Source of the DNA: Microgenomates group bacterium
GTDB taxonomy: Bacteria > Patescibacteriota > Microgenomatia > PFEM01 > JBNASD01
Assembly: GCA_049720225.1 (NCBI GenBank)
Contig: JBNASD010000001.1
Location: 164,733-228,732, forward strand
Length of the DNA stretch: 64,000 bases
Reading direction: 5' to 3'
This document shows positions 1-64,000 of this stretch, piece after piece. Position 1 is the first letter of the stretch; every line of letters begins with the position of its first letter. The notes beneath the pieces were generated by a model. It saw only the letters and a program-made list of their open reading frames with translations, made no database searches and was not told the origin of the DNA. Both the position numbers and the translations under genes were made by a program.

Positions 1-477
1 TTCTGATACTGCAATTATTTTGGTTGCAAAATTGCTTGCTAGCCTATATAAAAATTTAACTTCATTTGCAGGTTTAAACATAAAAAATGGACCATGTTCA
101 ATCCAAATTATTTTAAACCCAAGTATTTTTAAAATAGGAGTAAGAATTATTTTTTCTGTAGCAGACTGCAAACAAATAATTCTAATTTTTTTCTTTTTAT
201 AAAAAATTAAAATAGTTTTAATATATAAAAAAAGATATTTTGGTAAACCAAAAAATAATTTTATTAAATCTCTTCTTGTTCCTATTTCTTTTGAAAATAA
301 TGATAATACTTTTACCTCTACCTTTAAGTTTTTTATTCTTCCAGAAAATTTAGGAAGCGTAGTAATAAAAAATAATTTATATCTTTTAAAATATTTTTTA
401 AACGCTTGAATTAAATTCAAATTGTAAATTTCAGCTCCACCAATATTTTTAGCAGGTCGAATTAACAAAATCTTCAT
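1..477 (-). CDS. Glycosyltransferase family 4 (GT4), N-terminal part; partial gene running off the window start
   Basis: Manual minus-strand translation from ATG at 475-477: MKILLIRPAKNIGGAEIYNLNLIQAFKKYF...GFKIIWIEHGPFF, no stop before position 1. GGxE N-terminal GT4 signature. Absent from the ORF track because it has no in-window stop. 4-nt start/stop overlap with the upstream flippase gene. Confidence 0.55.
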   Translation of the reverse strand, partial: MKILLIRPAKNIGGAEIYNLNLIQAFKKYFKRYKLFFITTLPKFSGRIKNLKVEVKVLSLFSKEIGTRRDLIKLFFGLPKYLFLYIKTILIFYKKKKIRIICLQSATEKIILTPILKILGFKIIWIEHGPFFMFKPANEVKFLYRLASNFATKIIAVSE

Positions 478-1685
478 TTTTTTACTACAAGATAAAAAGT
501 TAAAAGATATAATTCTGAAATTAAAACATTAATACTAGCAGCAAAATAACCATAATAACGGATAAAAATTATATTTAGAATTACATTTATTAACAAAGTA
601 ATACTCATTCCTAATATAGGTATCGTTGTGTTTTCTTTAGCTAAAAATAAATAAGAAAAAAGATTATTTAAATAGAATAACGGAATACTAAGAAGTAGAA
701 TCCTTAATATTAAAATGCTTTCGTAAAACTTTTCTCCTCCTAATATTTTAATTACAAGAGAGGAAAAAATAAAACCAAAAAAAATAATTATCAAAGAAAA
801 ACCTAAAGCAATATAAATTGAATTTCGAAAAAGATTTTGAAGTTTTTTCTTGTTTCCAACGAAGTTAGTCAAAAGTGGATAAATTGTGGCCATATAAAAC
901 CCCCATAAAACTAAAATATTTTCCAAAATTTTATATGCAAGACTATAAATTCCTACCTCACTTGGACCTCGATAAATAGAAAGAATTATTGTATCTACCT
1001 TAAAATATAAAAGAGAAAGAATACTTAAAAAACCAACAGGAAAAGCTTTAATAAGTAATTTTTTTCCTAAATTAAAATCAAAAATTAATTTTTCTTTTAT
1101 AAATTTTTTAAGAAAAAAAATTATTAAAATACTGCCTGCTAAATTACCAATTAAAACTGTATTAACAATGCTGTAAAAACCAAACTTTAAAAATACAAAG
1201 ATTACAATAAAAATTGTGGTTACTACTTTTGTAATTACATCTACTAAAGCAACTAAATCTAACCTCAAATTAGCTTGAAAAATCACGGTTCCATAAGTAT
1301 TTAAAACTCCAATTGCCGAACCTATACAGGCCAGAATTATTCCGATTTTTAAAAATTTAGAATAAGGAAAAAATAAAAGACAAAAAATCGCTAATAAAGT
1401 AGAAAATAAAACCAAAAATAACTTAATCCAAAAATAAGTACCATAAATCTCTTTGGGAAATTTTTTAGAGGCTATCTCTCTTACCATCGTTAATTGTAAT
1501 CCCCAATCAGCAATAATTCCGAAAATAGAAAAATATGCAAAAGCCAAACTAAAATTTCCAAACCCTTCTTGACCAAGATAACGAGTTAAAATACTAACAG
1601 AAAGAAAACTTAAAAAAGTAGTAATTATCTTCCCCAAAATTTGAACTGCGGAATTATAGCCAATTTTATAAAAAATATTTTTCAT
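474..1685 (-). CDS. Polysaccharide biosynthesis protein / oligosaccharide flippase (Wzx-like, MOP superfamily), ~12 TM
   Basis: 403 aa, highly hydrophobic with a multi-TM profile; length and N-terminal pattern typical of PST-family flippases; adjacent to a GT4 gene. Confidence 0.55.
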   Translation of the reverse strand: MKNIFYKIGYNSAVQILGKIITTFLSFLSVSILTRYLGQEGFGNFSLAFAYFSIFGIIADWGLQLTMVREIASKKFPKEIYGTYFWIKLFLVLFSTLLAIFCLLFFPYSKFLKIGIILACIGSAIGVLNTYGTVIFQANLRLDLVALVDVITKVVTTIFIVIFVFLKFGFYSIVNTVLIGNLAGSILIIFFLKKFIKEKLIFDFNLGKKLLIKAFPVGFLSILSLLYFKVDTIILSIYRGPSEVGIYSLAYKILENILVLWGFYMATIYPLLTNFVGNKKKLQNLFRNSIYIALGFSLIIIFFGFIFSSLVIKILGGEKFYESILILRILLLSIPLFYLNNLFSYLFLAKENTTIPILGMSITLLINVILNIIFIRYYGYFAASINVLISELYLLTFYLVVKK

Positions 1686-1722
1686 TTAGCTAATTTTATC
1701 ATTTTAAATCTTTTTTCCTATT

Positions 1723-1752
1723 GACAAAAATAAAAAAAATAAAATAAATTAA
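1723..1752 (+). promoter_or_regulatory. Candidate sigma70-like promoter (TTGACA-N17-ATAAAT) for the 958-aa secreted protein gene
   Basis: TTGACA at ~1723-1728 followed 17 nt later by an A/T-rich -10-like hexamer, in the divergent intergenic region 1686-1763. Confidence 0.25.
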
Positions 1753-1763
1753 AAATAAAGAAA

Positions 1764-4640
1764 ATGAAAAAGTCTATCCTAAATAATGTAGGAAGATTTT
1801 TTCTTTTATTATTTACTTTTTTTCTTTTCTTAATTTCCTCAAAATCTGTTTCTGCTCTTTGGAATAAATATCCAAGCAATCCAATTTTTTCGGGAACGCC
1901 AGGAGGATGGGATAGCAGAGATACATCTTGCCCATATATAATTTTTAATGGAAATACCTACAAAATGTGGTATTCGGGAAATAATGGCAGTGGTTGGAGA
2001 ATAGGATATGCTACTTCATTAAATGGATTAATGTGGTATAAAGTAAATTATCCTGTAATAGATATATTTTCCCCTAATAATTGGGAAAAAGATACGGGAC
2101 ATTCTTTTGTTTTATACGAAGAAAATTTATATAAAATGTGGTACTCTTCAATTAGTTATTCATGGATTAGCGGCGAAGATCGGTATCGCCTTCGATATGC
2201 TACTTCTTTTGACGGAATAAATTGGGATGAAAAAGATTGGGTTTTAACTGGAAGTAAAGATAAATGGGATGCTGGCGGAATAAATAGAGGGCATTCTATT
2301 TTAAAAATAAACGGAATTTATCATCTATGGTATACAGGGACTGATGCCGGAACTAATTGGAGAATAGGATACGCAACATCTTTAGATGGAATCAGTTGGA
2401 CTAAGCAAAATAATTGTAATCCTGTGATTACTAAAACAGAAACGTGGGAATATAATAATGTAAGTTATCCTCACGTAATTTATAATAATGGGGTTTATGA
2501 AATGTGGTATGCTACTGGGGCAGGTGATTTACCAACAAGAATTGTTTATGCCTACTCTCTTGATGGAATACATTGGATTAAACCTGCAGATAAAAATCCG
2601 GTTTTAGAGGTAGGTCCATACGGATCTTGGGATAGTGTTAATATTAGTTCCCCTTTTGTCTTAAAAGAAGGTAATAAATATAAAATGTGGTATGATGGTT
2701 ATGATGGTAAACAGTGGCGAATTGGATATGCAGAAAGTATTGATGAAATAAATCCCACTCCTACTTTAAAACCTACACCTACTCCCACTTTTACTCCAAC
2801 TCCAACCCCCACCCCCACCCCTCTCCCCCCTCTTATTTTTCTTCCCGGATTAGGAGGGTCGTGGAATTTTGAAAGCTTAGTTTTGGGGATTGAAAAACCA
2901 TATAAAGAATGGGTAATTACACCTGGCCCAGGAGAAAAAGTCTATTATGGCTTTTTAAAAACCCTTAAAAATGCTGGTTATAATGATAACGGTCCTCAAA
3001 AAAACCTTTTTATCTTTACCTACAATTGGACCAAAAAGGTTTCTCAGATTGCCGAAGATCTTAAAGAGTTTATTCAAAATACCGTTAAACCTAAACCTGG
3101 GCAAAAAATTATTCTTGTCGGTCATAGTTTAGGGGGTTTAACCGCCAGAACTTATGTCCAAAACAATCCCCAAAATCAAGTTACCACCCTCCTTACTTTA
3201 GGTTCTCCCCACAAAGGAGCTGTTCAAGTATATTATGCCTGGGCAGGTGGTGATCTTCGCTTTATGAATATTTTAGAAAGAATTGCCGTTGGTTTACTTC
3301 TTCAAATTCGTCGTTCTGGTTTTAATACCGATAAAGAAACGGTTCAAAATATCGCTCCTGTTTTAAAAGATTTACTTCCAACTTTTAATTATTTAAAACA
3401 AAACAACCAAGAAATTCCATATCTTCAAATGATTGAAAAAAACGATTGGCTTGATAACCTTAATAACAATCCTCCCTCCAATCTTTTTTCTGGTTTTACT
3501 ACTCTTTTATCAAATATAGAAAATAGCACTCCCCGTTGGTTATTAGTAGAACCACGAAATTGGTTAGATAAAATTTTAAATCTTTGGTCCGATGGTAAAC
3601 CAGTAGGTGATCCAATTTTAGATACCGGCGATAGAACTGTTCTTTCTTTAAGCGCTCAACTTTCTGGTGCTCAACTAGTTGAACTTCAGGGTTTAGGTCA
3701 TCGAGAAATTGTCCAAACTCAAACTGGCCAAGAAAAAATTATGGAAATTTTAAACCTTAAACCCACTCCTTATTCTGTTTCTGAAGACATTTCTGAGCCA
3801 ATTTTAGTTTTTCTTATTGCTTCTCCGGCTACTTTAGAAATTTTTGACACTAAGGGAAACTCTGTTGGAGAAGGCGATGGAAAATTAATGTTTGTTTTTA
3901 ATCCCCAAGAAGGAAATTATCAGATTAAAATTACCGGTACCGGTAATGGACCTTATCAGCTCTATGTAGGCCAACTAACTAAAAACGGTGACATTTGGAG
4001 CGAAATTTCTGGCAAAATTAATCAGGGAGAAATCCAAATTAGAGAAGTTAATTTTCAACCCAATTCTCCCTTACCTTATCCTTTTGTTGATAATACTGGT
4101 GAAATTTCTTTACAATCTACAATCCAAAAAATTTTAGAAACAAAAGAATTTATTAACAATAATCTTCTCTCTCCTAAAATAAAGAAAAAATTAATTAGTT
4201 CTTTAAACGAAATTCTGGAATTAATCTCTCAAAAAAATTATCACCAAGCAATTACTACTTCTTATGAACTTCATCTTTATCTTGGCCGACTTTCTAAACA
4301 AAAAATTGTTCCTTCCTCAATCGTTATCTTTCTTAAAAATAAAATCATAGAAATTATTAACGATTTAGAAAAAGTTTATATTAAAAATCAGTCTTCCCCT
4401 TATTCCGATAAAAAATTAAAAACAGAAATTAAAATTGCCGAAAATCTCTCCCTTCAAATGGAGAAAAAACTTAAAAAATTTTCCCAAGCTACTTCTGAAG
4501 ATGGAGCTTTATATCTTTTAGCCAAAGAAAAACTTAATATTGCTAAAAATTCTTCTTCCCATCAAGCACATATTAATGCTTTAGGGGTAAAATATTTATC
4601 TTTAGAGGGAATTATTCTTTTTAACTCAGGAAATAATTAA
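1764..4640 (+). CDS. Secreted multidomain protein: signal peptide; 5-bladed beta-propeller glycoside-hydrolase-like domain (GH130/GH43/GH32-like repeats); Pro/Thr linker; alpha/beta-hydrolase lipase domain (GHSLGG); C-terminal helical domain
   Basis: N-terminal signal peptide (…SKSVSA|LWNK). Five repeats of W(D/E)..x..P.VI..G..YxMWYxG…RIGYAxSxDGIxW. PTPTLKPTPTPTFTPTPTPTPTP linker. IILVGHSLGGLTARTYV and TLGSPHKGA, a class-2 lipase/PGAP1-like nucleophile elbow. Confidence 0.6.
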   Translation: MKKSILNNVGRFFLLLFTFFLFLISSKSVSALWNKYPSNPIFSGTPGGWDSRDTSCPYIIFNGNTYKMWYSGNNGSGWRIGYATSLNGLMWYKVNYPVIDIFSPNNWEKDTGHSFVLYEENLYKMWYSSISYSWISGEDRYRLRYATSFDGINWDEKDWVLTGSKDKWDAGGINRGHSILKINGIYHLWYTGTDAGTNWRIGYATSLDGISWTKQNNCNPVITKTETWEYNNVSYPHVIYNNGVYEMWYATGAGDLPTRIVYAYSLDGIHWIKPADKNPVLEVGPYGSWDSVNISSPFVLKEGNKYKMWYDGYDGKQWRIGYAESIDEINPTPTLKPTPTPTFTPTPTPTPTPLPPLIFLPGLGGSWNFESLVLGIEKPYKEWVITPGPGEKVYYGFLKTLKNAGYNDNGPQKNLFIFTYNWTKKVSQIAEDLKEFIQNTVKPKPGQKIILVGHSLGGLTARTYVQNNPQNQVTTLLTLGSPHKGAVQVYYAWAGGDLRFMNILERIAVGLLLQIRRSGFNTDKETVQNIAPVLKDLLPTFNYLKQNNQEIPYLQMIEKNDWLDNLNNNPPSNLFSGFTTLLSNIENSTPRWLLVEPRNWLDKILNLWSDGKPVGDPILDTGDRTVLSLSAQLSGAQLVELQGLGHREIVQTQTGQEKIMEILNLKPTPYSVSEDISEPILVFLIASPATLEIFDTKGNSVGEGDGKLMFVFNPQEGNYQIKITGTGNGPYQLYVGQLTKNGDIWSEISGKINQGEIQIREVNFQPNSPLPYPFVDNTGEISLQSTIQKILETKEFINNNLLSPKIKKKLISSLNEILELISQKNYHQAITTSYELHLYLGRLSKQKIVPSSIVIFLKNKIIEIINDLEKVYIKNQSSPYSDKKLKTEIKIAENLSLQMEKKLKKFSQATSEDGALYLLAKEKLNIAKNSSSHQAHINALGVKYLSLEGIILFNSGNN
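2761..2835 (+). repeat. Pro/Thr-codon (ACY-CCN) simple repeat encoding the PTPTPT linker of the 958-aa protein
   Basis: cccactcctactttaaaacctacacctactcccacttttactccaactccaacccccacccccacccctctcccccctc. Confidence 0.7.
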
Positions 4641-5590
4641 TGAAAATTCTTAAAATTCGTGAACTTTTTATTGACGCTATCCGAAGTTTTTTTAAATCTC
4701 AAGGTTTTACCGAGGTAGATACTCCTTTATTGGTAACCGCCCCCGACCCTTCTCCTTTTAATGAAGTTTTTGAGGTTCATTCAATTACCGGCCAAAAATT
4801 TTATCTTACTCCTTCTCCCGAATTTTTTATGAAAAAACTTTTAGCTAATAATTCAGGTAATATTTTTCAAATTTGTAAAGCTTTTCGTGACGGCCAAATC
4901 GGTCCTCTTCACAACCCTGAATTTACCATTCTTGAGTGGTACCGTATAAATGCCAATTATTACGATATTATGGTTGATTGCGAAAATTTAATTGATTATT
5001 TAATAAAAAAACTCTCTCCATTTAAAATCTTAAATTTAAAATTTAAAATTATTCATCCTTGGCCAAGAATTTCTATTAAAGAAGCCTTTCAAAAATATGC
5101 CAAGATTGATTTAGATGAATTTCTTGATTTAAATTATGCTCGCCAAATTTGCCAGCAACACGGCTATCAAGTAAATAAAACCGATACGTGGGAACAACTT
5201 TATCACCAAATTTTTTTAAACGAAATTGAACCAAAACTTCCTTCTGGTACCCCATTAATTTTATATGACTATCCTGCACCATTAGCGGCCTTGGCTCGCC
5301 TTAAAAAAGACAACCCTAATTATGCGGAAAGGTTTGAATTCTATTTAAATGGGATTGAAATAGGTAACGGTTATAGCGAACTTAATGATTCTTCCGAACA
5401 ACGAAAAAGATTAATCAATGACCTTAAAATAAGAAAAAAATTGGGGATGCGTCTTTTTCCTCTTGACGAAGAGTTTGTTAAAGCAGTAGGTAAAATGCCA
5501 CCAACCGGAGGAATTGCGGTGGGAGTTGATCGATTAATGATGACTCTTATTGGGAAGAAAAAAATTGATCCCACCTTCCCTTTTAATTAA
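4640..5590 (+). CDS. epmA: Elongation factor P--(R)-beta-lysine ligase (EpmA/PoxA/GenX; class II LysRS paralog lacking the anticodon-binding domain)
   Basis: 316 aa; starts directly in the class II catalytic core (…FRDGQIGPLHNPEFTILEWYR, motif 2; GIAVGVDRL, motif 3); no N-terminal OB domain; immediately upstream of efp. Confidence 0.7.
   Translation: MKILKIRELFIDAIRSFFKSQGFTEVDTPLLVTAPDPSPFNEVFEVHSITGQKFYLTPSPEFFMKKLLANNSGNIFQICKAFRDGQIGPLHNPEFTILEWYRINANYYDIMVDCENLIDYLIKKLSPFKILNLKFKIIHPWPRISIKEAFQKYAKIDLDEFLDLNYARQICQQHGYQVNKTDTWEQLYHQIFLNEIEPKLPSGTPLILYDYPAPLAALARLKKDNPNYAERFEFYLNGIEIGNGYSELNDSSEQRKRLINDLKIRKKLGMRLFPLDEEFVKAVGKMPPTGGIAVGVDRLMMTLIGKKKIDPTFPFN
5025..5052. repeat. Heptanucleotide tandem repeat (AAATTTA-like x4) inside epmA
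   Basis: aaatctt aaattta aaattta aaattat; encodes KILNLKFKII. Confidence 0.6.
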
Positions 5591-5648
5591 AATCAAAAAT
5601 TGACATTTTTTGCCAGGTGTCCAAAATTGTCAATTAATTAATTTTTTA

Positions 5649-5677
5649 TTGTCTATTTTTATTTTTTATGATAGAAT
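5649..5677 (+). promoter_or_regulatory. Candidate promoter TTGTCT-N17-TAGAAT; the -10 ends 7 nt before the efp ATG, so a possible leaderless mRNA
   Basis: Hexamers read directly; no Shine-Dalgarno between the -10 and ATG 5685. Confidence 0.3.
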
Positions 5678-5684
5678 TTCTCCT

Positions 5685-6242
5685 ATGATCGAAAGTGGAC
5701 AACTCAAAAAAGGAATGTGTATTCTTTTTCGAGGAGAACCTCATTTGGTAATTGATAAAACCTTTGTTTCCCCCGGAAAAGGCTCGGCCTTTACTCGGGC
5801 TAAATTAAGAAATATCAAAACCGGCGCGGTTTTAGAATTTACCTTTAAATCAGGAGAAAAAATTGAAGAAGCAGAAGTTAATACCTTAGAATTTCAATAT
5901 CTTTACCAGCAAGGAGAGGAGTATTTTTTTATGAATCCGCGAAATTTTGAGCAAATTTCTCTCTCTCAAGATCTTATTGGCAATTTTTACCATTTTTTAA
6001 AAGAAGGAGAAACTTATAAAATTATGCTTTTTGAAAATCAGCCAATTACTCTTATTCCCCCTTTAAAAGTAAAGCTTAAAGTAATCGAAACCGAAGCAGG
6101 AGCAAAAGGCAATACCGTTACCGGTGCTACCAAACCAGCAAAAACGGAAACTGGTTATATCGTTCAAGTTCCTTTATTTATTAAAGAAGGAGATACAATT
6201 ATTGTTAATACCGAAACTGGAGAATATGTAAGTAGAATATAA
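5685..6242 (+). CDS. efp: Translation elongation factor P
   Basis: MIESGQLKKGMCILFRGEPHLVIDKTFVSPGKGSAFTRAKLRN aligns with the EF-P N-terminus, including the conserved PGKG loop lysine. 185 aa from ATG 5685; the ORF-track start at 5610 is an upstream extension. Confidence 0.85.
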   Translation: MIESGQLKKGMCILFRGEPHLVIDKTFVSPGKGSAFTRAKLRNIKTGAVLEFTFKSGEKIEEAEVNTLEFQYLYQQGEEYFFMNPRNFEQISLSQDLIGNFYHFLKEGETYKIMLFENQPITLIPPLKVKLKVIETEAGAKGNTVTGATKPAKTETGYIVQVPLFIKEGDTIIVNTETGEYVSRI

Positions 6243-6246
6243 AAAA

Positions 6247-6762
6247 ATGTTTTCCCCTGAAACCAAAGAAACTCCACCCTCAAAGACTCTAACTCTTGCT
6301 TACCAAAATACTTCTTTAAACATTAAAATAGAAACCAAAAAATCAACCCCTGAACAAGAAAAAAAGCCAAAATTACCTCAAGTAAAAGATGTTGTTATTT
6401 TTCCTCTTCCTTCTAAAAGGGATTTATCTCCAAAAGTTGGATTAGTGGTGGTAAATCAAGTAGATGATCCATATTTTTTTGGTTGGTTATTTGAAATTTC
6501 TCTTCCATCTGGTCAATCTTTTGAAAATTTTATTGCCGAAATTAGAAAATTCCCAACAACCTCTCTTGAATTAACCAATTCATATGAATCAGGAACATTA
6601 AATATACGAAATTTACCTGATTTAATTATTTTAGGTCAATTTGCGGGAGTAGATGATAAAAAAAAATTAGAAGAAATAATCAAGAGAACCAAATTAGAAG
6701 GATTACCAAAAGAATTATCAGAAAAAATAATGGAAAAAATATTAGGCTCTTATTTTTCTTAA
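6247..6762 (+). CDS. Hypothetical protein (171 aa), Lys/Glu/Pro-rich N-terminus; possibly co-transcribed with epmA-efp
   Basis: ORF begins 5 nt after the efp stop; no recognisable motifs. Confidence 0.4.
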   Translation: MFSPETKETPPSKTLTLAYQNTSLNIKIETKKSTPEQEKKPKLPQVKDVVIFPLPSKRDLSPKVGLVVVNQVDDPYFFGWLFEISLPSGQSFENFIAEIRKFPTTSLELTNSYESGTLNIRNLPDLIILGQFAGVDDKKKLEEIIKRTKLEGLPKELSEKIMEKILGSYFS

Positions 6763-6766
6763 ATTG

Positions 6767-7105
6767 CTAAATTTTTTCTCTATTAGCTAAATAATCTCTT
6801 GCGGCTTTTAAGAATTCTTGCTTTTTTTCTTCTTTTCTTTGAGGAGGGGGTACATTTTTTGACTCTAAGATTCCTATAACTAATTCTTTTACTCCTTTTA
6901 CTTCCCTTAAAGGTAAACCTGCCAAAATAGAAATAACGGGTACCGCTAGAAAAACTAATTTTTGAGGAATTCCATTTTTAATTAACCATTCGGAAAGTTT
7001 TAAAATATCTTCAATTTTTTCTCCTCTCCACTCTTCTACTCTCCTTAAGGCCAAAGGTAAGGGAATATCTCCCGAAGGTCCAAAATTTTTTCTTTCTATT
7101 TTCAT
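6767..7105 (-). CDS. Hypothetical small protein (112 aa) with one predicted TM segment
   Basis: ORF with central hydrophobic stretch LVFLAVPVISILAGLPL; lies directly downstream (minus strand) of the tRNA-Val and zinc-ribbon mini-ORF. Confidence 0.4.
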   Translation of the reverse strand: MKIERKNFGPSGDIPLPLALRRVEEWRGEKIEDILKLSEWLIKNGIPQKLVFLAVPVISILAGLPLREVKGVKELVIGILESKNVPPPQRKEEKKQEFLKAARDYLANREKI

Positions 7106-7180
7106 AATAAAAAATAAATAATAAAAAAGAAAATTGGCCTGGAGAAGAGATTAAGAAGGAGGATCAAGTTGGTTGATCGT

Positions 7181-7204
7181 GATGAGAACGCCGTTGTTCT
7201 CATC
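7181..7204. other. Perfect 9-bp stem hairpin GATGAGAAC-GCCGTT-GTTCTCATC inside the GC-rich island
   Basis: Inverted repeat read directly. Followed on the plus strand by a T-rich tract (TCCTTCTTT), so terminator-like in plus orientation, or a 3' stabilising stem-loop of the minus-strand mini-ORF transcript. Confidence 0.4.
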
Positions 7205-7256
7205 TCCTTCTTTAAAGCTCTCTTCCCCAGGCTCGCCGCCGGCCCATTAGGAAGTT

Positions 7257-7373
7257 TTACTTCTTCTCGCCCGTGCCCTTACAGGCGGGGCACACTTTCC
7301 CGTTTCGGGTTACGCCACCACTGCAGTGTGGACACTGAGTAGGAAGCTTCTGGTCATCGCCGTTTCTTCCCAT
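7257..7373 (-). CDS. Small zinc-ribbon protein (38 aa, two CxxC pairs; second pair CPACKGTG matches a DnaJ-like CxxCxGxG); GC-rich, strong SD
   Basis: Minus-strand RNA reads AAGGAGG-CAGACAT-ATG GGA AGA …: MGRNGDDQKLPTQCPHCSGGVTRNGKVCPACKGTGEKK*. GC3-rich codons (GGC, GCC, CCC, GAC) unlike every flanking gene. The ORF-track 62-aa version starts inside the tRNA gene (GGSNPS TΨC-arm artefact) and is over-extended. Confidence 0.4.
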   Translation of the reverse strand: MGRNGDDQKLPTQCPHCSGGVTRNGKVCPACKGTGEKK

Positions 7374-7408
7374 ATGTCTGCCTCCTTGGTTGGCGGGCCG
7401 GCGGCTAG

Positions 7409-7482
7409 TGGCCGATGAGGGATTCGAACCCCCGACCTCTCGCATGTGAAGCGAGCGCTCTAACCAACTGAGCCAATCGGCC
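7409..7482 (-). tRNA. tRNA-Val (anticodon CAC), 74 nt, CCA not encoded
   Basis: Manual cloverleaf: acceptor GGCCGAT/ATCGGCC, D-arm GCTC-AGTTGGTT-AGAGC, anticodon arm CTCGC-TTCACAT-GCGAG (C34 A35 C36), T-arm GGTCGGGGGTTCGAATCCCTC (stem GGGGG/CCCTC), discriminator A73. Confidence 0.85.
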
Positions 7483-7513
7483 AGGATAAAAAGTATCTTA
7501 TCAAATTTTCCTC

Positions 7514-7542
7514 TTGAAAATCAATATTTTATCTCTTAGAAT
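7514..7542 (+). promoter_or_regulatory. Candidate sigma70 promoter TTGAAA-N17-TAGAAT for lepB; ATG 9 nt after the -10 (leaderless or near-leaderless)
   Basis: Hexamers and spacing read directly; same TAGAAT -10 and geometry as the efp candidate promoter. Confidence 0.35.
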
Positions 7543-7551
7543 TAAATCATT

Positions 7552-8109
7552 ATGAGCTTCTTTAAAAAAATCGGTAAATTCTTTCTTGATCTTACAGAAA
7601 CAATTGTTATGGCTCTTTCTGTCTTTGTGGTTATTTATCTTTTTCTATTTCAACCCCATCAGGTACGAGGAAATTCAATGTATCCCAATTTCCACGATGG
7701 CGAATATATTCTTACTGATAAAATTACTTATCGCATGCGAGAACCTCGTCAGGGAGATGTAATTGTTTTTCGGGCTCCAAAAAACGAAGAGTATGATTAT
7801 ATAAAAAGAATTATTGCTGTTCCTGGAGACTGCTTAACTATTTCTAATGGAAAAGTGTATATTAATAATCAACTTTTTCCTGAACCTTATCTTCCCTCTG
7901 ATTATGTTACCAACCCTGGTTCCTTTATCCGCGCCAATACTCCTGTTTGCGTTCCTCCGGCTAATTATTTAGTAATGGGAGATAATCGTTCTCACAGTTC
8001 TGATTCTCGAGAGTGGGGATTTGTGCCGCGACAAAATATTATTGGTCGAGCGTGGTTTCGCTACTGGCCCCCTTCTCGGTGGGGACCGGTGGATAAGATT
8101 GACCGGTAA
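7552..8109 (+). CDS. lepB: Signal peptidase I (S26 family)
   Basis: N-terminal TM segment; catalytic Ser box GNSMYPNF; Lys box YIKRIIAVPGD; GDNRSHSSDSREWGFV; C-terminal …FRYWPP. Confidence 0.85.
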   Translation: MSFFKKIGKFFLDLTETIVMALSVFVVIYLFLFQPHQVRGNSMYPNFHDGEYILTDKITYRMREPRQGDVIVFRAPKNEEYDYIKRIIAVPGDCLTISNGKVYINNQLFPEPYLPSDYVTNPGSFIRANTPVCVPPANYLVMGDNRSHSSDSREWGFVPRQNIIGRAWFRYWPPSRWGPVDKIDR

Positions 8110-8932
8110 TTCCTTCGTAAATTTTCTTTAATCTTTCCTCAACTTCTTCTGGGGAACCTTTAAGAAAGATATTAATTCTTGTTTCTATTCTTGATTGAGA
8201 AACTTTAACAATTGTTTTTTCATTTCCTCCAATTGCTTTATGAAGATCATCTCTTACTCTATCAATTTCATCAGAAATAATTAAGGGAGCGCTCGCGTTA
8301 GGAAAAAGAGCCTTTGGTTGCTGACCAATTTTTTTTCTCATCCTTCTGGCTAAATCCTCTGTCGCTCTTACGGGTAATCCTTGACGAATAACAATTTTAT
8401 AAGCCTCAACCATTAACCGCGAATCAGCAATCATATTTAAAGCCCGCGCATGGCCTTCAGTAATTTGTCCGGAAAGTAATCCGTCTTTTAAAGCATCTGG
8501 TAATTTTAATAATGCCAATGAATTAGAAACATAAGCAGGACTTTTTCCGATTCTTTTAGCAATTTCTTTAGTCTCTAAACCAAACTCTTCTTTTAATCGT
8601 AAAAAAGCTTGCGCCCTTTCGATTGGATTTAAATCTTCCCTTTGAACATTTTCTACCAACGCCATTTCTAACATTCCTCGGGGGGTAGTTTCTTCAACAA
8701 TCGCCGGCACCGTTTTTAACCCCAATATTTTTGCCGCCCGCCACCGTCTTTCACCGGCAATAATTTGATATCCCGCCGGTGTCTTTGCCACCACTAATGG
8801 CTCAAGAATTCCATGTTCTCTAATTGACTCTACTAAATCCGCTAATGATTCCGGAGTAATTAATCCTCGTGGTTGTAAAGGGTTAGGTTGAAGTTGATCA
8901 ACTTCTATTTGAATTACTTGTTTATCAGCCAT
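8039..8932 (-). CDS. parB: ParB/Spo0J chromosome partitioning protein
   Basis: ParB box motifs …GILEPLVV…GYQIIAGERRWRAAKILGLKTVPAIV…, an HTH region, a C-terminal dimerisation tail. No parA adjacent. 3' end overlaps the lepB 3' end convergently by 71 nt. Confidence 0.8.
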   Translation of the reverse strand: MADKQVIQIEVDQLQPNPLQPRGLITPESLADLVESIREHGILEPLVVAKTPAGYQIIAGERRWRAAKILGLKTVPAIVEETTPRGMLEMALVENVQREDLNPIERAQAFLRLKEEFGLETKEIAKRIGKSPAYVSNSLALLKLPDALKDGLLSGQITEGHARALNMIADSRLMVEAYKIVIRQGLPVRATEDLARRMRKKIGQQPKALFPNASAPLIISDEIDRVRDDLHKAIGGNEKTIVKVSQSRIETRINIFLKGSPEEVEERLKKIYEGITGQSYPPVPTEKGASSETTLDQ

Positions 8933-8934
8933 TT

Positions 8935-9180
8935 TTAAACGACATTAATATATTTTTTGCCGTATTTTTGACTAAACTCTACTTTTCCTTCTTTTAAAGC
9001 AAATAAAGTAAAATCTCTTCCCATTCCTACTCCTTTTCCGGGATGAAATTTTGTTCCCCGTTGACGAATTAAAATATTTCCCGGTTTAACTAATTGACCG
9101 GCAGCTACTTTTAATCCCAGTCTTTTTCCGGGGCGAGGAGGTTGTTGTCGGGTTTTTCCTGCGGTTTTTGTTTTCGCCAT
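8935..9180 (-). CDS. rpmA: 50S ribosomal protein L27
   Basis: …[36 protein letters not shown], canonical L27. Confidence 0.9.
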
Positions 9181-9214
9181 TTTAATTTACATAATAACAG
9201 AATTTTCACGAATG

Positions 9215-9532
9215 TCAAGAAACAATTTTCTCAATTCTTAGTACTGTTAATAAAGGACGAAAACCTTTAACTTTTCGATAGCGAGATTTTGCTTTATAGG
9301 TAGCCACTCTTATTTTTTTACCCTTTTTTTGCTCCAAAATTACTGCTTCGACTTTCGCTTTTTCTACTAATGGTTGACCAAAATTAACACTTTTTCCATC
9401 ATTAACTAACAACACTTCTTCAAAAGTTAATTTCTTTCCTTTTTCTCCCTCAATTTTGGGAACTTCAATTTCTTCTCCCTCTTTAACTTTATATTGAGAA
9501 CCGCCAATTTTAATAACTGCGTATTTATTCAT
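9215..9532 (-). CDS. rplU: 50S ribosomal protein L21
   Basis: MNKYAVIKIGGSQYKVKEGEEIEV…, canonical L21, upstream of rpmA as usual. Confidence 0.9.
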   Translation of the reverse strand: MNKYAVIKIGGSQYKVKEGEEIEVPKIEGEKGKKLTFEEVLLVNDGKSVNFGQPLVEKAKVEAVILEQKKGKKIRVATYKAKSRYRKVKGFRPLLTVLRIEKIVS

Positions 9533-10583
9533 AGCGATGTTTATTATAACAAATATTTTGAATAATTCCCAGTATCATCATTGTTGACAAATAGGAACTT
9601 CCCCCATAAGAAACCAGCGGCAAAGTAATCCCAACAATTGGTAACAATCCTAAATTCATTCCAATATTGATTAGTACTTGGAAAAAAATTAAAGAAAAAG
9701 CCCCCCCTAAAAAATTTAGTACTGTTTTATTTTCTATTTCCTCCATTATTTTTAAAATTCGCCAAAATAAAATAAAATAAAAAAATAAAAGGAAAATCAC
9801 TCCTAAAAACCCAAATGTTTCTGCCCAAGAAGCAAAAATAAAATCAGTATGAGCCTCTGGTAAAAATCTTAACTGTGATTGCGTCCCTCCTTTTATTCCT
9901 CTACCCAAAAATCTTCCCGAGCCGATAGCAATTATTGCTTGAATCAAGTTATATCCCCTTCCGGTGGGATCGGAAAAAGGATCAACAAAACTTAATATTC
10001 TTTCTTTTTGGTATCCTTTTAAAAAAAATCTCCAAATCAACGGTAAAGAAGCTAAAAAAAATACTGCCCCCCCTAAAAAAAATTTAAAATCCCCCCCGCT
10101 AATCCAAATAATTCCTAACCAGAAAATTAAAAATAAAACAGCACTTCCTAAATCAGGCTGAAAAAAAACTAAAAAAAAGGGAATTAAAACTAAAATTAAA
10201 CCCAAAAAAATTCTTTTTAACTCTTTTCCTTGAGAAAAAAACCAAGCAAAAAAAATAATTAAAAAAGGTTTTACTATTTCCGATGGCTGTAAGCTAAAAG
10301 GGCCAATTTTTAACCAGCGAACTGCCCCTCGACTCACAAAACCAAAAATAAAGGGGGTAATTAAGAACAATAAACTAATTAAAAATAAATAGGGAGCTAT
10401 TTTCAACCAAAAACGAAAATCAATTTTAAAAAAAATAAAAAAAATTAAAAATCCTAATCCAATATAAATTCCTTGTTGAAGCAATAAATTAGGGGCAATT
10501 GTATTACCAATTATTAAACCAAAAGAAGTAAGAACCACGATTACTACCAAAAGAATCCAATCGAAATTAAGAATTTCTCTCAT
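9525..10583 (-). CDS. SEDS-family peptidoglycan glycosyltransferase (RodA/FtsW/SpoVE); probably RodA because it lies outside the dcw cluster
   Basis: 10-TM profile; conserved C-terminal block GRGYNLIQAIIAIGSGRFLGRGIKGGTQSQLRFLPEAHTDFIFAS. Confidence 0.7.
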   Translation of the reverse strand: MREILNFDWILLVVIVVLTSFGLIIGNTIAPNLLLQQGIYIGLGFLIFFIFFKIDFRFWLKIAPYLFLISLLFLITPFIFGFVSRGAVRWLKIGPFSLQPSEIVKPFLIIFFAWFFSQGKELKRIFLGLILVLIPFFLVFFQPDLGSAVLFLIFWLGIIWISGGDFKFFLGGAVFFLASLPLIWRFFLKGYQKERILSFVDPFSDPTGRGYNLIQAIIAIGSGRFLGRGIKGGTQSQLRFLPEAHTDFIFASWAETFGFLGVIFLLFFYFILFWRILKIMEEIENKTVLNFLGGAFSLIFFQVLINIGMNLGLLPIVGITLPLVSYGGSSYLSTMMILGIIQNICYNKHRYE

Positions 10584-13400
10584 TTAAAGAGGAATAATTT
10601 TTAATTCTTTTCCTTTCTTCAAGCTTTTAGCGATTACTTTTTCTTTAAGATAATCTCTCAATTTGGGTTGTTGAGGAAGCCAAGGAAGCACTACCTCAAT
10701 TTTTTGGTCTAAACGACATTTTGCTTTTTTTCTTAGTTCCTGAATTTGTCTTATTAACTCTCTCACCTCTCCCTCTTCTTTTAGTTGAGGGGTAATTTCG
10801 GTATCAAATTTTACTTCTCCCTTACCTGACTTTAATTCAATCTCTTTGACATTAAGTTCTTCTTTTAATAATTCCAAAAGAGCCTTTCCCCATTTTACTT
10901 CCGAAATTAGTTTATAAAAATCAGAATCTTTAATTATTAATTTTTTTAATGGCTGACGAACTTTTATTCCTAATTTTTTTCTCTCTCCATGAGCCACTTC
11001 GCAAATTTTTCTTACTGATTCCATTTCCTTCAAAAGTTTCTCATTGACTCTTTCTCCTTTCGGCCATTTTTCTAAATGAACACTTTTATTACTCGTATAC
11101 TTTTTTTCTCCAAAAAGAATATTTTGGTAAAATTCTTCTGATAAAAATGGAATAAAGGGTGCAAGAATTTTACTCAAAGTTAACAAAACATACCCTAATG
11201 TTTCATAACATTCTTTTTTATCTTTTTCATTTTTAGCAACCGGACCTACTCTTTCTCGCGAACGCCTTACATACCATAATGACAAATCATCAACAAATTT
11301 TTCAATCTTTTTTACCGCTTGATATGAATGAAATTTATCTAAATTATTAGTTACTTCCTTAATTAATTTATTTAAATTAGCAATTATCCATTGATCTAAA
11401 ATGTTTTCTTTTTTTAAGGAAACATTTTCTTTAAATTTAAATCCATCTACCTGAGAATAAACTTTATAAAAATTAAAAACATTCCATAAAGGTAAAATAA
11501 AGCGCTTAACTGAATCCTCTACTAAACGGATAGAAAAGCGATAATTATTACCTACTTGAGTGGAAGAATAAAAATACCACCGAATGGCATCAACTCCTGT
11601 TTTTCTAATCGCTTCCCACGGATCAACCACGTTTCCAATATGTTTACTCATTTTTCTTCCTTGATCATCCAAAACTAAACCGGTACAAACAACATTTTTA
11701 TAAGAGTTTTGATCGAAAACAAGAGTACTCACCGCCAAGAGAGTAAAAAACCAACCGCGCGTTTGGTCCATTGCCTCAGCAATAAAATCAGCTGGAAATT
11801 GATCTTTAAAAATTTCTTTATTTTCAAAAGGATAATGCCACTGAGCCACCGGCATTGCTCCTGAATCAAACCAACAATCAATTACCTCATTTACTCTTTT
11901 CATTTTTTCTTTACATTTGGGACAAAGAAAGGTCACTTCATCTATAAAAGGCCGATGAGGATCTTCGGGTACTTTTCCTCCTAGCTTTTTGATCTCTTGA
12001 AAGCTACCAATACAAATTTGATAACCACAATTTTGACATTCCCAAATTGGTAAAGGAGTTCCCCAGTACCGTTTTCTTGATAAAGACCAATCAATAAGGG
12101 TTGCCAACCAATTACCCATTCTTCCTCTTTTGATATAGGCAGGCACCCAATTAGTTTTATTATTTTCTCTAATCAAAGCCTCTTTAACTGCCGTTGTTTT
12201 GATATACCATGAATCAATTGCGTAATAAAGTAAGGGAGAATGACAACGCCAGCAGAAAGGATAAGCATGAGTTACCGGTTCTACTTTTAAAAGCAAATTT
12301 CTTTTTTCTAAATCTTCGATTATTTCTTTATCCGCTTCTTTCACTTTTTTACCGGCAAATTTTCCACATTCTGGAGTAAAAACTCCCTCGGGAGTAACAA
12401 CATGATGTTTTGGTAATCCTATTTTTACCCCTAAATCAAAATCTTCCTCTCCGTACATAACCGCGGTGTGAACGATACCTGTTCCTTCTTCCAAAGAAAC
12501 AAAATCAGCCGCGGTAACAAAATGAACTTTTTCTTGATACTTAACAAAATCAAAAACTGGCAAATACTCCCAACCCAAAATATCTTTCCCTAAAAATTTT
12601 TCCTTTACCTGATAATTACTTTTTGACCCTAAAACTTTCAATCTTTCTTCCGCTAAAATTAAATCTTCGTTTTGATAAGTTACTCTAACATAAACCGCTT
12701 GGGGGTTTACCGCCAAAGCCACATTTCCCAAAAGCGTCCACGGAGTGGTTGTCCAGGCTAAGAAATAAAGATTATTTTTTCCTTTTACGGGAAATTTTAC
12801 ATATAAAGAATTTTCGGTAACATCTTTATAACCTTGGGCTACCTCATGAGAAGATAAAGGAGTTTCACAGCGATAACAATAAGGAACCACTTTGTAATCT
12901 TTATAAAGCCATCCTTTTTTCCAAATCTCTTTTAATAACCACCAACAACTTTCAATATAATCCCGATCGCACGTCACATAAGGATGCTCCATATCAATCC
13001 AAAACCCAATTCTTTTAGTTAATTTCTCCCATTCCTCTACATAGCGAAAAACCGACTCTCTACATTTTTGGTTAAATTTAGCAATTCCATATTCTTCAAT
13101 TTGTTTTTTACCAGAAATCCCTAATTCTTTTTCGATTTCCAATTCTACCGGTAAACCATGAGTGTCCCATCCCCCTTTTCTTAAACAATAATATCCCTGC
13201 ATTGTTTTATAGCGAGGAAAAAGATCTTTAATTATTCGCGCCAACACATGATGAATACCTGGTTTACCATTAGCGGTGGGGGGGCCTTCATAAAATACAA
13301 AACTTTTTTGTCCCTTTTTTCTTTTTAAGGTTTTTTCAAAAATCTTTTTTTGTTCCCAAAAATTTAAAATTTTCTCTTCAAGTTGGTTAAAATTTATCAT
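10584..13400 (-). CDS. ileS: Isoleucyl-tRNA synthetase
   Basis: HIGH-type motif PGIHHV; KMSKH motif; editing domain; C-terminal Zn-binding CPKCKEK…CW. Start more likely at MINFNQLEE (ATG 13398-13400) than at the track start 13448, which runs through two terminator-like hairpins. Confidence 0.85.
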   Translation of the reverse strand: MINFNQLEEKILNFWEQKKIFEKTLKRKKGQKSFVFYEGPPTANGKPGIHHVLARIIKDLFPRYKTMQGYYCLRKGGWDTHGLPVELEIEKELGISGKKQIEEYGIAKFNQKCRESVFRYVEEWEKLTKRIGFWIDMEHPYVTCDRDYIESCWWLLKEIWKKGWLYKDYKVVPYCYRCETPLSSHEVAQGYKDVTENSLYVKFPVKGKNNLYFLAWTTTPWTLLGNVALAVNPQAVYVRVTYQNEDLILAEERLKVLGSKSNYQVKEKFLGKDILGWEYLPVFDFVKYQEKVHFVTAADFVSLEEGTGIVHTAVMYGEEDFDLGVKIGLPKHHVVTPEGVFTPECGKFAGKKVKEADKEIIEDLEKRNLLLKVEPVTHAYPFCWRCHSPLLYYAIDSWYIKTTAVKEALIRENNKTNWVPAYIKRGRMGNWLATLIDWSLSRKRYWGTPLPIWECQNCGYQICIGSFQEIKKLGGKVPEDPHRPFIDEVTFLCPKCKEKMKRVNEVIDCWFDSGAMPVAQWHYPFENKEIFKDQFPADFIAEAMDQTRGWFFTLLAVSTLVFDQNSYKNVVCTGLVLDDQGRKMSKHIGNVVDPWEAIRKTGVDAIRWYFYSSTQVGNNYRFSIRLVEDSVKRFILPLWNVFNFYKVYSQVDGFKFKENVSLKKENILDQWIIANLNKLIKEVTNNLDKFHSYQAVKKIEKFVDDLSLWYVRRSRERVGPVAKNEKDKKECYETLGYVLLTLSKILAPFIPFLSEEFYQNILFGEKKYTSNKSVHLEKWPKGERVNEKLLKEMESVRKICEVAHGERKKLGIKVRQPLKKLIIKDSDFYKLISEVKWGKALLELLKEELNVKEIELKSGKGEVKFDTEITPQLKEEGEVRELIRQIQELRKKAKCRLDQKIEVVLPWLPQQPKLRDYLKEKVIAKSLKKGKELKIIPL

Positions 13401-13429
13401 TTCTAATAAAAAATCGTCCTTGCGGACGA
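13401..13429 (-). terminator. Second hairpin + U-tract (UCGUCC-GCAA-GGACGA then UUUUUU) 13 nt upstream of the ileS AUG; terminator or attenuator
   Basis: Read directly from the minus-strand transcript. Confidence 0.35.
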
Positions 13430-13466
13430 TTAAAAAGGGAAATGGCAATTAACCATTTCCCTTTTA
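13430..13466 (-). terminator. Rho-independent terminator after ftsZ: 9-bp GC-rich stem GGGAAAUGG-UUAAUUG-CCAUUUCCC followed by UUUUUAAU (bidirectional: AAAAA / TTTT flanks)
   Basis: Inverted repeat 13437-13461 with flanking A- and T-tracts, read directly. Confidence 0.5.
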
Positions 13467-13549
13467 CTTAATAATAATTTTTTTATTGTTAAATTCTGTT
13501 TTCATTATTTTTATATTATATAGCAAAAATTAAAAAGAAAAACAAGTTT

Positions 13550-14704
13550 TTATTTATTTTGTCTTAAAAAGGTAGGAATATCAAGTTCACTTTCGATTTT
13601 TATATCAGGGTCAACTTCAATATCTAATTTTTTTACTAAATGATTTTTTTCTTCGGTTTTTTCTTCTTTTTTAGGAATTTCTTTTTCACTCACAATTCCC
13701 TGAGGTAAAGAAGAGGTTCGACCTACCATTTGTGTTAATTTTATTTTTGTTTCATCAAACCCGGTAGCAATAACTGTAATTCTTACCTGGTCAATCATTT
13801 TTTCATCAATATTGGCTCCAAAAATAATATTGGCATCCGCATCCGCTCCCTGAGAAATTAAGGTGGCCGCTTCTTCTACTTCTGTCATTGTTAAATCAGG
13901 ACCGCCAGTGATTTGAAATAAAATTCCCTTTGCTCCTTCAATAGAAACGTCTAATAAAGGTGAAGAAATCGCCATTTTTGCCGCAGTTTGGGCGCGATTC
14001 TCTCCCACGCCGGTGCCAATTCCCAATAAAGCGGAACCGGCATCTTTCATAATTGCCTTAACATCAGCAAAATCGCGATTAATCAATCCAGGAACAGTAA
14101 TAATTTCCGAAATTCCCTTTACTGCTTGACCTAAGATTCCATCAACAATTTTAAAAGCTTCTATCAAGGTCATTTTTTTATCCACTACTTCCATAATTCG
14201 CTGATTGGGAATAACAATCATTGTATCCACTTTATCTTTAAGATTTTCTATCCCTTCCTCGGCAATCACCATTCTTCTTGTTCCTTCAAAGGCAAAGGGC
14301 TTGGTAACTACTGCAATTGTTAACGCTCCTGCTTCTTTAGCTAATTGGGCAATCACCGGCATTGCTCCTGTTCCTGTTCCTCCTCCCATTCCGCCAGCTA
14401 AAAAAACCATATCCGCCCCATTTAAAAACTCTTTTATTTTTTCTTTTGACTCTTCTGCCGCTTTATAGCCAATTTCAGGATCTCCCCCAGAACCTAAACC
14501 ACGAGTCAAATTTTCTCCAATTTGGATTTTATTAGAAGCCTTATTCATTAAGAGGGCTTGAGCATCGGTATTAATTGCGACAAACTCCACTCCTTTAATC
14601 TGATCATCCTCAATCATCGAATTAATAGCATTACCCCCTCCCCCACCAATTCCTAAAACTTTTATTTTGGCAAAACTTGCCGCGTCTGGTTTAACAAGAG
14701 CCAT
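13550..14704 (-). CDS. ftsZ: Cell division GTPase FtsZ
   Basis: Tubulin signature GGGTGTGAMPVIA; N-terminal GIGGGGGNA; acidic C-terminal tail. Confidence 0.95.
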   Translation of the reverse strand: MALVKPDAASFAKIKVLGIGGGGGNAINSMIEDDQIKGVEFVAINTDAQALLMNKASNKIQIGENLTRGLGSGGDPEIGYKAAEESKEKIKEFLNGADMVFLAGGMGGGTGTGAMPVIAQLAKEAGALTIAVVTKPFAFEGTRRMVIAEEGIENLKDKVDTMIVIPNQRIMEVVDKKMTLIEAFKIVDGILGQAVKGISEIITVPGLINRDFADVKAIMKDAGSALLGIGTGVGENRAQTAAKMAISSPLLDVSIEGAKGILFQITGGPDLTMTEVEEAATLISQGADADANIIFGANIDEKMIDQVRITVIATGFDETKIKLTQMVGRTSSLPQGIVSEKEIPKKEEKTEEKNHLVKKLDIEVDPDIKIESELDIPTFLRQNK

Positions 14705-14747
14705 TTTTTTAATCCTTTCTGGGCAGAGATAATCTTATCTTATAATA

Positions 14748-16043
14748 CTACGGAAGAAGGTTTTTAATCAACTGCCATGCTTTCTGAGCTACTCCCTCGA
14801 TAGGAATTTTGGGTACCTTTTTTCCCCATTGCTTAAAAGAAAAACCCACTTCCTCTTTTTCTGTTTGCTGTAATCCATAAAGAAGAAGACCAACCGCGGT
14901 CGCATAATCAGGAGTCTGAACATCATCAATTAAACCAGAAATTTTTTGAGGATAGCCAATTCTCACCGGCGCACTTAACACTTTTTTGGCTGCCTGGATT
15001 ACTCCCACCGTTTGTGCTCCTCCACCACAAATCACCACTCCTGCTGGCGTCAAACCTCCCGCACCGCTTTTTTTAATTTCCATTTCTACCATAGCAAAAA
15101 TTTCATTTAACCGAGGCTTAATTATTCCCTCAATTAATGTTTTTTTAGAAACTTTCTTTTCCTCATCAGCAATTCCCCATTTACTCAAATCAATTTCGTC
15201 TTCTTCCTTTTTTTGATAAAGATTTTTACTTCCTTGGGGAAGCGTTGGTTTTCTTTCTTCCTGAGAAAGAGCAATTTTAATTTTTGAAGCGGTTTCTAAA
15301 GAAACTCGTAAACCAATTGCCAAATCACTATCAATATGTTTAGCGCCAATCGGCAAGACGGCGGTATAAAAAGGTGACCCCTCAATAAAAATTACTACAT
15401 TAGTTACCCCTCCACCGATATCAACCAATACCACTCCCAATTCTTTTTCTGTCTCCGTTAAAATACTTTCCGCTGCCGCTAATCCGGAAACAATAAAATC
15501 TTCAATTTTTACTCCTGCTTCAAAAAGACATTTCTCTAAATTTCTCACCGCAGTAGCGGCAGCAGTCACAATATGAGTCTCCACTTCTAATCTTACCCCG
15601 GCCATTCCTACTGGATCCTTTATTCCTCCTTGACCATCAACAGTAAAAGACCGAGGAATAACATGAATAATTTCTCTTGAAGAAGGAAGGGTAATTGCCT
15701 GTGCCGCTTCAATTACGCGGTCTACATCTTCTGGTCTAATTTCTCCTTCTGGTTCTGCTACCGCGACTACTCCGGTAGAATTTTGGCAACTTAAATGAGT
15801 CCCACCTAAAGAAACAAAAGCGCGATCAATATTATAACCGGCCATTCTTTCTGCCGCTTCCACTGAATTTATCACCGTTTGGGTGGCCTCCTCAATATCA
15901 ACAATTTGTCCTCTTTTAATTCCTTTAGAGGGGACAGAGGAAACGCCAATAATTTTTATTTCTCCATCAGTAGGAATACCAACAATGGTGGTTGTTTTAG
16001 AAGAACCAATATCAATCCCGGTTAAAATTCTTGTTTTATTCAT
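14748..16043 (-). CDS. ftsA: Cell division protein FtsA (actin-like ATPase)
   Basis: ILTGIDIGSSKTTTIVG phosphate-1 motif; FtsA-specific domains; immediately upstream of ftsZ. Confidence 0.9.
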   Translation of the reverse strand: MNKTRILTGIDIGSSKTTTIVGIPTDGEIKIIGVSSVPSKGIKRGQIVDIEEATQTVINSVEAAERMAGYNIDRAFVSLGGTHLSCQNSTGVVAVAEPEGEIRPEDVDRVIEAAQAITLPSSREIIHVIPRSFTVDGQGGIKDPVGMAGVRLEVETHIVTAAATAVRNLEKCLFEAGVKIEDFIVSGLAAAESILTETEKELGVVLVDIGGGVTNVVIFIEGSPFYTAVLPIGAKHIDSDLAIGLRVSLETASKIKIALSQEERKPTLPQGSKNLYQKKEEDEIDLSKWGIADEEKKVSKKTLIEGIIKPRLNEIFAMVEMEIKKSGAGGLTPAGVVICGGGAQTVGVIQAAKKVLSAPVRIGYPQKISGLIDDVQTPDYATAVGLLLYGLQQTEKEEVGFSFKQWGKKVPKIPIEGVAQKAWQLIKNLLP

Positions 16044-16779
16044 AACTAATTACCGGTTTATCAAATCGTAAATCAATCTTTTTTATTTTTCCCATTTTTA
16101 TTTTAGACTGAGAAAGAATAAATTGTAAAGAGTCAAGTTGGTAATCGATATCTTTTTCTAAAGAAAATAAAACAAACACCCCTTCTTTTAACCACACGGT
16201 AAAACTGAATTGAGAAGAAAAATAACTTATTTTTGGCTCTAAAAGTCGTAATCTCATTTTTTCTAAAATCTTTACTCCTTTTACGATTTTTTCTTCTTTT
16301 ATTTTTTCTCCGGGAGAAAGATTTAATTTTTCTTTGAGTAATATTAAGGGTAAATCGGTTTTTTCTTTTTTCTCTAAAATTACTCCTTCATTATCAATCA
16401 AAAAAATTCCCTCTTCAATTTCCCATTTTAAAAAAGCAGAGGGAGTACTTTCGCTATTAAAATTTAAAGAAAAAGCTAAACCAGTCATCGGTTGTCTTTT
16501 TTTAATTTTTATTTCTAGTTGCCAGGGAAATTTTTTTTTAACTTCAATCTCTTTTATTAACGGATAGCGGTTTAAAATCTCTGTTCTTAATTTAGAGGAA
16601 GAAAAAAATAAAAAATTTTTTCCTAACAAAAAACTACCTAATTCTTTTTTTAATTCCTCTTGACATAAATTTTCTTCTTCACGACACTCAAAATTTTTAA
16701 TTTTTCCCCACTTAATTATTATTCCTCCTATTAAAAAAAGAAAAAGAAAGATCAAGAAAAAAAATTTAATTTTTCTCAT
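16036..16779 (-). CDS. ftsQ: Cell division protein FtsQ/DivIB-like (N-terminal TM + POTRA-like region)
   Basis: Single N-terminal TM (FFFLIFLFLFLIGGIII), 247 aa, positioned between murG and ftsA as in canonical dcw clusters; weak sequence signature. Confidence 0.5.
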   Translation of the reverse strand: MRKIKFFFLIFLFLFLIGGIIIKWGKIKNFECREEENLCQEELKKELGSFLLGKNFLFFSSSKLRTEILNRYPLIKEIEVKKKFPWQLEIKIKKRQPMTGLAFSLNFNSESTPSAFLKWEIEEGIFLIDNEGVILEKKEKTDLPLILLKEKLNLSPGEKIKEEKIVKGVKILEKMRLRLLEPKISYFSSQFSFTVWLKEGVFVLFSLEKDIDYQLDSLQFILSQSKIKMGKIKKIDLRFDKPVISYE

Positions 16780-17899
16780 TGAAGGTTTTTTCTACTAAAT
16801 CAGCAAGTCTTTTTCCGGCATCCAAAATAACTAATTTTTTAGCTTTAAAGGCATTTTTCTGGTAAGAATTAAGATTTTTAATCATTTTAAAAATTAAATC
16901 TAAAAGAATTTCCGGGGTTAGACTGCTTTGAGGTAAAATTTCGGCAATTCCTACCCGTTTAAGCATTTTAGCGTTTTTAGTTTGTTCATCTTGATAAAGC
17001 CAAGGAAGAGGAATCAAAATTGCCGGCTTTCCTAAAATTGCTAATTCTGCTACGGTATTTGCTCCCGAACGAGAAATTACCAAATCCGCTTTATTTAATA
17101 ATGTCCCCATTTCTAAAGGAGAAAGATAACGTTTATAATGAAAACTCTTTCTTAATTCTTTAGGAAGCGATTTTTTAATTTCTCCCAATTTTTTAATCAT
17201 TTCTTTATCCGCTAATTTTCCACATTGAAGAAAAATATTTACCTTTTCTAATAATTGGGGAATAATTTTAGTAATTGTTTGATTTATAATTTGAGAACCT
17301 TGATTGCCACCGGTAACAAAAATTAGAGGTTTATTTTCGGGATATTTTAACGACCGCCAAAAATTTTCTTCTACTAAAAAAATTTCTTTTCTTAAAGGAT
17401 TACCGGTTAAAACGGTTTTCTTTTTAGGAAAGTTTTTCTTAGTTTGTCGCCAGGAAATAGCAATTTTTTTAGCAAATAAAGAATTAAATTTAGTAGCTAA
17501 ACCCTTAACCGTTGTCTGTTCGTGAGTAATTACCGGAATTCTTAAAAGCCAACCGCCAAATACCACCGGAACACTTAAATATCCACCAAACGACAAAATA
17601 ATTCCTGGTTTAATTTTCCAAAGATAATATAAAGCTTGAAAAAAACCAATAGGAATTTTTAACCAAGAAATTACTGTATGCCAATTAAAAAATCGTCTTA
17701 CCCTTCCGGCGATTAAAGGATAAAAGGGAATTCCCCTTTGGGGAATTACTTCTGATTCAACCGAAGGAGTTTTACTTTCTTCAGAGGCATATTTTCTGCC
17801 AATAAAAAAAATTCGCCAACCTCTTTTTTCTAATTCTTCAATTACACTTAAAGCAGGCGTAAGATGACCACCGGTAATGACAATTTTTTTGTTATTCAT
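16766..17899 (-). CDS. murG: UDP-GlcNAc:undecaprenyl-PP-MurNAc-pentapeptide GlcNAc transferase MurG (GT28)
   Basis: N-terminal ITGGHLTPALSV motif; C-terminal …RSGANTVAELAILGKPAILIP; 377 aa. Confidence 0.85.
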   Translation of the reverse strand: MNNKKIVITGGHLTPALSVIEELEKRGWRIFFIGRKYASEESKTPSVESEVIPQRGIPFYPLIAGRVRRFFNWHTVISWLKIPIGFFQALYYLWKIKPGIILSFGGYLSVPVVFGGWLLRIPVITHEQTTVKGLATKFNSLFAKKIAISWRQTKKNFPKKKTVLTGNPLRKEIFLVEENFWRSLKYPENKPLIFVTGGNQGSQIINQTITKIIPQLLEKVNIFLQCGKLADKEMIKKLGEIKKSLPKELRKSFHYKRYLSPLEMGTLLNKADLVISRSGANTVAELAILGKPAILIPLPWLYQDEQTKNAKMLKRVGIAEILPQSSLTPEILLDLIFKMIKNLNSYQKNAFKAKKLVILDAGKRLADLVEKTFNEKN

Positions 17900-19017
17900 T
17901 TAATAACCTTTCTTTGTCGAGAAATATTAGCTAAAATCGCTAACGAAATTAAATTTAAAACCAATGACGATCCTCCATAAGAAATAAAAGGTAAAGGAAT
18001 TCCTGTTAACGGCAATAAGGCAGTCATCGATCCTAAGTTTATCAAAACTTGAAATCCTAATCCAAAAATAATTCCTCCTGCTAAAATTTGCGTGAATTTA
18101 TCGGGAGCATACTTGGCAATTTTTAATCCTCGCCAAATTAAAAATAAATAAATAAAAATTAAAAAAAGACTCCCTAAAAATCCTAATTCTTCGGCAATAA
18201 TAGCAAAAATTGAATCGGTGGTAACTGCCGGCACAAAAGAATATTTTTGGCGAGAATGACCTAAACCTAAACCAAAAATCCCTCCTGACCCAATGGCAAT
18301 CAAAATTTGTCGAATATGATAAGAAAATCCCAATGGATCTCGCTCTAAATTTAAAAAAGTCAAAAATCTTTCTTTTCGATAAGAAGAGCTAAAAATTAGT
18401 CCTAATCCTCCCAAAACTCCCCCTAAAACTAAAAGAATCATCTGCCATAAAGGTGCGCCCGCTAAAAAATAAATCACTAAAGCAGACGAAACCAAAGCGA
18501 CCGTTGTCCCTAAATCTGGTTCTAACAAAATTAAACCAGAAATTAATCCTAGAATGATAAAAAATGGAATTTTATTTCGCTGACTAGTTAAAAAAGCCGC
18601 TCCCCAAAGTAAAAAAGAAAATTTTGCTAATTCTGCTGGTTGAAAACGAACCGGACCAAAAAATAGCCACCTTTTTGCCCCCCAAACTTCTGTTCCTATT
18701 CCCGGAATTAAAACAATTACTAAAAAAAATAACGAAGCTAAAAGAAGAAAAAAAGAAATATTTTTTAAAAATTTTAAAGGTAAATGGTAAAAAATCAAAA
18801 ATAAAACCCCACCAATTAAAAACCAAATAAATTGGAGTTTTAAAAAATAAAATTTATCACCAAATTCTCTTAGGGCTTCGGCCGCAGAAACGTTACCAAT
18901 CATAAAAAGACCAAAAATCGCTAAAAAAATTCCTGTTCCCAAAAAAATCCAATCTGGTGAGGAATTTTGGGAACGCAAAACAACTTTTTTTCTTTTTTTT
19001 CTAAAGCGTGGAAACAT
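17896..19017 (-). CDS. ftsW: Lipid II flippase / peptidoglycan glycosyltransferase FtsW (SEDS)
   Basis: SEDS TM profile with conserved block FAIIAEELGFLGSLF and PLPFISYGGSSL; between murD and murG. Probable start at MFPRF (19017) rather than 19065. Confidence 0.8.
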   Translation of the reverse strand: MFPRFRKKRKKVVLRSQNSSPDWIFLGTGIFLAIFGLFMIGNVSAAEALREFGDKFYFLKLQFIWFLIGGVLFLIFYHLPLKFLKNISFFLLLASLFFLVIVLIPGIGTEVWGAKRWLFFGPVRFQPAELAKFSFLLWGAAFLTSQRNKIPFFIILGLISGLILLEPDLGTTVALVSSALVIYFLAGAPLWQMILLVLGGVLGGLGLIFSSSYRKERFLTFLNLERDPLGFSYHIRQILIAIGSGGIFGLGLGHSRQKYSFVPAVTTDSIFAIIAEELGFLGSLFLIFIYLFLIWRGLKIAKYAPDKFTQILAGGIIFGLGFQVLINLGSMTALLPLTGIPLPFISYGGSSLVLNLISLAILANISRQRKVIK

Positions 19018-20347
19018 AATTTTTAAATTGCCACCCCCGATCTTTATAATTTTTAAACATATCAAAAGAAGCGCAAGCAGGTGAAAGAAGAATAATATCT
19101 CCCTTTTTTGCTTCTTTAAAAGCTAAATTAACAATTTCCTTCATTGTTTTTGGACGAAAAATAATTTTTCCTTTAAATCCACCTTTTAAAAGAGCTTTTT
19201 TAATTTTTAAAGCAGTCAAACCAACCAAAATTACCGTTTTCACTAAAGAATTAGCGACTTCTTTTCCCAACTGAGAATAGTCTGAACCTTTTTCTGATCC
19301 CCCTAATATTAAAATTATCGGTGATTTAAAAGCTTTTATCGCCGCAATTGTTGTTTCGGGAGTAGTAGAAAAAGAATCATTATAAAATTTAACACCGTTT
19401 ATTTCTCTCACAAATTCTAAACGATGTTCTAATCCCTTAAAACCAAAAACCGCCGAAAAACTTTTAAAATTTACTCCCGCCAAATAACCAGCAGTAATCG
19501 CCGCACAAACATTTTCCCAGTTATGTTCTCCCAAAAGCTGAAGTTTTTCTGTTGAACCTATTAGTTTCTCAAAAAGATAAATTTTTTTATTTTTAATATA
19601 AGCACCTTTAACCTTTTTTTGCCGACTAAAATAAAAGACTTGCCCAGAGGTTAATTTAGCCAACGAACAAGAATTTTGATTATCCGCATTTATTACCGCA
19701 AAATCTTGTTTTGTTTGGTGACGAACGATATTTGATTTTGCCAAAAGATACTCCTCAAAAGAAGAATGATAGTCTAAATGTTCCGGAGCAATAAATAATA
19801 CTACCGCAATATGAGGACTTTTTTCTAAATCAATTAACTGAAAGCTAGAAAGTTCTAAAACTACCCAACTTTTTTTATCTAAATAAGGTAAAATTTTTAA
19901 AACTGGTTCACCAATATTTCCTCCTAAATAAACTTTTTTTCCATCTTTTTTTAAAATTTCATAAATTAAAGTAGAAGTAGTTCCTTTTCCTTTTGTTCCG
20001 GTAACTCCAATTATTTTTCCGGGGCAAAGATCAAAAAAAAGTTTAGTGGCGCTGGTAATTATTTTTCCTGCTTTTTTGGCTTCTTCAATTTCCGGTAAAG
20101 AAGGACGAAAGCCAGGCGAACGAAAGATAATATCAAAATCCATTAAACCTTTTTTCAAATAATTTTCTCCCAAAAAATAATTTTTAATCTTTAGTTTTTT
20201 AATTTTTTCTTTTATCTCTTGATCGTTTTTCTGATCAAAAACGGTAATTTCTTTTATCCCTTGATTAAGAAGAAATTGACAAACATCTTCTCCTTCAATC
20301 CCCAATCCCAAAATCGCAATTTTTTTTCCTTGAAAGTTAATCATCAA
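19001..20347 (-). CDS. murD: UDP-N-acetylmuramoylalanine--D-glutamate ligase MurD
   Basis: N-terminal KKIAILGLGIEG; P-loop GVTGTKGKGTTSTLI; Mur ligase C-terminal domain. Confidence 0.85.
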   Translation of the reverse strand: MMINFQGKKIAILGLGIEGEDVCQFLLNQGIKEITVFDQKNDQEIKEKIKKLKIKNYFLGENYLKKGLMDFDIIFRSPGFRPSLPEIEEAKKAGKIITSATKLFFDLCPGKIIGVTGTKGKGTTSTLIYEILKKDGKKVYLGGNIGEPVLKILPYLDKKSWVVLELSSFQLIDLEKSPHIAVVLFIAPEHLDYHSSFEEYLLAKSNIVRHQTKQDFAVINADNQNSCSLAKLTSGQVFYFSRQKKVKGAYIKNKKIYLFEKLIGSTEKLQLLGEHNWENVCAAITAGYLAGVNFKSFSAVFGFKGLEHRLEFVREINGVKFYNDSFSTTPETTIAAIKAFKSPIILILGGSEKGSDYSQLGKEVANSLVKTVILVGLTALKIKKALLKGGFKGKIIFRPKTMKEIVNLAFKEAKKGDIILLSPACASFDMFKNYKDRGWQFKNYVSTL

Positions 20348-20371
20348 AGTTTATTATAGCAGAGTTAAAAA

Positions 20372-21403
20372 CTACATTAGGGATAACCACAAACCAAAAA
20401 TTGCCAACATTACGCCTGCTAACCAAGCCCGAAAAACAATTTTTGGTTCTTCCCAACCCCGATATTGTAACCATAAATGAAAGGGAGCAACCGCAAAAAC
20501 TTTTCTTCCTAAAAATTTTTTCCCAAGCATTTGAATTAAGCTAGAAGTTACCTCAACAATAAATAGTCCGCCAATAACCACTAACCCCATAATTTTTCCC
20601 AAAAGAAGACCAACTACCGCCAAAGTAGCTCCAAAAGATAGTGCGCCTACATCCCCTAACCAAATTCGCGCGGGATAGATATTAAAATACAAAAAGGCAA
20701 TAATTCCTCCTAACCACAAAGCAAGAAAAACTGCTAAAGTGGTATCTAAAATTGAAGCAGAAATAACCCAAAAAGCAAAAAGGCAAATCATTAATAATCC
20801 ACAAGACAATCCATCCAATCCATCAGTAATGTTGAAAGCATTGGCAAAAGCAACAATTACAAAAGCAGCAAAAGGAATATAAAAAAGCCCTAAATAAATC
20901 GTTCCTAAAAAGGGAATATAAACAAAATTAATCCCCAAATTAAAATATAAAAGCCCAGCAATAATAAAAGCCAAAATCCATTGAATAATAAATTTATGTC
21001 TCATTCTTAACCCAAAAAAACCGCTTTGTTGAAAACCGAAAAATTTTTTCAAATCATCATAAAGCCCTAAAATCCCAAAAGAAATAAAAGTAAAAAATAA
21101 GATATTTAATTCTTCTTTAATTGGATAAACGGCGGTAACATATACACCCAAAAATTTCACTAAAGGAAAAAGAATAAAATACATTAAAGAAACAGTAAAA
21201 ATTATTAATAATCCTCCTCCGACTGGTGTGCCTGCTTTATGTTTATGAAGCTTGTTAAAAATCGGGGTGATCTTTCCTAAAAAATCTCTTGTTTTTTGTT
21301 CTTGGCGAAGAAATTTTAGTTTATATAAAAAATCAATAAAAGGAACAATTAAAATACTATGAATAATAAAGGAAAAAATTAAGATTCCTAAAAAAAGACT
21401 CAT
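20372..21403 (-). CDS. mraY: Phospho-N-acetylmuramoyl-pentapeptide transferase MraY
   Basis: NAFNITDGLDGLS motif; 10-TM profile; 343 aa. Confidence 0.9.
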   Translation of the reverse strand: MSLFLGILIFSFIIHSILIVPFIDFLYKLKFLRQEQKTRDFLGKITPIFNKLHKHKAGTPVGGGLLIIFTVSLMYFILFPLVKFLGVYVTAVYPIKEELNILFFTFISFGILGLYDDLKKFFGFQQSGFFGLRMRHKFIIQWILAFIIAGLLYFNLGINFVYIPFLGTIYLGLFYIPFAAFVIVAFANAFNITDGLDGLSCGLLMICLFAFWVISASILDTTLAVFLALWLGGIIAFLYFNIYPARIWLGDVGALSFGATLAVVGLLLGKIMGLVVIGGLFIVEVTSSLIQMLGKKFLGRKVFAVAPFHLWLQYRGWEEPKIVFRAWLAGVMLAIFGLWLSLM

Positions 21404-21418
21404 TTTTTTAATTTTATG

Positions 21419-22657
21419 TTATTTAAATCCCTTTTGTAAATAAGGACAATTTTGACATTGCCAATAAAAATGACAAGAAGTTACTCGGCAGCCTACTTTT
21501 TTCCCTTCAAGAATTAATAAAATTCTTTCAGTATGACGAAGTAAAGAACCCTTAAGATAGAATAAATCTCCCTTTTTTAAAATCTTTTTTAAAATCTCTC
21601 CTGCTTCTAAAACATCTTTTGCCCAAAAAAGTTGATTTTTATCTTTTCCTAATTTTTCTGCTTCTTTTACCGCTAATTTTTGTAAAGGCCCAATACCTAA
21701 AAAGTAGTCAATGTTTTTTAATTGAGCAATTTTTTTTCCAATCTCTCGATGTTCTTTTTCTGCCATTACTCCTAATTCTCCCATTTCTCCTAAAACCGCC
21801 ACTCTTTTTCCTTTAGTTGGTAATTCGCTTAAGGTTTCTAAACCTGCTTGGGTAGAAGCAGGGTTAGCTCTTAGATGATCGTCAATTAATATTGTTTCCA
21901 AAGGCCCTTTTTCAACGCTTAATCTTCCTTTTAGTGGTTTTAAATTTTTTAATCCTTTTTTAATTAACTCCCAATCTAATCCTACCAATCTTCCCACAAT
22001 TGCTCCTACCAAACACGCATGAACGAAATGTCTTCCTATTAAACCGGTGATAATTTTTATCCTTTCTTTTTGATGACATAAAGTAAATTCTGTTCCTGAA
22101 AAATTTACTTTTATATTTTCTGCCCAATAATCAGCTTTTGGAGAAGTTCCATACCAAATAACTTTCGCTTGAGTAACTTTCGCCATTGGCAAAACCCGAA
22201 TATCATCTTTATTCAAAATCGCCCATCCTGTTTTCGACAATGCTTTTAGAAGTTTGCTTTTTTCGCTTACAATTCCCTCCAATGAACCCAAAAGTTCCGG
22301 ATCCGAATGAGTAGGGTTAATACCAGTAATCACTCCAATATGAGGTTTAACCAATGATAAATGAAAATCCATCTCGTTTTTATGGTCAACACCATATTCT
22401 AAAACCAGATATCTATGTTTTGGTCTTAATTTCAAAATAGTAATCGGTAGATTATAAATAGTGTCTAAATTGATATCAGTTTGAAGAGTAGGTGCTTTTT
22501 GAGAAAGAACTTCGGTAATTGCCCGAGTGGTGTTCGTTTTTCCATAACTTCCGGTAATTCCAATAATAGTTAAATGAGGAAAAAATTTAAGCCAAGTTTT
22601 TGCTAAAATCCTTCTTGTAAAATGAAAAATTTGTTTCCAGTTTTTCTTTTTTTCCAT
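21419..22657 (-). CDS. murF: UDP-MurNAc-tripeptide--D-Ala-D-Ala ligase MurF
   Basis: P-loop IIGITGSYGKTNTTRAI; Mur ligase middle and C-terminal domains; short (412 aa). Confidence 0.75.
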   Translation of the reverse strand: MEKKKNWKQIFHFTRRILAKTWLKFFPHLTIIGITGSYGKTNTTRAITEVLSQKAPTLQTDINLDTIYNLPITILKLRPKHRYLVLEYGVDHKNEMDFHLSLVKPHIGVITGINPTHSDPELLGSLEGIVSEKSKLLKALSKTGWAILNKDDIRVLPMAKVTQAKVIWYGTSPKADYWAENIKVNFSGTEFTLCHQKERIKIITGLIGRHFVHACLVGAIVGRLVGLDWELIKKGLKNLKPLKGRLSVEKGPLETILIDDHLRANPASTQAGLETLSELPTKGKRVAVLGEMGELGVMAEKEHREIGKKIAQLKNIDYFLGIGPLQKLAVKEAEKLGKDKNQLFWAKDVLEAGEILKKILKKGDLFYLKGSLLRHTERILLILEGKKVGCRVTSCHFYWQCQNCPYLQKGFK

Positions 22658-22686
22658 AAAAAAATTCTATCATTTTTTTATTATTT

Positions 22687-23946
22687 TTATTCTACCCTTT
22701 TAATTTCCGCTCCTAATGATTTTAATCTTTCTTCGATTCTTTCATATCCTCTTTCAATTATTTCAATTTTACCAATTTCGCTTTTTCCTTCAGCGCACAA
22801 AGCAGCGCAAATTAAAGCCATTCCCGCGCGAATATCCGGACTTTCTAATTCTTTCCCTCGCAATTTCGTCGGTCCAGCCACTATTACTCGGTGAGGATCA
22901 CATAAAGTAATATTTGCTCCCATTGTAATTAATTTATCGACAAAAAACATCCGCGATTCATACATCCAATCATGACATAAACTTACTCCCTGTGCTTGAG
23001 TAGCTAAAACAATAAAAGGACTCATTAAATCGGTAGGAAAGCCCGGCCACGGACGAGTTTGAAATTTATTTAATGAAGGCTGAAGTTTTGAAGGATAAAC
23101 TTCCAAACTTTCCTTATTCAATTTGAACTTCATTCCTATCTTTTGAAAATAATAACTAATCATCGGAAAATCTTGAAACCTAATCCCTCTAATTTTTATT
23201 TCTCCTTGTGTAACCGCCCCAATAATGGCAAATGTTCCTGCATCAATGTAATCCGGACCAACTTTAAATGTCGCTCCGTGAAGTTTTTTTACTCCTTCGA
23301 TTTCAATTCGATTAGTTCCTAATCCTTTTATTTTTGCTCCCATTAAATTTAAAAATTCACCTAAATCTTGAATATGAGGTTCACATGCCGCATCTTCAAT
23401 AATTGTTTTTCCTGGAATTAAACTAGCCAAAAGCATCGCATTTTCAGTGGCAGTCACTGAAACTTCTGTTAAAAAAATTCTATTTGCTTTTGGTTTTTTT
23501 AATTCTGCTTCGTAATTTTCTTCTCCCACTAAAATTTTTGCCCCTAACTTTTCTAAAGCTTGAAAATGAATATCAACCGGTCTTCTTCCCACCATACATC
23601 CGCCGGGATGCCTTAAGAGTGCTTTTCTAAAACGCGCCAATAATGGCCCCAAAAGAAGAATTGAGGCTCTTAATTTGGAAACTAATAAAGGATTAAGATG
23701 GTATTTTTTCACCCCCCGACAATTAATTACTAATCGATTGGTTCCCAATCCCTCAATCTTTGCTCCCAAATCCTTCATTAATTCTCCTAAAACAATTACA
23801 TCACCTATTCGAGGAACGTTTTCTAATACACAATCTTCATCAGTTAAAAGACACGCCGCCATTAATGGCAAAACTGAATTTTTGTTTCCAGAAACCCAAA
23901 CTTCTCCTTTTAATTTTTTTCCTCCTTCAATAATAAATTTTGCCAT
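22687..23946 (-). CDS. murA: UDP-N-acetylglucosamine 1-carboxyvinyltransferase MurA (embedded in the dcw cluster)
   Basis: MAKFIIEGGKKLKGEVWVSGNKNSVLPLMAACLL N-terminus; EPSP-synthase fold; 419 aa. Confidence 0.9.
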   Translation of the reverse strand: MAKFIIEGGKKLKGEVWVSGNKNSVLPLMAACLLTDEDCVLENVPRIGDVIVLGELMKDLGAKIEGLGTNRLVINCRGVKKYHLNPLLVSKLRASILLLGPLLARFRKALLRHPGGCMVGRRPVDIHFQALEKLGAKILVGEENYEAELKKPKANRIFLTEVSVTATENAMLLASLIPGKTIIEDAACEPHIQDLGEFLNLMGAKIKGLGTNRIEIEGVKKLHGATFKVGPDYIDAGTFAIIGAVTQGEIKIRGIRFQDFPMISYYFQKIGMKFKLNKESLEVYPSKLQPSLNKFQTRPWPGFPTDLMSPFIVLATQAQGVSLCHDWMYESRMFFVDKLITMGANITLCDPHRVIVAGPTKLRGKELESPDIRAGMALICAALCAEGKSEIGKIEIIERGYERIEERLKSLGAEIKRVE

Positions 23947-23957
23947 CTGAAAATATT

Positions 23958-24872
23958 TTATCCTTCTTTTTTAAATTTAGCAAATCCTAAAAAACAAATT
24001 TCTTCTTTTAACTCTACACCAAATTTTTCTTTGATTTTTTCTTTAATTAAACCAATTAATTTTAAAACATCTTTTGCTTTTGCTTTACCTATATTAACAA
24101 TAAAATTGGCATGTTTTGGAGAAACTTGAGCATCACCAACACTTTTTCCCTTAAAACCAGCTTTATCGATGAGTTCTCCTGCTGCTAGTGGTTTAGGATT
24201 AATAAAAATACAACCAGCTGATGGCTCTTTTGGTTGTCCCTGACGACGACTTAAATATTCCTTCATCATTTCCTCAATTTTTTTAGCCTCACCCTTCTCA
24301 AGTTGAAACTCAACCGCTAAAATTATTTCTTCGCTTTTTTTAAATCGACTTTGCCGATAAGAAAACTCACATTCTTTTTTCTCTAACCATTTAATTTCTC
24401 CTTTTTTTGTTAAAACTTTTACTTTTTTAACTTTATCTCCAATTCCCATTCCCCAGGCTCCCGCATTTCCTCTCACTGCTCCACCCACTGTTCCCGGAAT
24501 ACCAATTAAAAATTCCAATCCCGCTAAAGAATGATCTTTTGCTTTCTTAAGAATGGTACTTAACTTTGTTCCTGCTCCAGCAATAATTTTTCTATCTTTA
24601 ATTTCTAATTGAGAATTGGCAATTTTTATTACCAGCCCCCGAAAACCTTCATCGGCCACTAAAAGATTTGAACCTCCTCCTAAAATAAAATAGGGAATTT
24701 TAAGTTTTTTTGCGATTAAAACCGCTTTAATTATCTCTTCTTCTGTTTTTGCTTCGTAAAATAAATCCGCCGGCCCCCCAATTTTAAAAGTGGTATGTAA
24801 AGAAAGCGGCTCTTTTTCTTTAACCCGCTTCTTGCCTAAGAATTTAATGATTTTAAGATATTTTTTCCCCAT
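23958..24872 (-). CDS. murB: UDP-N-acetylenolpyruvoylglucosamine reductase MurB
   Basis: FAD-binding FKIGGPADLF…ILGGGSNLL; 304 aa. Confidence 0.85.
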   Translation of the reverse strand: MGKKYLKIIKFLGKKRVKEKEPLSLHTTFKIGGPADLFYEAKTEEEIIKAVLIAKKLKIPYFILGGGSNLLVADEGFRGLVIKIANSQLEIKDRKIIAGAGTKLSTILKKAKDHSLAGLEFLIGIPGTVGGAVRGNAGAWGMGIGDKVKKVKVLTKKGEIKWLEKKECEFSYRQSRFKKSEEIILAVEFQLEKGEAKKIEEMMKEYLSRRQGQPKEPSAGCIFINPKPLAAGELIDKAGFKGKSVGDAQVSPKHANFIVNIGKAKAKDVLKLIGLIKEKIKEKFGVELKEEICFLGFAKFKKEG

Positions 24873-26260
24873 GAAAAAATACTCCCCGCTCCCAAAGTAA
24901 AAATAATATCATCTTTTTTAACCTCTTTCTTTAATAATTCTATCACTTCGGGTAATCCGGGACGAAAAAATACCGCCGGATGATTTTTGGCTACTTCTTG
25001 GGCTAATATTTTTCCAGTTATTCCTAAGTTATCTTTTTCTCTTGCTGAGGCATAAATTTCACTAATAATTACTAGTCCTGCCCCATTAAAACAACGACCA
25101 AATTCTTTTAATAAAGCCTTTGTGCGGCTATAAGTATGAGGTTGAAAAACCGTAATAATTCTTTTTTGAGGAAACCACTTTTTGGCAGTATCAATTACCT
25201 GTTTGATTTCTGAAGGATGATGAGCATAATCGTCGTAAACCATAACTCCTCTCCTTTCTCCAATAAACTCAAATCTTCTTTTTGTTCCTCGAAAATTTTT
25301 AAGGCCAACTTTTATTTCGTTTTCTCTCATTCCTAAAAAAATTCCCACCGCAAATCCAGCCGCACTATTCAAAATATTAAATCTTCCCGGAATTTTTATT
25401 TTTATTCCCCGAAACAAAATTCCTTTAAAAGAAAGATCAAAAAATGTTTCTCCATTTCTTAAAGTAAAATTTTCAATCCGCCAATCTGCCTGAGGAGAAA
25501 AACCATAGGTTTGTAAAACGGGTTTAAATTTTTTGGCTACCACTAAAGTATTAGGATTATCAGCACAAGCTAAAAGCAAACCATCTTTAGGAATTTTTTC
25601 AAAAAAAGAAGCAAAGGCTTCTTTGGTTTTTTCAAAGTTTGGGTAAATATCTGGATGATCATATTCGATATTAGTAACAACAATTATTTTGGGATTTTGA
25701 AAAATAAATCTTGGTCGATTATCTACTCCTGGTGAATTGGCATACTCATCCGCTTCCACCACAAATTCTTTTCCTTCATCCCACTTTCCTGGAAAACCTA
25801 AGGGTTTAATCCCAGCAACACCAATCGCGTAACTTGGCTTTCTTTTTCCAAAACTTAAAATATTGGCAATTATTGAGGAAGTGGTAGTTTTTCCTCCCAC
25901 TCCGCAAACAGAGATACCTAATTTACTCTCCATTAGCTTTCCTAAAGCCTCAGCGTGAGTCAAAACGGAAATTTTTAATTTTTTAGCAATTATTACCTCC
26001 GGATTATTTAATCCCCCATGAGCGCCGGTGGTAATTAATAAATCAGGTTTCGGTTTTAGATTTTCTTCTTTAAATCCTATTTTCCAGCTAATTTTTCTTT
26101 TTTTTAAAACCTCATCAGTTACAAATTTTTCCTCAACATCAGAACCGCTAATTTTAATTCCTATATCTTGTAAACAGCAAGCTAAGGCAATCATTCCCAC
26201 CCCTTTAATTCCGGTAAAGTGAACCCGTTTGATATTTTTTAAAAAAACTGGTTTTTCCAT
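24836..26260 (-). CDS. murC: UDP-N-acetylmuramate--L-alanine ligase MurC
   Basis: HFTGIKGVGMIALA N-terminal motif; P-loop GVGGKTTTSSIIA; 474 aa. Confidence 0.85.
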   Translation of the reverse strand: MEKPVFLKNIKRVHFTGIKGVGMIALACCLQDIGIKISGSDVEEKFVTDEVLKKRKISWKIGFKEENLKPKPDLLITTGAHGGLNNPEVIIAKKLKISVLTHAEALGKLMESKLGISVCGVGGKTTTSSIIANILSFGKRKPSYAIGVAGIKPLGFPGKWDEGKEFVVEADEYANSPGVDNRPRFIFQNPKIIVVTNIEYDHPDIYPNFEKTKEAFASFFEKIPKDGLLLACADNPNTLVVAKKFKPVLQTYGFSPQADWRIENFTLRNGETFFDLSFKGILFRGIKIKIPGRFNILNSAAGFAVGIFLGMRENEIKVGLKNFRGTKRRFEFIGERRGVMVYDDYAHHPSEIKQVIDTAKKWFPQKRIITVFQPHTYSRTKALLKEFGRCFNGAGLVIISEIYASAREKDNLGITGKILAQEVAKNHPAVFFRPGLPEVIELLKKEVKKDDIIFTLGAGSIFSWGKNILKSLNS

Positions 26261-26314
26261 TGCTTTAATTAATTAAATTAAAAAATTTATTTAATTAAAC
26301 TAATCAAAATTTTT

Positions 26315-27037
26315 TCAAACTTTTAAACCAATAATTGACAAAATTTCTCCATAATCTTTTTGATTGTCTTTTCTATATGAAAAAAATTCTTGATAATTAC
26401 AAGAAGTACACATTCCAGAACTAAAAATATTTTTTTCCCAAATTCCACTATGAATTAACTGAATTTTGGTAGGAAGGAATAAATTTAAATATTTTTCTTC
26501 AAGTACCATCCCTTTTATTTTCCCGAATTCATTAATAAATTGATCAATTCGATTTTTATCAACAGAATAACATTTTTGACAAATATGAGGACCAATGGCG
26601 ACTAAAATATTTTGAGGAATTCCTCCTAAACGAATTATTTGATCAACCATTTTTTGCGGTAATCTTTTTAACACTCCTCGCCAACCAGCATGAGCTACGC
26701 CAATAATTTTTCTTTCGGGCTCAAAATAAAGCAAGGGCAAGCAATCCGCTGTTCTTACCCCAAGAATTAAATTCCACTCCTGGGTAATTAAACCATCTAC
26801 TCCCGAAATGATTTTTCCTTTATCTTTTTCTTTTACCACTTTTATTTTTGAACCATGAACTTGTTCCGCTAAAATCAAGCTTTTTTCTTCTCCATCCAAA
26901 AGTTTAATAAATTTTTTCCTGGCTTCTTTTTCTAAACCACAATTCCCCAAATTGCGGGAAGAAATCCCATGAATTAAAAAGGGAAATTTTTTTAATTCTT
27001 CAAACTGATAAATTCCTTTTTTGTTTTTAAGAAACAT
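26315..27037 (-). CDS. pgeF: YfiH/PgeF-family (DUF152, Cu-oxidase_4) purine nucleoside phosphorylase / peptidoglycan editing factor
   Basis: …AEQVHGSKIKVV…DGLITQEWNLILGVRTADCLPLLYF…GVAHAGWRGV, conserved His/Cys/His triad context; 240 aa; between murE and murC. Confidence 0.75.
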   Translation of the reverse strand: MFLKNKKGIYQFEELKKFPFLIHGISSRNLGNCGLEKEARKKFIKLLDGEEKSLILAEQVHGSKIKVVKEKDKGKIISGVDGLITQEWNLILGVRTADCLPLLYFEPERKIIGVAHAGWRGVLKRLPQKMVDQIIRLGGIPQNILVAIGPHICQKCYSVDKNRIDQFINEFGKIKGMVLEEKYLNLFLPTKIQLIHSGIWEKNIFSSGMCTSCNYQEFFSYRKDNQKDYGEILSIIGLKV

Positions 27038-28262
27038 TTTTAAATAATCTCCTTCTGATTGCCTTTTTAACCTCTAAAAATTCATTCCAAGGATATTCTT
27101 TTTTTCCATAACACATTGAACGTTCGTGTCCCTTTCCGCAAAAAACTAGAATATCACCATTTTTAGCTAATTTCTCGATAGCGAATCGGATTGCTTTTCG
27201 CCGATCTGGAATTCTTATAAACCACTTCTCTTCTTTTAATTCATTTTCTTGCTTAATTTCTTCTTCTTTTTTTTCCTCCATTCCTCCTTCTAAACAACCC
27301 TCCGCAATTTGATTAATAATTTTATTAACGTCTTCAGTTCGCGGATCTTCAGCAGTAAGAATCGCAATATTCGCTAATCTCCCCGCCACTTCTCCCATCA
27401 TTTTTCTTTTAGCAATATCTCTTAAACCTGCAGACCCAAAGACAGCAATTAATCTTCCTTGATTAACTAATGGTTTTAGTGTTTTTAAAGCATTTTCTAA
27501 CCCCGAGGCGGTTTTCGCAAAATCAACAAAAACTTTAAATTTCTGCCCCATTTTAATTTCTTCCATTCTTCCCTTAACTCCTTTAAAGGAAATTAGCGCT
27601 TTTTTAATTTTTCCCGGTTTGATTCCTAAATTTACTGCCACCGCAATTCCTGCTAAACAATTATATTGATTATATTCACCAGGAAGTTTAGTTTTAAAAG
27701 GAAAATTTTTTGGTGTAAAATCTGCTTCGTTCTTAATTGCGTAAGTAATTATTTTTTTCCTTTTTATTTTTGGATTTTTAAAAAAATACTCATATGAATA
27801 GTCATCTTTATTTAAGACTACAATTTGAGAATTTTCCAAAAGTTTTCCTTTTGCTTGAGCATAATTTTCCCAACTTTTATGATAATCTAAATGATCATGA
27901 GTTACGTTCGTCACCACTCCTATTTGAAATTTGATTCCCCATAATCGATACTGATCTAAACCATGAGAAGAACATTCCAATACCACATATCGCTTTCCTT
28001 TATTAACCATCTGGCGAAGAATTTTTTGTAAAACAAAAGGGTCAGGAGTAGTAGTATGAAGCCCAGGAGAAGATAAAGTAGAAATTATTCCCACTTTAAA
28101 ACCATTTTTTTTAAGCAAATGGCCAATTAAATGAACAGTGGTCGTTTTCCCATCCGTTCCCGTAACGCCAATCATTATTAATTTTTTTGAGGGAAAACGA
28201 TAAATTAAATTGGCTAAAATCGCGGTTAAAAAATGAAAGAAGTTTTTTATTTTTCTTATCAT
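27027..28262 (-). CDS. murE: UDP-MurNAc-L-Ala-D-Glu--diamino acid ligase MurE (short form)
   Basis: P-loop IGVTGTDGKTTTVHL; DHLDYH; EDPR element in the position of the DNPR mDAP-selectivity motif; 411 aa. Confidence 0.75.
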   Translation of the reverse strand: MIRKIKNFFHFLTAILANLIYRFPSKKLIMIGVTGTDGKTTTVHLIGHLLKKNGFKVGIISTLSSPGLHTTTPDPFVLQKILRQMVNKGKRYVVLECSSHGLDQYRLWGIKFQIGVVTNVTHDHLDYHKSWENYAQAKGKLLENSQIVVLNKDDYSYEYFFKNPKIKRKKIITYAIKNEADFTPKNFPFKTKLPGEYNQYNCLAGIAVAVNLGIKPGKIKKALISFKGVKGRMEEIKMGQKFKVFVDFAKTASGLENALKTLKPLVNQGRLIAVFGSAGLRDIAKRKMMGEVAGRLANIAILTAEDPRTEDVNKIINQIAEGCLEGGMEEKKEEEIKQENELKEEKWFIRIPDRRKAIRFAIEKLAKNGDILVFCGKGHERSMCYGKKEYPWNEFLEVKKAIRRRLFKNVS

Positions 28263-28287
28263 TAATAGCTTTATTATAGCTTAATTT

Positions 28288-30003
28288 TTATTTTTCCTCT
28301 ACTAAAATTCCATAATATAAAAACAATTCGTTAGCAATCTCAAACCATAAAGGTGCTGCCGTTTCTGAGCCCCAAGGGGAAGAAGTTGGCTCTCTTAACG
28401 TCACCAACATCACAAATTTTGGCTTATCGGCGGGAGCAAAACCGATAAAGGAAGCGATTGTTTTTTCTTCATCGTAATGACCTGCCACGGGAATTTGGGC
28501 GGTTCCCGTCTTTCCGGCAATACGAAAACCTTGAGGTTTTGCCCACTTTGCCTCGCCTTTTTCCACCGCATTAACCATCATTTCTTTAATCATTTGGGCA
28601 GTATTTGGCTTAATTACCCTTTCTTCTTTTTTTGGTTGAATTTCTTCTTCTCCTTTCTCTCCAATAATCTTTTTTACCACAAATGGTTTATATAACACCC
28701 CACCGTTAGCTAACGCTCCGACCGCTTTTACCATTTGAAGAGGAGTCACCGCAATTCCCTGACCAAAAGAAATAGTGGCTAAATCAATAAACTTCCAATC
28801 TTTTTTTTCTCGCAAGGGAGGACTAGTTTCTTCTTGAAGATCGATTCCTGTAGGTTTTCCAAAACCGAATTTTTTAAGATATTGATATGTTCTTTCTATC
28901 CCTAATTTTTCTGCTACAAAAACCATTCCCACATTATCAGAATGTTGAATTATTTCTGTCATTGTTGAATTAGGATAATATTTATCGTTCCAAGTTTTAA
29001 TTGTATACTCAGCAATTTTTCTCGGACCATTGCATTTTTCACAACGACTCTCTGGAGTAACTACCCCACTGTCCAAGGCCGCCGCCATAATAATTACTTT
29101 AAAAGTTGATCCTGGCTCATAAGAAGAAGCAATTACCGGATTAGAAAAAATTTCTTCCTTATATTGCCAATAATATCCAGGATGATAATTAGGAAAGGAA
29201 GCCATCGCAATAATTGCTCCATTGAAAGGATCCATTACCGTAACTGTCCCACTTTTTGCCCCATACCTTATCAATCCTTTTTTCAATTTTTCTTCAACAA
29301 TATACTGAACTGAACGATCTAAATTAAGAACAAGACTTCGACCATCAATTTTTTCCTGACTTTTATCCTCTCCTAATAAAATTGGGTTTCCCAATGCATC
29401 TTTTTCCTGGCGTATTATTCCTGGTTTTCCTTTTAGTTGAAGATCATAAAAACCCTCAAGCCCAAAATATCCTTTTTCTTTCCCATCTTTATCAAAACCA
29501 ACAAAACCTAAAAGATGAGCGGCCATTGAAGCCTCGGGATAAACTCTTTTTTGCTGTTCTTCAAAACCAATTCCTTTAATAGACATTTTCTCAATTTTCT
29601 CTTTAGTTTGTCGAGAAACTTTTTGTTTTAGGGGAGTCCACCATAATTTTTTTAAAGAAAGCCTTTCGATAATTATTTTTTCTAAATCTTCTATTTTTTC
29701 TGAAGTTTCTTCGGATAAAATTGGCGCAATTCTTTTAGCCACTTTCTCTGGTTCTTCTTTTAATTCTTTAGGAGAACCAAACACTAAATAAGCCTCCTCA
29801 TTACTTACTAAAGGAAACCCATCATTAAAAAAAATTTCCCCTCTTTTTGCAGGAATTTCAAAAGAAACCCAATGTTGTTTTTCTGCTAACGCCTTTAATT
29901 CCTCTCCTTTAATTATTTGCCAATAAAAAAGCCGACTAATAATCAACCCGGTAAAAATCACAAAAAAGATTAAAAGAAGATTTATCCGCCAGGAAAAATT
30001 CAT
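28288..30003 (-). CDS. ftsI: Penicillin-binding protein FtsI/PBP (transpeptidase) with N-terminal TM anchor
   Basis: SxxK active site GSTFK; SDN-like HSDN; KTGT(A) box AGKTGTAQ; N-terminal TM; 571 aa. Confidence 0.85.
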   Translation of the reverse strand: MNFSWRINLLLIFFVIFTGLIISRLFYWQIIKGEELKALAEKQHWVSFEIPAKRGEIFFNDGFPLVSNEEAYLVFGSPKELKEEPEKVAKRIAPILSEETSEKIEDLEKIIIERLSLKKLWWTPLKQKVSRQTKEKIEKMSIKGIGFEEQQKRVYPEASMAAHLLGFVGFDKDGKEKGYFGLEGFYDLQLKGKPGIIRQEKDALGNPILLGEDKSQEKIDGRSLVLNLDRSVQYIVEEKLKKGLIRYGAKSGTVTVMDPFNGAIIAMASFPNYHPGYYWQYKEEIFSNPVIASSYEPGSTFKVIIMAAALDSGVVTPESRCEKCNGPRKIAEYTIKTWNDKYYPNSTMTEIIQHSDNVGMVFVAEKLGIERTYQYLKKFGFGKPTGIDLQEETSPPLREKKDWKFIDLATISFGQGIAVTPLQMVKAVGALANGGVLYKPFVVKKIIGEKGEEEIQPKKEERVIKPNTAQMIKEMMVNAVEKGEAKWAKPQGFRIAGKTGTAQIPVAGHYDEEKTIASFIGFAPADKPKFVMLVTLREPTSSPWGSETAAPLWFEIANELFLYYGILVEEK

Positions 30004-30299
30004 TTCCTTAAAGCAACTGCATTATCCTCGGTAAGATGAAAAACTACTGAAGTTTTTACTAAACCCAATTCTTCTGCTTTCTGGGAAATTTTCTTTAAAG
30101 AAGTTTCTTTGGCTAATTCTTCATTTAAAATCTTAATTTCTTCATTTAATTGACTGAGTTTAACTTGCCAATTTTTTGTTTCCGCAGATAAACTTACTAA
30201 CCAACAAGAAATTATTATCTGAAAAATAATCAAAATTCCTAAAATTAACACCGTAAATTTAAAAAAATCAAATTGTTTTTTTGTTTTTTTCTTTTTCAT
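30000..30299 (-). CDS. ftsL: FtsL-like cell division protein (single TM + coiled coil)
   Basis: 99 aa; TM segment FTVLILGILIIFQIII then a heptad-like region; canonical position between rsmH and ftsI. Confidence 0.45.
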   Translation of the reverse strand: MKKKKTKKQFDFFKFTVLILGILIIFQIIISCWLVSLSAETKNWQVKLSQLNEEIKILNEELAKETSLKKISQKAEELGLVKTSVVFHLTEDNAVALRK

Positions 30300-30300
30300 T

Positions 30301-31272
30301 TTATATTTTTTCCGCTACTCTTAATTTAGCGCTCCGACTTTTTGGATTTTCTTTTTTCTCTTCTTCTGTCGGTCTAATTGGTTTTTTAGTTAAAATTTTT
30401 AATTTTCCCTTTTTAAATTCCTCGTTAAAAAAATTCTTTACAATTCTATCTTCTAATGAATGAAAACTAATTATTAATAATCTCCCACCTGGTTTTAAAA
30501 GATCTTCTGCCTGTGGTAATGCTTCTTTTAAATTTTCTAATTCGTTATTAACCGTAATTCTTAGTGCTTGAAAACATTTTCGTGCTGGATGTTTTTTTCT
30601 TTTTCCTTTTGGTAACGCCCGTAAAATAATTTCCACTAACTCTTGGGTAGTGGTAATTGGTTTTAATTGACGGGCGCGGCAAATAGCTTCAGCAATTCGC
30701 CGAGCACGCTTTTCTTCACCAAATTTAAGAAAAATTTTAGTAAGTTCATTTTCGCTTAAATTATTAACTAAGTCGCCGGCGGTTATTTTTAAAGAAGGAT
30801 CCATTCTCATATCTAATGGCCCTTCTTTTCGAAAAGAAAAACCCCGCCGACCTTCTTCTAACTGATGCCACGAAACCCCTAGATCAAAGATTATTCCTTC
30901 AACTCTACCAAATCCTTCCTTCTGAGCTATTTTTTTAATTTCTCTAAAATTACCCCGCACCAGCCGCCAGGAAGAATTAACCCTTGAAGCAAATTTTTCT
31001 TGCTTCAAGGGAGGGCAGGCTAAGGAGAGATTCTCCCCGGCGGCTTGGATTGCTTCGGGATCACAATCAATACCCAAAATCTTTCCTCCTCTTTTAACAA
31101 TTTCCAACGCGTATCCTCCACCACCTACCGTGGCATCGATATATTTTCCTCCCTTTTTAACTACTAATAATTCAATAACTTTATTTAAAAGAACTGGTTT
31201 ATGAAAAATTTTTTCCACGATAGTTCTCCCATTTCTTTTTATCCCAAATCTCAAAATGATCTCCGGCACCAA
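30301..31272 (-). CDS. rsmH: 16S rRNA (cytosine1402-N4)-methyltransferase RsmH/MraW
   Basis: HKPVLLNKVIELL…YIDATVGGGGYA…DLGVSWHQLE…; the track ORF overlaps mraZ by 74 nt, so the real start is probably later or at a non-ATG codon. Confidence 0.85.
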   Translation of the reverse strand: MVPEIILRFGIKRNGRTIVEKIFHKPVLLNKVIELLVVKKGGKYIDATVGGGGYALEIVKRGGKILGIDCDPEAIQAAGENLSLACPPLKQEKFASRVNSSWRLVRGNFREIKKIAQKEGFGRVEGIIFDLGVSWHQLEEGRRGFSFRKEGPLDMRMDPSLKITAGDLVNNLSENELTKIFLKFGEEKRARRIAEAICRARQLKPITTTQELVEIILRALPKGKRKKHPARKCFQALRITVNNELENLKEALPQAEDLLKPGGRLLIISFHSLEDRIVKNFFNEEFKKGKLKILTKKPIRPTEEEKKENPKSRSAKLRVAEKI

Positions 31273-31591
31273 TTAAAACGATTTCTTCTTTAATTCCTGC
31301 ATACTCCATCATTTTTTCAGGAATGACAAATCTTCCCTGAGAATCAAGATTAATTACTTCAGCATTCATACAAAGTTGTCTTCTTAATTTTCTTCCTTCT
31401 TCGTCAGAAATTGGTCTTGATAAATCAACCGCCGTTACCTGCTCCCACACCTTTTCCTCAAAACCAAAAATACATTCATCCAACCCTACCGACAAGACAA
31501 TTTTTTTTCCTTTAATTTCCTTTCTTATCTTTCCCGGTAATACCAAGCGATTTTTTCCAATCAAGCTTGGTTGGTAGGTTCCTAAAAGCAT
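31199..31591 (-). CDS. mraZ: Transcriptional regulator MraZ
   Basis: MLLGTYQPSLIGKNRLVLPGKIRKEI…, duplicated MraZ (SpoVT/AbrB-like) domains; first gene of the dcw cluster. Confidence 0.85.
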   Translation of the reverse strand: MLLGTYQPSLIGKNRLVLPGKIRKEIKGKKIVLSVGLDECIFGFEEKVWEQVTAVDLSRPISDEEGRKLRRQLCMNAEVINLDSQGRFVIPEKMMEYAGIKEEIVLIGAGDHFEIWDKKKWENYRGKNFS

Positions 31592-31614
31592 CTTCCTTTT
31601 TTCACCATTTTAAT

Positions 31615-31665
31615 ACTTTTTAAACCATTTTGAAACAAAAAAATCCTTTTGTCAAGAGGTATTTT
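31615..31665 (-). promoter_or_regulatory. Candidate dcw promoter/operator upstream of mraZ: TTGACA…, plus direct repeat AAAATGGT x2 spaced 21 nt
   Basis: Minus-strand reading of 31592-31704: …CTCTTGACAAAAGGATTTTTTTGTTTCAAAATGGTTTAAAAAGTATTAAAATGGTGAAAAAAGGAAGATG. Confidence 0.25.
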
Positions 31666-31704
31666 TGGGAAAAGTTGATTAAAAGAAAGTTAAAAAGAAA
31701 AAGC

Positions 31705-32217
31705 TTACTGAATTAGCCAACCCTGAACTTGAAGATTATAATCTTTTGAATCTAAATCAAAAGGGGCAGTAATTTTAATTACCCCCTCTTTCCCACGAAG
31801 ACGAAGCAAAAGATTTCCCGTAGTCACATCTTCATCATATTTACAAACATTTCGCGAACACGTTCCTAACAAAATTTTTCGACTAATTTCTGTTTCTCCT
31901 TCCTTTAAATTAATTGTCCCAATTACACCACGCGTGATTCCTTTTGATAAATAAGTTAACTCATATTCCACTAAATTAGCATTTTTAATATTTTTTATTT
32001 CTAAGGTAACTTCTTTTTTATCAGCGCGAGGAATAAGACGAACTAAAGGAAGTTCATCGGAAGATAATTCTTTTTGAATTTTAGGAGTCGGTGTCGCCGC
32101 GACTTTTGGGGAAAAATTTGCTCCTTTACTTCTTATTTTTCCAAAAAAGACAACAAAACCAATTATTCCCATTAAACCCACTAAAACTATTCCAACAATC
32201 AAAAGATTTTTCTTCAT
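31705..32217 (-). CDS. Hypothetical membrane-anchored/secreted protein (170 aa; N-terminal TM, PT-rich linker, beta-rich ectodomain)
   Basis: N-terminal hydrophobic segment LLIVGIVLVGLMGIIGFVVFF then AATPTPKIQ linker; no recognisable family. Confidence 0.4.
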   Translation of the reverse strand: MKKNLLIVGIVLVGLMGIIGFVVFFGKIRSKGANFSPKVAATPTPKIQKELSSDELPLVRLIPRADKKEVTLEIKNIKNANLVEYELTYLSKGITRGVIGTINLKEGETEISRKILLGTCSRNVCKYDEDVTTGNLLLRLRGKEGVIKITAPFDLDSKDYNLQVQGWLIQ

Positions 32218-33512
32218 AGATTTAATCTATTTTGAAAGTATTCTTTTAATTTGTCAACAGAAACTCTTTCTTGATGAGTAGTCTCTCTATCTCTTACAGT
32301 CACGGTGCTATCTTTTAAAGTTTGAAAATCAACGGTTACACACCACGGTGTCCCAATTTCATCTTGAGCAAAATAACGTTTTCCAATATTTCCTCGCTCA
32401 TCCCAAGCAACCACAAAGATAGATTTTAAATCTTCATAAATTTTTCTTGCTATTTTTACTAAATCAGGTTTGTTAGCCAATAAAGGAAAAACGGCGATTT
32501 TAACGGGAGAAATTTTCGGATTGAGTGATAAAATTACTCGAGTACTATTATTACTCTTTTCCTCACGATAAGCCTCGCATAATAGAGCTAAAACTAATCT
32601 TTCTACCCCTATCGATGGCTCAATAACAAAAGGATAAAACTTCTTTCCGTTTTCATCTTGATAACTTAAATCTTTCCCGGAAAATCGAGAATGGTTTTTT
32701 AAATCAAAGTCAGTCCGATTGGCAATTCCCTCCAACTCTGCCCATCCAAAGGGAAATTTATATTCAATATCTACTGTTCTTTTTGAGTAATGAGCCAAAG
32801 ATTTTTTTGGATGCTCAAAGAAACGAAGATGGTTTTTATTTATTCCCAACTCTAAATGCCAATTTAATCTTTCTTTTAACCAATATTCATGCCATTTTTC
32901 ATCTTCCTCTGGTTTAACAAAATATTCCAATTCCATCATTTCAAATTCTCTATCGCGAAAAATAAAATCCCCGGTCGTAATTTCATTCCGAAAACCTTTC
33001 CCTATTTGAGCAATTCCAAAAGGTAATTTCGGATGAAAACTATCAATTACATTGGCAAAATTAATAAAAATTCCCTGACAAGTTTCCGGACGAAGATAAG
33101 CTTTATTAGCAGTTTCCTTGGCGGGACCAACATAAGTTTCAAACATTAAATTAAACTGTTTTACTTCAGTAAGTCCCCCTCCACATTCAGGACAAATATC
33201 GCCTTCTAATTTATCTGCCCTAAATCGTTTATGGCAAGATTTACACTCTCTTAATGGGTCAGTAAAAGAAACTACATGCCCCGAAGCTTCCCATGTTTTT
33301 GGATGATGAATAATTGTAGAATCTAAACCAAAAACATCATCCCTTTCCCAAACAATTTTTTTCCACCACCATTTTTTAATATTATTTTTTAACTCCACTC
33401 CCAATGGCCCAAAATCCCAAAAACCACCTATCCCTCCATAAATTTCCGACCCGGGATAAATAAATCCCCTTCTTTTACAAAGGGCAACAATTTTTTCTAA
33501 TAAATTACTCAT
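32214..33512 (-). CDS. glyQS: Glycyl-tRNA synthetase, alpha2 (GlyQS) type
   Basis: IYGGIGGFWDFGPLGVELKNNIKKWWW N-terminal signature; class II motifs; 432 aa. Confidence 0.85.
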   Translation of the reverse strand: MSNLLEKIVALCKRRGFIYPGSEIYGGIGGFWDFGPLGVELKNNIKKWWWKKIVWERDDVFGLDSTIIHHPKTWEASGHVVSFTDPLRECKSCHKRFRADKLEGDICPECGGGLTEVKQFNLMFETYVGPAKETANKAYLRPETCQGIFINFANVIDSFHPKLPFGIAQIGKGFRNEITTGDFIFRDREFEMMELEYFVKPEEDEKWHEYWLKERLNWHLELGINKNHLRFFEHPKKSLAHYSKRTVDIEYKFPFGWAELEGIANRTDFDLKNHSRFSGKDLSYQDENGKKFYPFVIEPSIGVERLVLALLCEAYREEKSNNSTRVILSLNPKISPVKIAVFPLLANKPDLVKIARKIYEDLKSIFVVAWDERGNIGKRYFAQDEIGTPWCVTVDFQTLKDSTVTVRDRETTHQERVSVDKLKEYFQNRLNL

Positions 33513-33530
33513 GAATATATAATACCATAC

Positions 33531-34064
33531 TTAAGAAAAAGTACGAAAAGTATTTATTTTTCTTTCTATAATTTTTTCAATATAAGAAATTAAATTTCCT
33601 TTATCCTTTAATTGCGGAGGGATTCCAAAACCAGAAAAAAGCAAAATTTTTTCCTCAAATTCTTTTTTTAATTTTTCTTCTTCGTTTTTTTCCAGTAACT
33701 TTAATGAGTTTTTTAAAAGATTAAAAATTTTTTCGTTTTTTTCTCCTTCAGGAGTAAATTTATCCACTAATTCACAAAAATAATAGGCTAATTTTACTTT
33801 ATTTATATTTTTTCTCCAGGAAGAAAAATTATCTAAAACCTCTACCTCCGATAAAATGTCAAAAGTTTTTCCTTTTCTAATTAAAAACCGACAAAAATTA
33901 AATGTCTCTAAATTTCCTGCTCGCTTACTGGTAATTTTTCTTACTCCTTTGGCCAAAACTTTTATTTTTCCATAATTTAAAGTAAAAATAGTCAAAATCC
34001 TATCAATTTCTCCATAATTTTTTCTTTTAAGAATTATTCCCTGGGTTTTATAGAGGTAATTCAT
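33531..34064 (-). CDS. recO: DNA repair protein RecO (short form)
   Basis: N-terminal OB-fold signature TQGIILKRKNYGEIDRILTIFT…GKIKVLAKGVRK; conserved glyS-recO neighbourhood; only 177 aa. Confidence 0.6.
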   Translation of the reverse strand: MNYLYKTQGIILKRKNYGEIDRILTIFTLNYGKIKVLAKGVRKITSKRAGNLETFNFCRFLIRKGKTFDILSEVEVLDNFSSWRKNINKVKLAYYFCELVDKFTPEGEKNEKIFNLLKNSLKLLEKNEEEKLKKEFEEKILLFSGFGIPPQLKDKGNLISYIEKIIERKINTFRTFS

Positions 34065-36022
34065 TAAAGAGATAAAATTAATTCTTTATCTTTATCAAGA
34101 TCAAATTCTTCTATATTTTTATTGGTTTTTATTTCATACCGAAAGGCTTTAGTTCCTGGCTGTTTCTGAATTAGAAGGCGATAATCTCCATTTCCTTTAA
34201 ACGGCAACTTATATTTAAAAATTACCTGAGCTTTTCCTAATGGTCTTAGAGGAGCTTTATCCCCATAAAAAGCCTCAAAAACTGTTTTTCCTAATTCTTC
34301 ATAGGTACGAACTTCTACTTCTGAACCTGAAGCTTCAATTAACTCGCTTCCTTTAGGCACATAAATTCTTAACCAATTCCGATAAAGACCATTTAAACAA
34401 AGATCTCCCGCCTCTAAATTACAATTTGAAGGAGGAGCGGGATTAACATAATCAATAGTGACTTTCTTGATTATTTCTTGATTTTCGTTTATCTCAATTT
34501 CCTGGGTGACTGTTTGGTAAATGAAAATATTTGATTTCGCGCCGGCAAAATTACAATCATTAAGATGAAAATAATCGCCCTGATAATCTTTAATCCTTCC
34601 TCCTGCATTTAAAGTTTCAATTGCTTTTTGAATATCCTCATTGAAAAAGTAAAAAAGAATATGTTTTTCCTGAATATTTTTAAATCCTACATCAAAAAAT
34701 TCTGGCCATTTTTTGGCTGGTGACTGCATTACATGAAGTAAAATTGCGTGCATTAATGGTCCTAACATTGCCTTTCTTTCTGTTCTTAAGGTTCCTACTG
34801 GTTTATCAGCTAACTTTTCCAGTTCATAAAAAACTTGCGGACAATTGCATCGTGGATCGTTTTCTGCCGAAAAAGTCCCCCATTCCGCTACTCCCACCGG
34901 CCCTAAAACTTTTAAAATATCAACCAAAACTTGAGTATCCACCGCAATTACTCCATCGACATCAGGACCACCGGCGGTTTTATAATGAGGCCAAAAAGTT
35001 TCTATAAACACTTTAAAATCAGGAGAAAGATTCATATCTCTTAAATGCCAATAATAAACATTTTTATGATATTTTTTAATTGGCTCAGGTGCCGGCAAGC
35101 GATTCCCAAATTTACTATCTAAAGTATAAATATCCCACGAACCTAACGGTTTAAAATTTCCTTTATGAACTTCTAAAATTGCGTAAGCGGTTAAAAACCC
35201 TCCGGTGGGTCTTAATTCGGCATCATTTTGAAAAAGTAAAAGATATCTTTTTGCATCAGGAAAACCCAATAAAGGTTTTAAATAAGAAATTAAAGGTTTA
35301 ATCTCCTCCATCATTAATCTGGTTTCTTTTAAAAGTGTTTGTCCTTTTACAATTTTTTCTCTTATTTGATAACCAAAAAGCTTTTGGGGATATTTTTGAG
35401 GATTAATTTTGTTAATCTCTTCCTCTGCTAATTTTAATTTCTCATCAATTTTATCAATATTTGGTTGAAGCTTATCTAAAGTATCTAAAGCCAACATTAA
35501 CCTTTCTTCGGTGGTCAGTGCTTTTTCTTCCTTTTTTTCTTTTAAACCCAAAATATCGGCATAAGGTTCAATTCCCTCAATTGTAAGTTCCCCCGCTTCG
35601 ATTAAGTATTTACCACCCTGAAATAAACTTTCTCCATCCTTATAATAGGGAAAAAATTTAAAAACAATCAGTTTTTGATAACTTTTTTCTAAACTTAAAA
35701 ATTTCTCCTTAAATTCACCTAATTTTTCTTTAGTTTCCTCTAAATTTTGACTTTTAATTGCCTCCGATAATTGTTTTCCATCCTGAAGTAAAGCTAAGGC
35801 TTCATTTTTAAAATTTAAAAGAGGAAAAATAGTTAATCCTCCCACTAAAATTATTAAAAAAAGAAATCCTCCCAACACCCATAAAAATTTTTTGGAAAAG
35901 CGAGGAAATTTTAATCTTAATTTTTTTTCTGGTTGATTTAAATCTTCAAAAAGAGTAATTCTTTTTGTTTCTAAATCTTGATTCATTTTTATAAGGCTCC
36001 TTTCCCAGAAATCATTGCCCAA
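34064..36022 (-). CDS. DUF4012-like membrane-anchored extracytoplasmic protein (652 aa) at the head of the glycan locus
   Basis: N-terminal TM (FLWVLGGFLFLIILVGGLTIF); large ectodomain with a GVIAVDTQVLVDILKVLGPV block, recalled as typical of the DUF4012 family. Confidence 0.45.
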   Translation of the reverse strand: MGNDFWERSLIKMNQDLETKRITLFEDLNQPEKKLRLKFPRFSKKFLWVLGGFLFLIILVGGLTIFPLLNFKNEALALLQDGKQLSEAIKSQNLEETKEKLGEFKEKFLSLEKSYQKLIVFKFFPYYKDGESLFQGGKYLIEAGELTIEGIEPYADILGLKEKKEEKALTTEERLMLALDTLDKLQPNIDKIDEKLKLAEEEINKINPQKYPQKLFGYQIREKIVKGQTLLKETRLMMEEIKPLISYLKPLLGFPDAKRYLLLFQNDAELRPTGGFLTAYAILEVHKGNFKPLGSWDIYTLDSKFGNRLPAPEPIKKYHKNVYYWHLRDMNLSPDFKVFIETFWPHYKTAGGPDVDGVIAVDTQVLVDILKVLGPVGVAEWGTFSAENDPRCNCPQVFYELEKLADKPVGTLRTERKAMLGPLMHAILLHVMQSPAKKWPEFFDVGFKNIQEKHILFYFFNEDIQKAIETLNAGGRIKDYQGDYFHLNDCNFAGAKSNIFIYQTVTQEIEINENQEIIKKVTIDYVNPAPPSNCNLEAGDLCLNGLYRNWLRIYVPKGSELIEASGSEVEVRTYEELGKTVFEAFYGDKAPLRPLGKAQVIFKYKLPFKGNGDYRLLIQKQPGTKAFRYEIKTNKNIEEFDLDKDKELILSL

Positions 36023-36627
36023 GGGGTCTTAAGAATAATAATAATATCTTTTAAAATAGACCGCTGTCGGGCATACCAGGCATCCATTTCTACTCTTTTA
36101 TCAAAATTTATTTCACTTCTTCCGGAAACTTGCCAATAACCAGTAATTCCCGGTTTAATTTTTAAAAGTTCTTTAACGTATTTTTTGGTATGGGGATAAA
36201 CCTTTTGTTGCTCTTCCAATTCATCTGGATAATAAGCACGAGGACCGACAATACTCATTTCTCCTTTTAAAACATTAAATACTTGGGGTAGTTCATCTAA
36301 AGAAAACCGTCTTAAAATTTTTCCTACACGGGTAACTCTGGGGTCATTTTTTAATTTATAACTGCTTTTTTTGTACTCTTCATAAAGCTTTTTAAATTTT
36401 GGGTCTGTTCTTAGAAGTTGATGGGCGTTAGCAATCATTGTTCGAAACTTATACATCTTAAACAACTTTTTGTCCTTTCCTACTCTTTTAGGAATATCGG
36501 CAAATACCGGTCCGGGCGAATCTAGTTTTATTAAAATGGGAACAATTAAAAACACCGGTGCAAAAACAATTAATATTCCGATAGCCACAATGATATCTAA
36601 AATTCTTTTGGCAGTTTCGTATTTCAT
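35989..36627 (-). CDS. Small monotopic polyprenyl-phosphate sugar-1-phosphate transferase (bacterial sugar transferase, PglC/WcaJ-C-domain type), initiating enzyme
   Basis: KRILDIIVAIGILIVFAPVFLIV re-entrant helix; …KMYKFRTM…; DELPQVFNVLKGEMSIVGPRA catalytic signature; 212 aa. Confidence 0.85.
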   Translation of the reverse strand: MKYETAKRILDIIVAIGILIVFAPVFLIVPILIKLDSPGPVFADIPKRVGKDKKLFKMYKFRTMIANAHQLLRTDPKFKKLYEEYKKSSYKLKNDPRVTRVGKILRRFSLDELPQVFNVLKGEMSIVGPRAYYPDELEEQQKVYPHTKKYVKELLKIKPGITGYWQVSGRSEINFDKRVEMDAWYARQRSILKDIIIILKTPWAMISGKGAL

Positions 36628-36629
36628 TT

Positions 36630-37748
36630 TTAAAGATATTCTTTTTTATTTTTTTCTTTAAGAAGATTAACTATCTGCTTTACTTCTTGGGCTTTATCTT
36701 TTCGACAAATTAAAACCGCATCAGAACTATCAACTACGATTAAATCCTCAACTCCAATTAAAGCAATCAATTGATCATCAAATTGAATTAAATTATTTTT
36801 TGCCTCCAAAGCGATTACTTCTCCTTTTTTTCCAAATTTAATAATCACGTTTCCCTGGTCATCTTTGGGAGAGATTTCATAAATTACACTCCAATCTCCT
36901 ACATCGTTCCAACCAATATCCGCCGGAATCACCAACCCATTTCTAATTTTTTCCGAAACTGCCACATCTACCGGCATTTCGGGGGCTTCTTCATAAACTT
37001 CTTTTAATAAAGAAAAAAACCTCTTTTTGCCAATAACTGGCCGAATTTTTTCTACCGCCTGATAAATTGCCGGGGTGTATTTTTTAAGAGTTTCTAAGAA
37101 AAAACCCGATGGCCAAATATACATTCCCGAATTCCAATAGTAATTTCCTTCTTTAATAAATCTTTGAGCGGTTTCAAAATCTGGTTTTTCAACAAATTTT
37201 TCTAAATGATAAACAGCAAACCCATCGATTTTTCCTTTTTGCTTTCCGGCTTTAATATAACCAAAACCTGTATGGGGATAAGTAGGTTTAATTCCAATAG
37301 TGACTAACGTATTTTCCTTAAAAGCAGCTTTTGCTCCCGCTAATTCTACCTTTTTAAATATTTCTTCTTTTCTTACTAAGTGATCTGCCCAAAAGTTCAT
37401 TATTACTGCCTGAGGATCCTTTTGATGAATTATTAACGTTCCTAAACTACAAGCCATGGCGGTATTTTTCCTTGCCGGTTCCCAAAAAATATTTTCTTGA
37501 GGAATTTGGGGAGTTTCTCTTTTAATTTCTTTAGCATACTCTTTAGAAGTAGTAACGATAAAAATTTTTTCCGGTTTAACTAATCCTTTTAATCTTCTAA
37601 TTGTTTTTTGATATAAAGTTTCCTTTCCAAAAAGACGGGAAAATTGTTTTGGTGTTTTCTCCCGAGAACGTGGCCATAATCGCGTTCCTCCCCCTCCACA
37701 AATTACTAAAGCATATAAATGTTGATTTAAATCATTTTTTCCTGCCAT
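36630..37748 (-). CDS. manC: Mannose-1-phosphate guanylyltransferase (GDP-mannose pyrophosphorylase)
   Basis: LYALVICGGGGTRLWPRSREKTPKQF NTP-transferase signature; 372 aa. Confidence 0.75.
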   Translation of the reverse strand: MAGKNDLNQHLYALVICGGGGTRLWPRSREKTPKQFSRLFGKETLYQKTIRRLKGLVKPEKIFIVTTSKEYAKEIKRETPQIPQENIFWEPARKNTAMACSLGTLIIHQKDPQAVIMNFWADHLVRKEEIFKKVELAGAKAAFKENTLVTIGIKPTYPHTGFGYIKAGKQKGKIDGFAVYHLEKFVEKPDFETAQRFIKEGNYYWNSGMYIWPSGFFLETLKKYTPAIYQAVEKIRPVIGKKRFFSLLKEVYEEAPEMPVDVAVSEKIRNGLVIPADIGWNDVGDWSVIYEISPKDDQGNVIIKFGKKGEVIALEAKNNLIQFDDQLIALIGVEDLIVVDSSDAVLICRKDKAQEVKQIVNLLKEKNKKEYL

Positions 37749-38836
37749 TTTCTTATTACTAAATCCTTAAATTCTTTTTTAAATCTTTCTTTACTAAATC
37801 TTAACGCATTTTGTTGACAATCTTCAACTTTAAATTTCATTTTTTTAAATTTTTTAATCGCCGTAATTAAAGATTCTGGTGTTTGGTGATCGAAAAAAAT
37901 TCCTGTTTTATTTTCAATAATTGTTTCTTTTGCTCCTCCCCCTCGAAAAGCAATTACTGGTTTTCCACACGCCTGGGCCTCTAAAGGTACTAATCCAAAA
38001 TCTTCTTCTTGAGGAAAAATTACCGCCAAACAATTTTGATAATAACTTAACAACTTCTCATCTGTCAACTGACCCAAAAATTCAATGTTTTTATTAGCCA
38101 TTCTTTTAAGTTTCCCCATTTGTTTACCTATCCCGATAATTTTTAATGGCAATCCCAAATCATTAAAAGCTTTTACTGCAATATCAATTTTTTTATAAGG
38201 AACCAGTCGGGAGACAATTAAGAAATATTTTGTATTTTTCTTTTCCGTTTTTCGCTTTGAGCTTTTCGCTTTGAGCTTAAAAAATTCGGTATCTATTGGT
38301 GGATAAATCAATTCAGAATCTTGACAATAGTATTTTTTAATCCTTTGTTGGATATTTTGAGAAATCGCTACATAGCAATCTGGTCGCCAAGAAGCAATTT
38401 TGTCCCATTTTCTTAAATAATTAACTATCGGTTTAGTAATCAATCTCAACATTTTATTTTTAAAGTAATCATCATAACCGCTCCACAAATACCGCGTTGG
38501 AGTTAAACAATAACAAATATGTAAAGTTGATGGTTTCGTAATAATTCCCTTAGCCGCTTCACTGGTAACCGAAATAACCACCTCAAAATTATCAAAATTA
38601 AAACTTTCAAAAGCTAAAGGCATTAACCAAGGATAAAGTTCATGATAAGTTTTTCCTAAAGGAAATTTATTCAAAAATGAAGGAAAAACTTGAAAAACTT
38701 TCGCCCATTGAGCTTTTTTGGGATTATAAACGGCAGTAAACAATGGTGCTTCTGGCCAAATTTCATGCAAAGCCAAAAGTACTCTCTCTGCTCCTCCCCA
38801 TTTGTTAACTCTATCGTAAACTAAGGCTACCCTCAT
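37727..38836 (-). CDS. Glycosyltransferase family 4
   Basis: GGAERVLLAL N-terminal motif; EX7E EDFGLVPLEAQACGKPVIAFRGGGAKETI. Carries heptamer repeat tract 38240-38275. Confidence 0.8.
   Translation of the reverse strand: MRVALVYDRVNKWGGAERVLLALHEIWPEAPLFTAVYNPKKAQWAKVFQVFPSFLNKFPLGKTYHELYPWLMPLAFESFNFDNFEVVISVTSEAAKGIITKPSTLHICYCLTPTRYLWSGYDDYFKNKMLRLITKPIVNYLRKWDKIASWRPDCYVAISQNIQQRIKKYYCQDSELIYPPIDTEFFKLKAKSSKRKTEKKNTKYFLIVSRLVPYKKIDIAVKAFNDLGLPLKIIGIGKQMGKLKRMANKNIEFLGQLTDEKLLSYYQNCLAVIFPQEEDFGLVPLEAQACGKPVIAFRGGGAKETIIENKTGIFFDHQTPESLITAIKKFKKMKFKVEDCQQNALRFSKERFKKEFKDLVIRKWQEKMI
38240..38275. repeat. Heptamer/14-mer tandem repeat (TTTTCGC TTTGAGC)x2 plus two degenerate leading heptads, inside a GT4 gene
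   Basis: ttttccg tttttcg ctttgag cttttcg ctttgag. Confidence 0.6.
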
Positions 38837-38841
38837 AAATT

Positions 38842-39978
38842 TTAAATTTTAAATTTTAAATTTTTATAAATTTCTATTGTTTGGCTGGCCATTTTTTTCC
38901 AAGAATAATTTTTTACTAATTGCTTTCCCTTCTTAATCAAAAATGCTTTTTTTTCTTTATTTTCTATCAATTGTCCTAACTTTTTAATTAAATCTTTTTC
39001 CGAATGTGGATCAAAGTATAATACTGCTTCTTTATATACTTCTCGAAAAACAGGAATATCCGAAGCAATTACCGGTAATCCCACTGCCATTGCTTCTAAT
39101 GCCGGTAAACCAAAACCCTCCATTAAGGAGGGAAAGATAAAAGCTTCTCCCGCTTTGTAAATTTGCGATAATTCTTTATCAGAAACAAAACCAATAAATT
39201 TTACATATTCTTCCGCCTCTAATTTTTTAACCTTTTCCGCTAATCTTTTTTGAAAAATATTTCTTGCACAGACAATTACTAAATAAAGTTTTCTTATCTG
39301 ATTAAATTCCTTTATTGCTTTAATTAAAGTCTCTATATTTTTATGAGGATAAAGGCTACCGGTATAAACCACGAAAGGTCTTTTAATTTTATACTTAGTT
39401 AAAAACCTATCAATTTTAAATTTAAAATTTAAAATTTTAAATTTATTTTCTACTCCTTCATATGTCACTTCAATTTTTTTTGGAGATAAACGATATTTTT
39501 TAATTAATTCTTTTTTCCAAAAATTGGAGGGAGTAATAATTTTTTTTGCTCTTTTTATTGCCCACCAAACTATTAATCGATAATTTAAATATTTAAACCA
39601 ATAAAAAAGCGATCCTCTAGTAGTTGTCTCTTTCCCTTTAAAATAATGTTTAATTAAATCATGAATTGTCACCACGTAATCTCCAAACCAAAAAATCGGC
39701 ACATTAAAGTGAGGAAAATGAACCAAATCAGGTTTTAATTTAAAAAGCAAAATTGGTAAAAAAAATTGTTCTTTGAAAGAATAATGGGGATAATCAGCTA
39801 AAACTTTTTTAAAATTTTTATTTTTAAATTTCAATTTTTTAAAGTACTTTTTCTTTAATAAAATAAAATATTGATTTTCTTTATCTAAACCTTCAATTTC
39901 TTTAATTAAATTCATTACATACCGACCAATTCCTGCGTTTTCCAAACCATATAAACGAGCATCGATGCAAATTTTCAT
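38842..39978 (-). CDS. Glycosyltransferase family 4
   Basis: EGFGLPALEAMAVGLPVIASDIPVFREV. Carries AATTTTA-type heptamer tracts at 39412-39446 and at its 3' end 38847-38874. Confidence 0.8.
   Translation of the reverse strand: MKICIDARLYGLENAGIGRYVMNLIKEIEGLDKENQYFILLKKKYFKKLKFKNKNFKKVLADYPHYSFKEQFFLPILLFKLKPDLVHFPHFNVPIFWFGDYVVTIHDLIKHYFKGKETTTRGSLFYWFKYLNYRLIVWWAIKRAKKIITPSNFWKKELIKKYRLSPKKIEVTYEGVENKFKILNFKFKIDRFLTKYKIKRPFVVYTGSLYPHKNIETLIKAIKEFNQIRKLYLVIVCARNIFQKRLAEKVKKLEAEEYVKFIGFVSDKELSQIYKAGEAFIFPSLMEGFGLPALEAMAVGLPVIASDIPVFREVYKEAVLYFDPHSEKDLIKKLGQLIENKEKKAFLIKKGKQLVKNYSWKKMASQTIEIYKNLKFKI
38847..38874. repeat. Heptamer tandem repeat AATTTTA x4 at the 3' end of GT4 gene 38842..39978
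   Basis: aatttta aatttta aatttta aattttt; encodes C-terminal …KNLKFKI*. Confidence 0.6.
39412..39446. repeat. Heptamer tandem repeat AATTT(T/A)A x5 inside GT4 gene
   Basis: aatttta aatttaa aatttaa aatttta aatttat; encodes KFKILNFKFKI. Confidence 0.6.
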
Positions 39979-40011
39979 AGTTTAATTAATTAAAGAAAAT
40001 AATTTAATCAA

Positions 40012-40935
40012 TTAAATTGAAAGTTTTTTTAACCTTATTTTTTCTAAAATATCAATTCCTTTTAAAACTAACCAAGTAATAAACCGCGGGTATTTATTTA
40101 AATAGTGTTTTCGATAAAAAATTCTCATTGCCGAAGTTGAAGCTTTAATTGCTTTTATTTTTGTTTCTTTATTTGCTAAAGATATTTTTTGCGATTCTTT
40201 TCTTATCCCCGAGGTTATTCCCTTAAAATGAATAATTTTTACTTTTGGAAAATAATAAATTTTCCAACCTAATTTTTTAATTCGATAACAAAAATCCAAA
40301 TCCTCTCCATACCAAAAATAATCTTCATCCCACCAATTTATTTTCTCTCCTGCTTCCCGTCTTACTATTAAAAAAGCACCGGCTCCTGCATCTATTTCAT
40401 GAGCTTCGTTTAAAGGTTTCCACCCGAGAATATAGCCTGAAAAAATTCTTGATTTAGGAAATAATTTTTCTAAACCAGAAAAATGACAAAAAGCATTCCA
40501 AGGTGTAGGAAAACCTCGATGGCAAGCTTCGTCCATTTTTCCATTAGGCAATTCCACTCGACAAGTAGCTACTCCCACCTCTGGATGATCATCCATAAAT
40601 TTAATCATTTCTTTAAATGTATTTTTTTTCACTAAAGTATCAGGATTTAAAAACAATAAATATCTTCCCTTAGCTTTTTTAACTCCTATATTGTTCCCCG
40701 CTGAAAATCCTAAATTTTTTTTGTTTTTAATAATTATCAGTCCTTTAAATTTAAATTTTTCAATTTTCTTTATCGAATTATCAGTAGAAGCATTATCAAC
40801 AACAATTACTTCATAATTAAATCCATTTTTTTCAGAAGAAAAAACCGAATTTAAACAATTTTCAAGAAATTCACCAGAATTATAATTTAAAATAATTATT
40901 GATAAATCAATTTTTTCCTTTTTGGATTTTTTCAT
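40012..40935 (-). CDS. Glycosyltransferase family 2 (WbbL/rhamnosyltransferase-like subfamily)
   Basis: LSIIILNYNSGEFL…VVDNASTDNS…NLGFSAGNN…YGEDLDFCYR. Confidence 0.75.
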   Translation of the reverse strand: MKKSKKEKIDLSIIILNYNSGEFLENCLNSVFSSEKNGFNYEVIVVDNASTDNSIKKIEKFKFKGLIIIKNKKNLGFSAGNNIGVKKAKGRYLLFLNPDTLVKKNTFKEMIKFMDDHPEVGVATCRVELPNGKMDEACHRGFPTPWNAFCHFSGLEKLFPKSRIFSGYILGWKPLNEAHEIDAGAGAFLIVRREAGEKINWWDEDYFWYGEDLDFCYRIKKLGWKIYYFPKVKIIHFKGITSGIRKESQKISLANKETKIKAIKASTSAMRIFYRKHYLNKYPRFITWLVLKGIDILEKIRLKKLSI

Positions 40936-42109
40936 AAACTAAATTAAGTTTTTGGGCGCTTTTTGCCCAATCGTAATTTAACTTTACTAACTTTCTTCCC
41001 TCATTTCCAATTTTTTCTATTTCTGAAGGATTTAAAATTAAATTAATTGTTTTTTTTACTATTTTTTTACAATTATCTTCAATAATTACTCCTTGTCCGT
41101 TTTTTACTTGTATTCCTTCAATTCCTTTAGAGGTAGTAATAATAGGCAATCCTGAGGCCATTGCTTCAAAAAATTTTGTTCTACTTCCTCCTCCACTTTT
41201 CATTGGCGCCACTAACACCCAAGACTGTTGATAAGCACGACGACTATCATCAATTTCCTCAATAATAATATCTTCCTTTCCTCTCCAAGAAGATAAAACT
41301 TTAGGGGCAATTTTCCCTACAATCCAAAGTTGAACATTTTTTAATTTATTTTTAATTTCTGGCCAAATTTCTTTAAGAAGAATTTCCGCTCCTTCTTTAT
41401 TTTGCAACCAATGAAAATCAGCTGCTCCAAATAAAATGGTAGGAATTTTCTTTCTTTTCCATATCCTTTTTCCAAAATAATTAAAGTCAACACCGTTTTC
41501 TACTACCTCCACATCTTTTCTTCCAGAAATTTTTTTTATAAAATCTGCATCCTCCACTGAAACCGCCGTTAACCAATCTGCTTTTTTCCAAAAATAGACC
41601 TCCCAATATTTTAATTTCCAAACATCAATCATTAAAAAGGGTTTTAAAAAAAATAAATACCAAGGTAAAGTCTCTACAAAATGATGAAAAACTTTATATA
41701 AGATTGTCTGTTCGGTAAGAAGAATTGGAACTGAGGTTTTGGGAAGATGTGGCATAACATAAAAATTTTCTGCGTGAATTAAGTCATATTTTTCTTTTTT
41801 AAGCTCCTCTTCTATTGCTTTTTTTTCTTCCTCTGATAAATTTCTTATCACCAAAAAAGGATAGACTCCAAAAATTGTTTTCAATACATTTTTAACTGTC
41901 CAGGGTTTACTTGAACGATAAAAAACTTTTATCTTTCGACAATATTTTTTAAGCTCTTTTATATATTTTTTCTCTTTTTCTTCTTTTATTAAAGAAAAAA
42001 GAGTGATTTGGTGTTTTTTTGCCAAATTTTTAATTAAATTATAAGACCTTACTTGTCCTCCGGAATTAGGAGGATAAGGCAAATATGGCGTAAGCATTAA
42101 AATTTTCAT
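40907..42109 (-). CDS. Glycosyltransferase family 4
   Basis: MKILMLTPYLPYPPNSGGQVRSYNL N-terminus; C-terminal GT-B domain with SKGIEGI…; 400 aa. Confidence 0.7.
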   Translation of the reverse strand: MKILMLTPYLPYPPNSGGQVRSYNLIKNLAKKHQITLFSLIKEEKEKKYIKELKKYCRKIKVFYRSSKPWTVKNVLKTIFGVYPFLVIRNLSEEEKKAIEEELKKEKYDLIHAENFYVMPHLPKTSVPILLTEQTILYKVFHHFVETLPWYLFFLKPFLMIDVWKLKYWEVYFWKKADWLTAVSVEDADFIKKISGRKDVEVVENGVDFNYFGKRIWKRKKIPTILFGAADFHWLQNKEGAEILLKEIWPEIKNKLKNVQLWIVGKIAPKVLSSWRGKEDIIIEEIDDSRRAYQQSWVLVAPMKSGGGSRTKFFEAMASGLPIITTSKGIEGIQVKNGQGVIIEDNCKKIVKKTINLILNPSEIEKIGNEGRKLVKLNYDWAKSAQKLNLVYEKIQKGKN

Positions 42110-43575
42110 AAAACCTCTTTTTTTAAAGATAAGTTAATCATCTTTATTAAAATTCCCAATAGAATCCAAAAAATGAAAGCCACTTTTGACGCTTCAAAAA
42201 CATCAATAAAAGTGGCATTTATTAATATTCCAATTACCGCTCCACCTATTCCTCCTGCTATACTTTTAATAAATAAAGGGGGTCTTTTTTGCCAAAAAAT
42301 TAAAAATTGCCGAAAACCCTCGACAAAAATTAATCCAAAGGCAAAAAAACCTAAAATTCCTGTCTCTCCTAAAGCCCTTAAGTAATCATTATCAGTGGCT
42401 AAAGTAATAGAAGAATAACCTGTTCCTAAAAAAGGATTTTTAATCAAAGCCCGAATAGCTCGAGGCCATTCTACTTTAAATCTAATTCCACTTGAATACT
42501 CTACCGCTACTTCCGTACTTGGTCGCCACCTTTCAATTACGGTAGGCACAGGTGTTGGAGAAATCAGAATTTTTTCTCTTTTTTGGGTTGTTTTTTTTTC
42601 TGCTAAAGGCAAAGGAGTGGGAGTTGGCGAAGGTAAAAAAGTAGGAGAAGGAATAGGAAAACTCGTTCTTATTTTTTGTTCTTGCTTGGGTAAACGCGAA
42701 GAAATAAAAGATAAATCAATATTAAAAGTTAAGGCATATCGTTGACCTAAATCAGAGGAAAAAACCATTCCTAATAAACTAAAAACTAATACCGGTCCAA
42801 TCCATTTAAATTTTTTAACAAAAATTAAAACTCCAATTACTGCTACCAAATATGCAAAAAAAGAAATTCGCGAAGAAGTTAAAAGTAAAGTATAAAAGGC
42901 AAAAATTAATAAGAAAAATCCAAAAATTCTTTCCTTTTTATCTTGAGTTCCTACAATAAATCCAATTGTAATCGACAAAACCATTACCAAAAACGCTGCT
43001 AAATCATAATGACCAGCAAACGTAGAATTAACTCTAGTCCATTCGGTTAATTGCAGCAACATTCCTTTAGAAAACTCCTCATTCATGGTGGAAACTACCG
43101 GCCAATCAAAAAATTTTTGACCAACTGCATAAACTCCCACTCCGATAGTTGCTAAAAATAAAGAAAATAAATAGCTTTTAATTTGACGAAAGTTATTTAA
43201 AGAAGAATAAGCCACAAAAAACAATCCCATATATTCTATTCTTCTTAAAAAATGTAAAAAAGCTAAATGAGGGGTAATGTTTTTAGTAATTAATAAAGCG
43301 CTTAGTAAAGAAAGTAATCCTATTCCCCAATAAAAAACAATCAATTGAGAAATTTTATTCTTAAACGTAGGAAATTTATTCTTACCCTCTAAAAAAAACC
43401 AAATTAAAAAAGTAAAAGCAACAAAAAAGTCTTCAATTCTTATCGCTACATAAGTTCCTGGCACATTAAATAAAGGAAACTTCGGATAAAGAGGAACAAA
43501 AATTAGTAACGCAATAATTAATAAAGATAAAATATTACTTTCCGATGACTGCCAAAGCTTCTTCATAAGTCTCAA
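42106..43575 (-). CDS. O-antigen ligase/polymerase-like (Wzy_C-type) polytopic membrane protein with an internal Pro/Thr-rich periplasmic loop
   Basis: ~10-12 TM; large loop containing FPIPSPTFLPSPTPTPLPLAEKK; flanked by GT genes. Confidence 0.45.
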   Translation of the reverse strand: MRLMKKLWQSSESNILSLLIIALLIFVPLYPKFPLFNVPGTYVAIRIEDFFVAFTFLIWFFLEGKNKFPTFKNKISQLIVFYWGIGLLSLLSALLITKNITPHLAFLHFLRRIEYMGLFFVAYSSLNNFRQIKSYLFSLFLATIGVGVYAVGQKFFDWPVVSTMNEEFSKGMLLQLTEWTRVNSTFAGHYDLAAFLVMVLSITIGFIVGTQDKKERIFGFFLLIFAFYTLLLTSSRISFFAYLVAVIGVLIFVKKFKWIGPVLVFSLLGMVFSSDLGQRYALTFNIDLSFISSRLPKQEQKIRTSFPIPSPTFLPSPTPTPLPLAEKKTTQKREKILISPTPVPTVIERWRPSTEVAVEYSSGIRFKVEWPRAIRALIKNPFLGTGYSSITLATDNDYLRALGETGILGFFAFGLIFVEGFRQFLIFWQKRPPLFIKSIAGGIGGAVIGILINATFIDVFEASKVAFIFWILLGILIKMINLSLKKEVL

Positions 43576-44461
43576 TTAAATATTTATTTTTGGTTATTTT
43601 TCCTAAAATAACGGCTAACCATGCTTTTGATTTTAGCATAAATTTAAGAATATTTTTTTGCCATTGAGATTTATGTTTTTGGTAAAAATAGCAAAGACCC
43701 CGATAAATATTTATAATCGGCCATTTTCTCCCCGAAGGAGAACTTCCTCCACCCAAATGAATAATCTCTGCTCCTGGCCAAAAAATTATTTTCCAACCTG
43801 CTTTTTTAATCCGCCAACACCATTCTACCTCATCCATATACATAAAAATTTCTTCGTCCATAAAGCCAGCATCTTTTAAAACTTCTGGTCTTACCATCAT
43901 CGCCGCCCCCATCACCCAATCTACCTCTTTTGTTTTTTTCGGAGAAAATCTTACCAAATTTCCAAACCAATGCTCACCAAAAAGCATTAAAAAAGAAACC
44001 CAAAGATGAGGAAAATAACCACAAGATGGCTGCCAACTACCATCCGGATTTAATAGCCGACAACCAAGTACTCCTATGTTAGGATTTTTATCCATAAATT
44101 CTGCCATTTTTAAGGGAGCTAAATTTTTAATAATTGTATCGGAGTTTAAAAGCAAAAAATATTCTCCCTCAGCTTTTCTCATTCCCTGATTATTTCCCGC
44201 TCCAAAACCTAAATTTTTCTTATTTTTTATAATTTTTACTCTAAAATTTGGTAAATTGGCAATTTTCAATTTAAAATTTTCCATTACCTCTATCGATCCA
44301 TCCTGCGAACCATTATCTACTAAGATAATTTCTTCGATTAATTTTTCCTTCCTTCCTTCTTTAATCAGAGATTCTAAACAATTTTTTAAAAGTTCTTTAG
44401 TATTATAAGAAAGAATAATGACAGATACTTTTGGTTTTTTGGTTATTTTTTTATTTTCCAT
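43535..44461 (-). CDS. Glycosyltransferase family 2 (WbbL-like)
   Basis: VSVIILSYNTKELL…LVDNGSQDGS…NLGFGAGNNQG…YMDEVEWCWR. Confidence 0.75.
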   Translation of the reverse strand: MENKKITKKPKVSVIILSYNTKELLKNCLESLIKEGRKEKLIEEIILVDNGSQDGSIEVMENFKLKIANLPNFRVKIIKNKKNLGFGAGNNQGMRKAEGEYFLLLNSDTIIKNLAPLKMAEFMDKNPNIGVLGCRLLNPDGSWQPSCGYFPHLWVSFLMLFGEHWFGNLVRFSPKKTKEVDWVMGAAMMVRPEVLKDAGFMDEEIFMYMDEVEWCWRIKKAGWKIIFWPGAEIIHLGGGSSPSGRKWPIINIYRGLCYFYQKHKSQWQKNILKFMLKSKAWLAVILGKITKNKYLIETYEEALAVIGK

Positions 44462-45033
44462 AAAGAATAAATAATTTCTCTTCCTGTATTAAATAAAAAC
44501 AAAATTCCGATCATAATTCCGGTCCAAACTAAAATTCTTGACCAAACAAATGATTCTATATGTTTGAGAATCACTTTTGTTTTATAAATTTTTCCCTCAA
44601 TCAATAATACAGGAGCAGCATCAGGAACTTTTTTTAAATAATAATCATCCTCTTGGGGCGTCCAACCAGCTACAAATAAAGATTCCTTGAGAGGATTAAT
44701 TAATTCTTCGCAATAGGTAAATCGTTGTGTATCACGAACTTTTTCTTGACAATATTCAGGAGGATGATTAAGTTTAATTACCGGTAAGGGCAATCCCCAT
44801 AACCAACTTTTTCCATAAGCTTTTTTAAAAAAATCAATTACTTCTTTGCGTGATAAATCTGTATAAAAAGCCCAAATACCAGGAAATTGATAAGTATCTC
44901 CTGGTTCTTTGGAACGAAAAGAGTCATAAAGCTCAGGAATTACTGGCCCAGGTAAAACTAAATAAAGAAGACCAAGAAAATAAATCAAAATTGCCAATTT
45001 AAAACCAAATTTTTTGAAATTATTTAACTTCAT
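44443..45033 (-). CDS. Hypothetical bitopic membrane protein (196 aa)
   Basis: N- and C-terminal hydrophobic segments; no motifs. Confidence 0.35.
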   Translation of the reverse strand: MKLNNFKKFGFKLAILIYFLGLLYLVLPGPVIPELYDSFRSKEPGDTYQFPGIWAFYTDLSRKEVIDFFKKAYGKSWLWGLPLPVIKLNHPPEYCQEKVRDTQRFTYCEELINPLKESLFVAGWTPQEDDYYLKKVPDAAPVLLIEGKIYKTKVILKHIESFVWSRILVWTGIMIGILFLFNTGREIIYSLWKIKK

Positions 45034-45036
45034 AAA

Positions 45037-45639
45037 TTATTGAAATAATCTCGCTCTTCCTAAGCGATATTTAAACTCCTTCAGTTTTCTTTCGCCGATT
45101 TCTCTTGCGGGTACTCCGGCGACAATTTTTCCTGGAGGAACATCATGAGTAACAATGGCTCCCGCCGCCACCACTGCCCCCCGACCAATTTTTTTTCCTG
45201 GCATAATTATTGCCCGGGGACCAATAAAAACATAATCCTCAATTTCTACCGGTAATTCTACCGCTTTAAACTCAGGATCGTTAATATCATGTTTTGAATT
45301 ATAAATCATCACTTGGGAAGCAATATCAACATGATTACCAATTTTAATTTTTGCTCGCCCATCTAAAAAACAATGATCGCCCACAATTGTATCTTCGCCA
45401 ATTTCAATATTTTTTGGCTGAAAAAAATTTGCCCACATATGAATCGTTGATCCTTTACCAATTTTTATTCCTGCTAAACGATAAAAAAATTTCCTTATAG
45501 TATGAGAGGGAATATGGCCTACCCAACGCAAAAGCATTAATTCAAAATCCAACCAATAATTATAAATCCGATTCAAAATTTTCGGCCAAGCTTGAGAAAA
45601 AGTTAATTCTCTTCCCATTTTATCTTTAAATTTAAACAT
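45037..45639 (-). CDS. Hexapeptide-repeat (LbH) sugar O-acetyltransferase (WcaF/WbbJ-like)
   Basis: [25 protein letters not shown]…[43 protein letters not shown] hexad repeats. Confidence 0.75.
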
Positions 45640-46789
45640 TTTTACCTCCCACTCTTTCTAAAACTTTAATTATTTTTTGGGCGGTTTTTTGCCAATCAAA
45701 TTTTTTTACTTGTTGATAACCTAATTTTATCAATTTTTCTTTATTTTCCAAAGCTTTTATTATCCCGTAAGTAATCTCCTCTGGCTTATAAGGATTAACT
45801 AAAATTCCTGCCTTATTTACTACCTCTGGCAAACTTCCCACATTACTGGCAACTACTGGTACCCCCAAACTCATTGCCTCCAATACTGGAATTCCAAATC
45901 CTTCCCAAAAACTGGGAAGAACAAAAACTTCTGCTCCTTTCATAAGAAAGGGTATTTCTTCTTCCTTTACAAAATCAGTAAATATCACTTCTTTTTCTAA
46001 TCTTAATTCTTGAACTTTCTTAAAAATTTTTTCAAATAACCATCCTTTCCTTCCTGTAATTACCAAGTTAATTGTTTTTTCTTTTTTTAAATTTTTAAAA
46101 ATTTTAAACGCTTCTAAAAGACCTTCAATATTTTTACTTGGTTTAAGAGTGCTTAAAAACAAAATATATCTGTTTTTAATTTTATATTTTTCTTTAATTT
46201 TTTTAATTTTAGAATCAGAAACTGTTTGCGGAAAATTTTTGCTAACTCCCGGATAAGCCACGGTAATTTTTTCTGGAGGAATTTTATAAAAATTAACAAT
46301 ATCTTTTTTAGTGCTTTGAGAAATTGCCAAAATATGAGAAGCCCTCTTTAAAGAAAACTCAGTCCAATATTTTAATTTCCAGTAAATTGGTTTAGTAAAA
46401 TGGTAAGGGAATCGTAAATACCCCAAATCCATAATAGAAATCACTAAAGAAGAAGGCAAAAAAATTGGTACGTAATGACCAGGAATAAAAATTACATTAG
46501 GTTTAGGTTTTTCTTTTAAAAGCAGTTTTGACAATCCTAAAAGATTCCATAATCTTGTCGGTCCTCCTATTTTGTATCGCCAATTTTCTTTTGGAGGAGG
46601 TAAATCAGATAAAGGAGAAGAAGGTAAGAAAATTACATATTCGTTTTCTTTATCTTCTTCCCAAAGACTCCATAATAATTCAAAGACATATTGATTTGAA
46701 CCAACACGATTTTTAATATTTGCCTCGTAACCAACTAAACCAATTTTCATTTCAAAGAAGGACAATTTATTAAATCGATTATTACCCAA
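45632..46789 (-). CDS. Glycosyltransferase family 4 (module 1, paired with the downstream GT-C)
   Basis: [29 protein letters not shown]. Confidence 0.8.
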
Positions 46790-48198
46790 TTAGAATCTTT
46801 TTCTAAAACCGGACAGGTTTCTATTAAACTTAAAGTAACTTCATCAAAATTTACCGCTACATAATGAGTAGCACCCTTTTTTATCAAATTAGAAATTGAT
46901 TCAGAAACTATCGGCCATCCTTTCCGATTAATTTGGTATAAAAAGGCGGTATCCCCATTATAAGGCGCAATTACCCTTGCGTTAGGAGGAAGAATTTCAT
47001 TCGCTTTCTTTCCCACCTCAATTATTTCCGGATGATTTATCTGATAAAAACCACGAATCTCATACCACGAAAAACCTAAAGAAAAAATTAAAAACACAAT
47101 TGCTAATCCCCAAGACAAAATCCAATAAAAATTTTTTGAATAATTACTAATTAAAAAATAAAAACCTTTGGCTAAAAAAACAGCCACTACAGGAAGAATA
47201 ACAATTTGATAATAATCATGCTGAATATTTCCTCGAGCAAAGACAGAAAAATAAGTAAAAATTCCCATTAACCAACTATAAAAAAGAATTTCTTTTGTAA
47301 ATTTTTTAAATCTCCAAATTATTCCTAATCCCAAAAAAACCGTTCCCCAATATCCCAAAATCAATTTTCCCAATCTTTCGGCAAAAAGCCAACGCCACCA
47401 CGCCGGTTTAAATCTAATTCCTTCTAAATTAAAAAGCCACTGATTAGCAGGAATTCCCTCGGGAAATTTTTGCATCCAAATACGCCATAACCCAAAAGGA
47501 AGTAATGAAAGAGAGGCATAAATTATTAAAAAAGGAAAATATTTTTTTCCAAAAATCACCAACCAACTAGGAAGAAGAAGAAACAAAATATAAGGTTTTG
47601 TCAAAATTGCCAATATACTCATAAATAAACTTATCAAAAAGTAGAATATTTTCTTTTTATCCTCCGAATCTACTTCTTTCCACTTTAAAAGAAAATAAAT
47701 ACTCCCCAAACCAAACATTATCATTGTTGGTTCAGGTAGGATTACTCGTGAATAAAAAATATTGAAAGGAAGAAACATAAAAAATCCAAAGGCAATTAAA
47801 GCTATCCAATCATTTAAAATTTTTTTAGTAATTAAATAAAGAAAAATTCCTCCAATCAACGAAGAAAAAATTGTTACCAGTCTCCCGGCTCCTTCAAATG
47901 AAATTAAATCTTTTTTAAACCAACCAAAAAATTCAAATAAAATGGCATGAAAAGCATTATAAAGAGGAAACTCAACAAATCGCCAACCAAAAGGATTATC
48001 TTTTCCCGAAGCAACATTAGATAAATCATCAAAACGAGGATGAAGTAAATCAATCCCCTCTTTAACAAAATTTCTAGCTACCGCCGCGGTATCTGCTTGT
48101 CGCCATGAATGCCAATCTGCTAAAGGAGAATTAATTTTATATAATCTCACCAGTAAACCAAAAAGAAGCAAAAAATATAAAACAATTTTTTTAAGCAT
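46747..48198 (-). CDS. GT-C fold polytopic membrane glycosyltransferase, ArnT/PMT_2 (GT39/83)-like (module 1)
   Basis: N-terminal loop LLVRLYKINSPLADWHSWRQADTAAVARNFVKEG resembles the ArnT/PMT first-loop Asp motif; ~11 TM; 483 aa. Confidence 0.5.
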   Translation of the reverse strand: MLKKIVLYFLLLFGLLVRLYKINSPLADWHSWRQADTAAVARNFVKEGIDLLHPRFDDLSNVASGKDNPFGWRFVEFPLYNAFHAILFEFFGWFKKDLISFEGAGRLVTIFSSLIGGIFLYLITKKILNDWIALIAFGFFMFLPFNIFYSRVILPEPTMIMFGLGSIYFLLKWKEVDSEDKKKIFYFLISLFMSILAILTKPYILFLLLPSWLVIFGKKYFPFLIIYASLSLLPFGLWRIWMQKFPEGIPANQWLFNLEGIRFKPAWWRWLFAERLGKLILGYWGTVFLGLGIIWRFKKFTKEILFYSWLMGIFTYFSVFARGNIQHDYYQIVILPVVAVFLAKGFYFLISNYSKNFYWILSWGLAIVFLIFSLGFSWYEIRGFYQINHPEIIEVGKKANEILPPNARVIAPYNGDTAFLYQINRKGWPIVSESISNLIKKGATHYVAVNFDEVTLSLIETCPVLEKDSNWVIIDLINCPSLK

Positions 48199-48210
48199 AT
48201 TTAAAAAATT

Positions 48211-49290
48211 TTAACATTTTATTGCTTCTTCATAAACTTTTAAAGTTTCTTGAGCGGTTTTTTCCCAACTAAATCTTTTAACATTTTCTAAACCCTTTTT
48301 TATTAGTTCTTCTTTAAATTTTTTATTCTCAACTAATTTTTTTATTCCTCTTTTAATATCCCCAATCAAAAAAGGATTTACCAAAATCGCTCCCTCTCCT
48401 GCCACCTCAGGCATGCTGGAAATATTAGAAGTAATTACTGGACAACCACAGGCTTGTGCTTCTAAAATCGGCAAACCAAAACCTTCATAAGTTGAGGCAT
48501 AAATTAATCCTAAAGCTCCCTTATATAAAAACGGTAAATCTTGCTCCTCTACATATGGTTGACCAATCACAAAAAGATTAAAACCTTTTACTGCTTTTTT
48601 AATTCTTTCAAGATTTTTTCTTTTTGGTCCGGCAAAAGCTAAAAAATATTCTCCTTTAATTTTATATTTCTTCTTAATTTCCTCAATTTTGAATTTTGAA
48701 CTTTGAATTTTGAACTTTTTTAGATCTACCCCTTCATATATCACTCTTATTCTTTCATTCGGAATTCCTAAAATTTTAACAATATCTCTTTTGGTTGAGT
48801 GAGAAACAGCAATTATTAATTTACTTTCTTTTTTCACCCATTCTAATTTTCTTTGATGAACCGCTCTAATTTTTGGATGAACATCCTCGGGGTATATGAA
48901 AGGAGTTAAATCATGAATGGTGGTTACTTTAAAACATCTTGCTGGTGGTTCAAGCCAATCTGAAGTATGAAAAACATCTACCTTACCAATTAAACTTTCT
49001 ATTGGCAAAATATGAAGTTTATTCCATAAAAAGTCTAATATTGTCGGAGGAAATTTAAAATTTCTTATTTGAAAATTAGAAAATTGGAGTTTTAAAGTTG
49101 GAATTTTTTTTCTAAAAGAGGAAAAGAAAAAAATATATTCATTCTTTTTGTCTATCTTTAAAAGATTCTCTACCAAATTTTTAGTATAAACACTTACCCC
49201 CCCACCATAAACAATTTGCGAAATATCAATTCCGATTTTCATAAACCAAAAGAGGTATTTGATTAAAACTAACTTCTTTAATTTTAACAA
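48211..49290 (-). CDS. Glycosyltransferase family 4 (module 2)
   Basis: EGFGLPILEAQACGCPVITSNISSMPEVAG; paralog of the 45632 and 38842 GT4s. Carries heptamer tract 48686-48720. Confidence 0.8.
   Translation of the reverse strand: MLKLKKLVLIKYLFWFMKIGIDISQIVYGGGVSVYTKNLVENLLKIDKKNEYIFFFSSFRKKIPTLKLQFSNFQIRNFKFPPTILDFLWNKLHILPIESLIGKVDVFHTSDWLEPPARCFKVTTIHDLTPFIYPEDVHPKIRAVHQRKLEWVKKESKLIIAVSHSTKRDIVKILGIPNERIRVIYEGVDLKKFKIQSSKFKIEEIKKKYKIKGEYFLAFAGPKRKNLERIKKAVKGFNLFVIGQPYVEEQDLPFLYKGALGLIYASTYEGFGLPILEAQACGCPVITSNISSMPEVAGEGAILVNPFLIGDIKRGIKKLVENKKFKEELIKKGLENVKRFSWEKTAQETLKVYEEAIKC
48686..48720. repeat. Heptamer tandem repeat A(T/C)TTTGA x4-5 inside GT4 gene 48211..49290
   Basis: attttga attttga actttga attttga acttttt; encodes KFKIQSSKFKI at the position homologous to the KFKILNFKFKI tract of paralog 38842..39978. 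Confidence 0.6.
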
Positions 49291-50680
49291 ATCCTTCTTC
49301 TTCTAACCACCTGAGAATTTTTCTTTCCCTGTCGTAAACATCTGTTAAATAAGGAGTATAGGCTATTTTTTGTTTACTAATTTGACCAATCATCCCAATT
49401 AAACCAATTTTATCTTCTTCTTTTATTTCTCTTGCTTCCTCTACTACTCCTATTACCTGCTTTTCTACACCATAATACACTAAAGGCCAATTAAAAGCAG
49501 ATGAAGAAATTACTATTGGGATTTTTTCTTTTTTTAAGTATTCTGCCACTCCTCGCCAATCTTCTCGCCAAAAATAGGAATTAGTCCAATAAGTGAAAAC
49601 CGCTAACACATTAATTCCCAAAATCAATCCAATTATCCCCAATTTTAATTTTTTATTTTTAATCGCTAGAATTCCCTTACTTAAAATCAACAAAAAAGCG
49701 GGTAAAACCAAAATTAACCGAAAGGGTTGATAATTTGGTATTTTTAAAGAAAATAGCCACGCAACCAAAACTGGCAATAAAAACCAAATTAAAATTAATT
49801 TATATTTGTCACTTTTATAATTTTTATAAATTCCCCAACTTTCTATTCCCCCAACCAATCCTAACAATCCTAAAATTACTAAGGCATAAATTTTTTTATT
49901 AAAAATTGTGATTCTTCCCAAGGTAAACTTCACAAAAGTCAAAGGTAAAGCTTTCCAAAAATTTAAATTAACTACTGCCTTCCATTCTGGCAAATTTTGA
50001 GTTCCCGCTAATCCTTCCTTAACCTGCTGAACTATTACTGAAACCCAAGGAAGATAGAAAATAAAAATTCCTAAATAAATAGGTAAAAATTGGCTTAAAT
50101 AATTTTTTAAATTTTTCCGAAAAATAATTAATCCTCCCAAAAATTGACTCAAAATTAATAAAAATCCATAATAATCCGTATAGATTAAAAGAAGGGTGAA
50201 AATTAAATAAAAAATTTGAAATCTAAACTGAAGTTTTGCGTTTTGCGTTTTGCGCTTTGCGTTTTTTAAAATTTTTATCCACCAATACATTGAAAAAGTA
50301 GCCAAAAAACAAGCCATCGCATACATTCTTGCTTCTTGAGAGTAATAAATATGAAATTGAGATGTAGCTAAAAATAAAGCAGAAATTAAACCCCAATTTT
50401 TCCCACCAATTTTGTAAATTAAATAAATTGTTCCTATACCAAATAAAACCGAAGGTATTCGTATACTCATCTCCGACCAACCAAAAATCTTTCCCCAAAA
50501 ATGAAGCAATAAATAATATGCCGGAGGATGAAAATCACCTTTACTAAAATTACTAATTATTTCTCTTAACATTAAATCTCGAGCTACTAACGCGCTAATT
50601 GCTTCATCTAACCATAAGGATTGATTTAAATTTATTAATCGAAAAATTAAAGAAAAGCAAAGAATTAAAAAAATCCACAT
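49226..50680 (-). CDS. GT-C fold membrane glycosyltransferase, ArnT/PMT_2-like (module 2)
   Basis: First loop …NLNQSLWLDEAISALVARD (WxDE); polytopic; 484 aa. Carries TTTTGCG x4 tract 50234-50261. Confidence 0.6.
   Translation of the reverse strand: MWIFLILCFSLIFRLINLNQSLWLDEAISALVARDLMLREIISNFSKGDFHPPAYYLLLHFWGKIFGWSEMSIRIPSVLFGIGTIYLIYKIGGKNWGLISALFLATSQFHIYYSQEARMYAMACFLATFSMYWWIKILKNAKRKTQNAKLQFRFQIFYLIFTLLLIYTDYYGFLLILSQFLGGLIIFRKNLKNYLSQFLPIYLGIFIFYLPWVSVIVQQVKEGLAGTQNLPEWKAVVNLNFWKALPLTFVKFTLGRITIFNKKIYALVILGLLGLVGGIESWGIYKNYKSDKYKLILIWFLLPVLVAWLFSLKIPNYQPFRLILVLPAFLLILSKGILAIKNKKLKLGIIGLILGINVLAVFTYWTNSYFWREDWRGVAEYLKKEKIPIVISSSAFNWPLVYYGVEKQVIGVVEEAREIKEEDKIGLIGMIGQISKQKIAYTPYLTDVYDRERKILRWLEEEGFVKIKEVSFNQIPLLVYENRN
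50234..50261. repeat. Heptamer tandem repeat TTTTGCG x4 inside GT-C gene 49226..50680
   Basis: ttttgcg ttttgcg ttttgcg ctttgcg; encodes KRKTQNAK-type heptads. Confidence 0.65.
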
Positions 50681-50686
50681 AAATAA

Positions 50687-51889
50687 TTACTTTTTTAAAA
50701 TTTCTTGAAAAAGCTTATAATAAGTATTCATAATTAAAGGGAGTCTATATCTACTTTCGATTTCTAATCTTGCTTTTTCTCCTATTTTTTCTCTTAATTG
50801 AGAATTGTTAATTAAAAAAGATAAAGCGGAAAATAGCGATTTAACACTTCCCGTTTTAACTAACCAACCTGTTTTTTTATGTTTAATTACTTCATTAATT
50901 CCCCCCACATTACTTCCAATTACCGCCAATCCACAACTCATTGCCTCTAATAAAGAAAATGGTGTTCCTTCGGGAAAAATTGAGGGATAAACAAAAACAT
51001 CAGAGGCTTTTAACCAATCTACTATTTCTTCCCTTCTTTTTTCTCCTAGAAAAAAAATATTTTTTTCTGATTTTTTACTCTTTTCCTTTAATATTTCTTC
51101 TACTGAATCAGGTTGATTTTTTCCCGAACCTATTAATAACAACAAAGCGTTTCTATTTTTCCTTCCCAATTTATTCCATACTTCAATAAGATTAATTAAC
51201 CCTTTCCTTTTTACTAATCTCCCACAATAAGTAACAATTATTTTTTTAAGCGGTAATCCTAATTTTTTTCTCAATTTTAATTTTTTTTCTTTTTTAAGAG
51301 GGAAAAATAGTTTATCTTCTATTCCATCAGGAATAATTTTTATTTTTTTAGAAGAAACGCCAAAAATTAGAAGTTCTTTTTTAATTTGTTTTGTTTGGGC
51401 GATGAAAAAATCCGCTTTCCTAACTATTTTTAATCTTAATTTAATTAAAGGATGAACAAATTTTTTTGGCGATAATGAATAAGGTCCGCTAAAAAAAAGT
51501 TCGCCGGGAGTGGCTACCCGACTAATCACTTTTTTTCCTAACAATTTTCCTACCAAAATAGCGGTTGATCCAAATATATTAGCTAATCCTCCATTTACAT
51601 AAACTAAATCAAAGTCATTTCTTTTTTTAAACATAAAAATAAAAAGACTTAATCCGCTAAAATAATCTTTTAATCTACCTTCTCCTGGTAATCCCAACCG
51701 AAAAACTTTAAAACCCTCTTTAAAATTTTCTTCTTTTAAAAAGCTTTTCTCCCATCTTTTGGTGGCTATATTGACTTTTATTTTTTTTCTAGATAAATAT
51801 TCAGCCAATTGCCAACACTGAGTTTCTGACCCTCCTTTTAAAGGAAAAAATCTTTCGATTACCATTAAAACGGAAAAATTTTGTTTCAT
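50687..51889 (-). CDS. Glycosyltransferase family 4 (module 3)
   Basis: MVIERFFPLKGGSETQCWQLAEYL; EGTPFSLLEAMSCGLAVIGSNVGGINEVI. Confidence 0.8.
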   Translation of the reverse strand: MKQNFSVLMVIERFFPLKGGSETQCWQLAEYLSRKKIKVNIATKRWEKSFLKEENFKEGFKVFRLGLPGEGRLKDYFSGLSLFIFMFKKRNDFDLVYVNGGLANIFGSTAILVGKLLGKKVISRVATPGELFFSGPYSLSPKKFVHPLIKLRLKIVRKADFFIAQTKQIKKELLIFGVSSKKIKIIPDGIEDKLFFPLKKEKKLKLRKKLGLPLKKIIVTYCGRLVKRKGLINLIEVWNKLGRKNRNALLLLIGSGKNQPDSVEEILKEKSKKSEKNIFFLGEKRREEIVDWLKASDVFVYPSIFPEGTPFSLLEAMSCGLAVIGSNVGGINEVIKHKKTGWLVKTGSVKSLFSALSFLINNSQLREKIGEKARLEIESRYRLPLIMNTYYKLFQEILKK

Positions 51890-53418
51890 TTAAATCCCCA
51901 TGAATAAAGCTCGATTGGCCATTTATTCCAATCTAAAGAAAACCAAGCAACTTCTTCTTTTTTTTCAAAATCTAAGTTTTTTCTTACATAGTCCACTAAA
52001 CCGGCTGGATAAAAACGAAAATTATGTTCTATAATTACTACAAAACCCTGAGGATATCTTCTTAATAATTCCTTGAATTCATCTAAATTATGGATAAAAA
52101 TACCGCCGCTATTTTCATTTATTTTCTTTTCTAAAGAAACATCGTTTCTAGGAATAAACAAATTTTTTCCTTCTCCCAAATACCAAGCAGGTATGTCATG
52201 GCTAATATCTACCAACGCTACTTCATTTATTTTCTCTCCGCTTTTTTCTTTTATTAATTTATAAATTCCTTTGTAATCTATTTCAGGAATTTCTCGCATA
52301 TCAAAATTAAGAGTGTAAAAAGATTTAGGCTTTAAAGAAAATTTGTTACCGTTAATCACTATAAATAAAATTAAAAAAATAAAAAGAACTTCTGCGGTTT
52401 TTTGTTTTTTACCTATGATTCTACTTATTTCCCATAAAGTAAATGAGGTAAGAATAAAAAAAATAGGAAACAAATTTAAAGCGTATTTTTCAAATGATAC
52501 TCCTATTAAAAAGGAAATACTAAATAAATATATAATTATAAACACCAACAAAAAATGAAATAGTTTTTTTTCATTTTTAAACCACAAAATTATTAAACCT
52601 AATAAACTTAAAAAACTAATAAGACTATATTGACGCCAAAATAAAGAATGATAATAAAAAAGAAAATTTTTATTTATATTCAAATTTAAAATTTTATCCC
52701 GAAAAACAACTTTAAAAACAGGAAAAAAATTTGTTCCAAAAAATAATAACAATATAACCCCTAATAACAGTAAAATAAAAAATTTATTTTTAATCAAAAA
52801 AGATAAAATATCTTTTCGAAAAAGAATATATATAAATCCAAAAAGAAAAATAATTAATCCTAATGTATGAACCCAAACAGAAATAAAAGCAAAAATTAAA
52901 AATAAGAATAAATTGAGTTTTCTTTTTTCTTTAACAAAAAGATAAAAATTCAATAACGCAAGAAGATAAAAAACTTCCAAAATTACATATCCCCTCGCTT
53001 GTCTTGACCAGGCAATTTGAATATAAGAAAATGTAGTTAAAGTTGCCCCTCCTAAACCAACTAATTTATTAAAAACTTTTTCTCCAAAAATATAAGTTAT
53101 TAAAATTAAAATACTTCCAAAAATTATTTCAGGAAGTCTTCCTGAAAATTCATTTACACCGAAAATTAAAAAACTTAAAGCAGTAAGATAGTGGGTAATA
53201 AAATAAGAATTTTCTTTATAGCCGGTATAAGGAATTTGGGGAAAACCAGTTTCTAAAATACCTCGAGCAAATCGAGCGGTTGATGCTTCATCAGTCCAAA
53301 AAGAATAATTTTTAGATAATCCATTTATTCTTAATAAAAAGCCAATTATTAATAAACAAAAAATTAAGATTTCGATTATATTTTTTCTTAAAAAATTTCT
53401 CATTTTTTCAAATATCAT
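51886..53418 (-). CDS. GT-C fold membrane glycosyltransferase, ArnT/PMT_2-like (module 3)
   Basis: First loop …YSFWTDEASTARFARGILETG (WxDE); polytopic; 510 aa. Confidence 0.6.
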   Translation of the reverse strand: MIFEKMRNFLRKNIIEILIFCLLIIGFLLRINGLSKNYSFWTDEASTARFARGILETGFPQIPYTGYKENSYFITHYLTALSFLIFGVNEFSGRLPEIIFGSILILITYIFGEKVFNKLVGLGGATLTTFSYIQIAWSRQARGYVILEVFYLLALLNFYLFVKEKRKLNLFLFLIFAFISVWVHTLGLIIFLFGFIYILFRKDILSFLIKNKFFILLLLGVILLLFFGTNFFPVFKVVFRDKILNLNINKNFLFYYHSLFWRQYSLISFLSLLGLIILWFKNEKKLFHFLLVFIIIYLFSISFLIGVSFEKYALNLFPIFFILTSFTLWEISRIIGKKQKTAEVLFIFLILFIVINGNKFSLKPKSFYTLNFDMREIPEIDYKGIYKLIKEKSGEKINEVALVDISHDIPAWYLGEGKNLFIPRNDVSLEKKINENSGGIFIHNLDEFKELLRRYPQGFVVIIEHNFRFYPAGLVDYVRKNLDFEKKEEVAWFSLDWNKWPIELYSWGFK

Positions 53419-54659
53419 GATTTAGCTTTTAAAATTTTAAATACAAACCAATTATTAACCAGCAAACCATAAAATTCACTTATCCCTAAAGATAAAACCG
53501 CCCCCATTAACCCTAACCGAGGGATAAAATAAAGACAAAGTAAAAAATGCAAAATTAATTTTCCACCTAACCACCAAACAAATTTTTTAATTTCCGCGGT
53601 GTTTTGAATAATATTCCCTGGCAAACTATTTAAGAAAAAAAGTCCGGCTACTATTCCTAAAAATTTCATTACTTTTTCCCCTTCTAAATATGAAGAACCG
53701 TAAGAAAATTTAATAATTAATGAAGAAAAAAACCAAAAAATTAAACCATAAATTAAAGAAAAAACAAAAATTAATGATAAAGATTTAAGATAGTTTTCTT
53801 TCAATTTAATTTTATGGTGAACTTTATTTGCTTTTAAAAGCCGAGCAGTTTGAGGAAATAATGCTAAGGCAAAACTTTGAGGAAGAAGCAAACTAGCTTC
53901 TAAAAACTTAAAACTTGAAGAATAAATCCCTGTCCAGTATGCTCCTTTAAACCAATTAATCATTACTACTCCCATTCTTAGATAAAAAACAGCAATAATC
54001 GTTATTGAAGCAAAAACTACTGATTCCTTAATAATTTTTCTCCAAAAGACAAAATCTTTATCAATTTTAAATTTCAAGCCAATTTTCTTTGCTAAGTTAT
54101 ACATAATTAAAGAAACAATTAAGTTTCCTAAAAAAGCCGAAAACAAAACCAAAGTAACATTTCCTTTAAACCCAGCAGTCACTCCTCCTAAAAAAGCCAC
54201 CAAACTACTCATTAAAACAATCGCAAGTGCTTGAATTTCCATTCTTTCAAAAGCATTGGCAATTCCTGCTACCAATTGATTAAAAGTCCACGGCAATAAA
54301 CATAAGGAAAAAATAAAGACATTTAACCTATCAAAATTATTTTTAGAAAGAAAAAACCCTAATAAACTTACCAAAATAATAGAAATAATCGCCAAAACAA
54401 CTCTTAGGGGAATAATTTTTTGAAAATATTCCTGGGCTTTAGAAGTATCTTTTGATAAATCGCGTAAAATCAATCTTTCTACCCCAAAGTCTGCTACTGG
54501 ATAAAAATTATAAACCAAAGCAATCGCAAAATTATAATGACCAAAATTTTCTACTCCAAGAACCCTTCCTAAAAAAATAAAATAAAAAAACCCAATTACT
54601 CTTGCTAAAAAATTGGCGGAACCTAAAAAGAAGGTATTTTTAATTATTTTTCTTTCCAT
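53415..54659 (-). CDS. Oligosaccharide/polysaccharide flippase (Wzx/PST family)
   Basis: 414 aa, ~12 TM; N-terminal IIKNTFFLGSANFLARVIGFFYFIFLGRVLG typical of PST flippases. Confidence 0.6.
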   Translation of the reverse strand: MERKIIKNTFFLGSANFLARVIGFFYFIFLGRVLGVENFGHYNFAIALVYNFYPVADFGVERLILRDLSKDTSKAQEYFQKIIPLRVVLAIISIILVSLLGFFLSKNNFDRLNVFIFSLCLLPWTFNQLVAGIANAFERMEIQALAIVLMSSLVAFLGGVTAGFKGNVTLVLFSAFLGNLIVSLIMYNLAKKIGLKFKIDKDFVFWRKIIKESVVFASITIIAVFYLRMGVVMINWFKGAYWTGIYSSSFKFLEASLLLPQSFALALFPQTARLLKANKVHHKIKLKENYLKSLSLIFVFSLIYGLIFWFFSSLIIKFSYGSSYLEGEKVMKFLGIVAGLFFLNSLPGNIIQNTAEIKKFVWWLGGKLILHFLLCLYFIPRLGLMGAVLSLGISEFYGLLVNNWFVFKILKAKS

Positions 54660-54664
54660 CCTTT

Positions 54665-55000
54665 TTATTTTACTTTTTCTTCTCTTAAAACTTCAAACAT
54701 CATTTGAATTACTCCTATTACCAAAAACACATATACCCAAATCGCTGATTTTTCCGCTAAAAAATCTTTTTTTAAAATCAATAAAATTGGACATAAAATC
54801 AATAATCCCAAAGCTACTTTTACCGAATCTCTTCCCTCAAATTTATAAAGTTTTATTGTTAAAATCCATAACCCCGCTAAAAATAAAATAACCAAATCAG
54901 AAATAAATTTAACCAAAAAAATATCAAATAAAATACCAAAAATAGTAAAAATTAAAATAACCAACTGATACTTTTTAATAAATTTTTTAATTTTTTTCAT
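54665..55000 (-). CDS. Small polytopic membrane protein (111 aa, 3-4 TM); possibly GtrA-like
   Basis: Hydrophobic helices only; size and context next to flippase and GT-C genes; no sequence signature. Confidence 0.3.
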   Translation of the reverse strand: MKKIKKFIKKYQLVILIFTIFGILFDIFLVKFISDLVILFLAGLWILTIKLYKFEGRDSVKVALGLLILCPILLILKKDFLAEKSAIWVYVFLVIGVIQMMFEVLREEKVK

Positions 55001-58000
55001 TTTTATTTTTTAAATTCGAAATAAAATCATATCCTAAATAACTCAGGCATCCAGCGAAAGTTAGTAAAGATATTCCCAAACCTATGTAAAAAAATCGTTG
55101 AGGCCAAAATTCAACAATTAGCTCATAATTTTCTGCTCCTCCTACATCCTCGGGAGTTATATACCACGAATTAGCGTAACCATTTACCAAATAATGTCTC
55201 TCTTCGGCAATCGATTTTTTTCCCCAAGTTTCAAAAGCGGCTGGTTCCAAAAAAGTCATTCGATGGGTTCCCTCTTTAATTTCTCCATCAAAATAACTCG
55301 CCACTTCTTCTCCATATCCCCGATTATCTAAAAACAAATCAGTAACTTTCTCTCCTATTTTTCCAATCATCCCTACAACCACATCTCTTAAGTCTTTAAA
55401 TTTTAAGTTTTGCGCTTTGCCTTTTGCGCTTTGCGCCTCTTTAAGATATATTTTCCATCCTTCATGAAAACTTTCAGAAAAAACTAAGGTATAAGGAGTT
55501 TTGGCTTCTTCTATCTTTATTTTGTACTTTGTCGGATTAACTTTTATAAAAGTAATCTTGGGAATTTGGAATTCGGAGTTTGGAATTTGAAGTCTTTTTC
55601 TTAATATTACTTTTGGTTCCCTTACTTTTTTAATCTGTAAATTTCTAAATTCTACCCTAGCAATTTTGCCTGTTTCTGGTTCGGAATAAAAATAAATTTC
55701 TGCTCCTACCGCTTCGTTATCCGCCTGAAAAACTCTCTCAAATTTTTGCCAATCATTTTCTTCTGAAAATTCCCCGCTGGTTAATTTCTTTTCAAAAATT
55801 TTTTCTTTTCTAATTCTTTCTTTTTCTTCTTCGTATATTCTTTTCTCTTCTACTATTCCTAATCCTAATCTTCCCCCTTCAGTTTTATATTCAAAACTTA
55901 AATAATAGAATTCTCCTGATTGCCAATCATTAATTGGCTGAAAAACTAAATCTTTTGCCTCTGGAAAAAATCCTTGTTTCTCAAAAAATACTCCTTCTTC
56001 TTTTGTTTCTACATCTTTCAATTTTTGCCAATCTTTTCCTACTAAATTAATTCCTTCTAGTAAATATAGTTTTAATTTATGCTCTCCTTCTTCTAACTTT
56101 ATTTTTCCCAATTCTATCCACTCTTCATTTATTTGGAAATTTTCTATTTCTATTTTTTCTCCATCTATTTCTATTTCTCCAATACCAAAATTTTCTAAAC
56201 CCTTATTTTCTTCTTTATTTGGAACTTGGATTTTGGAGTTTGGAATTTCTAAATATAGCGTATATTCTCCTTCCTTTGGTATTTCTAAGACATAATCTAA
56301 TTCATTTAAATCAAATTTTCCTTCAAATTTAGCTATTTTTTTATCTATTTCCTCAAAAGTTTCTTTCCAATTTTTAAACGTTTCAATTTTTAAATCTTTT
56401 AGTTTTTTTATCTCCTCCTGATGTCTTTCAAAATAAGCCCTCAATTTTATTATTTGCTCTTTCTTAATTTCTTGGCTTTCTAATTTTTCAACTTCTTCTC
56501 TTGTCTCCTCAAATTTTTTCTTCCATTCCTCAATTATTAACAAATTATCTATGTCATCTGTAAATTTAACCAACTCTGAGATTCTTTTTCCAGCAAAAAA
56601 TAATTTTTTATCAATTAATTTTTCAGAATTTTTTCTTACTTTCCATTCTTCATAATTTTCTTTTATTTTTGCTAGTTTCCATCCCAAACTATTTGGTTTG
56701 TGTCTTACATAAGGAAAAGACACCTTACTTTTAAAATTCTCCAATTTCTCCCAATAATCTTTATCTATTCCATTTTTCAATTCTCCTACTATTAAAATCT
56801 CATTTGCTTTTTCTAAAATTTCTCCATTCTCTAGTTTTGAGTTTTGAGTTTTGAGTTTTGAGTTTTCTAAGTATATTCCCAACCTTAATTCATCATCACT
56901 TAATTCAATAATTTCTTTTAGATTATCTGTTTTTCCATTAGAGTAGATAATGCGTTTAGAAATGTAAAAGTGTGGTAGAAAGTTTTTATCTTCAGTTTTA
57001 TAAATAGCTACTCTATCAAAATTCCTCTCTAAAATAAAAAATTTATCAATAAATGGTTTTATAAAGTAAGCAGGTCTAATATTTAAGTAAACTTTATTAG
57101 TTGACTCTTCTCTTAAAAATATATATTTAGTATTTAAAAATCCAGAAAATCTTTTCAAAAATAAAGCGAAGCTCTCTGGATTATCTAAATAAAAATAATA
57201 TAAACTGCTATTTATTTCTCTATAATTATCAAAATTAAATTTATCTAAATAATATATTGGCAAAGAAATTAATCTAGCCAAAGGATCAGCTCCTCCGTAA
57301 AGTCCACTTTCTAAATTAAGTATAATTATCCCCGGAACCTCAACAGCATTATCCGGAAGACTTAAAATTTTAAAGTTAATTTTTTGTTTTTCTAAAAAAC
57401 TTCTTATTTCTTCATAATAATTAGGAATTTTAAATCTAAATCCAGGTAAATTTTTAGTCTCTTCTCTCCATACATCACCCGTCCAGAAAGGCCATCCATA
57501 TAGATTAACTAAAAAAAAAGAGAAAAAAATAAAAATATGTTTAATATACCTTCTTTTTATCAAAAAAAGAATTAATGTTAAACTGTAACTAATCAAAATA
57601 CTATTACTTATACATATAAGAGGACCAAATTTTTCATATGCCATTCTAAACCCTTTAAAGATTAAAAATTTATTCAATAACCATTGATTTACTTGGTCAA
57701 ATGGCTCATGAATTCCCTTGCTTAGAAATATTCCTATTAAGAATACTACCCAAAAAAATAGTGTAAAATACTTAGTTTCTCTATTTTGTTTTTTTAAAAA
57801 AATTAAATTTAGAAATATTAAAAATAAAATTATAAAACTAACAAGGATAAACAACCATTTGTTATAAATAGGAGAATAAGGATAGTAAAAATCCTCTCGA
57901 TATTTTCCCCAAAACCCCCAATCTCCAAGATTACGAAATAAATTTAAAATACTTGAAAAACTACTTGATGTTACTTCTTGTTTAAATAGAACAGTTGACT

Positions 58001-58784
58001 TTATAAAATGTTGATATCCACTAAAGCTTCCTAATAAAGTAGCTAATATCCAAAAAGTAAAGATAATTCCATTAATCAAAAAAGAAATTAAAAAATATTT
58101 CAAAAAATAAATTAATTTTATTCTCTTTTTTATATTTTTTAAAAATTCTAAAAGTAAATCTAATACAATAATTACTAAAAATGGACCAATATATGCGGGA
58201 TTAGTTAGAGACGGGAGAGAAAATAAAAAAAATAAACTCATATAAAAAATGAACTTAAAATTTCGACATTCTTTTCCTTTAAACCACATCAGAATTAAAA
58301 AAGGAAAAAACGCATAAAAAAACAATCCCATTAAATAACCACTTCCCCATTTTAATTGTAATAAATATGTATTAATCATATAAAAATTAGCACCAATTAA
58401 ACCACTTATTTGTTTATGTTTAAATTCAGAAAAAGATAAAAGATATTTAATTAAAAAATATGCCCCTATTCCTGAAAAGGTAAATATTAAATAAAATAGT
58501 ATTTTTTGACATGAATATATAGAAAAACCTGTTTTAAATAATAAAAATAAAAATAAATTATAGGTAAAGATTTTAAAAGAAGCAAAATAATCCGCTCTGC
58601 CTAACTCTTGCTGGTGATCCCACCAAAATAGAGAACGAAGTAAATCATTTGGAGGATTCAAAGAAAAGTTCGTATCACCTGGATTAACTAAATATTGTCC
58701 TTTAAACCAAGAAATAGATAAAAAACCAAAAAGAAAAATAATTAAAATATAAAATATATCTTTTTCGATAATTTTCTTAACCAT
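54987..58784 (-). CDS. Giant (1265 aa) membrane protein: N-terminal ~450-aa polytopic domain (GT-C/AftD-DUF3367-like?) + ~800-aa extracytoplasmic Glu/Lys-rich domain with heptad-repeat inserts
   Basis: N-terminus MVKKIIEKDIFYILIIFLFGFLSISWFKGQYLVNPGDTNFSL… with >10 TM; C-terminal soluble region with coiled-coil-like KEE-rich stretches and a beta-rich terminal domain. Contains three heptamer tracts (55408-55435, 55561-55595, 56221-56248, 56834-56867). Confidence 0.45.
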   Translation of the reverse strand: MVKKIIEKDIFYILIIFLFGFLSISWFKGQYLVNPGDTNFSLNPPNDLLRSLFWWDHQQELGRADYFASFKIFTYNLFLFLLFKTGFSIYSCQKILFYLIFTFSGIGAYFLIKYLLSFSEFKHKQISGLIGANFYMINTYLLQLKWGSGYLMGLFFYAFFPFLILMWFKGKECRNFKFIFYMSLFFLFSLPSLTNPAYIGPFLVIIVLDLLLEFLKNIKKRIKLIYFLKYFLISFLINGIIFTFWILATLLGSFSGYQHFIKSTVLFKQEVTSSSFSSILNLFRNLGDWGFWGKYREDFYYPYSPIYNKWLFILVSFIILFLIFLNLIFLKKQNRETKYFTLFFWVVFLIGIFLSKGIHEPFDQVNQWLLNKFLIFKGFRMAYEKFGPLICISNSILISYSLTLILFLIKRRYIKHIFIFFSFFLVNLYGWPFWTGDVWREETKNLPGFRFKIPNYYEEIRSFLEKQKINFKILSLPDNAVEVPGIIILNLESGLYGGADPLARLISLPIYYLDKFNFDNYREINSSLYYFYLDNPESFALFLKRFSGFLNTKYIFLREESTNKVYLNIRPAYFIKPFIDKFFILERNFDRVAIYKTEDKNFLPHFYISKRIIYSNGKTDNLKEIIELSDDELRLGIYLENSKLKTQNSKLENGEILEKANEILIVGELKNGIDKDYWEKLENFKSKVSFPYVRHKPNSLGWKLAKIKENYEEWKVRKNSEKLIDKKLFFAGKRISELVKFTDDIDNLLIIEEWKKKFEETREEVEKLESQEIKKEQIIKLRAYFERHQEEIKKLKDLKIETFKNWKETFEEIDKKIAKFEGKFDLNELDYVLEIPKEGEYTLYLEIPNSKIQVPNKEENKGLENFGIGEIEIDGEKIEIENFQINEEWIELGKIKLEEGEHKLKLYLLEGINLVGKDWQKLKDVETKEEGVFFEKQGFFPEAKDLVFQPINDWQSGEFYYLSFEYKTEGGRLGLGIVEEKRIYEEEKERIRKEKIFEKKLTSGEFSEENDWQKFERVFQADNEAVGAEIYFYSEPETGKIARVEFRNLQIKKVREPKVILRKRLQIPNSEFQIPKITFIKVNPTKYKIKIEEAKTPYTLVFSESFHEGWKIYLKEAQSAKGKAQNLKFKDLRDVVVGMIGKIGEKVTDLFLDNRGYGEEVASYFDGEIKEGTHRMTFLEPAAFETWGKKSIAEERHYLVNGYANSWYITPEDVGGAENYELIVEFWPQRFFYIGLGISLLTFAGCLSYLGYDFISNLKNKNEKN
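55408..55435. repeat. Heptamer tandem repeat (T/C)TTTGC(G/C) x4 inside the 1265-aa gene
   Basis: ttttgcg ctttgcc ttttgcg ctttgcg; encodes AQSAKGKAQN. Confidence 0.65.
55561..55595. repeat. Heptamer tandem repeat GGA(A/G)TT(T/C) x4-5 inside the 1265-aa gene
   Basis: ggaattt ggaattc ggagttt ggaattt gaagtct; encodes LQIPNSEFQIPK. Confidence 0.65.
56221..56248. repeat. Heptamer tandem repeat GGANNTT x4 inside the 1265-aa gene (same unit family as 55561-55595)
   Basis: ggaactt ggatttt ggagttt ggaattt; encodes IPNSKIQVPN. Confidence 0.65.
56834..56867. repeat. Heptamer tandem repeat TTTTGAG x4.6 inside the 1265-aa gene
   Basis: g ttttgag ttttgag ttttgag ttttgag ttttc; encodes LKTQNSKLKTQNSKLEN. 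Confidence 0.7.
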
Positions 58785-58790
58785 TTTTTA

Positions 58791-59933
58791 TTATTTTAGA
58801 TTTTTAAAAATTTTATTTATTATTTTGAAAATTCTTTCTGAAGCTTTTCCATCTCCAAAAGGATTTTTAACTTTGCTCATTTTTAAATATTTTTTTTTGT
58901 TATTCAATAAGAATTCAACCTCAGATACTATTTTTTCTTTATTTGTCCCTACCAATATACCAGCTCCTATCTCAACAACTTCTGGTCTCTCCGTAGTATT
59001 TCTCAAAATCAACACTGGTTTACCTAACGAAGGCGCTTCTTCTTGAATACCTCCAGAATCACTTAAAATTAAATAACATTTTTTCATTAAATAACAAAAT
59101 GACAAATAATCTAAAGGCTTTAAAAGTTTAACGTTAGAAATTCCTTTTAAATTTCTCTTTACTGTTTCTTGAACATTAGGATTTAAATGTACAGGATAAA
59201 CAATTTCTATTTCATCTCTGTATAATTGACTTATCTCTCTTACTGCTAAACAAATATCTTCCAAAGGCTTTCCAAAGTTTTCTCTTCTATGGGCAGTAAT
59301 TAAAATTATTTTTTTTCTAAAATCAATTTTTTTAAGTTCTTTATCAAGACGTTTTCTTTTTTTAAGTGCTAAAAATAGGGCATCTATCACAGTATTTCCT
59401 ACTATAAATATTTTGTTTTTTTCAATTCCTTCCTTTATTAAATTTTCACTTGCTTTTTTAGTAGGAGCAAAATTAAAATCCGCTATATGACTAACCAAAC
59501 GTCTATTGATCTCTTCCGGAAATGGTTGATATTTATCAAAACTTCTTAATCCTGCTTCAATGTGAGCTATTTTAATTTTCTGATAATAACAAGCTAAGGC
59601 AGCAGCTAATACTGTTGTTGTATCTCCTTGAATCAATACCAAATCAGGTTTTTCTCTTATTAAGATATTTTCAATTCCTATTAGTATTTTAGAAGTAACC
59701 TCTGAAAGGGTTTGATTTGGTGTCATTACTTTTAAATTGATATCCGGAGTTATTTCAAAAGCTTCCAAGACATCATCTAACATTTCTTTATGTTGACCAG
59801 TTGAAATTATCTTTACTGAAAAAATCTTTGAATGTTTTTTAAATTCAAAAATAACAGGAGCCAATTTAATTGCTTCTGGCCTGGTACCAAAAACAAAAAA
59901 GATTTTTTTTAATTTATTTTTCTTTTTTTGCAT
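58791..59933 (-). CDS. wecB: UDP-N-acetylglucosamine 2-epimerase (non-hydrolysing)
   Basis: KIFFVFGTRPEAIKLAPVI…HIEAGLRS…; 380 aa. Confidence 0.85.
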   Translation of the reverse strand: MQKKKNKLKKIFFVFGTRPEAIKLAPVIFEFKKHSKIFSVKIISTGQHKEMLDDVLEAFEITPDINLKVMTPNQTLSEVTSKILIGIENILIREKPDLVLIQGDTTTVLAAALACYYQKIKIAHIEAGLRSFDKYQPFPEEINRRLVSHIADFNFAPTKKASENLIKEGIEKNKIFIVGNTVIDALFLALKKRKRLDKELKKIDFRKKIILITAHRRENFGKPLEDICLAVREISQLYRDEIEIVYPVHLNPNVQETVKRNLKGISNVKLLKPLDYLSFCYLMKKCYLILSDSGGIQEEAPSLGKPVLILRNTTERPEVVEIGAGILVGTNKEKIVSEVEFLLNNKKKYLKMSKVKNPFGDGKASERIFKIINKIFKNLK

Positions 59934-60567
59934 AAAAAAGAATATATAAAGCGAAATGATTTAAAAAACAGGGAAAATCTTTAATCCCTATTTCCTTTTT
60001 AAAGAAGGGAACAGAAAAACCTAACCAAATCATACTTTTGTTTTTTATTCTAAATTTGTTTATTTTTAATAAATCTTCCAGTTCTGAAGTTGTATATTCC
60101 CGAATATGAATAATTTCTCCTAAAATTGGATCTTTTCCTAACTTTCTTGGAAAATTAGGTTTTTTTCCTAATAATGAAAGAATAAAAAAAGAAATTCTAT
60201 TTCTATTTGGAGTACCCAAAATTAACATACCATTATCCTTCAAAACTCTCCAACATTCTTTTAAAAATAAATTATCGTCATCGATGTGTTCAATTACATC
60301 AAATGAAATCACAACATCAAAAAATTCTTGAGGAAATGGCATATTTAAGGCATTTCCTTTTATAAACTTAACATTTTTAATTCTCAAATTGTTTTGAAGA
60401 TCTAAACCAAAAACTTCATTGTTGTTTTTACAAAATAATTGAGTATACAATCCTGTTCCACATCCAACATCCAATATTTTTTTATTTTTAATTTTATTAG
60501 CCATTATATTAAGATGTCTTATTATTTCTCTTTGACTAGGACTTTTAATGGTGTTTATTTTCAACAT
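59914..60567 (-). CDS. Class I SAM-dependent methyltransferase
   Basis: Motif I ILDVGCGTGLYTQLF; motif II/III MLILGTPN; 217 aa. Confidence 0.75.
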   Translation of the reverse strand: MLKINTIKSPSQREIIRHLNIMANKIKNKKILDVGCGTGLYTQLFCKNNNEVFGLDLQNNLRIKNVKFIKGNALNMPFPQEFFDVVISFDVIEHIDDDNLFLKECWRVLKDNGMLILGTPNRNRISFFILSLLGKKPNFPRKLGKDPILGEIIHIREYTTSELEDLLKINKFRIKNKSMIWLGFSVPFFKKEIGIKDFPCFLNHFALYILFYAKKEK

Positions 60568-60568
60568 T

Positions 60569-61738
60569 TTAAATATTTAATTGATTTATAATTTTCACCT
60601 CATTTTTAGCTATTTTATTCCATTCGTATCTTTTTACAAATTCAAATCCTTTTTTACTAAGAAATTTTCTTTTTAATGAATTATGGAGTAGTTCTAAAAT
60701 TTTCTTAGCCATTTTACCAGTATCTCCTAACGGCGTGTAAATTACGGAATCTTTCCATACTTCTCGTAATTCCTTAAGGTCATAACAAATTACCGGTACT
60801 TTTGAAGCCAAAGCCTCGCCTATAACAATTGCCCAATTTTCTTCATAGCTTGGAAGAATAAAAATTTTTGAAGAAGCTAAAATTTTAAATTTTTTCTCAA
60901 AATCAAAAATTGGACCAAAAAAGATAATATTTTTTTCCAATTTTTTTTCTTTAATTAATGAAAGTACCTCCTTATTATCAGCACCTCCTCCTATAATTGC
61001 TAATTTTGCTTCTGGTTTGTATTTTACTACCTTCTCCCATATTTCAATTAGGTCAAAAACTCCCTTTACCGCTTGAATTCTTTTCATAAATACGGCATCG
61101 TATTTTTTATTTTTTATTTTAGAAATAACCTTTACTATATTTTTTAAATCTACCCCGCAATCTACTGCTATTACTTTATTTCTTTTTACCCCTGCCTCTA
61201 TAAGCTGTCTTTTAGTAGACTCCGAAACTGCTAATACCCTATCTGCAAAGTATTTAATTAAAAATACACTTAATCTTTCACTTATCATAAACAATAAAGA
61301 GTTCAAAAATGTTGATTTCTTTCTTTGCCAAAATTTCAAAGGAGGCATCCAATGAGCTACAGCTACCCATTTATTTTTCTTATTATTTAATTTAATTCTT
61401 ATGGCAGGAATTACATCAAACAATAATTCATTAGCGCTATAAATAACACCTTCAAAATTTTCGATTTTTATTGGTTTTAAAACCAAATAAAAAGTTAAAG
61501 CTAAAACCCAAAATCTTGAATTTCCCTCTTTAAAACCTATATTATGATTTATTACTCCTTTTAGACCAAAGTAATTACAAAATGTTTCTCCTCCTCCATT
61601 TGTCAAAAAATGAACTTCCCATCCTTTTTTTAAAAAACCCTTCATAATTTTTGCCAGTCTTACTTCTCCGCCTGTAATTCCTGATTTCATTAGTTTATTA
61701 TTAATACTAGAACTTATGAATAAAATTTTTTTTATCAT
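60569..61738 (-). CDS. GT4-like glycosyltransferase (divergent EX7E motif)
   Basis: GT-B architecture; C-terminal …PSYEENWAIVIGEALASKVPVICYD…. Confidence 0.55.
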   Translation of the reverse strand: MIKKILFISSSINNKLMKSGITGGEVRLAKIMKGFLKKGWEVHFLTNGGGETFCNYFGLKGVINHNIGFKEGNSRFWVLALTFYLVLKPIKIENFEGVIYSANELLFDVIPAIRIKLNNKKNKWVAVAHWMPPLKFWQRKKSTFLNSLLFMISERLSVFLIKYFADRVLAVSESTKRQLIEAGVKRNKVIAVDCGVDLKNIVKVISKIKNKKYDAVFMKRIQAVKGVFDLIEIWEKVVKYKPEAKLAIIGGGADNKEVLSLIKEKKLEKNIIFFGPIFDFEKKFKILASSKIFILPSYEENWAIVIGEALASKVPVICYDLKELREVWKDSVIYTPLGDTGKMAKKILELLHNSLKRKFLSKKGFEFVKRYEWNKIAKNEVKIINQLNI

Positions 61739-61841
61739 TTTATTTTAATTTTAATTTAAAACTTAAATTAAAATTTTATAAAGAAATAATTTCTCATTAA
61801 TTTTAAAAAAAGAAAAAAATACTCCCCTTTTACCCCTTTAG

Positions 61842-62057
61842 CTATTTTAGCCCATTGATTATTGACCAAAGAAAAACCAACTTTATTGGTATTCTTATAA
61901 TTTTGACTTTTAGATAATTTCTCATAACAAAATCAAAACTTTTATCATTTGAATTGTTATCAACTAAAATATTTTTATAATTTAAATTTTTAATTGAATT
62001 AAAAAACTTCTCTCCATTATAATTAACGGTAATTATTGAAACTTTCGGTTGTTTCAT
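61842..62057 (-). pseudogene. Remnant of a GT2 glycosyltransferase (N-terminal 71 aa only)
   Basis: KVSIITVNYNGEKFF…ILVDNNSNDKS…KVKIIR matches the GT2 N-terminus but ends at a stop where the NLGFxxxNNxG block should be; followed by 100 nt of non-coding A/T. Confidence 0.5.
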
Positions 62058-62076
62058 AATAATTAGTTAAAAAATT

Positions 62077-63111
62077 TTAAAATAATTTATCAAAAAACCA
62101 CTCTACTCCATTTCTATAGGGCGTATAATAAAAAGAACATAAAGGTAATTTTTTAATTTCTCCTTTTAGATGTAATTCTCTAATTCTTTGAAATTTTTTT
62201 GAATAAAAAGATTCAAGAATTCCATTTTTTAAAATGTTTCCAAAAACATATTTACCCTCGTAATCTAGACAACATAAGAAAATATCTCCTTTAACCCCAA
62301 AAACAATAGTGTTCCAAATATACTTACAGGGGTAGGGAGTTTTATTATAATTAATTTTATAACTACCAGAAACATCTTCTACAGCTCCGCCATAATTATG
62401 AACTCTATTTACACTTACTGAATCAACTAATCTTTCCCATTTTTCTATAAATTTTCTCTCCTCGCCCTCATTAGTTTTAACTAAAGTCATAGAAATTCTG
62501 ATAACCGGAATTTGACTTCTTCTCTTTCTTTTTTCTGCAATTAATTTTTTTAAATTTTTAATAGTTTTTAAATAATTTAAGCCCATCGTTTGAGTATAAC
62601 TTTTTTTATTTAAACCGTTAAAACTAATATTAATTTCATCCACTTTACTTTCAAAAATTTCTCTAATAATATAATCATTAGCCAAATTAAAATTAGAATA
62701 AAATTTAACCGGAATATTGGGAAAAAAATTTTTTAAGGTTTTAATTCTTTCAAATATTTTTTTATCTGTTAAGGGCTCTCCAAATCCGTTAATAATGAAA
62801 ACCTGCGGATTAATTTTTTCTTTTTTTATTTTTTCTAAAATTTTCAAAAATATAGAGTCTTTCATAATCTCTTTTTTTCTTTTCATGAAAAGATGAGGAC
62901 ACATAACGCACCGTGCGTTACATAAATTAGTAGTTTCTATAATTATGTTATATTTTTTTTCCTTTTTAATTTTATTTTCAACTTGATTAATTATTAAATA
63001 AACCAATTTTTTATAAAAATAATTTTCACCAATTAAATCAAAAATTTTTCTTAAAATAGGATTGATTTCAATAGCGTTTTTTATTTTTCTTATTATTTTA
63101 TTCTTCAACAT
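62077..63111 (-). CDS. Radical SAM enzyme with C-terminal SPASM/twitch-like Cys cluster
   Basis: CxxxCxxC: IIIETTNLCNARCVMCPHLF; glycine-rich SAM motif INGFGEPL; C-terminal YPCKYIW…FLCCLDYEG…LPLC. Confidence 0.7.
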   Translation of the reverse strand: MLKNKIIRKIKNAIEINPILRKIFDLIGENYFYKKLVYLIINQVENKIKKEKKYNIIIETTNLCNARCVMCPHLFMKRKKEIMKDSIFLKILEKIKKEKINPQVFIINGFGEPLTDKKIFERIKTLKNFFPNIPVKFYSNFNLANDYIIREIFESKVDEINISFNGLNKKSYTQTMGLNYLKTIKNLKKLIAEKRKRRSQIPVIRISMTLVKTNEGEERKFIEKWERLVDSVSVNRVHNYGGAVEDVSGSYKINYNKTPYPCKYIWNTIVFGVKGDIFLCCLDYEGKYVFGNILKNGILESFYSKKFQRIRELHLKGEIKKLPLCSFYYTPYRNGVEWFFDKLF

Positions 63112-63713
63112 TTATCCATTTCCTTTTTTTAAAATCATATCTTTTAATTACTTTTGCTGGAATTCCTACTGCGACGGAGTAAGGTGGAATATCTTTAGTT
63201 ACTACCGCATTAGCGCCTATTACCGAATGTCTGCCAATTCTTACATTTTTAAGAACTGAACATTTGGTTCCTAATAAAACATTATCTTCTATAATTACTT
63301 TACCTCCTTCTGTTAAAGGCTGTTGATGCAAATTTTTATTAATATCCTCAAAACCATGGTCGTGGTCGGTAATAAAAACGTAAGAAGATAAAATTGTATG
63401 CTCTCCTATTTCTATATAATTATTGGCGCTTATAAAACTATTATTACCCACATCCACATTATTACCTATTTTAATTTTTATTTTATTTTTACTTTTACAT
63501 TTTTTTTCCTCCAAATTCTTTACTAACTGTAATTCTGCAAAAAGAACCAATATTAACATTTTCCCCTATTGATATTTCTTTAGGATGAGAAGTATTTAGA
63601 AACGGTTTAATTATTGAACCTTTTCCAAAATAATAAAATTTTCTTTTTAAGAAAAGAGTATAAAGCTTTATTAAAAAAGAAAAAAATTTATTCATTTTTG
63701 AATTTTTACACAA
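63098..63713 (-). pseudogene. Hexapeptide-repeat acetyltransferase interrupted by a +1 frameshift in an A8 (coding-strand) homopolymer at ~63503-63510
   Basis: Track ORFs 63495..63713 (…ISIGENVNIGSFCRITVSKEFGGKKM*) and 63098..63559 (…IGNNVDVGNNSFISANNYIEIGEHT…VIGANAVVTKDIPPYSVAVGIPAKVIK) are the N- and C-terminal parts of one LbH acetyltransferase in different frames; removing one A restores …SKEFGGKKCKSKNKIKIKIGNNVDVG…. Confidence 0.6.
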
Positions 63714-64000
63714 AATAACTCAAAAGAGTATTTCGGCAAAAAATAAAAAATAATTTGCGTTAACCCAGTAATTCCATACATAATTTTTTTTGGTTTAAAT
63801 CTCATATTTGAGAAAATATTTTCTTTTTCTTTAGTTAAACTAATTACCTTATTCTCATTAGCATAAAAAAATTTAGCTCCTCCTAATCCCCTACATTTAA
63901 AACCTAATTTTTTAAGTTCTTCTACTCCCCACCCAGAAAGGTGTCTTTGATATTTGTTTTTGTCAACCTCCTCCATTGGAAAAAATCCATTTGGGGTAGT
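63692..64000 (-). CDS. Hypothetical protein, 5'-partial (reading frame stays open to the window end)
   Basis: Frame upstream of the annotated Met (…TPNGFFS-MEEVD…) has no stop before position 64000. Confidence 0.3.
   Translation of the reverse strand, partial: TTPNGFFPMEEVDKNKYQRHLSGWGVEELKKLGFKCRGLGGAKFFYANENKVISLTKEKENIFSNMRFKPKKIMYGITGLTQIIFYFLPKYSFELFCVKIQK

Follow-up and report, generated by a model that had tools for sequence, protein, structure and literature searches.

Three known kinds of system share a simple logic, with GT-B/GT4 glycosyltransferases in the cytoplasm, a flippase, and GT-C glycosyltransferases on the outside, as in the mycobacterial LM/LAM/AG pathways, the eukaryotic LLO pathway and the multi-component systems of Gram-positive bacteria (PMC8035078). 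An initial annotation of the locus studied here held that its architecture fits no known textbook pathway, which we consider overstated since the progression from GT4 to flippase to GT-C is found in all three. Its likeness to the LLO pathway (ALG1/2/11, RFT1, ALG3/9/12/6/8/10) and to mycobacterial PIM/LM/LAM synthesis, where GT-B enzymes including GT4s act on the cytoplasmic face and GT-Cs take over on the opposite face once flipping has taken place, is one of logic only, without orthology to the cluster. The multi-component (three-component) transmembrane glycosylation systems, such as GtrA/B/C, CsbB/GtcA/YfhO, GacI/J/K/L and the Csd pairs of L. lactis, resemble it in having polytopic GT-Cs whose substrate, on the outer side of the membrane, is a glycopolymer from another pathway, in small helper proteins with 3–4 TM helices and in that a Wzx-type flippase can serve the system (reviewed in PMC8035078). 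Here, however, one operon contains four GT-Cs, each of a different family, and GT-C genes alternate with GT4 genes.

The locus belongs to an uncultivated Microgenomates (CPR) bacterium and was analysed within a 64-kb stretch of DNA, hereafter the window. The genes noted in the initial annotation make up the variable upstream part, about half, of a single long operon on the minus strand (about 64000→34064), which adjoins the dcw cluster, a placement that is conserved. The operon runs past the window, a methyltransferase gene being cut by its right-hand edge; the 3' part of this gene (63560..64000) has a frame open to the window end and matches a 233-aa methyltransferase of a syntenic locus, L001. 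The coordinates given in the initial annotation match the open reading frames exactly, but all frames lie on the minus strand and its gene order must be reversed: transcription proceeds from a 1265-aa giant to a 111-aa protein, a Wzx-type flippase and then three times from a GT-C to a GT4. Upstream of the giant are a hexapeptide-repeat acyltransferase (63098..63559; Pfam Hexapep, 52 bits), also syntenic in L001, and a radical SAM/SPASM protein (62077..63111; Pfam Radical_SAM and SPASM), possibly a sugar-modifying enzyme, the gene for which is conserved upstream of the giant in L001 and has counterparts there in L002, L003, L089 and L090. These are followed by GT4u (60569..61738; Glycos_transf_1, 96 bits), a SAM-dependent methyltransferase (59914..60567; Methyltransf_11, 79 bits) and the non-hydrolysing UDP-GlcNAc 2-epimerase WecB (58791..59933; NCBIfam wecB equivalog, 508 bits against a cutoff of 210; Pfam Epimerase_2, 418 bits), the product of which is UDP-ManNAc. 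Together with the giant these three form a conserved block, and orthologues of GT4u adjoin the giant in L001–L004.

The operon resembles the Wzx/Wzy systems for O-antigen, capsule and EPS in its phosphoglycosyl transferase, cytoplasmic GT4s and GT2s, Wzx, Wzy_C protein, precursor genes and acetyltransferases. In total the operon encodes seven GT4s, two soluble GT2s, two acyltransferases, three ArnT/PMT_2-like GT-Cs and one AftD-like GT-C. After the last GT4 of the alternating series come a second hexapeptide-repeat acyltransferase (45037..45639; Pfam Hexapep) and a 196-aa bitopic membrane protein, U196 (44443..45033), without a Pfam match or family assignment, whose place is held by orthologues in many loci. 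The soluble GT2x (43535..44461; Glycos_transf_2, 92 bits) has no predicted TM helix and only generic NCBIfam and PDB matches, and is followed by the Wzy_C-domain membrane protein (42106..43575; 35.6 bits against a cutoff of 31.7), GT4w (40907..42109), a second soluble GT2 without predicted TM helices, GT2y (40012..40935; Glycos_transf_2, 100 bits), GT4y (38842..39978) and GT4z (37727..38836), the three GT4s being assigned by Pfam. ManC, a mannose-1-phosphate guanylyltransferase (36630..37748; NTP_transferase and ManC_GMP_beta-helix), produces GDP-mannose. The initiating polyprenyl-phosphate phosphoglycosyl transferase has a WbaP/PglC-type catalytic domain (35989..36627; Bac_transf, 211 bits; NCBIfam EPS_sugtrans, 260 bits), and its gene is followed in nearly all loci by that of a DUF4012 membrane protein (34064..36022; 78 bits), which closes the conserved cluster ahead of recO. 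Unlike in the Wzx/Wzy systems, there is no recognisable chain-length regulator here, the DUF4012 protein standing in its place, and four GT-Cs lie inside the operon.

We favor, as moderately probable, the hypothesis that the operon directs the synthesis of a heteroglycan of the cell envelope. It would be built on a polyprenyl carrier by a route of Wzx/Wzy type, to which the four GT-Cs would contribute an extracytoplasmic stage. The phosphoglycosyl transferase and the GT4 and GT2 enzymes would assemble a lipid-linked oligosaccharide in the cytoplasm, Wzx would flip it, and the Wzy_C protein would polymerise or ligate it. The GT-Cs might then add or extend sugars on the outer face from polyprenyl-monophosphate sugars, while the AftD-like giant might hold the polymer with its lectin-like domains; the donor synthase would be a GT2 encoded outside the window. 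Candidate acceptors are wall-linked polymers, lipoglycans and proteins. Judged by its domain, the Wzy_C protein may act in polymerisation, in ligation or as a protein O-oligosaccharyltransferase, and that the match cannot tell these apart counts against the favored hypothesis. So do the lack of a polyprenyl-P-sugar synthase, a GtrA-type flippase and an LCP ligase in the 64 kb, and the fact that a literature search yielded no biochemical or glycan-structure data for Microgenomates.

The three GT-Cs that alternate with GT4s are GTCc (51886..53418; ArnT/PMT_2-like, PMT_2 38.6 bits), GTCb (49226..50680; PMT_2-like, 28.3 bits) and GTCa (46747..48198; ArnT-like, PMT 31.3 and PMT_2 30.9 bits). All three score above the Pfam gathering score for PMT_2 (26.1 bits), and GTCa also above that for PMT (22.7 bits). 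That these polytopic proteins have a GT-C fold, as first proposed, is borne out by these matches, by the AlphaFold model of GTCa (pLDDT 90.9), for which every significant Foldseek match is a GT-C and the best is ArnT (5F15, TM 0.67), and by hhalign comparisons with the GTCa family of GTCb (98.1% probability, E 6.5e-14) and GTCc (97.1%, E 5e-11). The WxDE/WRQAD-like first loops can likewise be read from the translations as DWHSWRQADT in GTCa, LWLDEA in GTCb and FWTDEA in GTCc. Like ArnT and bacterial or eukaryotic PMT (GT39), the proteins thus have an acidic first-loop motif, and GTCa shares with ArnT (GT83, PDB 5F15/5EZM) a small C-terminal periplasmic domain. However, the DE motif of GTCb (D25/E26) and GTCc (D43/E44) is replaced in GTCa by an invariant D-W-H-S-x-R-Q-x-D-T (aa 28–37), GTCa cannot be matched by sequence to a solved structure, even when a family profile is used, and no ArnC-type or Ppm1-type synthase and no ArnE/F is located near the cluster.

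These likenesses raise the question of protein O-glycosylation, in which the PMT_2/PMT-like GT-Cs would use polyprenyl-P-mannose to O-mannosylate pilins, S-layer proteins or secreted proteins, and/or the Wzy_C protein would be a PglL-type O-oligosaccharyltransferase that transfers the oligosaccharide to protein once it has been flipped. The Pfam PMT score of GTCa is consistent with this, as are the presence of Pmt4 among its fold matches, the supply of GDP-mannose by ManC, and a match of a GTCb orthologue to TMEM260_N, the N-terminal domain of the protein O-mannosyltransferase TMEM260. Furthermore, the Wzy_C family includes PglL-type enzymes. Yet the fold matches of GTCa, which also comprise STT3, ALG12 and ALG9, rank ArnT, STT3 and ALG12 above any Pmt, the genes belong to a complete operon for a polysaccharide, which encodes seven GT4s along with two GT2s, a phosphoglycosyl transferase and Wzx and lies beside the dcw cluster, and the CBM-like domains of the giant suit a glycan acceptor. 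On balance we regard protein O-glycosylation as unlikely.

The giant (54987..58784) is a distant GT-C of the family of AftD, a mycobacterial arabinofuranosyltransferase, in line with the GT-C-like protein with a large extracytoplasmic domain described initially. Its family profile matches the AftD structures 6W98/6WBX (E 1.8e-13), and with its AlphaFold model (pLDDT 80.2) Foldseek places AftD at the top (E 2e-11), followed by STT3/PglB. The giant itself has no Pfam match, whereas its homologues match PF11847 (GT-C_AftD). An N-terminal polytopic GT-C domain homologous to that of AftD (aa 1 to about 440) is followed by a periplasmic alpha/beta domain (about 445–640), a helical bundle (about 675–818), beta-sandwich CBM-like domains (about 828–1100) and a single C-terminal TM helix (aa 1231–1252). 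K385 and D500 align with K361 and E475 of AftD. Asp37 in the first extracytoplasmic loop (58674..58676) is a candidate catalytic acid: the position is acidic in 31 of 32 family members and lies 2 residues ahead of where the HMM alignment to AftD begins, close to D41 of that enzyme. Both proteins have a long periplasmic region with beta-sandwich, lectin-like domains and a C-terminal TM anchor, which in AftD is a short multi-helix region and not a single helix. Identity in the structural alignment is only ~13%, the helical bundle is an insert in the giant, and no genes of a decaprenyl-phosphoarabinose pathway are found near it. The study describing AftD (bioRxiv 10.1101/2019.12.22.885152) found homologues in Actinobacteria only, whereas the host of the giant is a CPR bacterium.

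Mycobacterial lipoglycan pathways combine GT4s, GT-Cs and a flippase. An LM/LAM-like lipoglycan, with PimA/PimB-like GT4s glycosylating a membrane lipid anchor in the cytoplasm and PimE/Mpt/Emb/Aft-like GT-Cs elongating and branching it outside after flipping, would fit this composition and an AftD-like giant, and the GT4s weakly match the glycolipid synthases GlcN_PG_synth, IagA/BgsA and Mgs. These matches are all far below the family cutoffs, however, the WbaP-type phosphoglycosyl transferase and the Wzy_C protein indicate an Und-PP-linked repeat unit, and the window contains no UbiA or DprE-type arabinose donor genes, and we therefore find such a lipoglycan quite improbable.

The 111-aa protein (54665..55000; 4 TM helices predicted from hydropathy) has no Pfam or NCBIfam match, and its gene is kept between those of the giant and Wzx in L001, L005, L092, L102 and L106. 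The flippase (53415..54659) was correctly recognised from the start (Pfam Polysacc_synt, 85.8 bits). The remark that no GtrB-like GT2 is evident also applies to the whole 64-kb window, which, unlike the multi-component systems, contains neither a membrane-anchored GT2 nor any other GT2 donor synthase, no GT-A-fold C55-P-sugar synthase and no recognisable GtrA, the operon being cut at the right-hand edge. Relatives of the cluster resemble these systems in having a TM-anchored GT2 that adjoins GTCb (16 of 35 loci) or, in L095, is fused to it (GT2–TPR–GTCb), which ties GTCb to a GT2 donor synthase; the candidate GT2s of the relatives have generic family matches only. In other genomes, GTCa is fused to the Wzy_C protein (nine full-length ORFs and two cut at a contig edge), unlike in known Wzx/Wzy systems, and this ties GTCa to the polymerase or ligase step.

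The alternation of three GT-Cs with three GT4s, namely GT4c (50687..51889; Glycos_transf_1, 139 bits), GT4b (48211..49290; 75.5 bits) and GT4a (45632..46789; 134.6 bits), is real, and such a contiguous run has a probability of p≈1.7e-4 if the 25 genes of the cluster are ordered at random. It had been described as a triplicated, paralogously expanded module, an interpretation that we rejected. BLAST identities between the GT-Cs are at most 28% (GTCb/GTCc, E 5e-9; GTCa/GTCb 25%, E 7e-4), each over only about 200–250 N-terminal residues, and there is no BLAST match between GTCa and GTCc. Nor is the kinship of the GT4s parallel: GT4a is equally near GT4y (32%) and GT4b (33%), and GT4c is distant from both. 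The GT-Cs thus represent old separate families, from that of GTCa with >5243 homologues to the small GTCc family with 50 matches, without co-duplication of GT4s. The slight overlaps within the pairs were also confirmed (4 to 65 nt, or 4 to 17 nt with the likelier internal ATG starts of GT4a at 46750 and of GT4b at 49242, the L005 orthologue of the latter being 344 aa), but comparable overlaps are found all along the operon and are not peculiar to the pairs.

Gene order in relatives was compared for GTCa in 82 other Microgenomates loci, representing at least 582 species hits, across which the core order GT4b-GT4a-HEX-U196-GT2-Wzy_C-GTCa-GT4-GT2-GT4-GT4-ManC-PGT-DUF4012-recO is recurrent. Of the 80 loci in which the gene upstream of GTCa is visible, 66 have the Wzy_C gene there, and GTCa is followed by GT4w in 78 of 81; GT4a is followed by the hexapeptide-repeat acyltransferase in 59 of 66. 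The initial annotation named a lack of GT-C/GT4 adjacency in relatives as the finding that would speak against it; the order from GT-C to GT4 is kept in L005, L088, L090 and 12 of the 14 loci with orthologous GTCc, where GT4c follows. More generally, a GT4 comes after every GT-C gene or array of the cluster, whichever of the two gene orders is present, which is more regular than chance and is left unexplained by the hypothesis of a Wzx/Wzy-type glycan. The juxtaposition of GTCa and GT4a, however, is special to this lineage.

True two-enzyme modules, in which each GT-C would be supplied with a lipid-linked donor or a primed acceptor by the retaining GT4 encoded just downstream, in place of the usual GT2 synthase, would account for an adjacency that is common to every GT-C family in the cluster and persists through rearrangements, for the improbable alternation, for stop/start codon overlaps and for a window without a GT2 synthase, but are highly improbable, since GT4a and GT4b are direct neighbours without an intervening GT-C in 54 of 66 other loci, GTCa swaps its GT4 neighbour between lineages (GT4w to GT4a), arrays of 2–4 GT-Cs share one GT4, the fusions found among about 170 loci join GT-Cs to Wzy_C or GT2 but never to a GT4, and no GT4 is known to use a polyprenyl monophosphate acceptor. 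If the operon makes a Wzx/Wzy-type glycan, the alternation would instead reflect an inherited operon order together with a slot upstream of GT4a that takes up GT-C genes variably. This slot is empty in some loci and in others is occupied by GTCa or by 1–4 genes from a fourth family of GT-Cs, and the block Wzx–GTCc–GT4c–GTCb–GT4b ahead of it is kept in a small subclade.

The genes for glycan synthesis form an unbroken run on one strand, tightly packed or overlapping, from the right edge of the window to about position 34064. All open reading frames of the initial annotation were recovered with unchanged coordinates, but they lie on the minus strand, and the gene order is the reverse of that described. 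In its upper part the run encodes a 1265-aa protein (the giant; 58784 to 54987), a 111-aa protein with four predicted transmembrane (TM) helices (54665–55000), the flippase Wzx, and then three polytopic GT-C proteins alternating with GT4 glycosyltransferases, in the order GTCc (51886–53418), GT4c (50687–51889), GTCb (49226–50680), GT4b (48211–49290), GTCa (46747–48198) and GT4a (45632–46789). These are followed by a hexapeptide-repeat acyltransferase (HEX), a 196-aa membrane protein (U196), a GT2, a Wzy_C protein, a GT4, a GT2 and two GT4s, and finally by ManC, a WbaP-type phosphoglycosyl transferase (PGT) and a DUF4012 protein. The genes upstream of the giant encode WecB (508 bits, equivalog), a methyltransferase, a GT4, an enzyme of the radical SAM/SPASM type, an acyltransferase and a second methyltransferase. 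The gene of this last one is present with its 3' part only (63560–64000) and runs over the window edge, and the operon is therefore truncated by the window.

Beyond the DUF4012 gene, the glycan operon (34064–64000) adjoins recO, the gene of a class II aminoacyl-tRNA synthetase and the mraZ–ftsA/ftsZ cluster of division and cell-wall genes (14748–33512), a neighbourhood that is kept in most of 82 loci compared. The mechanically called reading frames of GT4a and GT4b begin with TTG; the ATG codons inside them (46750 and 49242), from which the proteins would start with MKIG, suit the lengths of the orthologues better, and the overlaps then shrink to 4 and 17 nt. The source MAG is low in GC (about 25–35%). 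Far from the operon, the window also contains a second MOP-family flippase (474–1685, minus strand; Polysacc_synt, MatE and, weakly, MurJ) and a 958-aa protein (1764–4640, plus strand) with a GH130-like stretch and matches to lipase/PGAP1-like alpha/beta-hydrolases.

We consider it most likely that the product of the locus is a glycan of the cell envelope, lipid-linked and made by a Wzx/Wzy-type route. The set of proteins for such a route is found in one locus, with matches to Bac_transf (211 bits), Polysacc_synt (85.8 bits) and Wzy_C (35.6 bits; cutoff 31.7); no family match to a Wzz/PCP chain-length regulator was obtained in the window, which does encode the DUF4012 protein. The glycan would be assembled in the cytoplasm by the GT4 and GT2 enzymes, and may then be extended or decorated outside the membrane by the four GT-Cs. 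The same logic of assembly inside and GT-C action outside is seen in the multi-component glycosylation systems of Gram-positive bacteria (PMC8035078), and is also common to the assembly of mycobacterial LM, LAM and AG and of eukaryotic LLOs. The multi-component systems use a membrane-linked GT-A (GT2) C55-P-sugar synthase, whereas the window contains no such GT2. On present evidence, the cluster does not represent a new principle of glycan assembly. Less probably, the product is a lipoglycan, or the system serves protein O-glycosylation.

That the polytopic proteins are GT-C enzymes, as had been proposed from the sequence, was borne out for all three. GTCa, GTCb and GTCc passed the Pfam cutoff for PMT_2 (26.1 bits) by small margins, with 30.9, 28.3 and 38.6 bits, and GTCa also exceeded the threshold for PMT (31.3 versus 22.7). 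Single-sequence searches with the giant and the three GT-Cs gave no match among PDB sequences, and neither did the family profile of GTCa, for which a fold search was therefore needed. For the AlphaFold model of GTCa (pLDDT 90.9), Foldseek gave 38 matches with E values up to 0.06, and all were GT-C enzymes but one, a GPI transamidase (7W72_U, E 5.5e-3). ArnT ranked first (TM-score 0.67), followed by STT3/AglB/PglB, ALG12/ALG9, DPY19, Pmt4 and AftA/AftB; transporters and GPCRs appeared as noise only, and on this fold search we rejected a transporter identity for the polytopic proteins. The family profiles of GTCb and GTCc aligned to that of GTCa over about 300 columns, with probabilities of 98.1% and 97.1%, respectively, in hhalign. 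The homologues of GTCa number more than 5,000, at about 50% identity; the first loop of GTCa, DWHSxRQxDT, is invariant, and neither D28 nor D36 varies among 46 sequences. In the loop that follows TM1, the first on the extracytoplasmic side, D25/E26 of GTCb are invariant in 23 sequences and D43/E44 of GTCc in 31. All three are thus predicted to be GT-C fold enzymes, GTCa from its model and GTCb and GTCc from profile alignment, and by analogy with characterized GT-Cs their putative donor is a polyprenyl-phosphate-linked sugar.

The description of the giant as a GT-C-like protein with a big extracytoplasmic domain also agrees with our results, in which AftD was both the top fold match and a profile match. 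The giant itself has no Pfam match, while homologues at 25–50% identity match PF11847 (GT-C_AftD); those of full length are 42–46% identical to it, or 45–50% in another alignment. A family profile of 32 members matched AftD of M. abscessus (6W98/6WBX) with E 1.8e-13 over about 540 positions. The AlphaFold model, which covers residues 1–1200 (pLDDT 80.2), had AftD as its best match (E 2e-11), ahead of oligosaccharyltransferases. In the model, a polytopic N-terminal domain is followed by an alpha/beta domain, a helical bundle and beta-sandwiches that weakly match CBM22/16/4. The protein closes with a single C-terminal TM helix at aa 1231, whereas AftD has several.

The residues K39, D41, E251, K361 and D474 are essential in AftD (bioRxiv 10.1101/2019.12.22.885152). 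With an inferred chain-to-native offset of +3, K385 of the giant aligns with AftD K361 and is conserved in 30 of the 32 members, and D500 aligns with AftD E475, the neighbour of D474, and is acidic in 24 of the 32. D37, acidic in 31 of the 32, is located two residues before the start of the alignment, near the expected place of AftD D41; E251 and K39 have no clear counterpart in the alignment to AftD. Profile and model together argue that the N-terminal GT-C domain of the giant is homologous to AftD. However, no UbiA-like or DprE-like gene was found among the window reading frames of 100 aa or more, and because genes for an arabinose donor are absent from the window, the giant should not be called an arabinofuranosyltransferase. 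Homologues of AftD have been reported from the Actinobacteria only (bioRxiv 10.1101/2019.12.22.885152), and the AftD-like proteins of CPR bacteria therefore widen the family past that phylum.

In a scan anchored on GTCa, in which each species was represented by one genome, there were at least 582 matches; the reading frames of the best 80 of these were surveyed, together with two loci found earlier. The order shared by these 82 loci is (GT2)-GTCb-(x)-GT4b-GT4a-HEX-U196-GT2-Wzy_C-GTCa, and then GT4w (40907–42109 in the window, minus strand)-GT2-GT4-GT4-ManC-PGT-DUF4012-recO. Among the best 80 of the at least 582 matches plus the two loci, GTCa comes directly after Wzy_C in 66 of the 80 loci with a visible upstream gene, and GT4a directly after GT4b in 54 of 66 and after GTCa in none of the 66. 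GTCc, by comparison, is a small family with 50 matches. The loci anchored on it reveal a subclade that has the upstream half of the window in common, with the order giant-(x)-small protein-Wzx-GTCc-GT4c-GTCb-(x)-GT4b, followed by a variable slot and GT4a-HEX-U196-GT2-Wzy_C; in 12 of 14 loci GT4c is located right after GTCc. L093 and L095 have no gene in the slot; in other loci it contains a tandem series of one to four genes from a fourth PMT_2 family, the loop motif of which is FTYDQARD. GTCa occupies the slot in the window and in L005, and the usual place of GTCa after Wzy_C is then vacant. The GT-C/GT4 adjacency is thus kept in relatives for two of the pairs: the c and b pairs represent an order inherited within the subclade, whereas the a pair arose because GTCa moved into the slot. 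An alternation peculiar to this genome is ruled out, since the GTCc-anchored loci keep the c and b pairs.

Multi-domain reading frames were searched for in about 170 loci. Wzy_C and GTCa are fused in one full-length reading frame of about 1010–1060 aa in nine loci (L037, L030, L049, L050, L053, L057, L065, L075 and L086), and two further fusions are cut at contig edges (L020 and L081); the hosts are Gottesmanbacteria-type genomes, and the fusion at L037:8312-11437, with PMT_2 as its GTCa part, was confirmed by Pfam. These fusions connect the two proteins in the manner of a Rosetta stone. Furthermore, L095:7843-10167 encodes a 774-aa fusion of GT2, TPR and GTCb (Glycos_transf_2 121.8 bits, PMT_2 59.6 bits), and in the common gene order the gene immediately before GTCb encodes a GT2 in 16 of 35 loci, in several cases with C-terminal TM helices. 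The L095 fusion suggests that GTCb has a GT2 as its natural partner. Taken together, the fusions and the GT2 genes beside GTCb point to the usual GT2-to-GT-C donor logic for GTCb, and to a joint action of GTCa and the Wzy_C protein.

The donor synthase was not found in the window, the edge of which cuts the operon. The two GT2s of the window are without TM helices and have generic matches only, and neither corresponds to a membrane-linked C55-P-sugar synthase. The TM-anchored GT2 of the relatives, which has weak generic NCBIfam matches only, is a candidate. A further lead comes from the syntenic locus L001, where a GT2 of 344 aa that ends in a hydrophobic helix is encoded two genes past the equivalent of the window edge. 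In L092, the giant is preceded by two GT2s, which were set aside because they look like the ordinary soluble type, with one hydrophobic stretch. The 111-aa and 196-aa proteins have no Pfam match at E≤5, and the former has no GtrA or SMR signature. The operon contains one Wzx, which may flip either a lipid-linked sugar or the repeat unit.

The Wzx/Wzy-type route leaves one pattern unexplained, namely that every GT-C gene or array in the cluster is followed by a GT4, in both gene orders. We also considered the possibility of a real partnership between each GT-C and the adjacent GT4, as the adjacency is true of all four GT-C families and outlasts rearrangement. We regard it as very improbable; so, to the same degree, is the version in which the GT4, as a retaining enzyme, would supply the GT-C encoded just before it with a polyprenyl-phosphate sugar in alpha linkage or with a primed lipid acceptor. 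No GT-C–GT4 fusion was found in the about 170 loci, and to our knowledge lipid-linked donors are made by GT2 synthases in all known systems. If true, such a partnership would be a route to lipid-linked donors without GT2 synthases.

The GT4 and GT-C pairs had also been interpreted as a triplicated module, but a recent tandem triplication of the cassette is ruled out by pairwise identities: the GT-Cs are 25–28% identical across their N-terminal halves or have no detectable similarity, and the GT4s do not match in parallel, GT4a being as similar to the GT4 at 38842 as to GT4b, and GT4c distant from both. A real local expansion of paralogues, absent from the window, is represented by the FTYDQARD arrays of the relatives, with one to four genes between GT4b and GT4a (L088:15312-16808, L089:17030-20251 and L090:15192-21397; also L098, L099 and L103), the members of which are 30–36% identical within one genome.

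Microgenomates and other CPR bacteria depend on other cells or live attached to them, and the cell surface is therefore central to their biology. We know of no experimental work on their cell-surface glycans. Our literature searches gave no paper on this cluster, and nothing relevant on GT-C, GT39 or O-antigen in Patescibacteria, Microgenomates or CPR bacteria. Our findings define a gene cluster that hundreds of species have conserved beside their cell-division genes and in which the variable, GT-C-rich upstream part may be a source of surface diversity. The Wzy_C–GT-C and GT2–GT-C fusions provide testable functional links.

Several minor observations were made in the relatives. Wzy-like proteins of about 990–1080 aa are encoded at L051:6735-9923 and in 23 more loci (e.g., L018, L026, L043 and L062), which are of Levybacteria or Shapirobacteria type and do not encode the 196-aa protein; no Pfam family at all matched the one from L051. 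Small genes of the 23S_rRNA_IVP/bAvd type are inserted in the glycan cluster of some relatives (L001:12954-14281, L005:2301-2690 and L089:15524-15922), while there are none in the window. Many records, including L009–L013, L017 and L020, are titled "uncultured Gammaproteobacteria" or "Pseudomonadales" yet contain a typical Microgenomates cluster, and the titles look wrong. Finally, the genes after the distant PMT_2 relatives in L110–L170 (25–33% identity; e.g., L128, L131, L136, L140 and L147–L149) often encode a single-TM protein (about 350–400 aa) and a polytopic protein (about 650–900 aa, 11–17 hydrophobic segments), with a set of Wzx, GT4 and GT2 genes on the opposite strand, in what looks like a separate conserved GT-C neighbourhood.

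Follow-up and report, generated by a model that had tools for sequence, protein, structure and literature searches.

A radical-SAM gene within a glycan locus

The window (the whole stretch of 64,000 nucleotides that was analysed) comes from a Microgenomates (CPR) genome and contains, from 34064 to beyond 64000, a Wzx/Wzy-type glycan locus with genes for DUF4012, a priming sugar transferase, ManC, GT4 and GT2 glycosyltransferases, Wzy, three PMT_2-type GT-C transferases, Wzx and a UDP-N-acetylglucosamine 2-epimerase. The epimerase suggests ManNAc-type sugars in the glycan. Inside this locus lies a gene whose product we name TwrSAM, for twitch-domain radical-SAM enzyme (Table 1).

Table 1. Genes and motifs at and around TwrSAM in the window.
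Feature	Position	Strand	Basis or detail
UDP-N-acetylglucosamine 2-epimerase	58791..59933	-	Pfam Epimerase_2, E=3e-125
Second class I SAM methyltransferase, 217 aa, intact	59914..60567	-	Pfam Methyltransf_11, E=3.8e-22
GT4 glycosyltransferase, 389 aa, intact	60569..61738	-	Pfam Glycos_transf_1, E=1.9e-27
GT2 remnant, N-terminal ~67 residues only	61842..62057	-	Pfam Glycos_transf_2, E=0.0025
TwrSAM, 344 aa	62077..63111	-	Pfam Radical_SAM and SPASM matches
Twitch-domain cluster motif, C262-x12-G275-x4-C280(C281)...C325-x2-Y328	62128..62328	-	Homologue alignment and alignment to BtrN cysteines
C64-x3-C68-x2-C71 codons (motif LCNARCVMC)	62899..62922	-	Read from sequence; ligands of the SAM-binding [4Fe-4S] cluster
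Putative hexapeptide-repeat sugar O-acetyltransferase (LacA/Maa/WbbJ-like), one gene, frameshifted	63098..63713	-	Pfam Hexapep, E=3.8e-14
Class I SAM methyltransferase, C-terminal ~100 residues of ~225 aa	63692..64000	-	Homologue identity; runs off the window end

Pfam matches and a profile of the relatives' genes bear out the methyltransferase, GT4 gene and GT2 remnant that the preliminary description had listed on the downstream side of TwrSAM. The remnant is 45% identical to residues 1–62 of a 344-aa GT2 in the relative L001 and covers the first 67 of 318 positions of the GT2 profile (E=1.3e-11, three-sequence search); the remainder has been deleted, with 103 nt left before the next gene. 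The GT4 is ~30% identical (tblastn) to the GT4 found two genes downstream of TwrSAM in L011 and L015, and in L005 a 389-aa GT4 follows TwrSAM directly in the gene order.

Upstream, two acetyltransferases had been described. Two-frame tblastn showed that the open reading frames at 63098–63559 and 63495–63713 belong to a single gene whose reading frame is broken by an additional base within a homopolymer of eight, at 63500–63507. Intact homologues of 187–201 aa align through residues 1–64 with 63695–63507 and through residues 80–197, in a different frame, with 63457–63107; deleting one base from the homopolymer yields a 198-aa protein colinear with them. The closest solved structures are galactoside and maltose O-acetyltransferases, and the WbbJ model matches the C-terminal fragment only (positions 63–191 of 192, 105 bits against a cut-off of 243). 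This gene overlaps the start of TwrSAM by 14 nt.

What had been called the distal end of the glycan locus is the edge of the window, which cuts through a further methyltransferase gene. This window-edge methyltransferase is 57% identical to its L005 homologue and 46–57% identical to the methyltransferase within two genes of TwrSAM in L005, L010, L011, L013, L015 and L016. By these identities it is orthologous to the methyltransferase that accompanies TwrSAM in relatives, and it, not the intact gene at 59914–60567, is the conserved partner; best matches of the latter in relatives are 27–38% identical, and none adjoins TwrSAM except in L058. The earlier proposal that the radical enzyme is linked to methyl and acetyl transfer is sound as such, although the link is carried by the window-edge gene and not by the methyltransferase originally assigned to it.

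TwrSAM carries a twitch domain with one predicted auxiliary cluster

TwrSAM consists of an N-terminal three-helix extension (residues 1–51), a radical-SAM core and a BtrN-type twitch domain. Pfam Radical_SAM (PF04055) matches at E=6.8e-10 (39.8 bits, cut-off 29.5) and Pfam SPASM at E=8.5e-9 (36 bits, cut-off 21.5). The CxxxCxxC motif noticed in the preliminary description is present, and all 111 full-length homologues share its cysteines C64, C68 and C71. The search retrieved more than 147 homologues, at up to E=1e-159 with the window's own sequence left out, a match far beyond chance. The AlphaFold2 model (pLDDT 94.9) has alternating strands and helices over residues 53–236, the arrangement of a partial (β/α)6 barrel, and its top Foldseek matches are all radical-SAM structures. 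The N-terminal helices are basic and amphipathic.

None of the curated NCBIfam families reaches its cut-off on TwrSAM; all are far below it among the 20 listed. The best score belongs to TIGR04317, a tungsten-cofactor maturase (85.4 bits against 380), and mycofactocin, HxsC, NirJ2 and AhbD models also fall short. Identity with the housekeeping enzyme MoaA was considered and rejected at 28.9 bits against a cut-off of 231 (21.4 against 284 for a second MoaA model); assignment to such a family would have severed the glycan connection that had been proposed. A cobalamin-dependent radical-SAM methylase is likewise rejected, since the Pfam scan of TwrSAM gives no PF02310 match and hence no N-terminal B12-binding domain; in relatives, B12-radical-SAM enzymes are separate neighbouring genes. 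From its sequence, TwrSAM is an uncharacterised radical-SAM enzyme with one extra, predicted iron-sulfur cluster.

The cysteine-rich C-terminal region had been labelled SPASM. A SPASM domain holds two auxiliary clusters in a seven-cysteine motif, CX9-15GX4C-gap-CX2CX5CX3C-gap-C (PMC6231123), by which it is distinguished from the single-cluster twitch domain (PMC6231123, PMC9012708). The cysteines C262, C280, C281 and C325 lie where they had been placed, and across 111 homologues exactly eight cysteines are conserved: the three of the core, C262, C280, C281, C325 and C328. This signature occurs in 130 of 147 aligned sequences (146 representatives and the window's copy). The family pattern C262-x12-G275-x4-C280...C325-x2-C328 is that of a twitch domain with one auxiliary cluster, and in the AlphaFold2 model strands 268–271 and 276–278 lie between C262 and C280. 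A full SPASM domain was rejected: CX12GX4C and CX2C are conserved, but no CX5CX3C...C follows, and the domain contains five cysteines in most members. Pfam SPASM nonetheless gives a match because its model also covers twitch domains. The region is therefore best described, at the level of sequence, as a BtrN-type twitch domain with one cluster and not as a SPASM domain with two. The conserved cysteine C281, beside the ligand C280, is spare; N, S, M, G or D stands in its place in 8 of the 147 aligned sequences, so it is not essential.

BtrN is the closest solved relative

Searched against the PDB, the single TwrSAM sequence finds BtrN (2-deoxy-scyllo-inosamine dehydrogenase of butirosin biosynthesis, PDB 4M7T) as its closest solved relative at E=2e-8, and the family profile finds it at E=5e-22, with anSME the next entry at 1e-6. 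BtrN (4m7t) is also the best Foldseek match of the model (E=7e-16, TM-score 0.75 normalised to BtrN). In both proteins a twitch domain follows the radical-SAM core and carries one auxiliary [4Fe-4S] cluster (predicted in TwrSAM), which in BtrN is held by four cysteines. In sequence and profile alignments all four family cysteines fall on BtrN cysteines, so that the two match cysteine for cysteine in a CX12-13GX4C...CX2C pattern. The substrate of BtrN is carbohydrate-like. Unlike BtrN, the TwrSAM family has the additional 51-residue N-terminal segment, the spare C281 and a methyltransferase partner, and its genes sit in the cell-surface glycan loci of CPR bacteria and DPANN archaea, whereas BtrN belongs to an aminoglycoside antibiotic cluster; the window's copy, in addition, lacks the fourth ligand. 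TwrSAM as a BtrN orthologue (a DOIA dehydrogenase) was rejected, given an identity of ~17% and surroundings of glycosyltransferases, Wzx and Wzy with no aminoglycoside genes.

Other known enzymes resemble TwrSAM in part. NeoN and HygY of aminoglycoside pathways are radical-SAM epimerases acting on sugar carbons, to which TwrSAM is likened by description and not by sequence. As cited in PMC10991966, a cysteine serves as hydrogen donor in NeoN, and a title cited there presents HygY as a twitch radical-SAM epimerase in which a single-cysteine mutation exposes latent dehydrogenase activity, making oxidation and epimerisation close alternatives for such enzymes. The maturases anSME, SuiB, CteB and PqqE belong to the same superfamily branch and match the Pfam SPASM model; anSME and the SPASM maturases have two auxiliary clusters and the seven-cysteine motif, act on peptides or proteins and in many cases carry an RRE, features that TwrSAM lacks. 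MoaA (GTP 3',8-cyclase) is a twitch enzyme in which three cysteines hold the auxiliary cluster and one iron site stays open, an arrangement that the window's copy would formally resemble, whereas the TwrSAM family itself has four ligands and no molybdenum-cofactor context surrounds TwrSAM. Function in this subclass of radical-SAM enzymes is not predictable from sequence similarity (PMC6231123).

Neighbourhoods and fusions in relatives

Of six annotated neighbourhoods in relatives, five contain many genes for GT2, GT4, methyltransferase, hexapeptide transferase and B12-radical-SAM enzymes. Among 35 close loci, a glycosyltransferase lies within three genes of TwrSAM in 32 and a glycan-type gene adjoins it directly in 30. 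Within the same distance, 15 of the 35 have a methyltransferase and 5 a hexapeptide transferase, so the link to methyl and acetyl transfer holds only in part. One close relative, from Spirochaetota (54% identical; L003/L012), has no glycan genes nearby, and distant Acidobacteriota relatives (~30% identity) have a different neighbourhood, with a glycosyltransferase nearby in 1 of 23.

Family members that keep the eight-cysteine signature are fused to a class I methyltransferase (three cases), a TupA-like ATP-grasp (two), a GT2 (one), a GNAT (one) or a combination of pyruvyl transferase, deacetylase and FkbM methyltransferase (one). One of the two ATP-grasp fusions, P0232, ends ahead of the last two cysteines. 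The fused methyltransferase domain is 55% identical to the methyltransferase adjoining TwrSAM in L054. In total, 3,933 clusters at 50% identity match the profile at E<=1e-30, a stronger match than BtrN would give after rescaling of its PDB E-value. The closest members lie in surface-glycan loci of CPR bacteria and DPANN archaea, often beside several B12-dependent radical-SAM genes.

Sugar or peptide substrate

The conserved neighbourhood, the fusions to polysaccharide-tailoring enzymes and the position of BtrN as by far the closest solved relative favour the glycan branch of the original proposal over its peptide branch: a surface sugar, and not a peptide, is the most likely target of TwrSAM. 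It is very improbable that the enzyme is a RiPP maturase with a small precursor peptide as its substrate. Many radical-SAM/SPASM enzymes are peptide maturases, the Pfam SPASM model does match, and there are weak, partial matches to peptide-maturase NCBIfam models, but these are far below cut-off (GrrM, for example, at 22.6 bits against 310). The N-terminal residues 1–51 form three helices without a β-sheet in the AlphaFold2 model, and neither this model nor the Pfam and NCBIfam scans revealed an RRE-like peptide-recognition domain. As previously noted, the flanks at 61739–61841 and 62058–62076 hold no free-standing small open reading frame. In relatives the intergenic gaps beside TwrSAM have medians of 19 and 3 nt, both gaps are below 150 nt in 36 of 39, and in the window the gene overlaps its acetyltransferase neighbour. 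Modification of a protein, by oxidation of Ser or Cys as in anSME or by epimerisation or cross-linking of residues in a surface glycoprotein, is a little less remote and still improbable. Foldseek matches include anSME, SuiB, CteB and EpeE, and the locus encodes PMT-type transferases, which glycosylate proteins in other organisms. Against this, a single auxiliary cluster is predicted for the family where anSME has two, and the profile search matches BtrN much more strongly than anSME. Near TwrSAM in relatives there is no conserved gene for a sulfatase or another candidate substrate, and the fusions are to sugar-tailoring domains.

Proposed mechanism and state of the copy in this genome

We consider it probable, with some reserve, that the gene encodes a member of a large uncharacterised twitch radical-SAM family that tailors cell-surface sugars as follows. 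The CxxxCxxC-bound [4Fe-4S] cluster would cleave SAM to a 5'-deoxyadenosyl radical, which would take a hydrogen atom from a sugar carbon; that carbon could belong to a nucleotide sugar, to a polyprenyl-linked sugar or to a residue within the glycan as it is built. The single auxiliary [4Fe-4S] cluster (C262, C280, C325 and C328 in the family) would accept the electron. A keto-sugar would result or, should the radical or ketone be re-reduced from the other face, an epimer. A two-electron oxidation of this kind, with a cluster as electron sink, is carried out by anSME. TwrSAM would act beside its partner class I methyltransferase and, in the closest clade, the sugar O-acetyltransferase, and the module would supply the surface glycan with a sugar that is modified, methylated and acetylated. 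A scan of the window's genes showed no aminotransferase or ketoreductase in the module able to use a keto-sugar. Of these proposals, a sugar as substrate class is the firmer, while oxidation or epimerisation is put forward more tentatively.

Some other radical chemistry on a sugar or glycan seems rather unlikely: decarboxylation (the BlsE reaction), dehydration or deamination (known from DesII), C-C bond formation, or priming of a carbon for methylation to give a branched or C-methyl sugar. BlsE and DesII appear, weakly, among the sequence or fold matches, but BtrN is closer than any other solved enzyme by ~15 orders of magnitude. That members are repeatedly fused to, and lie next to, a class I methyltransferase points to chemical coupling, although the partner methyltransferases match the generic Methyltransf_11/23/25 models and no sugar C-methyltransferase family is among the matches listed. 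C281, next to a ligand, could be a hydrogen donor, but its replacement in eight sequences shows it to be dispensable. A different doubt, compatible with sugar tailoring as the function of the family, concerns the window's gene, or its whole methyltransferase–acetyltransferase–TwrSAM–GT2 module, which might be a decaying remnant without function here; we regard this as unlikely, though less so than the alternative chemistries. The codon at 62130–62128 is TAT (Tyr328) where 110 of 111 homologues have Cys, so that a fully ligated, BtrN-like set of four cysteines is rejected for this copy; the change removes an auxiliary-cluster ligand and is found only in the window's copy, among the 111 homologues, the 147 aligned sequences and the ~250 family members overall. 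In addition, the overlapping upstream acetyltransferase gene is frameshifted and the GT2 immediately downstream is cut to ~70 residues. On the other hand, the TwrSAM reading frame is full length and, of 46 highly conserved columns, a single one departs from consensus, which argues against general decay, and MoaA works with a three-cysteine auxiliary cluster and an open iron site. Both C328Y and the frameshift come down to one base each in a metagenome-assembled genome and might stem from errors of assembly; 49 of 59 similar homopolymers sit within intact reading frames of at least 150 aa. With C328Y, the frameshift and the truncated GT2, the window's module appears partly degraded, and its TwrSAM may be inactive or work differently.

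Implications for the family

Going further, we put forward as a speculation, somewhat less likely than the alternative chemistries, that the TwrSAM family and its partner class I methyltransferase form a widespread, undescribed two-enzyme module in strictly anaerobic, ultra-small bacteria and archaea, one that uses radical chemistry to produce a rare sugar (keto, epimeric or branched) and needs no oxygen-, flavin- or NAD-dependent oxidoreductases. The substrate of such a module might be a polyprenyl-phosphate-linked sugar feeding the many GT-C transferases of these loci, in which case the basic amphipathic N-terminal helices would hold TwrSAM at the membrane and the enzyme would be a radical-SAM counterpart of the lipid-linked sugar epimerisation performed by DprE1/DprE2.

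Almost all radical-SAM enzymes with known activity on sugars belong to antibiotic pathways. No member of the TwrSAM family is known to have been studied experimentally, and the value of the window's own copy is lower because it is possibly defective. If the family does oxidise or epimerise sugars, it would provide oxygen-independent catalysts for making rare sugars, and the surfaces of these uncultured symbionts would carry radical-made sugars.

TwrSAM carries a twitch domain like that of BtrN

TwrSAM, the 344-aa radical-SAM enzyme of the window, matches the Pfam models Radical_SAM and SPASM. Among 111 full-length homologues exactly eight cysteine columns are conserved: three (C64, C68, C71) belong to the radical-SAM core and five (C262, C280, C281, C325, C328) to the C-terminal domain, where the family pattern is C262-x12-G275-x4-C280. 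The CX5CX3C...C part, which binds a second cluster, is absent from this domain. A twitch domain, by published definition, binds one auxiliary cluster (PMC6231123, PMC9012708), and on sequence grounds this is the class in which we place the C-terminal domain of TwrSAM. The enzyme had been described as radical SAM/SPASM; the first half of that name holds and the second is replaced by twitch. C281 is a spare cysteine, with other residues in 8 of 147 aligned sequences (146 representatives and the window copy).

The closest solved protein is BtrN, the radical-SAM 2-deoxy-scyllo-inosamine dehydrogenase of butirosin biosynthesis (PDB 4M7T), which was found with the single sequence (E=2e-8), with the family profile (E=5e-22, versus 1e-6 for the next best, anSME) and by Foldseek with an AlphaFold2 model of TwrSAM (pLDDT 94.9) as the query (E=7e-16, TM-score 0.75 normalised to BtrN). 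Four cysteine ligands hold the auxiliary cluster of BtrN, and four of the TwrSAM-family cysteines align onto BtrN cysteines. TwrSAM combines a radical-SAM core with a twitch domain of the one-cluster BtrN type. BtrN differs in lacking the first 51 residues of TwrSAM, which form three basic, amphipathic helices whose amphipathicity is only weakly above that of shuffled controls. Assignment to a housekeeping family was not borne out: the MoaA model scores 28.9 bits against a cut-off of 231, and none of the NCBIfam families scores close to its threshold (best TIGR04317, 85 bits versus 380).

The family is large and unnamed. A profile search over 1.84 billion representative proteins returned 3,933 clusters at E<=1e-30 and 24,271 at E<=1e-10; BtrN itself (81 bits) would fall short of the 1e-30 level in a database of this size once its PDB E-value is rescaled. 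In the literature library searched for radical-SAM/SPASM enzymes of glycan, polysaccharide and CPR contexts we found no description of the family.

The module lies within a large glycan locus

Beyond about 8 kb, every gene of the window is on the minus strand, in a metagenome-assembled genome with a G+C of 25-36% in the window. The TwrSAM protein shows 100% identity to an NCBI entry from such a genome of the Microgenomates group (CPR), where a contig of 466,595 bp encodes it. Downstream of the UDP-GlcNAc 2-epimerase gene, the locus encodes a membrane protein of 1265 aa, a flippase of the Wzx type, three GT-C transferases of the PMT_2 type and more GT4 and GT2 enzymes. This part also holds a Wzy-like gene and a further hexapeptide transferase gene, besides ManC, a priming sugar transferase and DUF4012. 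This gene content identifies a large Wzx/Wzy-type glycan locus. As the locus continues past the window at 64000, the module cannot be called its distal end, which was its position in the preliminary description; a 35-mer from the window end had no exact match among the metagenome contigs scanned, and the assembly index had no record for the TwrSAM protein. Past the DUF4012 end come RecO, a class II tRNA synthetase and an unannotated 170-aa ORF, and then, on the same strand, a cell-division/peptidoglycan cluster (MraW, a penicillin-binding protein, two Mur ligases and MurB) within which sits a PF02578 Cu-oxidase_4 protein.

The three GT-C transferases are paralogous, and their presence in one locus implies the use of lipid-linked sugar donors outside the membrane. 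The 1265-aa protein reads in translation as strongly hydrophobic in its N-terminal part, with a long Lys/Glu-rich middle, and has no Pfam or NCBIfam match; a GT-C or AftD-like identity was considered and found no Pfam match when tested. In the homologous locus L005, a 1123-aa protein without a Pfam match (10358-13729, minus strand) adjoins the TwrSAM module.

Features of the glycan locus and adjoining cluster (window positions)
Feature	Position	Strand	Remark
Class I methyltransferase, 3' gene end	63692 to beyond 64000	-	C-terminal 100 residues of ~225-aa protein
Hexapeptide-repeat acetyltransferase	63713-63098	-	
Radical-SAM gene (TwrSAM)	63111-62077	-	14-nt overlap with acetyltransferase gene
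GT2 remnant	62057-61842	-	71 codons
GT4 glycosyltransferase	61738-60569	-	
Second class I methyltransferase	60567-59914	-	
UDP-GlcNAc 2-epimerase	59933-58791	-	
1265-aa protein	54987-58784	-	
111-aa ORF	54665-55000	-	no Pfam match
PMT_2-type GT-C	51886-53418	-	
PMT_2-type GT-C	49226-50680	-	
PMT_2-type GT-C	46747-48198	-	
196-aa ORF	44443-45033	-	no Pfam match
DUF4012	34064-36022		
Cell-division/peptidoglycan cluster	23958-31272	-	

Glycan neighbours are conserved in close relatives

Annotated neighbourhoods were compared for six homologues (42-61% identity), and five of these are dominated by genes for GT2, GT4, class I methyltransferase, hexapeptide transferase, B12-binding radical-SAM and ABC-2 transporter proteins. 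The gene order of L005 is that of the window: methyltransferase (6569-7249), acetyltransferase, TwrSAM (7841-8875, 61% identity), GT4. The TwrSAM gene of L001 is at 8001-9023. For a wider survey, ORFs were called at 80 loci from species-representative genomes and labelled with profiles from the annotated neighbours. Among the 35 scorable loci nearest the window protein (31-56% identity; CPR bacteria and DPANN archaea), a GT2 or GT4 gene lies within three genes of TwrSAM in 32, and a glycan-type gene directly adjoins it in 30, so that the glycan context noticed in the window is conserved in the close clades. At the distant loci (~30% identity, mostly Acidobacteriota) a glycosyltransferase is nearby in 1 of 23. 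A recurrent CPR block reads GT-C, GT2, GT4, GT2, B12-radical-SAM, GT2, GT2, acetyltransferase, TwrSAM, methyltransferase. At 52% identity or more, a methyltransferase occurs within two genes at 9 of 11 distinct loci and a hexapeptide transferase within three genes at 7 of 11. One exception is a Spirochaetota contig of 2.05 Mb (L003/L012), with no glycan genes nearby.

The Spirochaetota copy (match 8001-9026, 54% identity) stands alone between MatE-family and MerR/MFS genes, near DDE transposase and ankyrin-repeat genes, and is probably a horizontally acquired orphan. Among the Acidobacteriota, six loci (L064, L071, L076, L080, L083 and L084; Vicinamibacteria and relatives, ~30% identity) have a conserved ~320-aa ORF and a 600-700-aa ORF preceding the family member, about 1 kb upstream of position 10001 (in L076, of the match); a B12-radical-SAM gene is often nearby and glycosyltransferases are not, which suggests a different subfamily context for these distant members. 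B12-binding radical-SAM genes also recur in CPR and DPANN glycan loci (L001, L005, L007, L008, L026, L029, L033 and L034), with as many as five in 20 kb in L029 and four in L033. A second twitch radical-SAM paralogue is present in some of these loci as well, and such a density of radical-SAM genes seems unusual. The paralogue in L001 is shorter (15369-16307, 312 aa) and a class I methyltransferase follows directly (16314-16952), repeating the radical-SAM/methyltransferase pair within the locus. An 81-aa ORF with PF05635 (23S rRNA intervening-sequence protein family) lies between a radical-SAM gene and GT2 genes in two glycan loci (L001 4446-4691, L002 1083-1328).

Beyond lying next to methyl- and acetyl-transferases, some members of the family are fused to them. 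Among the best 150 profile matches, the twitch radical-SAM is joined to a class I methyltransferase (P0183, P0231, P0260), a TupA-like ATP-grasp (P0226, P0232), a GT2 (P0247) or a GNAT acetyltransferase (P0213), and in P0262 to a polysaccharide pyruvyl transferase, a methyltransferase, a polysaccharide deacetylase and an FkbM methyltransferase in one protein. The 8-cysteine signature is kept in all of these but the truncated P0232, and every identified partner is a polysaccharide-tailoring domain. The methyltransferase domains of P0231 and P0260 share 55% identity with the methyltransferase adjoining TwrSAM in the homologous locus L054. The fusion proteins are remoter family members (~230-250 bits in the profile search), and what they indicate would apply to the window clade only by extrapolation.

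The window copy and its neighbours bear lesions

Two acetyltransferases had been described beside TwrSAM; they are one frameshifted gene. Residues 1-64 of intact homologues (187-201 aa) match 63695-63507 and residues 80-197 match 63457-63107, in different frames. If the homopolymer of 8 bases at 63500-63507 is shortened by one, the frame stays open for 198 aa and the protein is colinear with the intact homologues (...SKEFGGKKCKSKNKIKIKIGNN... aligned against ...STEFGGFKCKSKRKIRLKIGNH... of L005). Among solved structures it is closest to galactoside and maltose O-acetyltransferases. Phase variation at this run is not favoured, since such runs are common in the window and none exceeds 9 bases; the 64 kb contain 59 such runs, and 49 of these fall within intact ORFs of 150 aa or more. 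The GT2 remnant matches only the first 62-67 residues of ~320-340-aa GT2 enzymes, and only 103 nt are left between it and the GT4 gene. A frameshifted continuation picked out by eye in another frame (NKVGFS...AKG..GEY) received no support from the GT2 profile. The methyltransferase at 59914-60567, although present as described, is not the counterpart of the one near TwrSAM in relatives. To judge from sequence identity (46-57% to the methyltransferase within two genes of TwrSAM in relatives), the conserved partner is the one at the window edge.

Position 328 of TwrSAM is tyrosine (TAT at 62130-62128), where cysteine is found in 110 of 111 close homologues and in every aligned representative reaching the position. 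C328Y is the sole departure from consensus across 46 highly conserved columns. With the frameshift in the acetyltransferase gene and the truncation of the GT2 gene, it makes three lesions within 2 kb, which may represent true decay of the module or may be errors of genome assembly. The window copy is possibly defective; the auxiliary cluster of MoaA is functional although only three cysteines bind it and one iron site is open, so loss of function from C328Y is not certain.

A sugar is the favoured substrate

The preliminary description left the choice between a sugar- and a peptide-modifying enzyme. In relatives the median gaps on the two sides of TwrSAM are 19 and 3 nt, with both gaps below 150 nt in 36 of 39 loci, leaving no room for a peptide gene beside it. 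The N-terminal 51 residues show no likeness to a peptide-recognition domain, and TwrSAM is without peptide-maturase features. The glycan neighbourhoods, the fusions and the proximity to BtrN make sugar tailoring the better reading, and the substrate is most probably a sugar, whether carried on a nucleotide, linked to a lipid or already part of the glycan. The reaction is more tentatively placed; a published caution is that sequence similarity does not give the function in the SPASM/twitch subclass (PMC6231123). A BtrN-like course is suggested, in which hydrogen would be abstracted at a carbinol carbon of the sugar and an electron would then pass to the auxiliary cluster with its full set of ligands. 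The product would be a keto-sugar or, were it re-reduced, an epimer; other radical chemistries on sugars are a less likely alternative.
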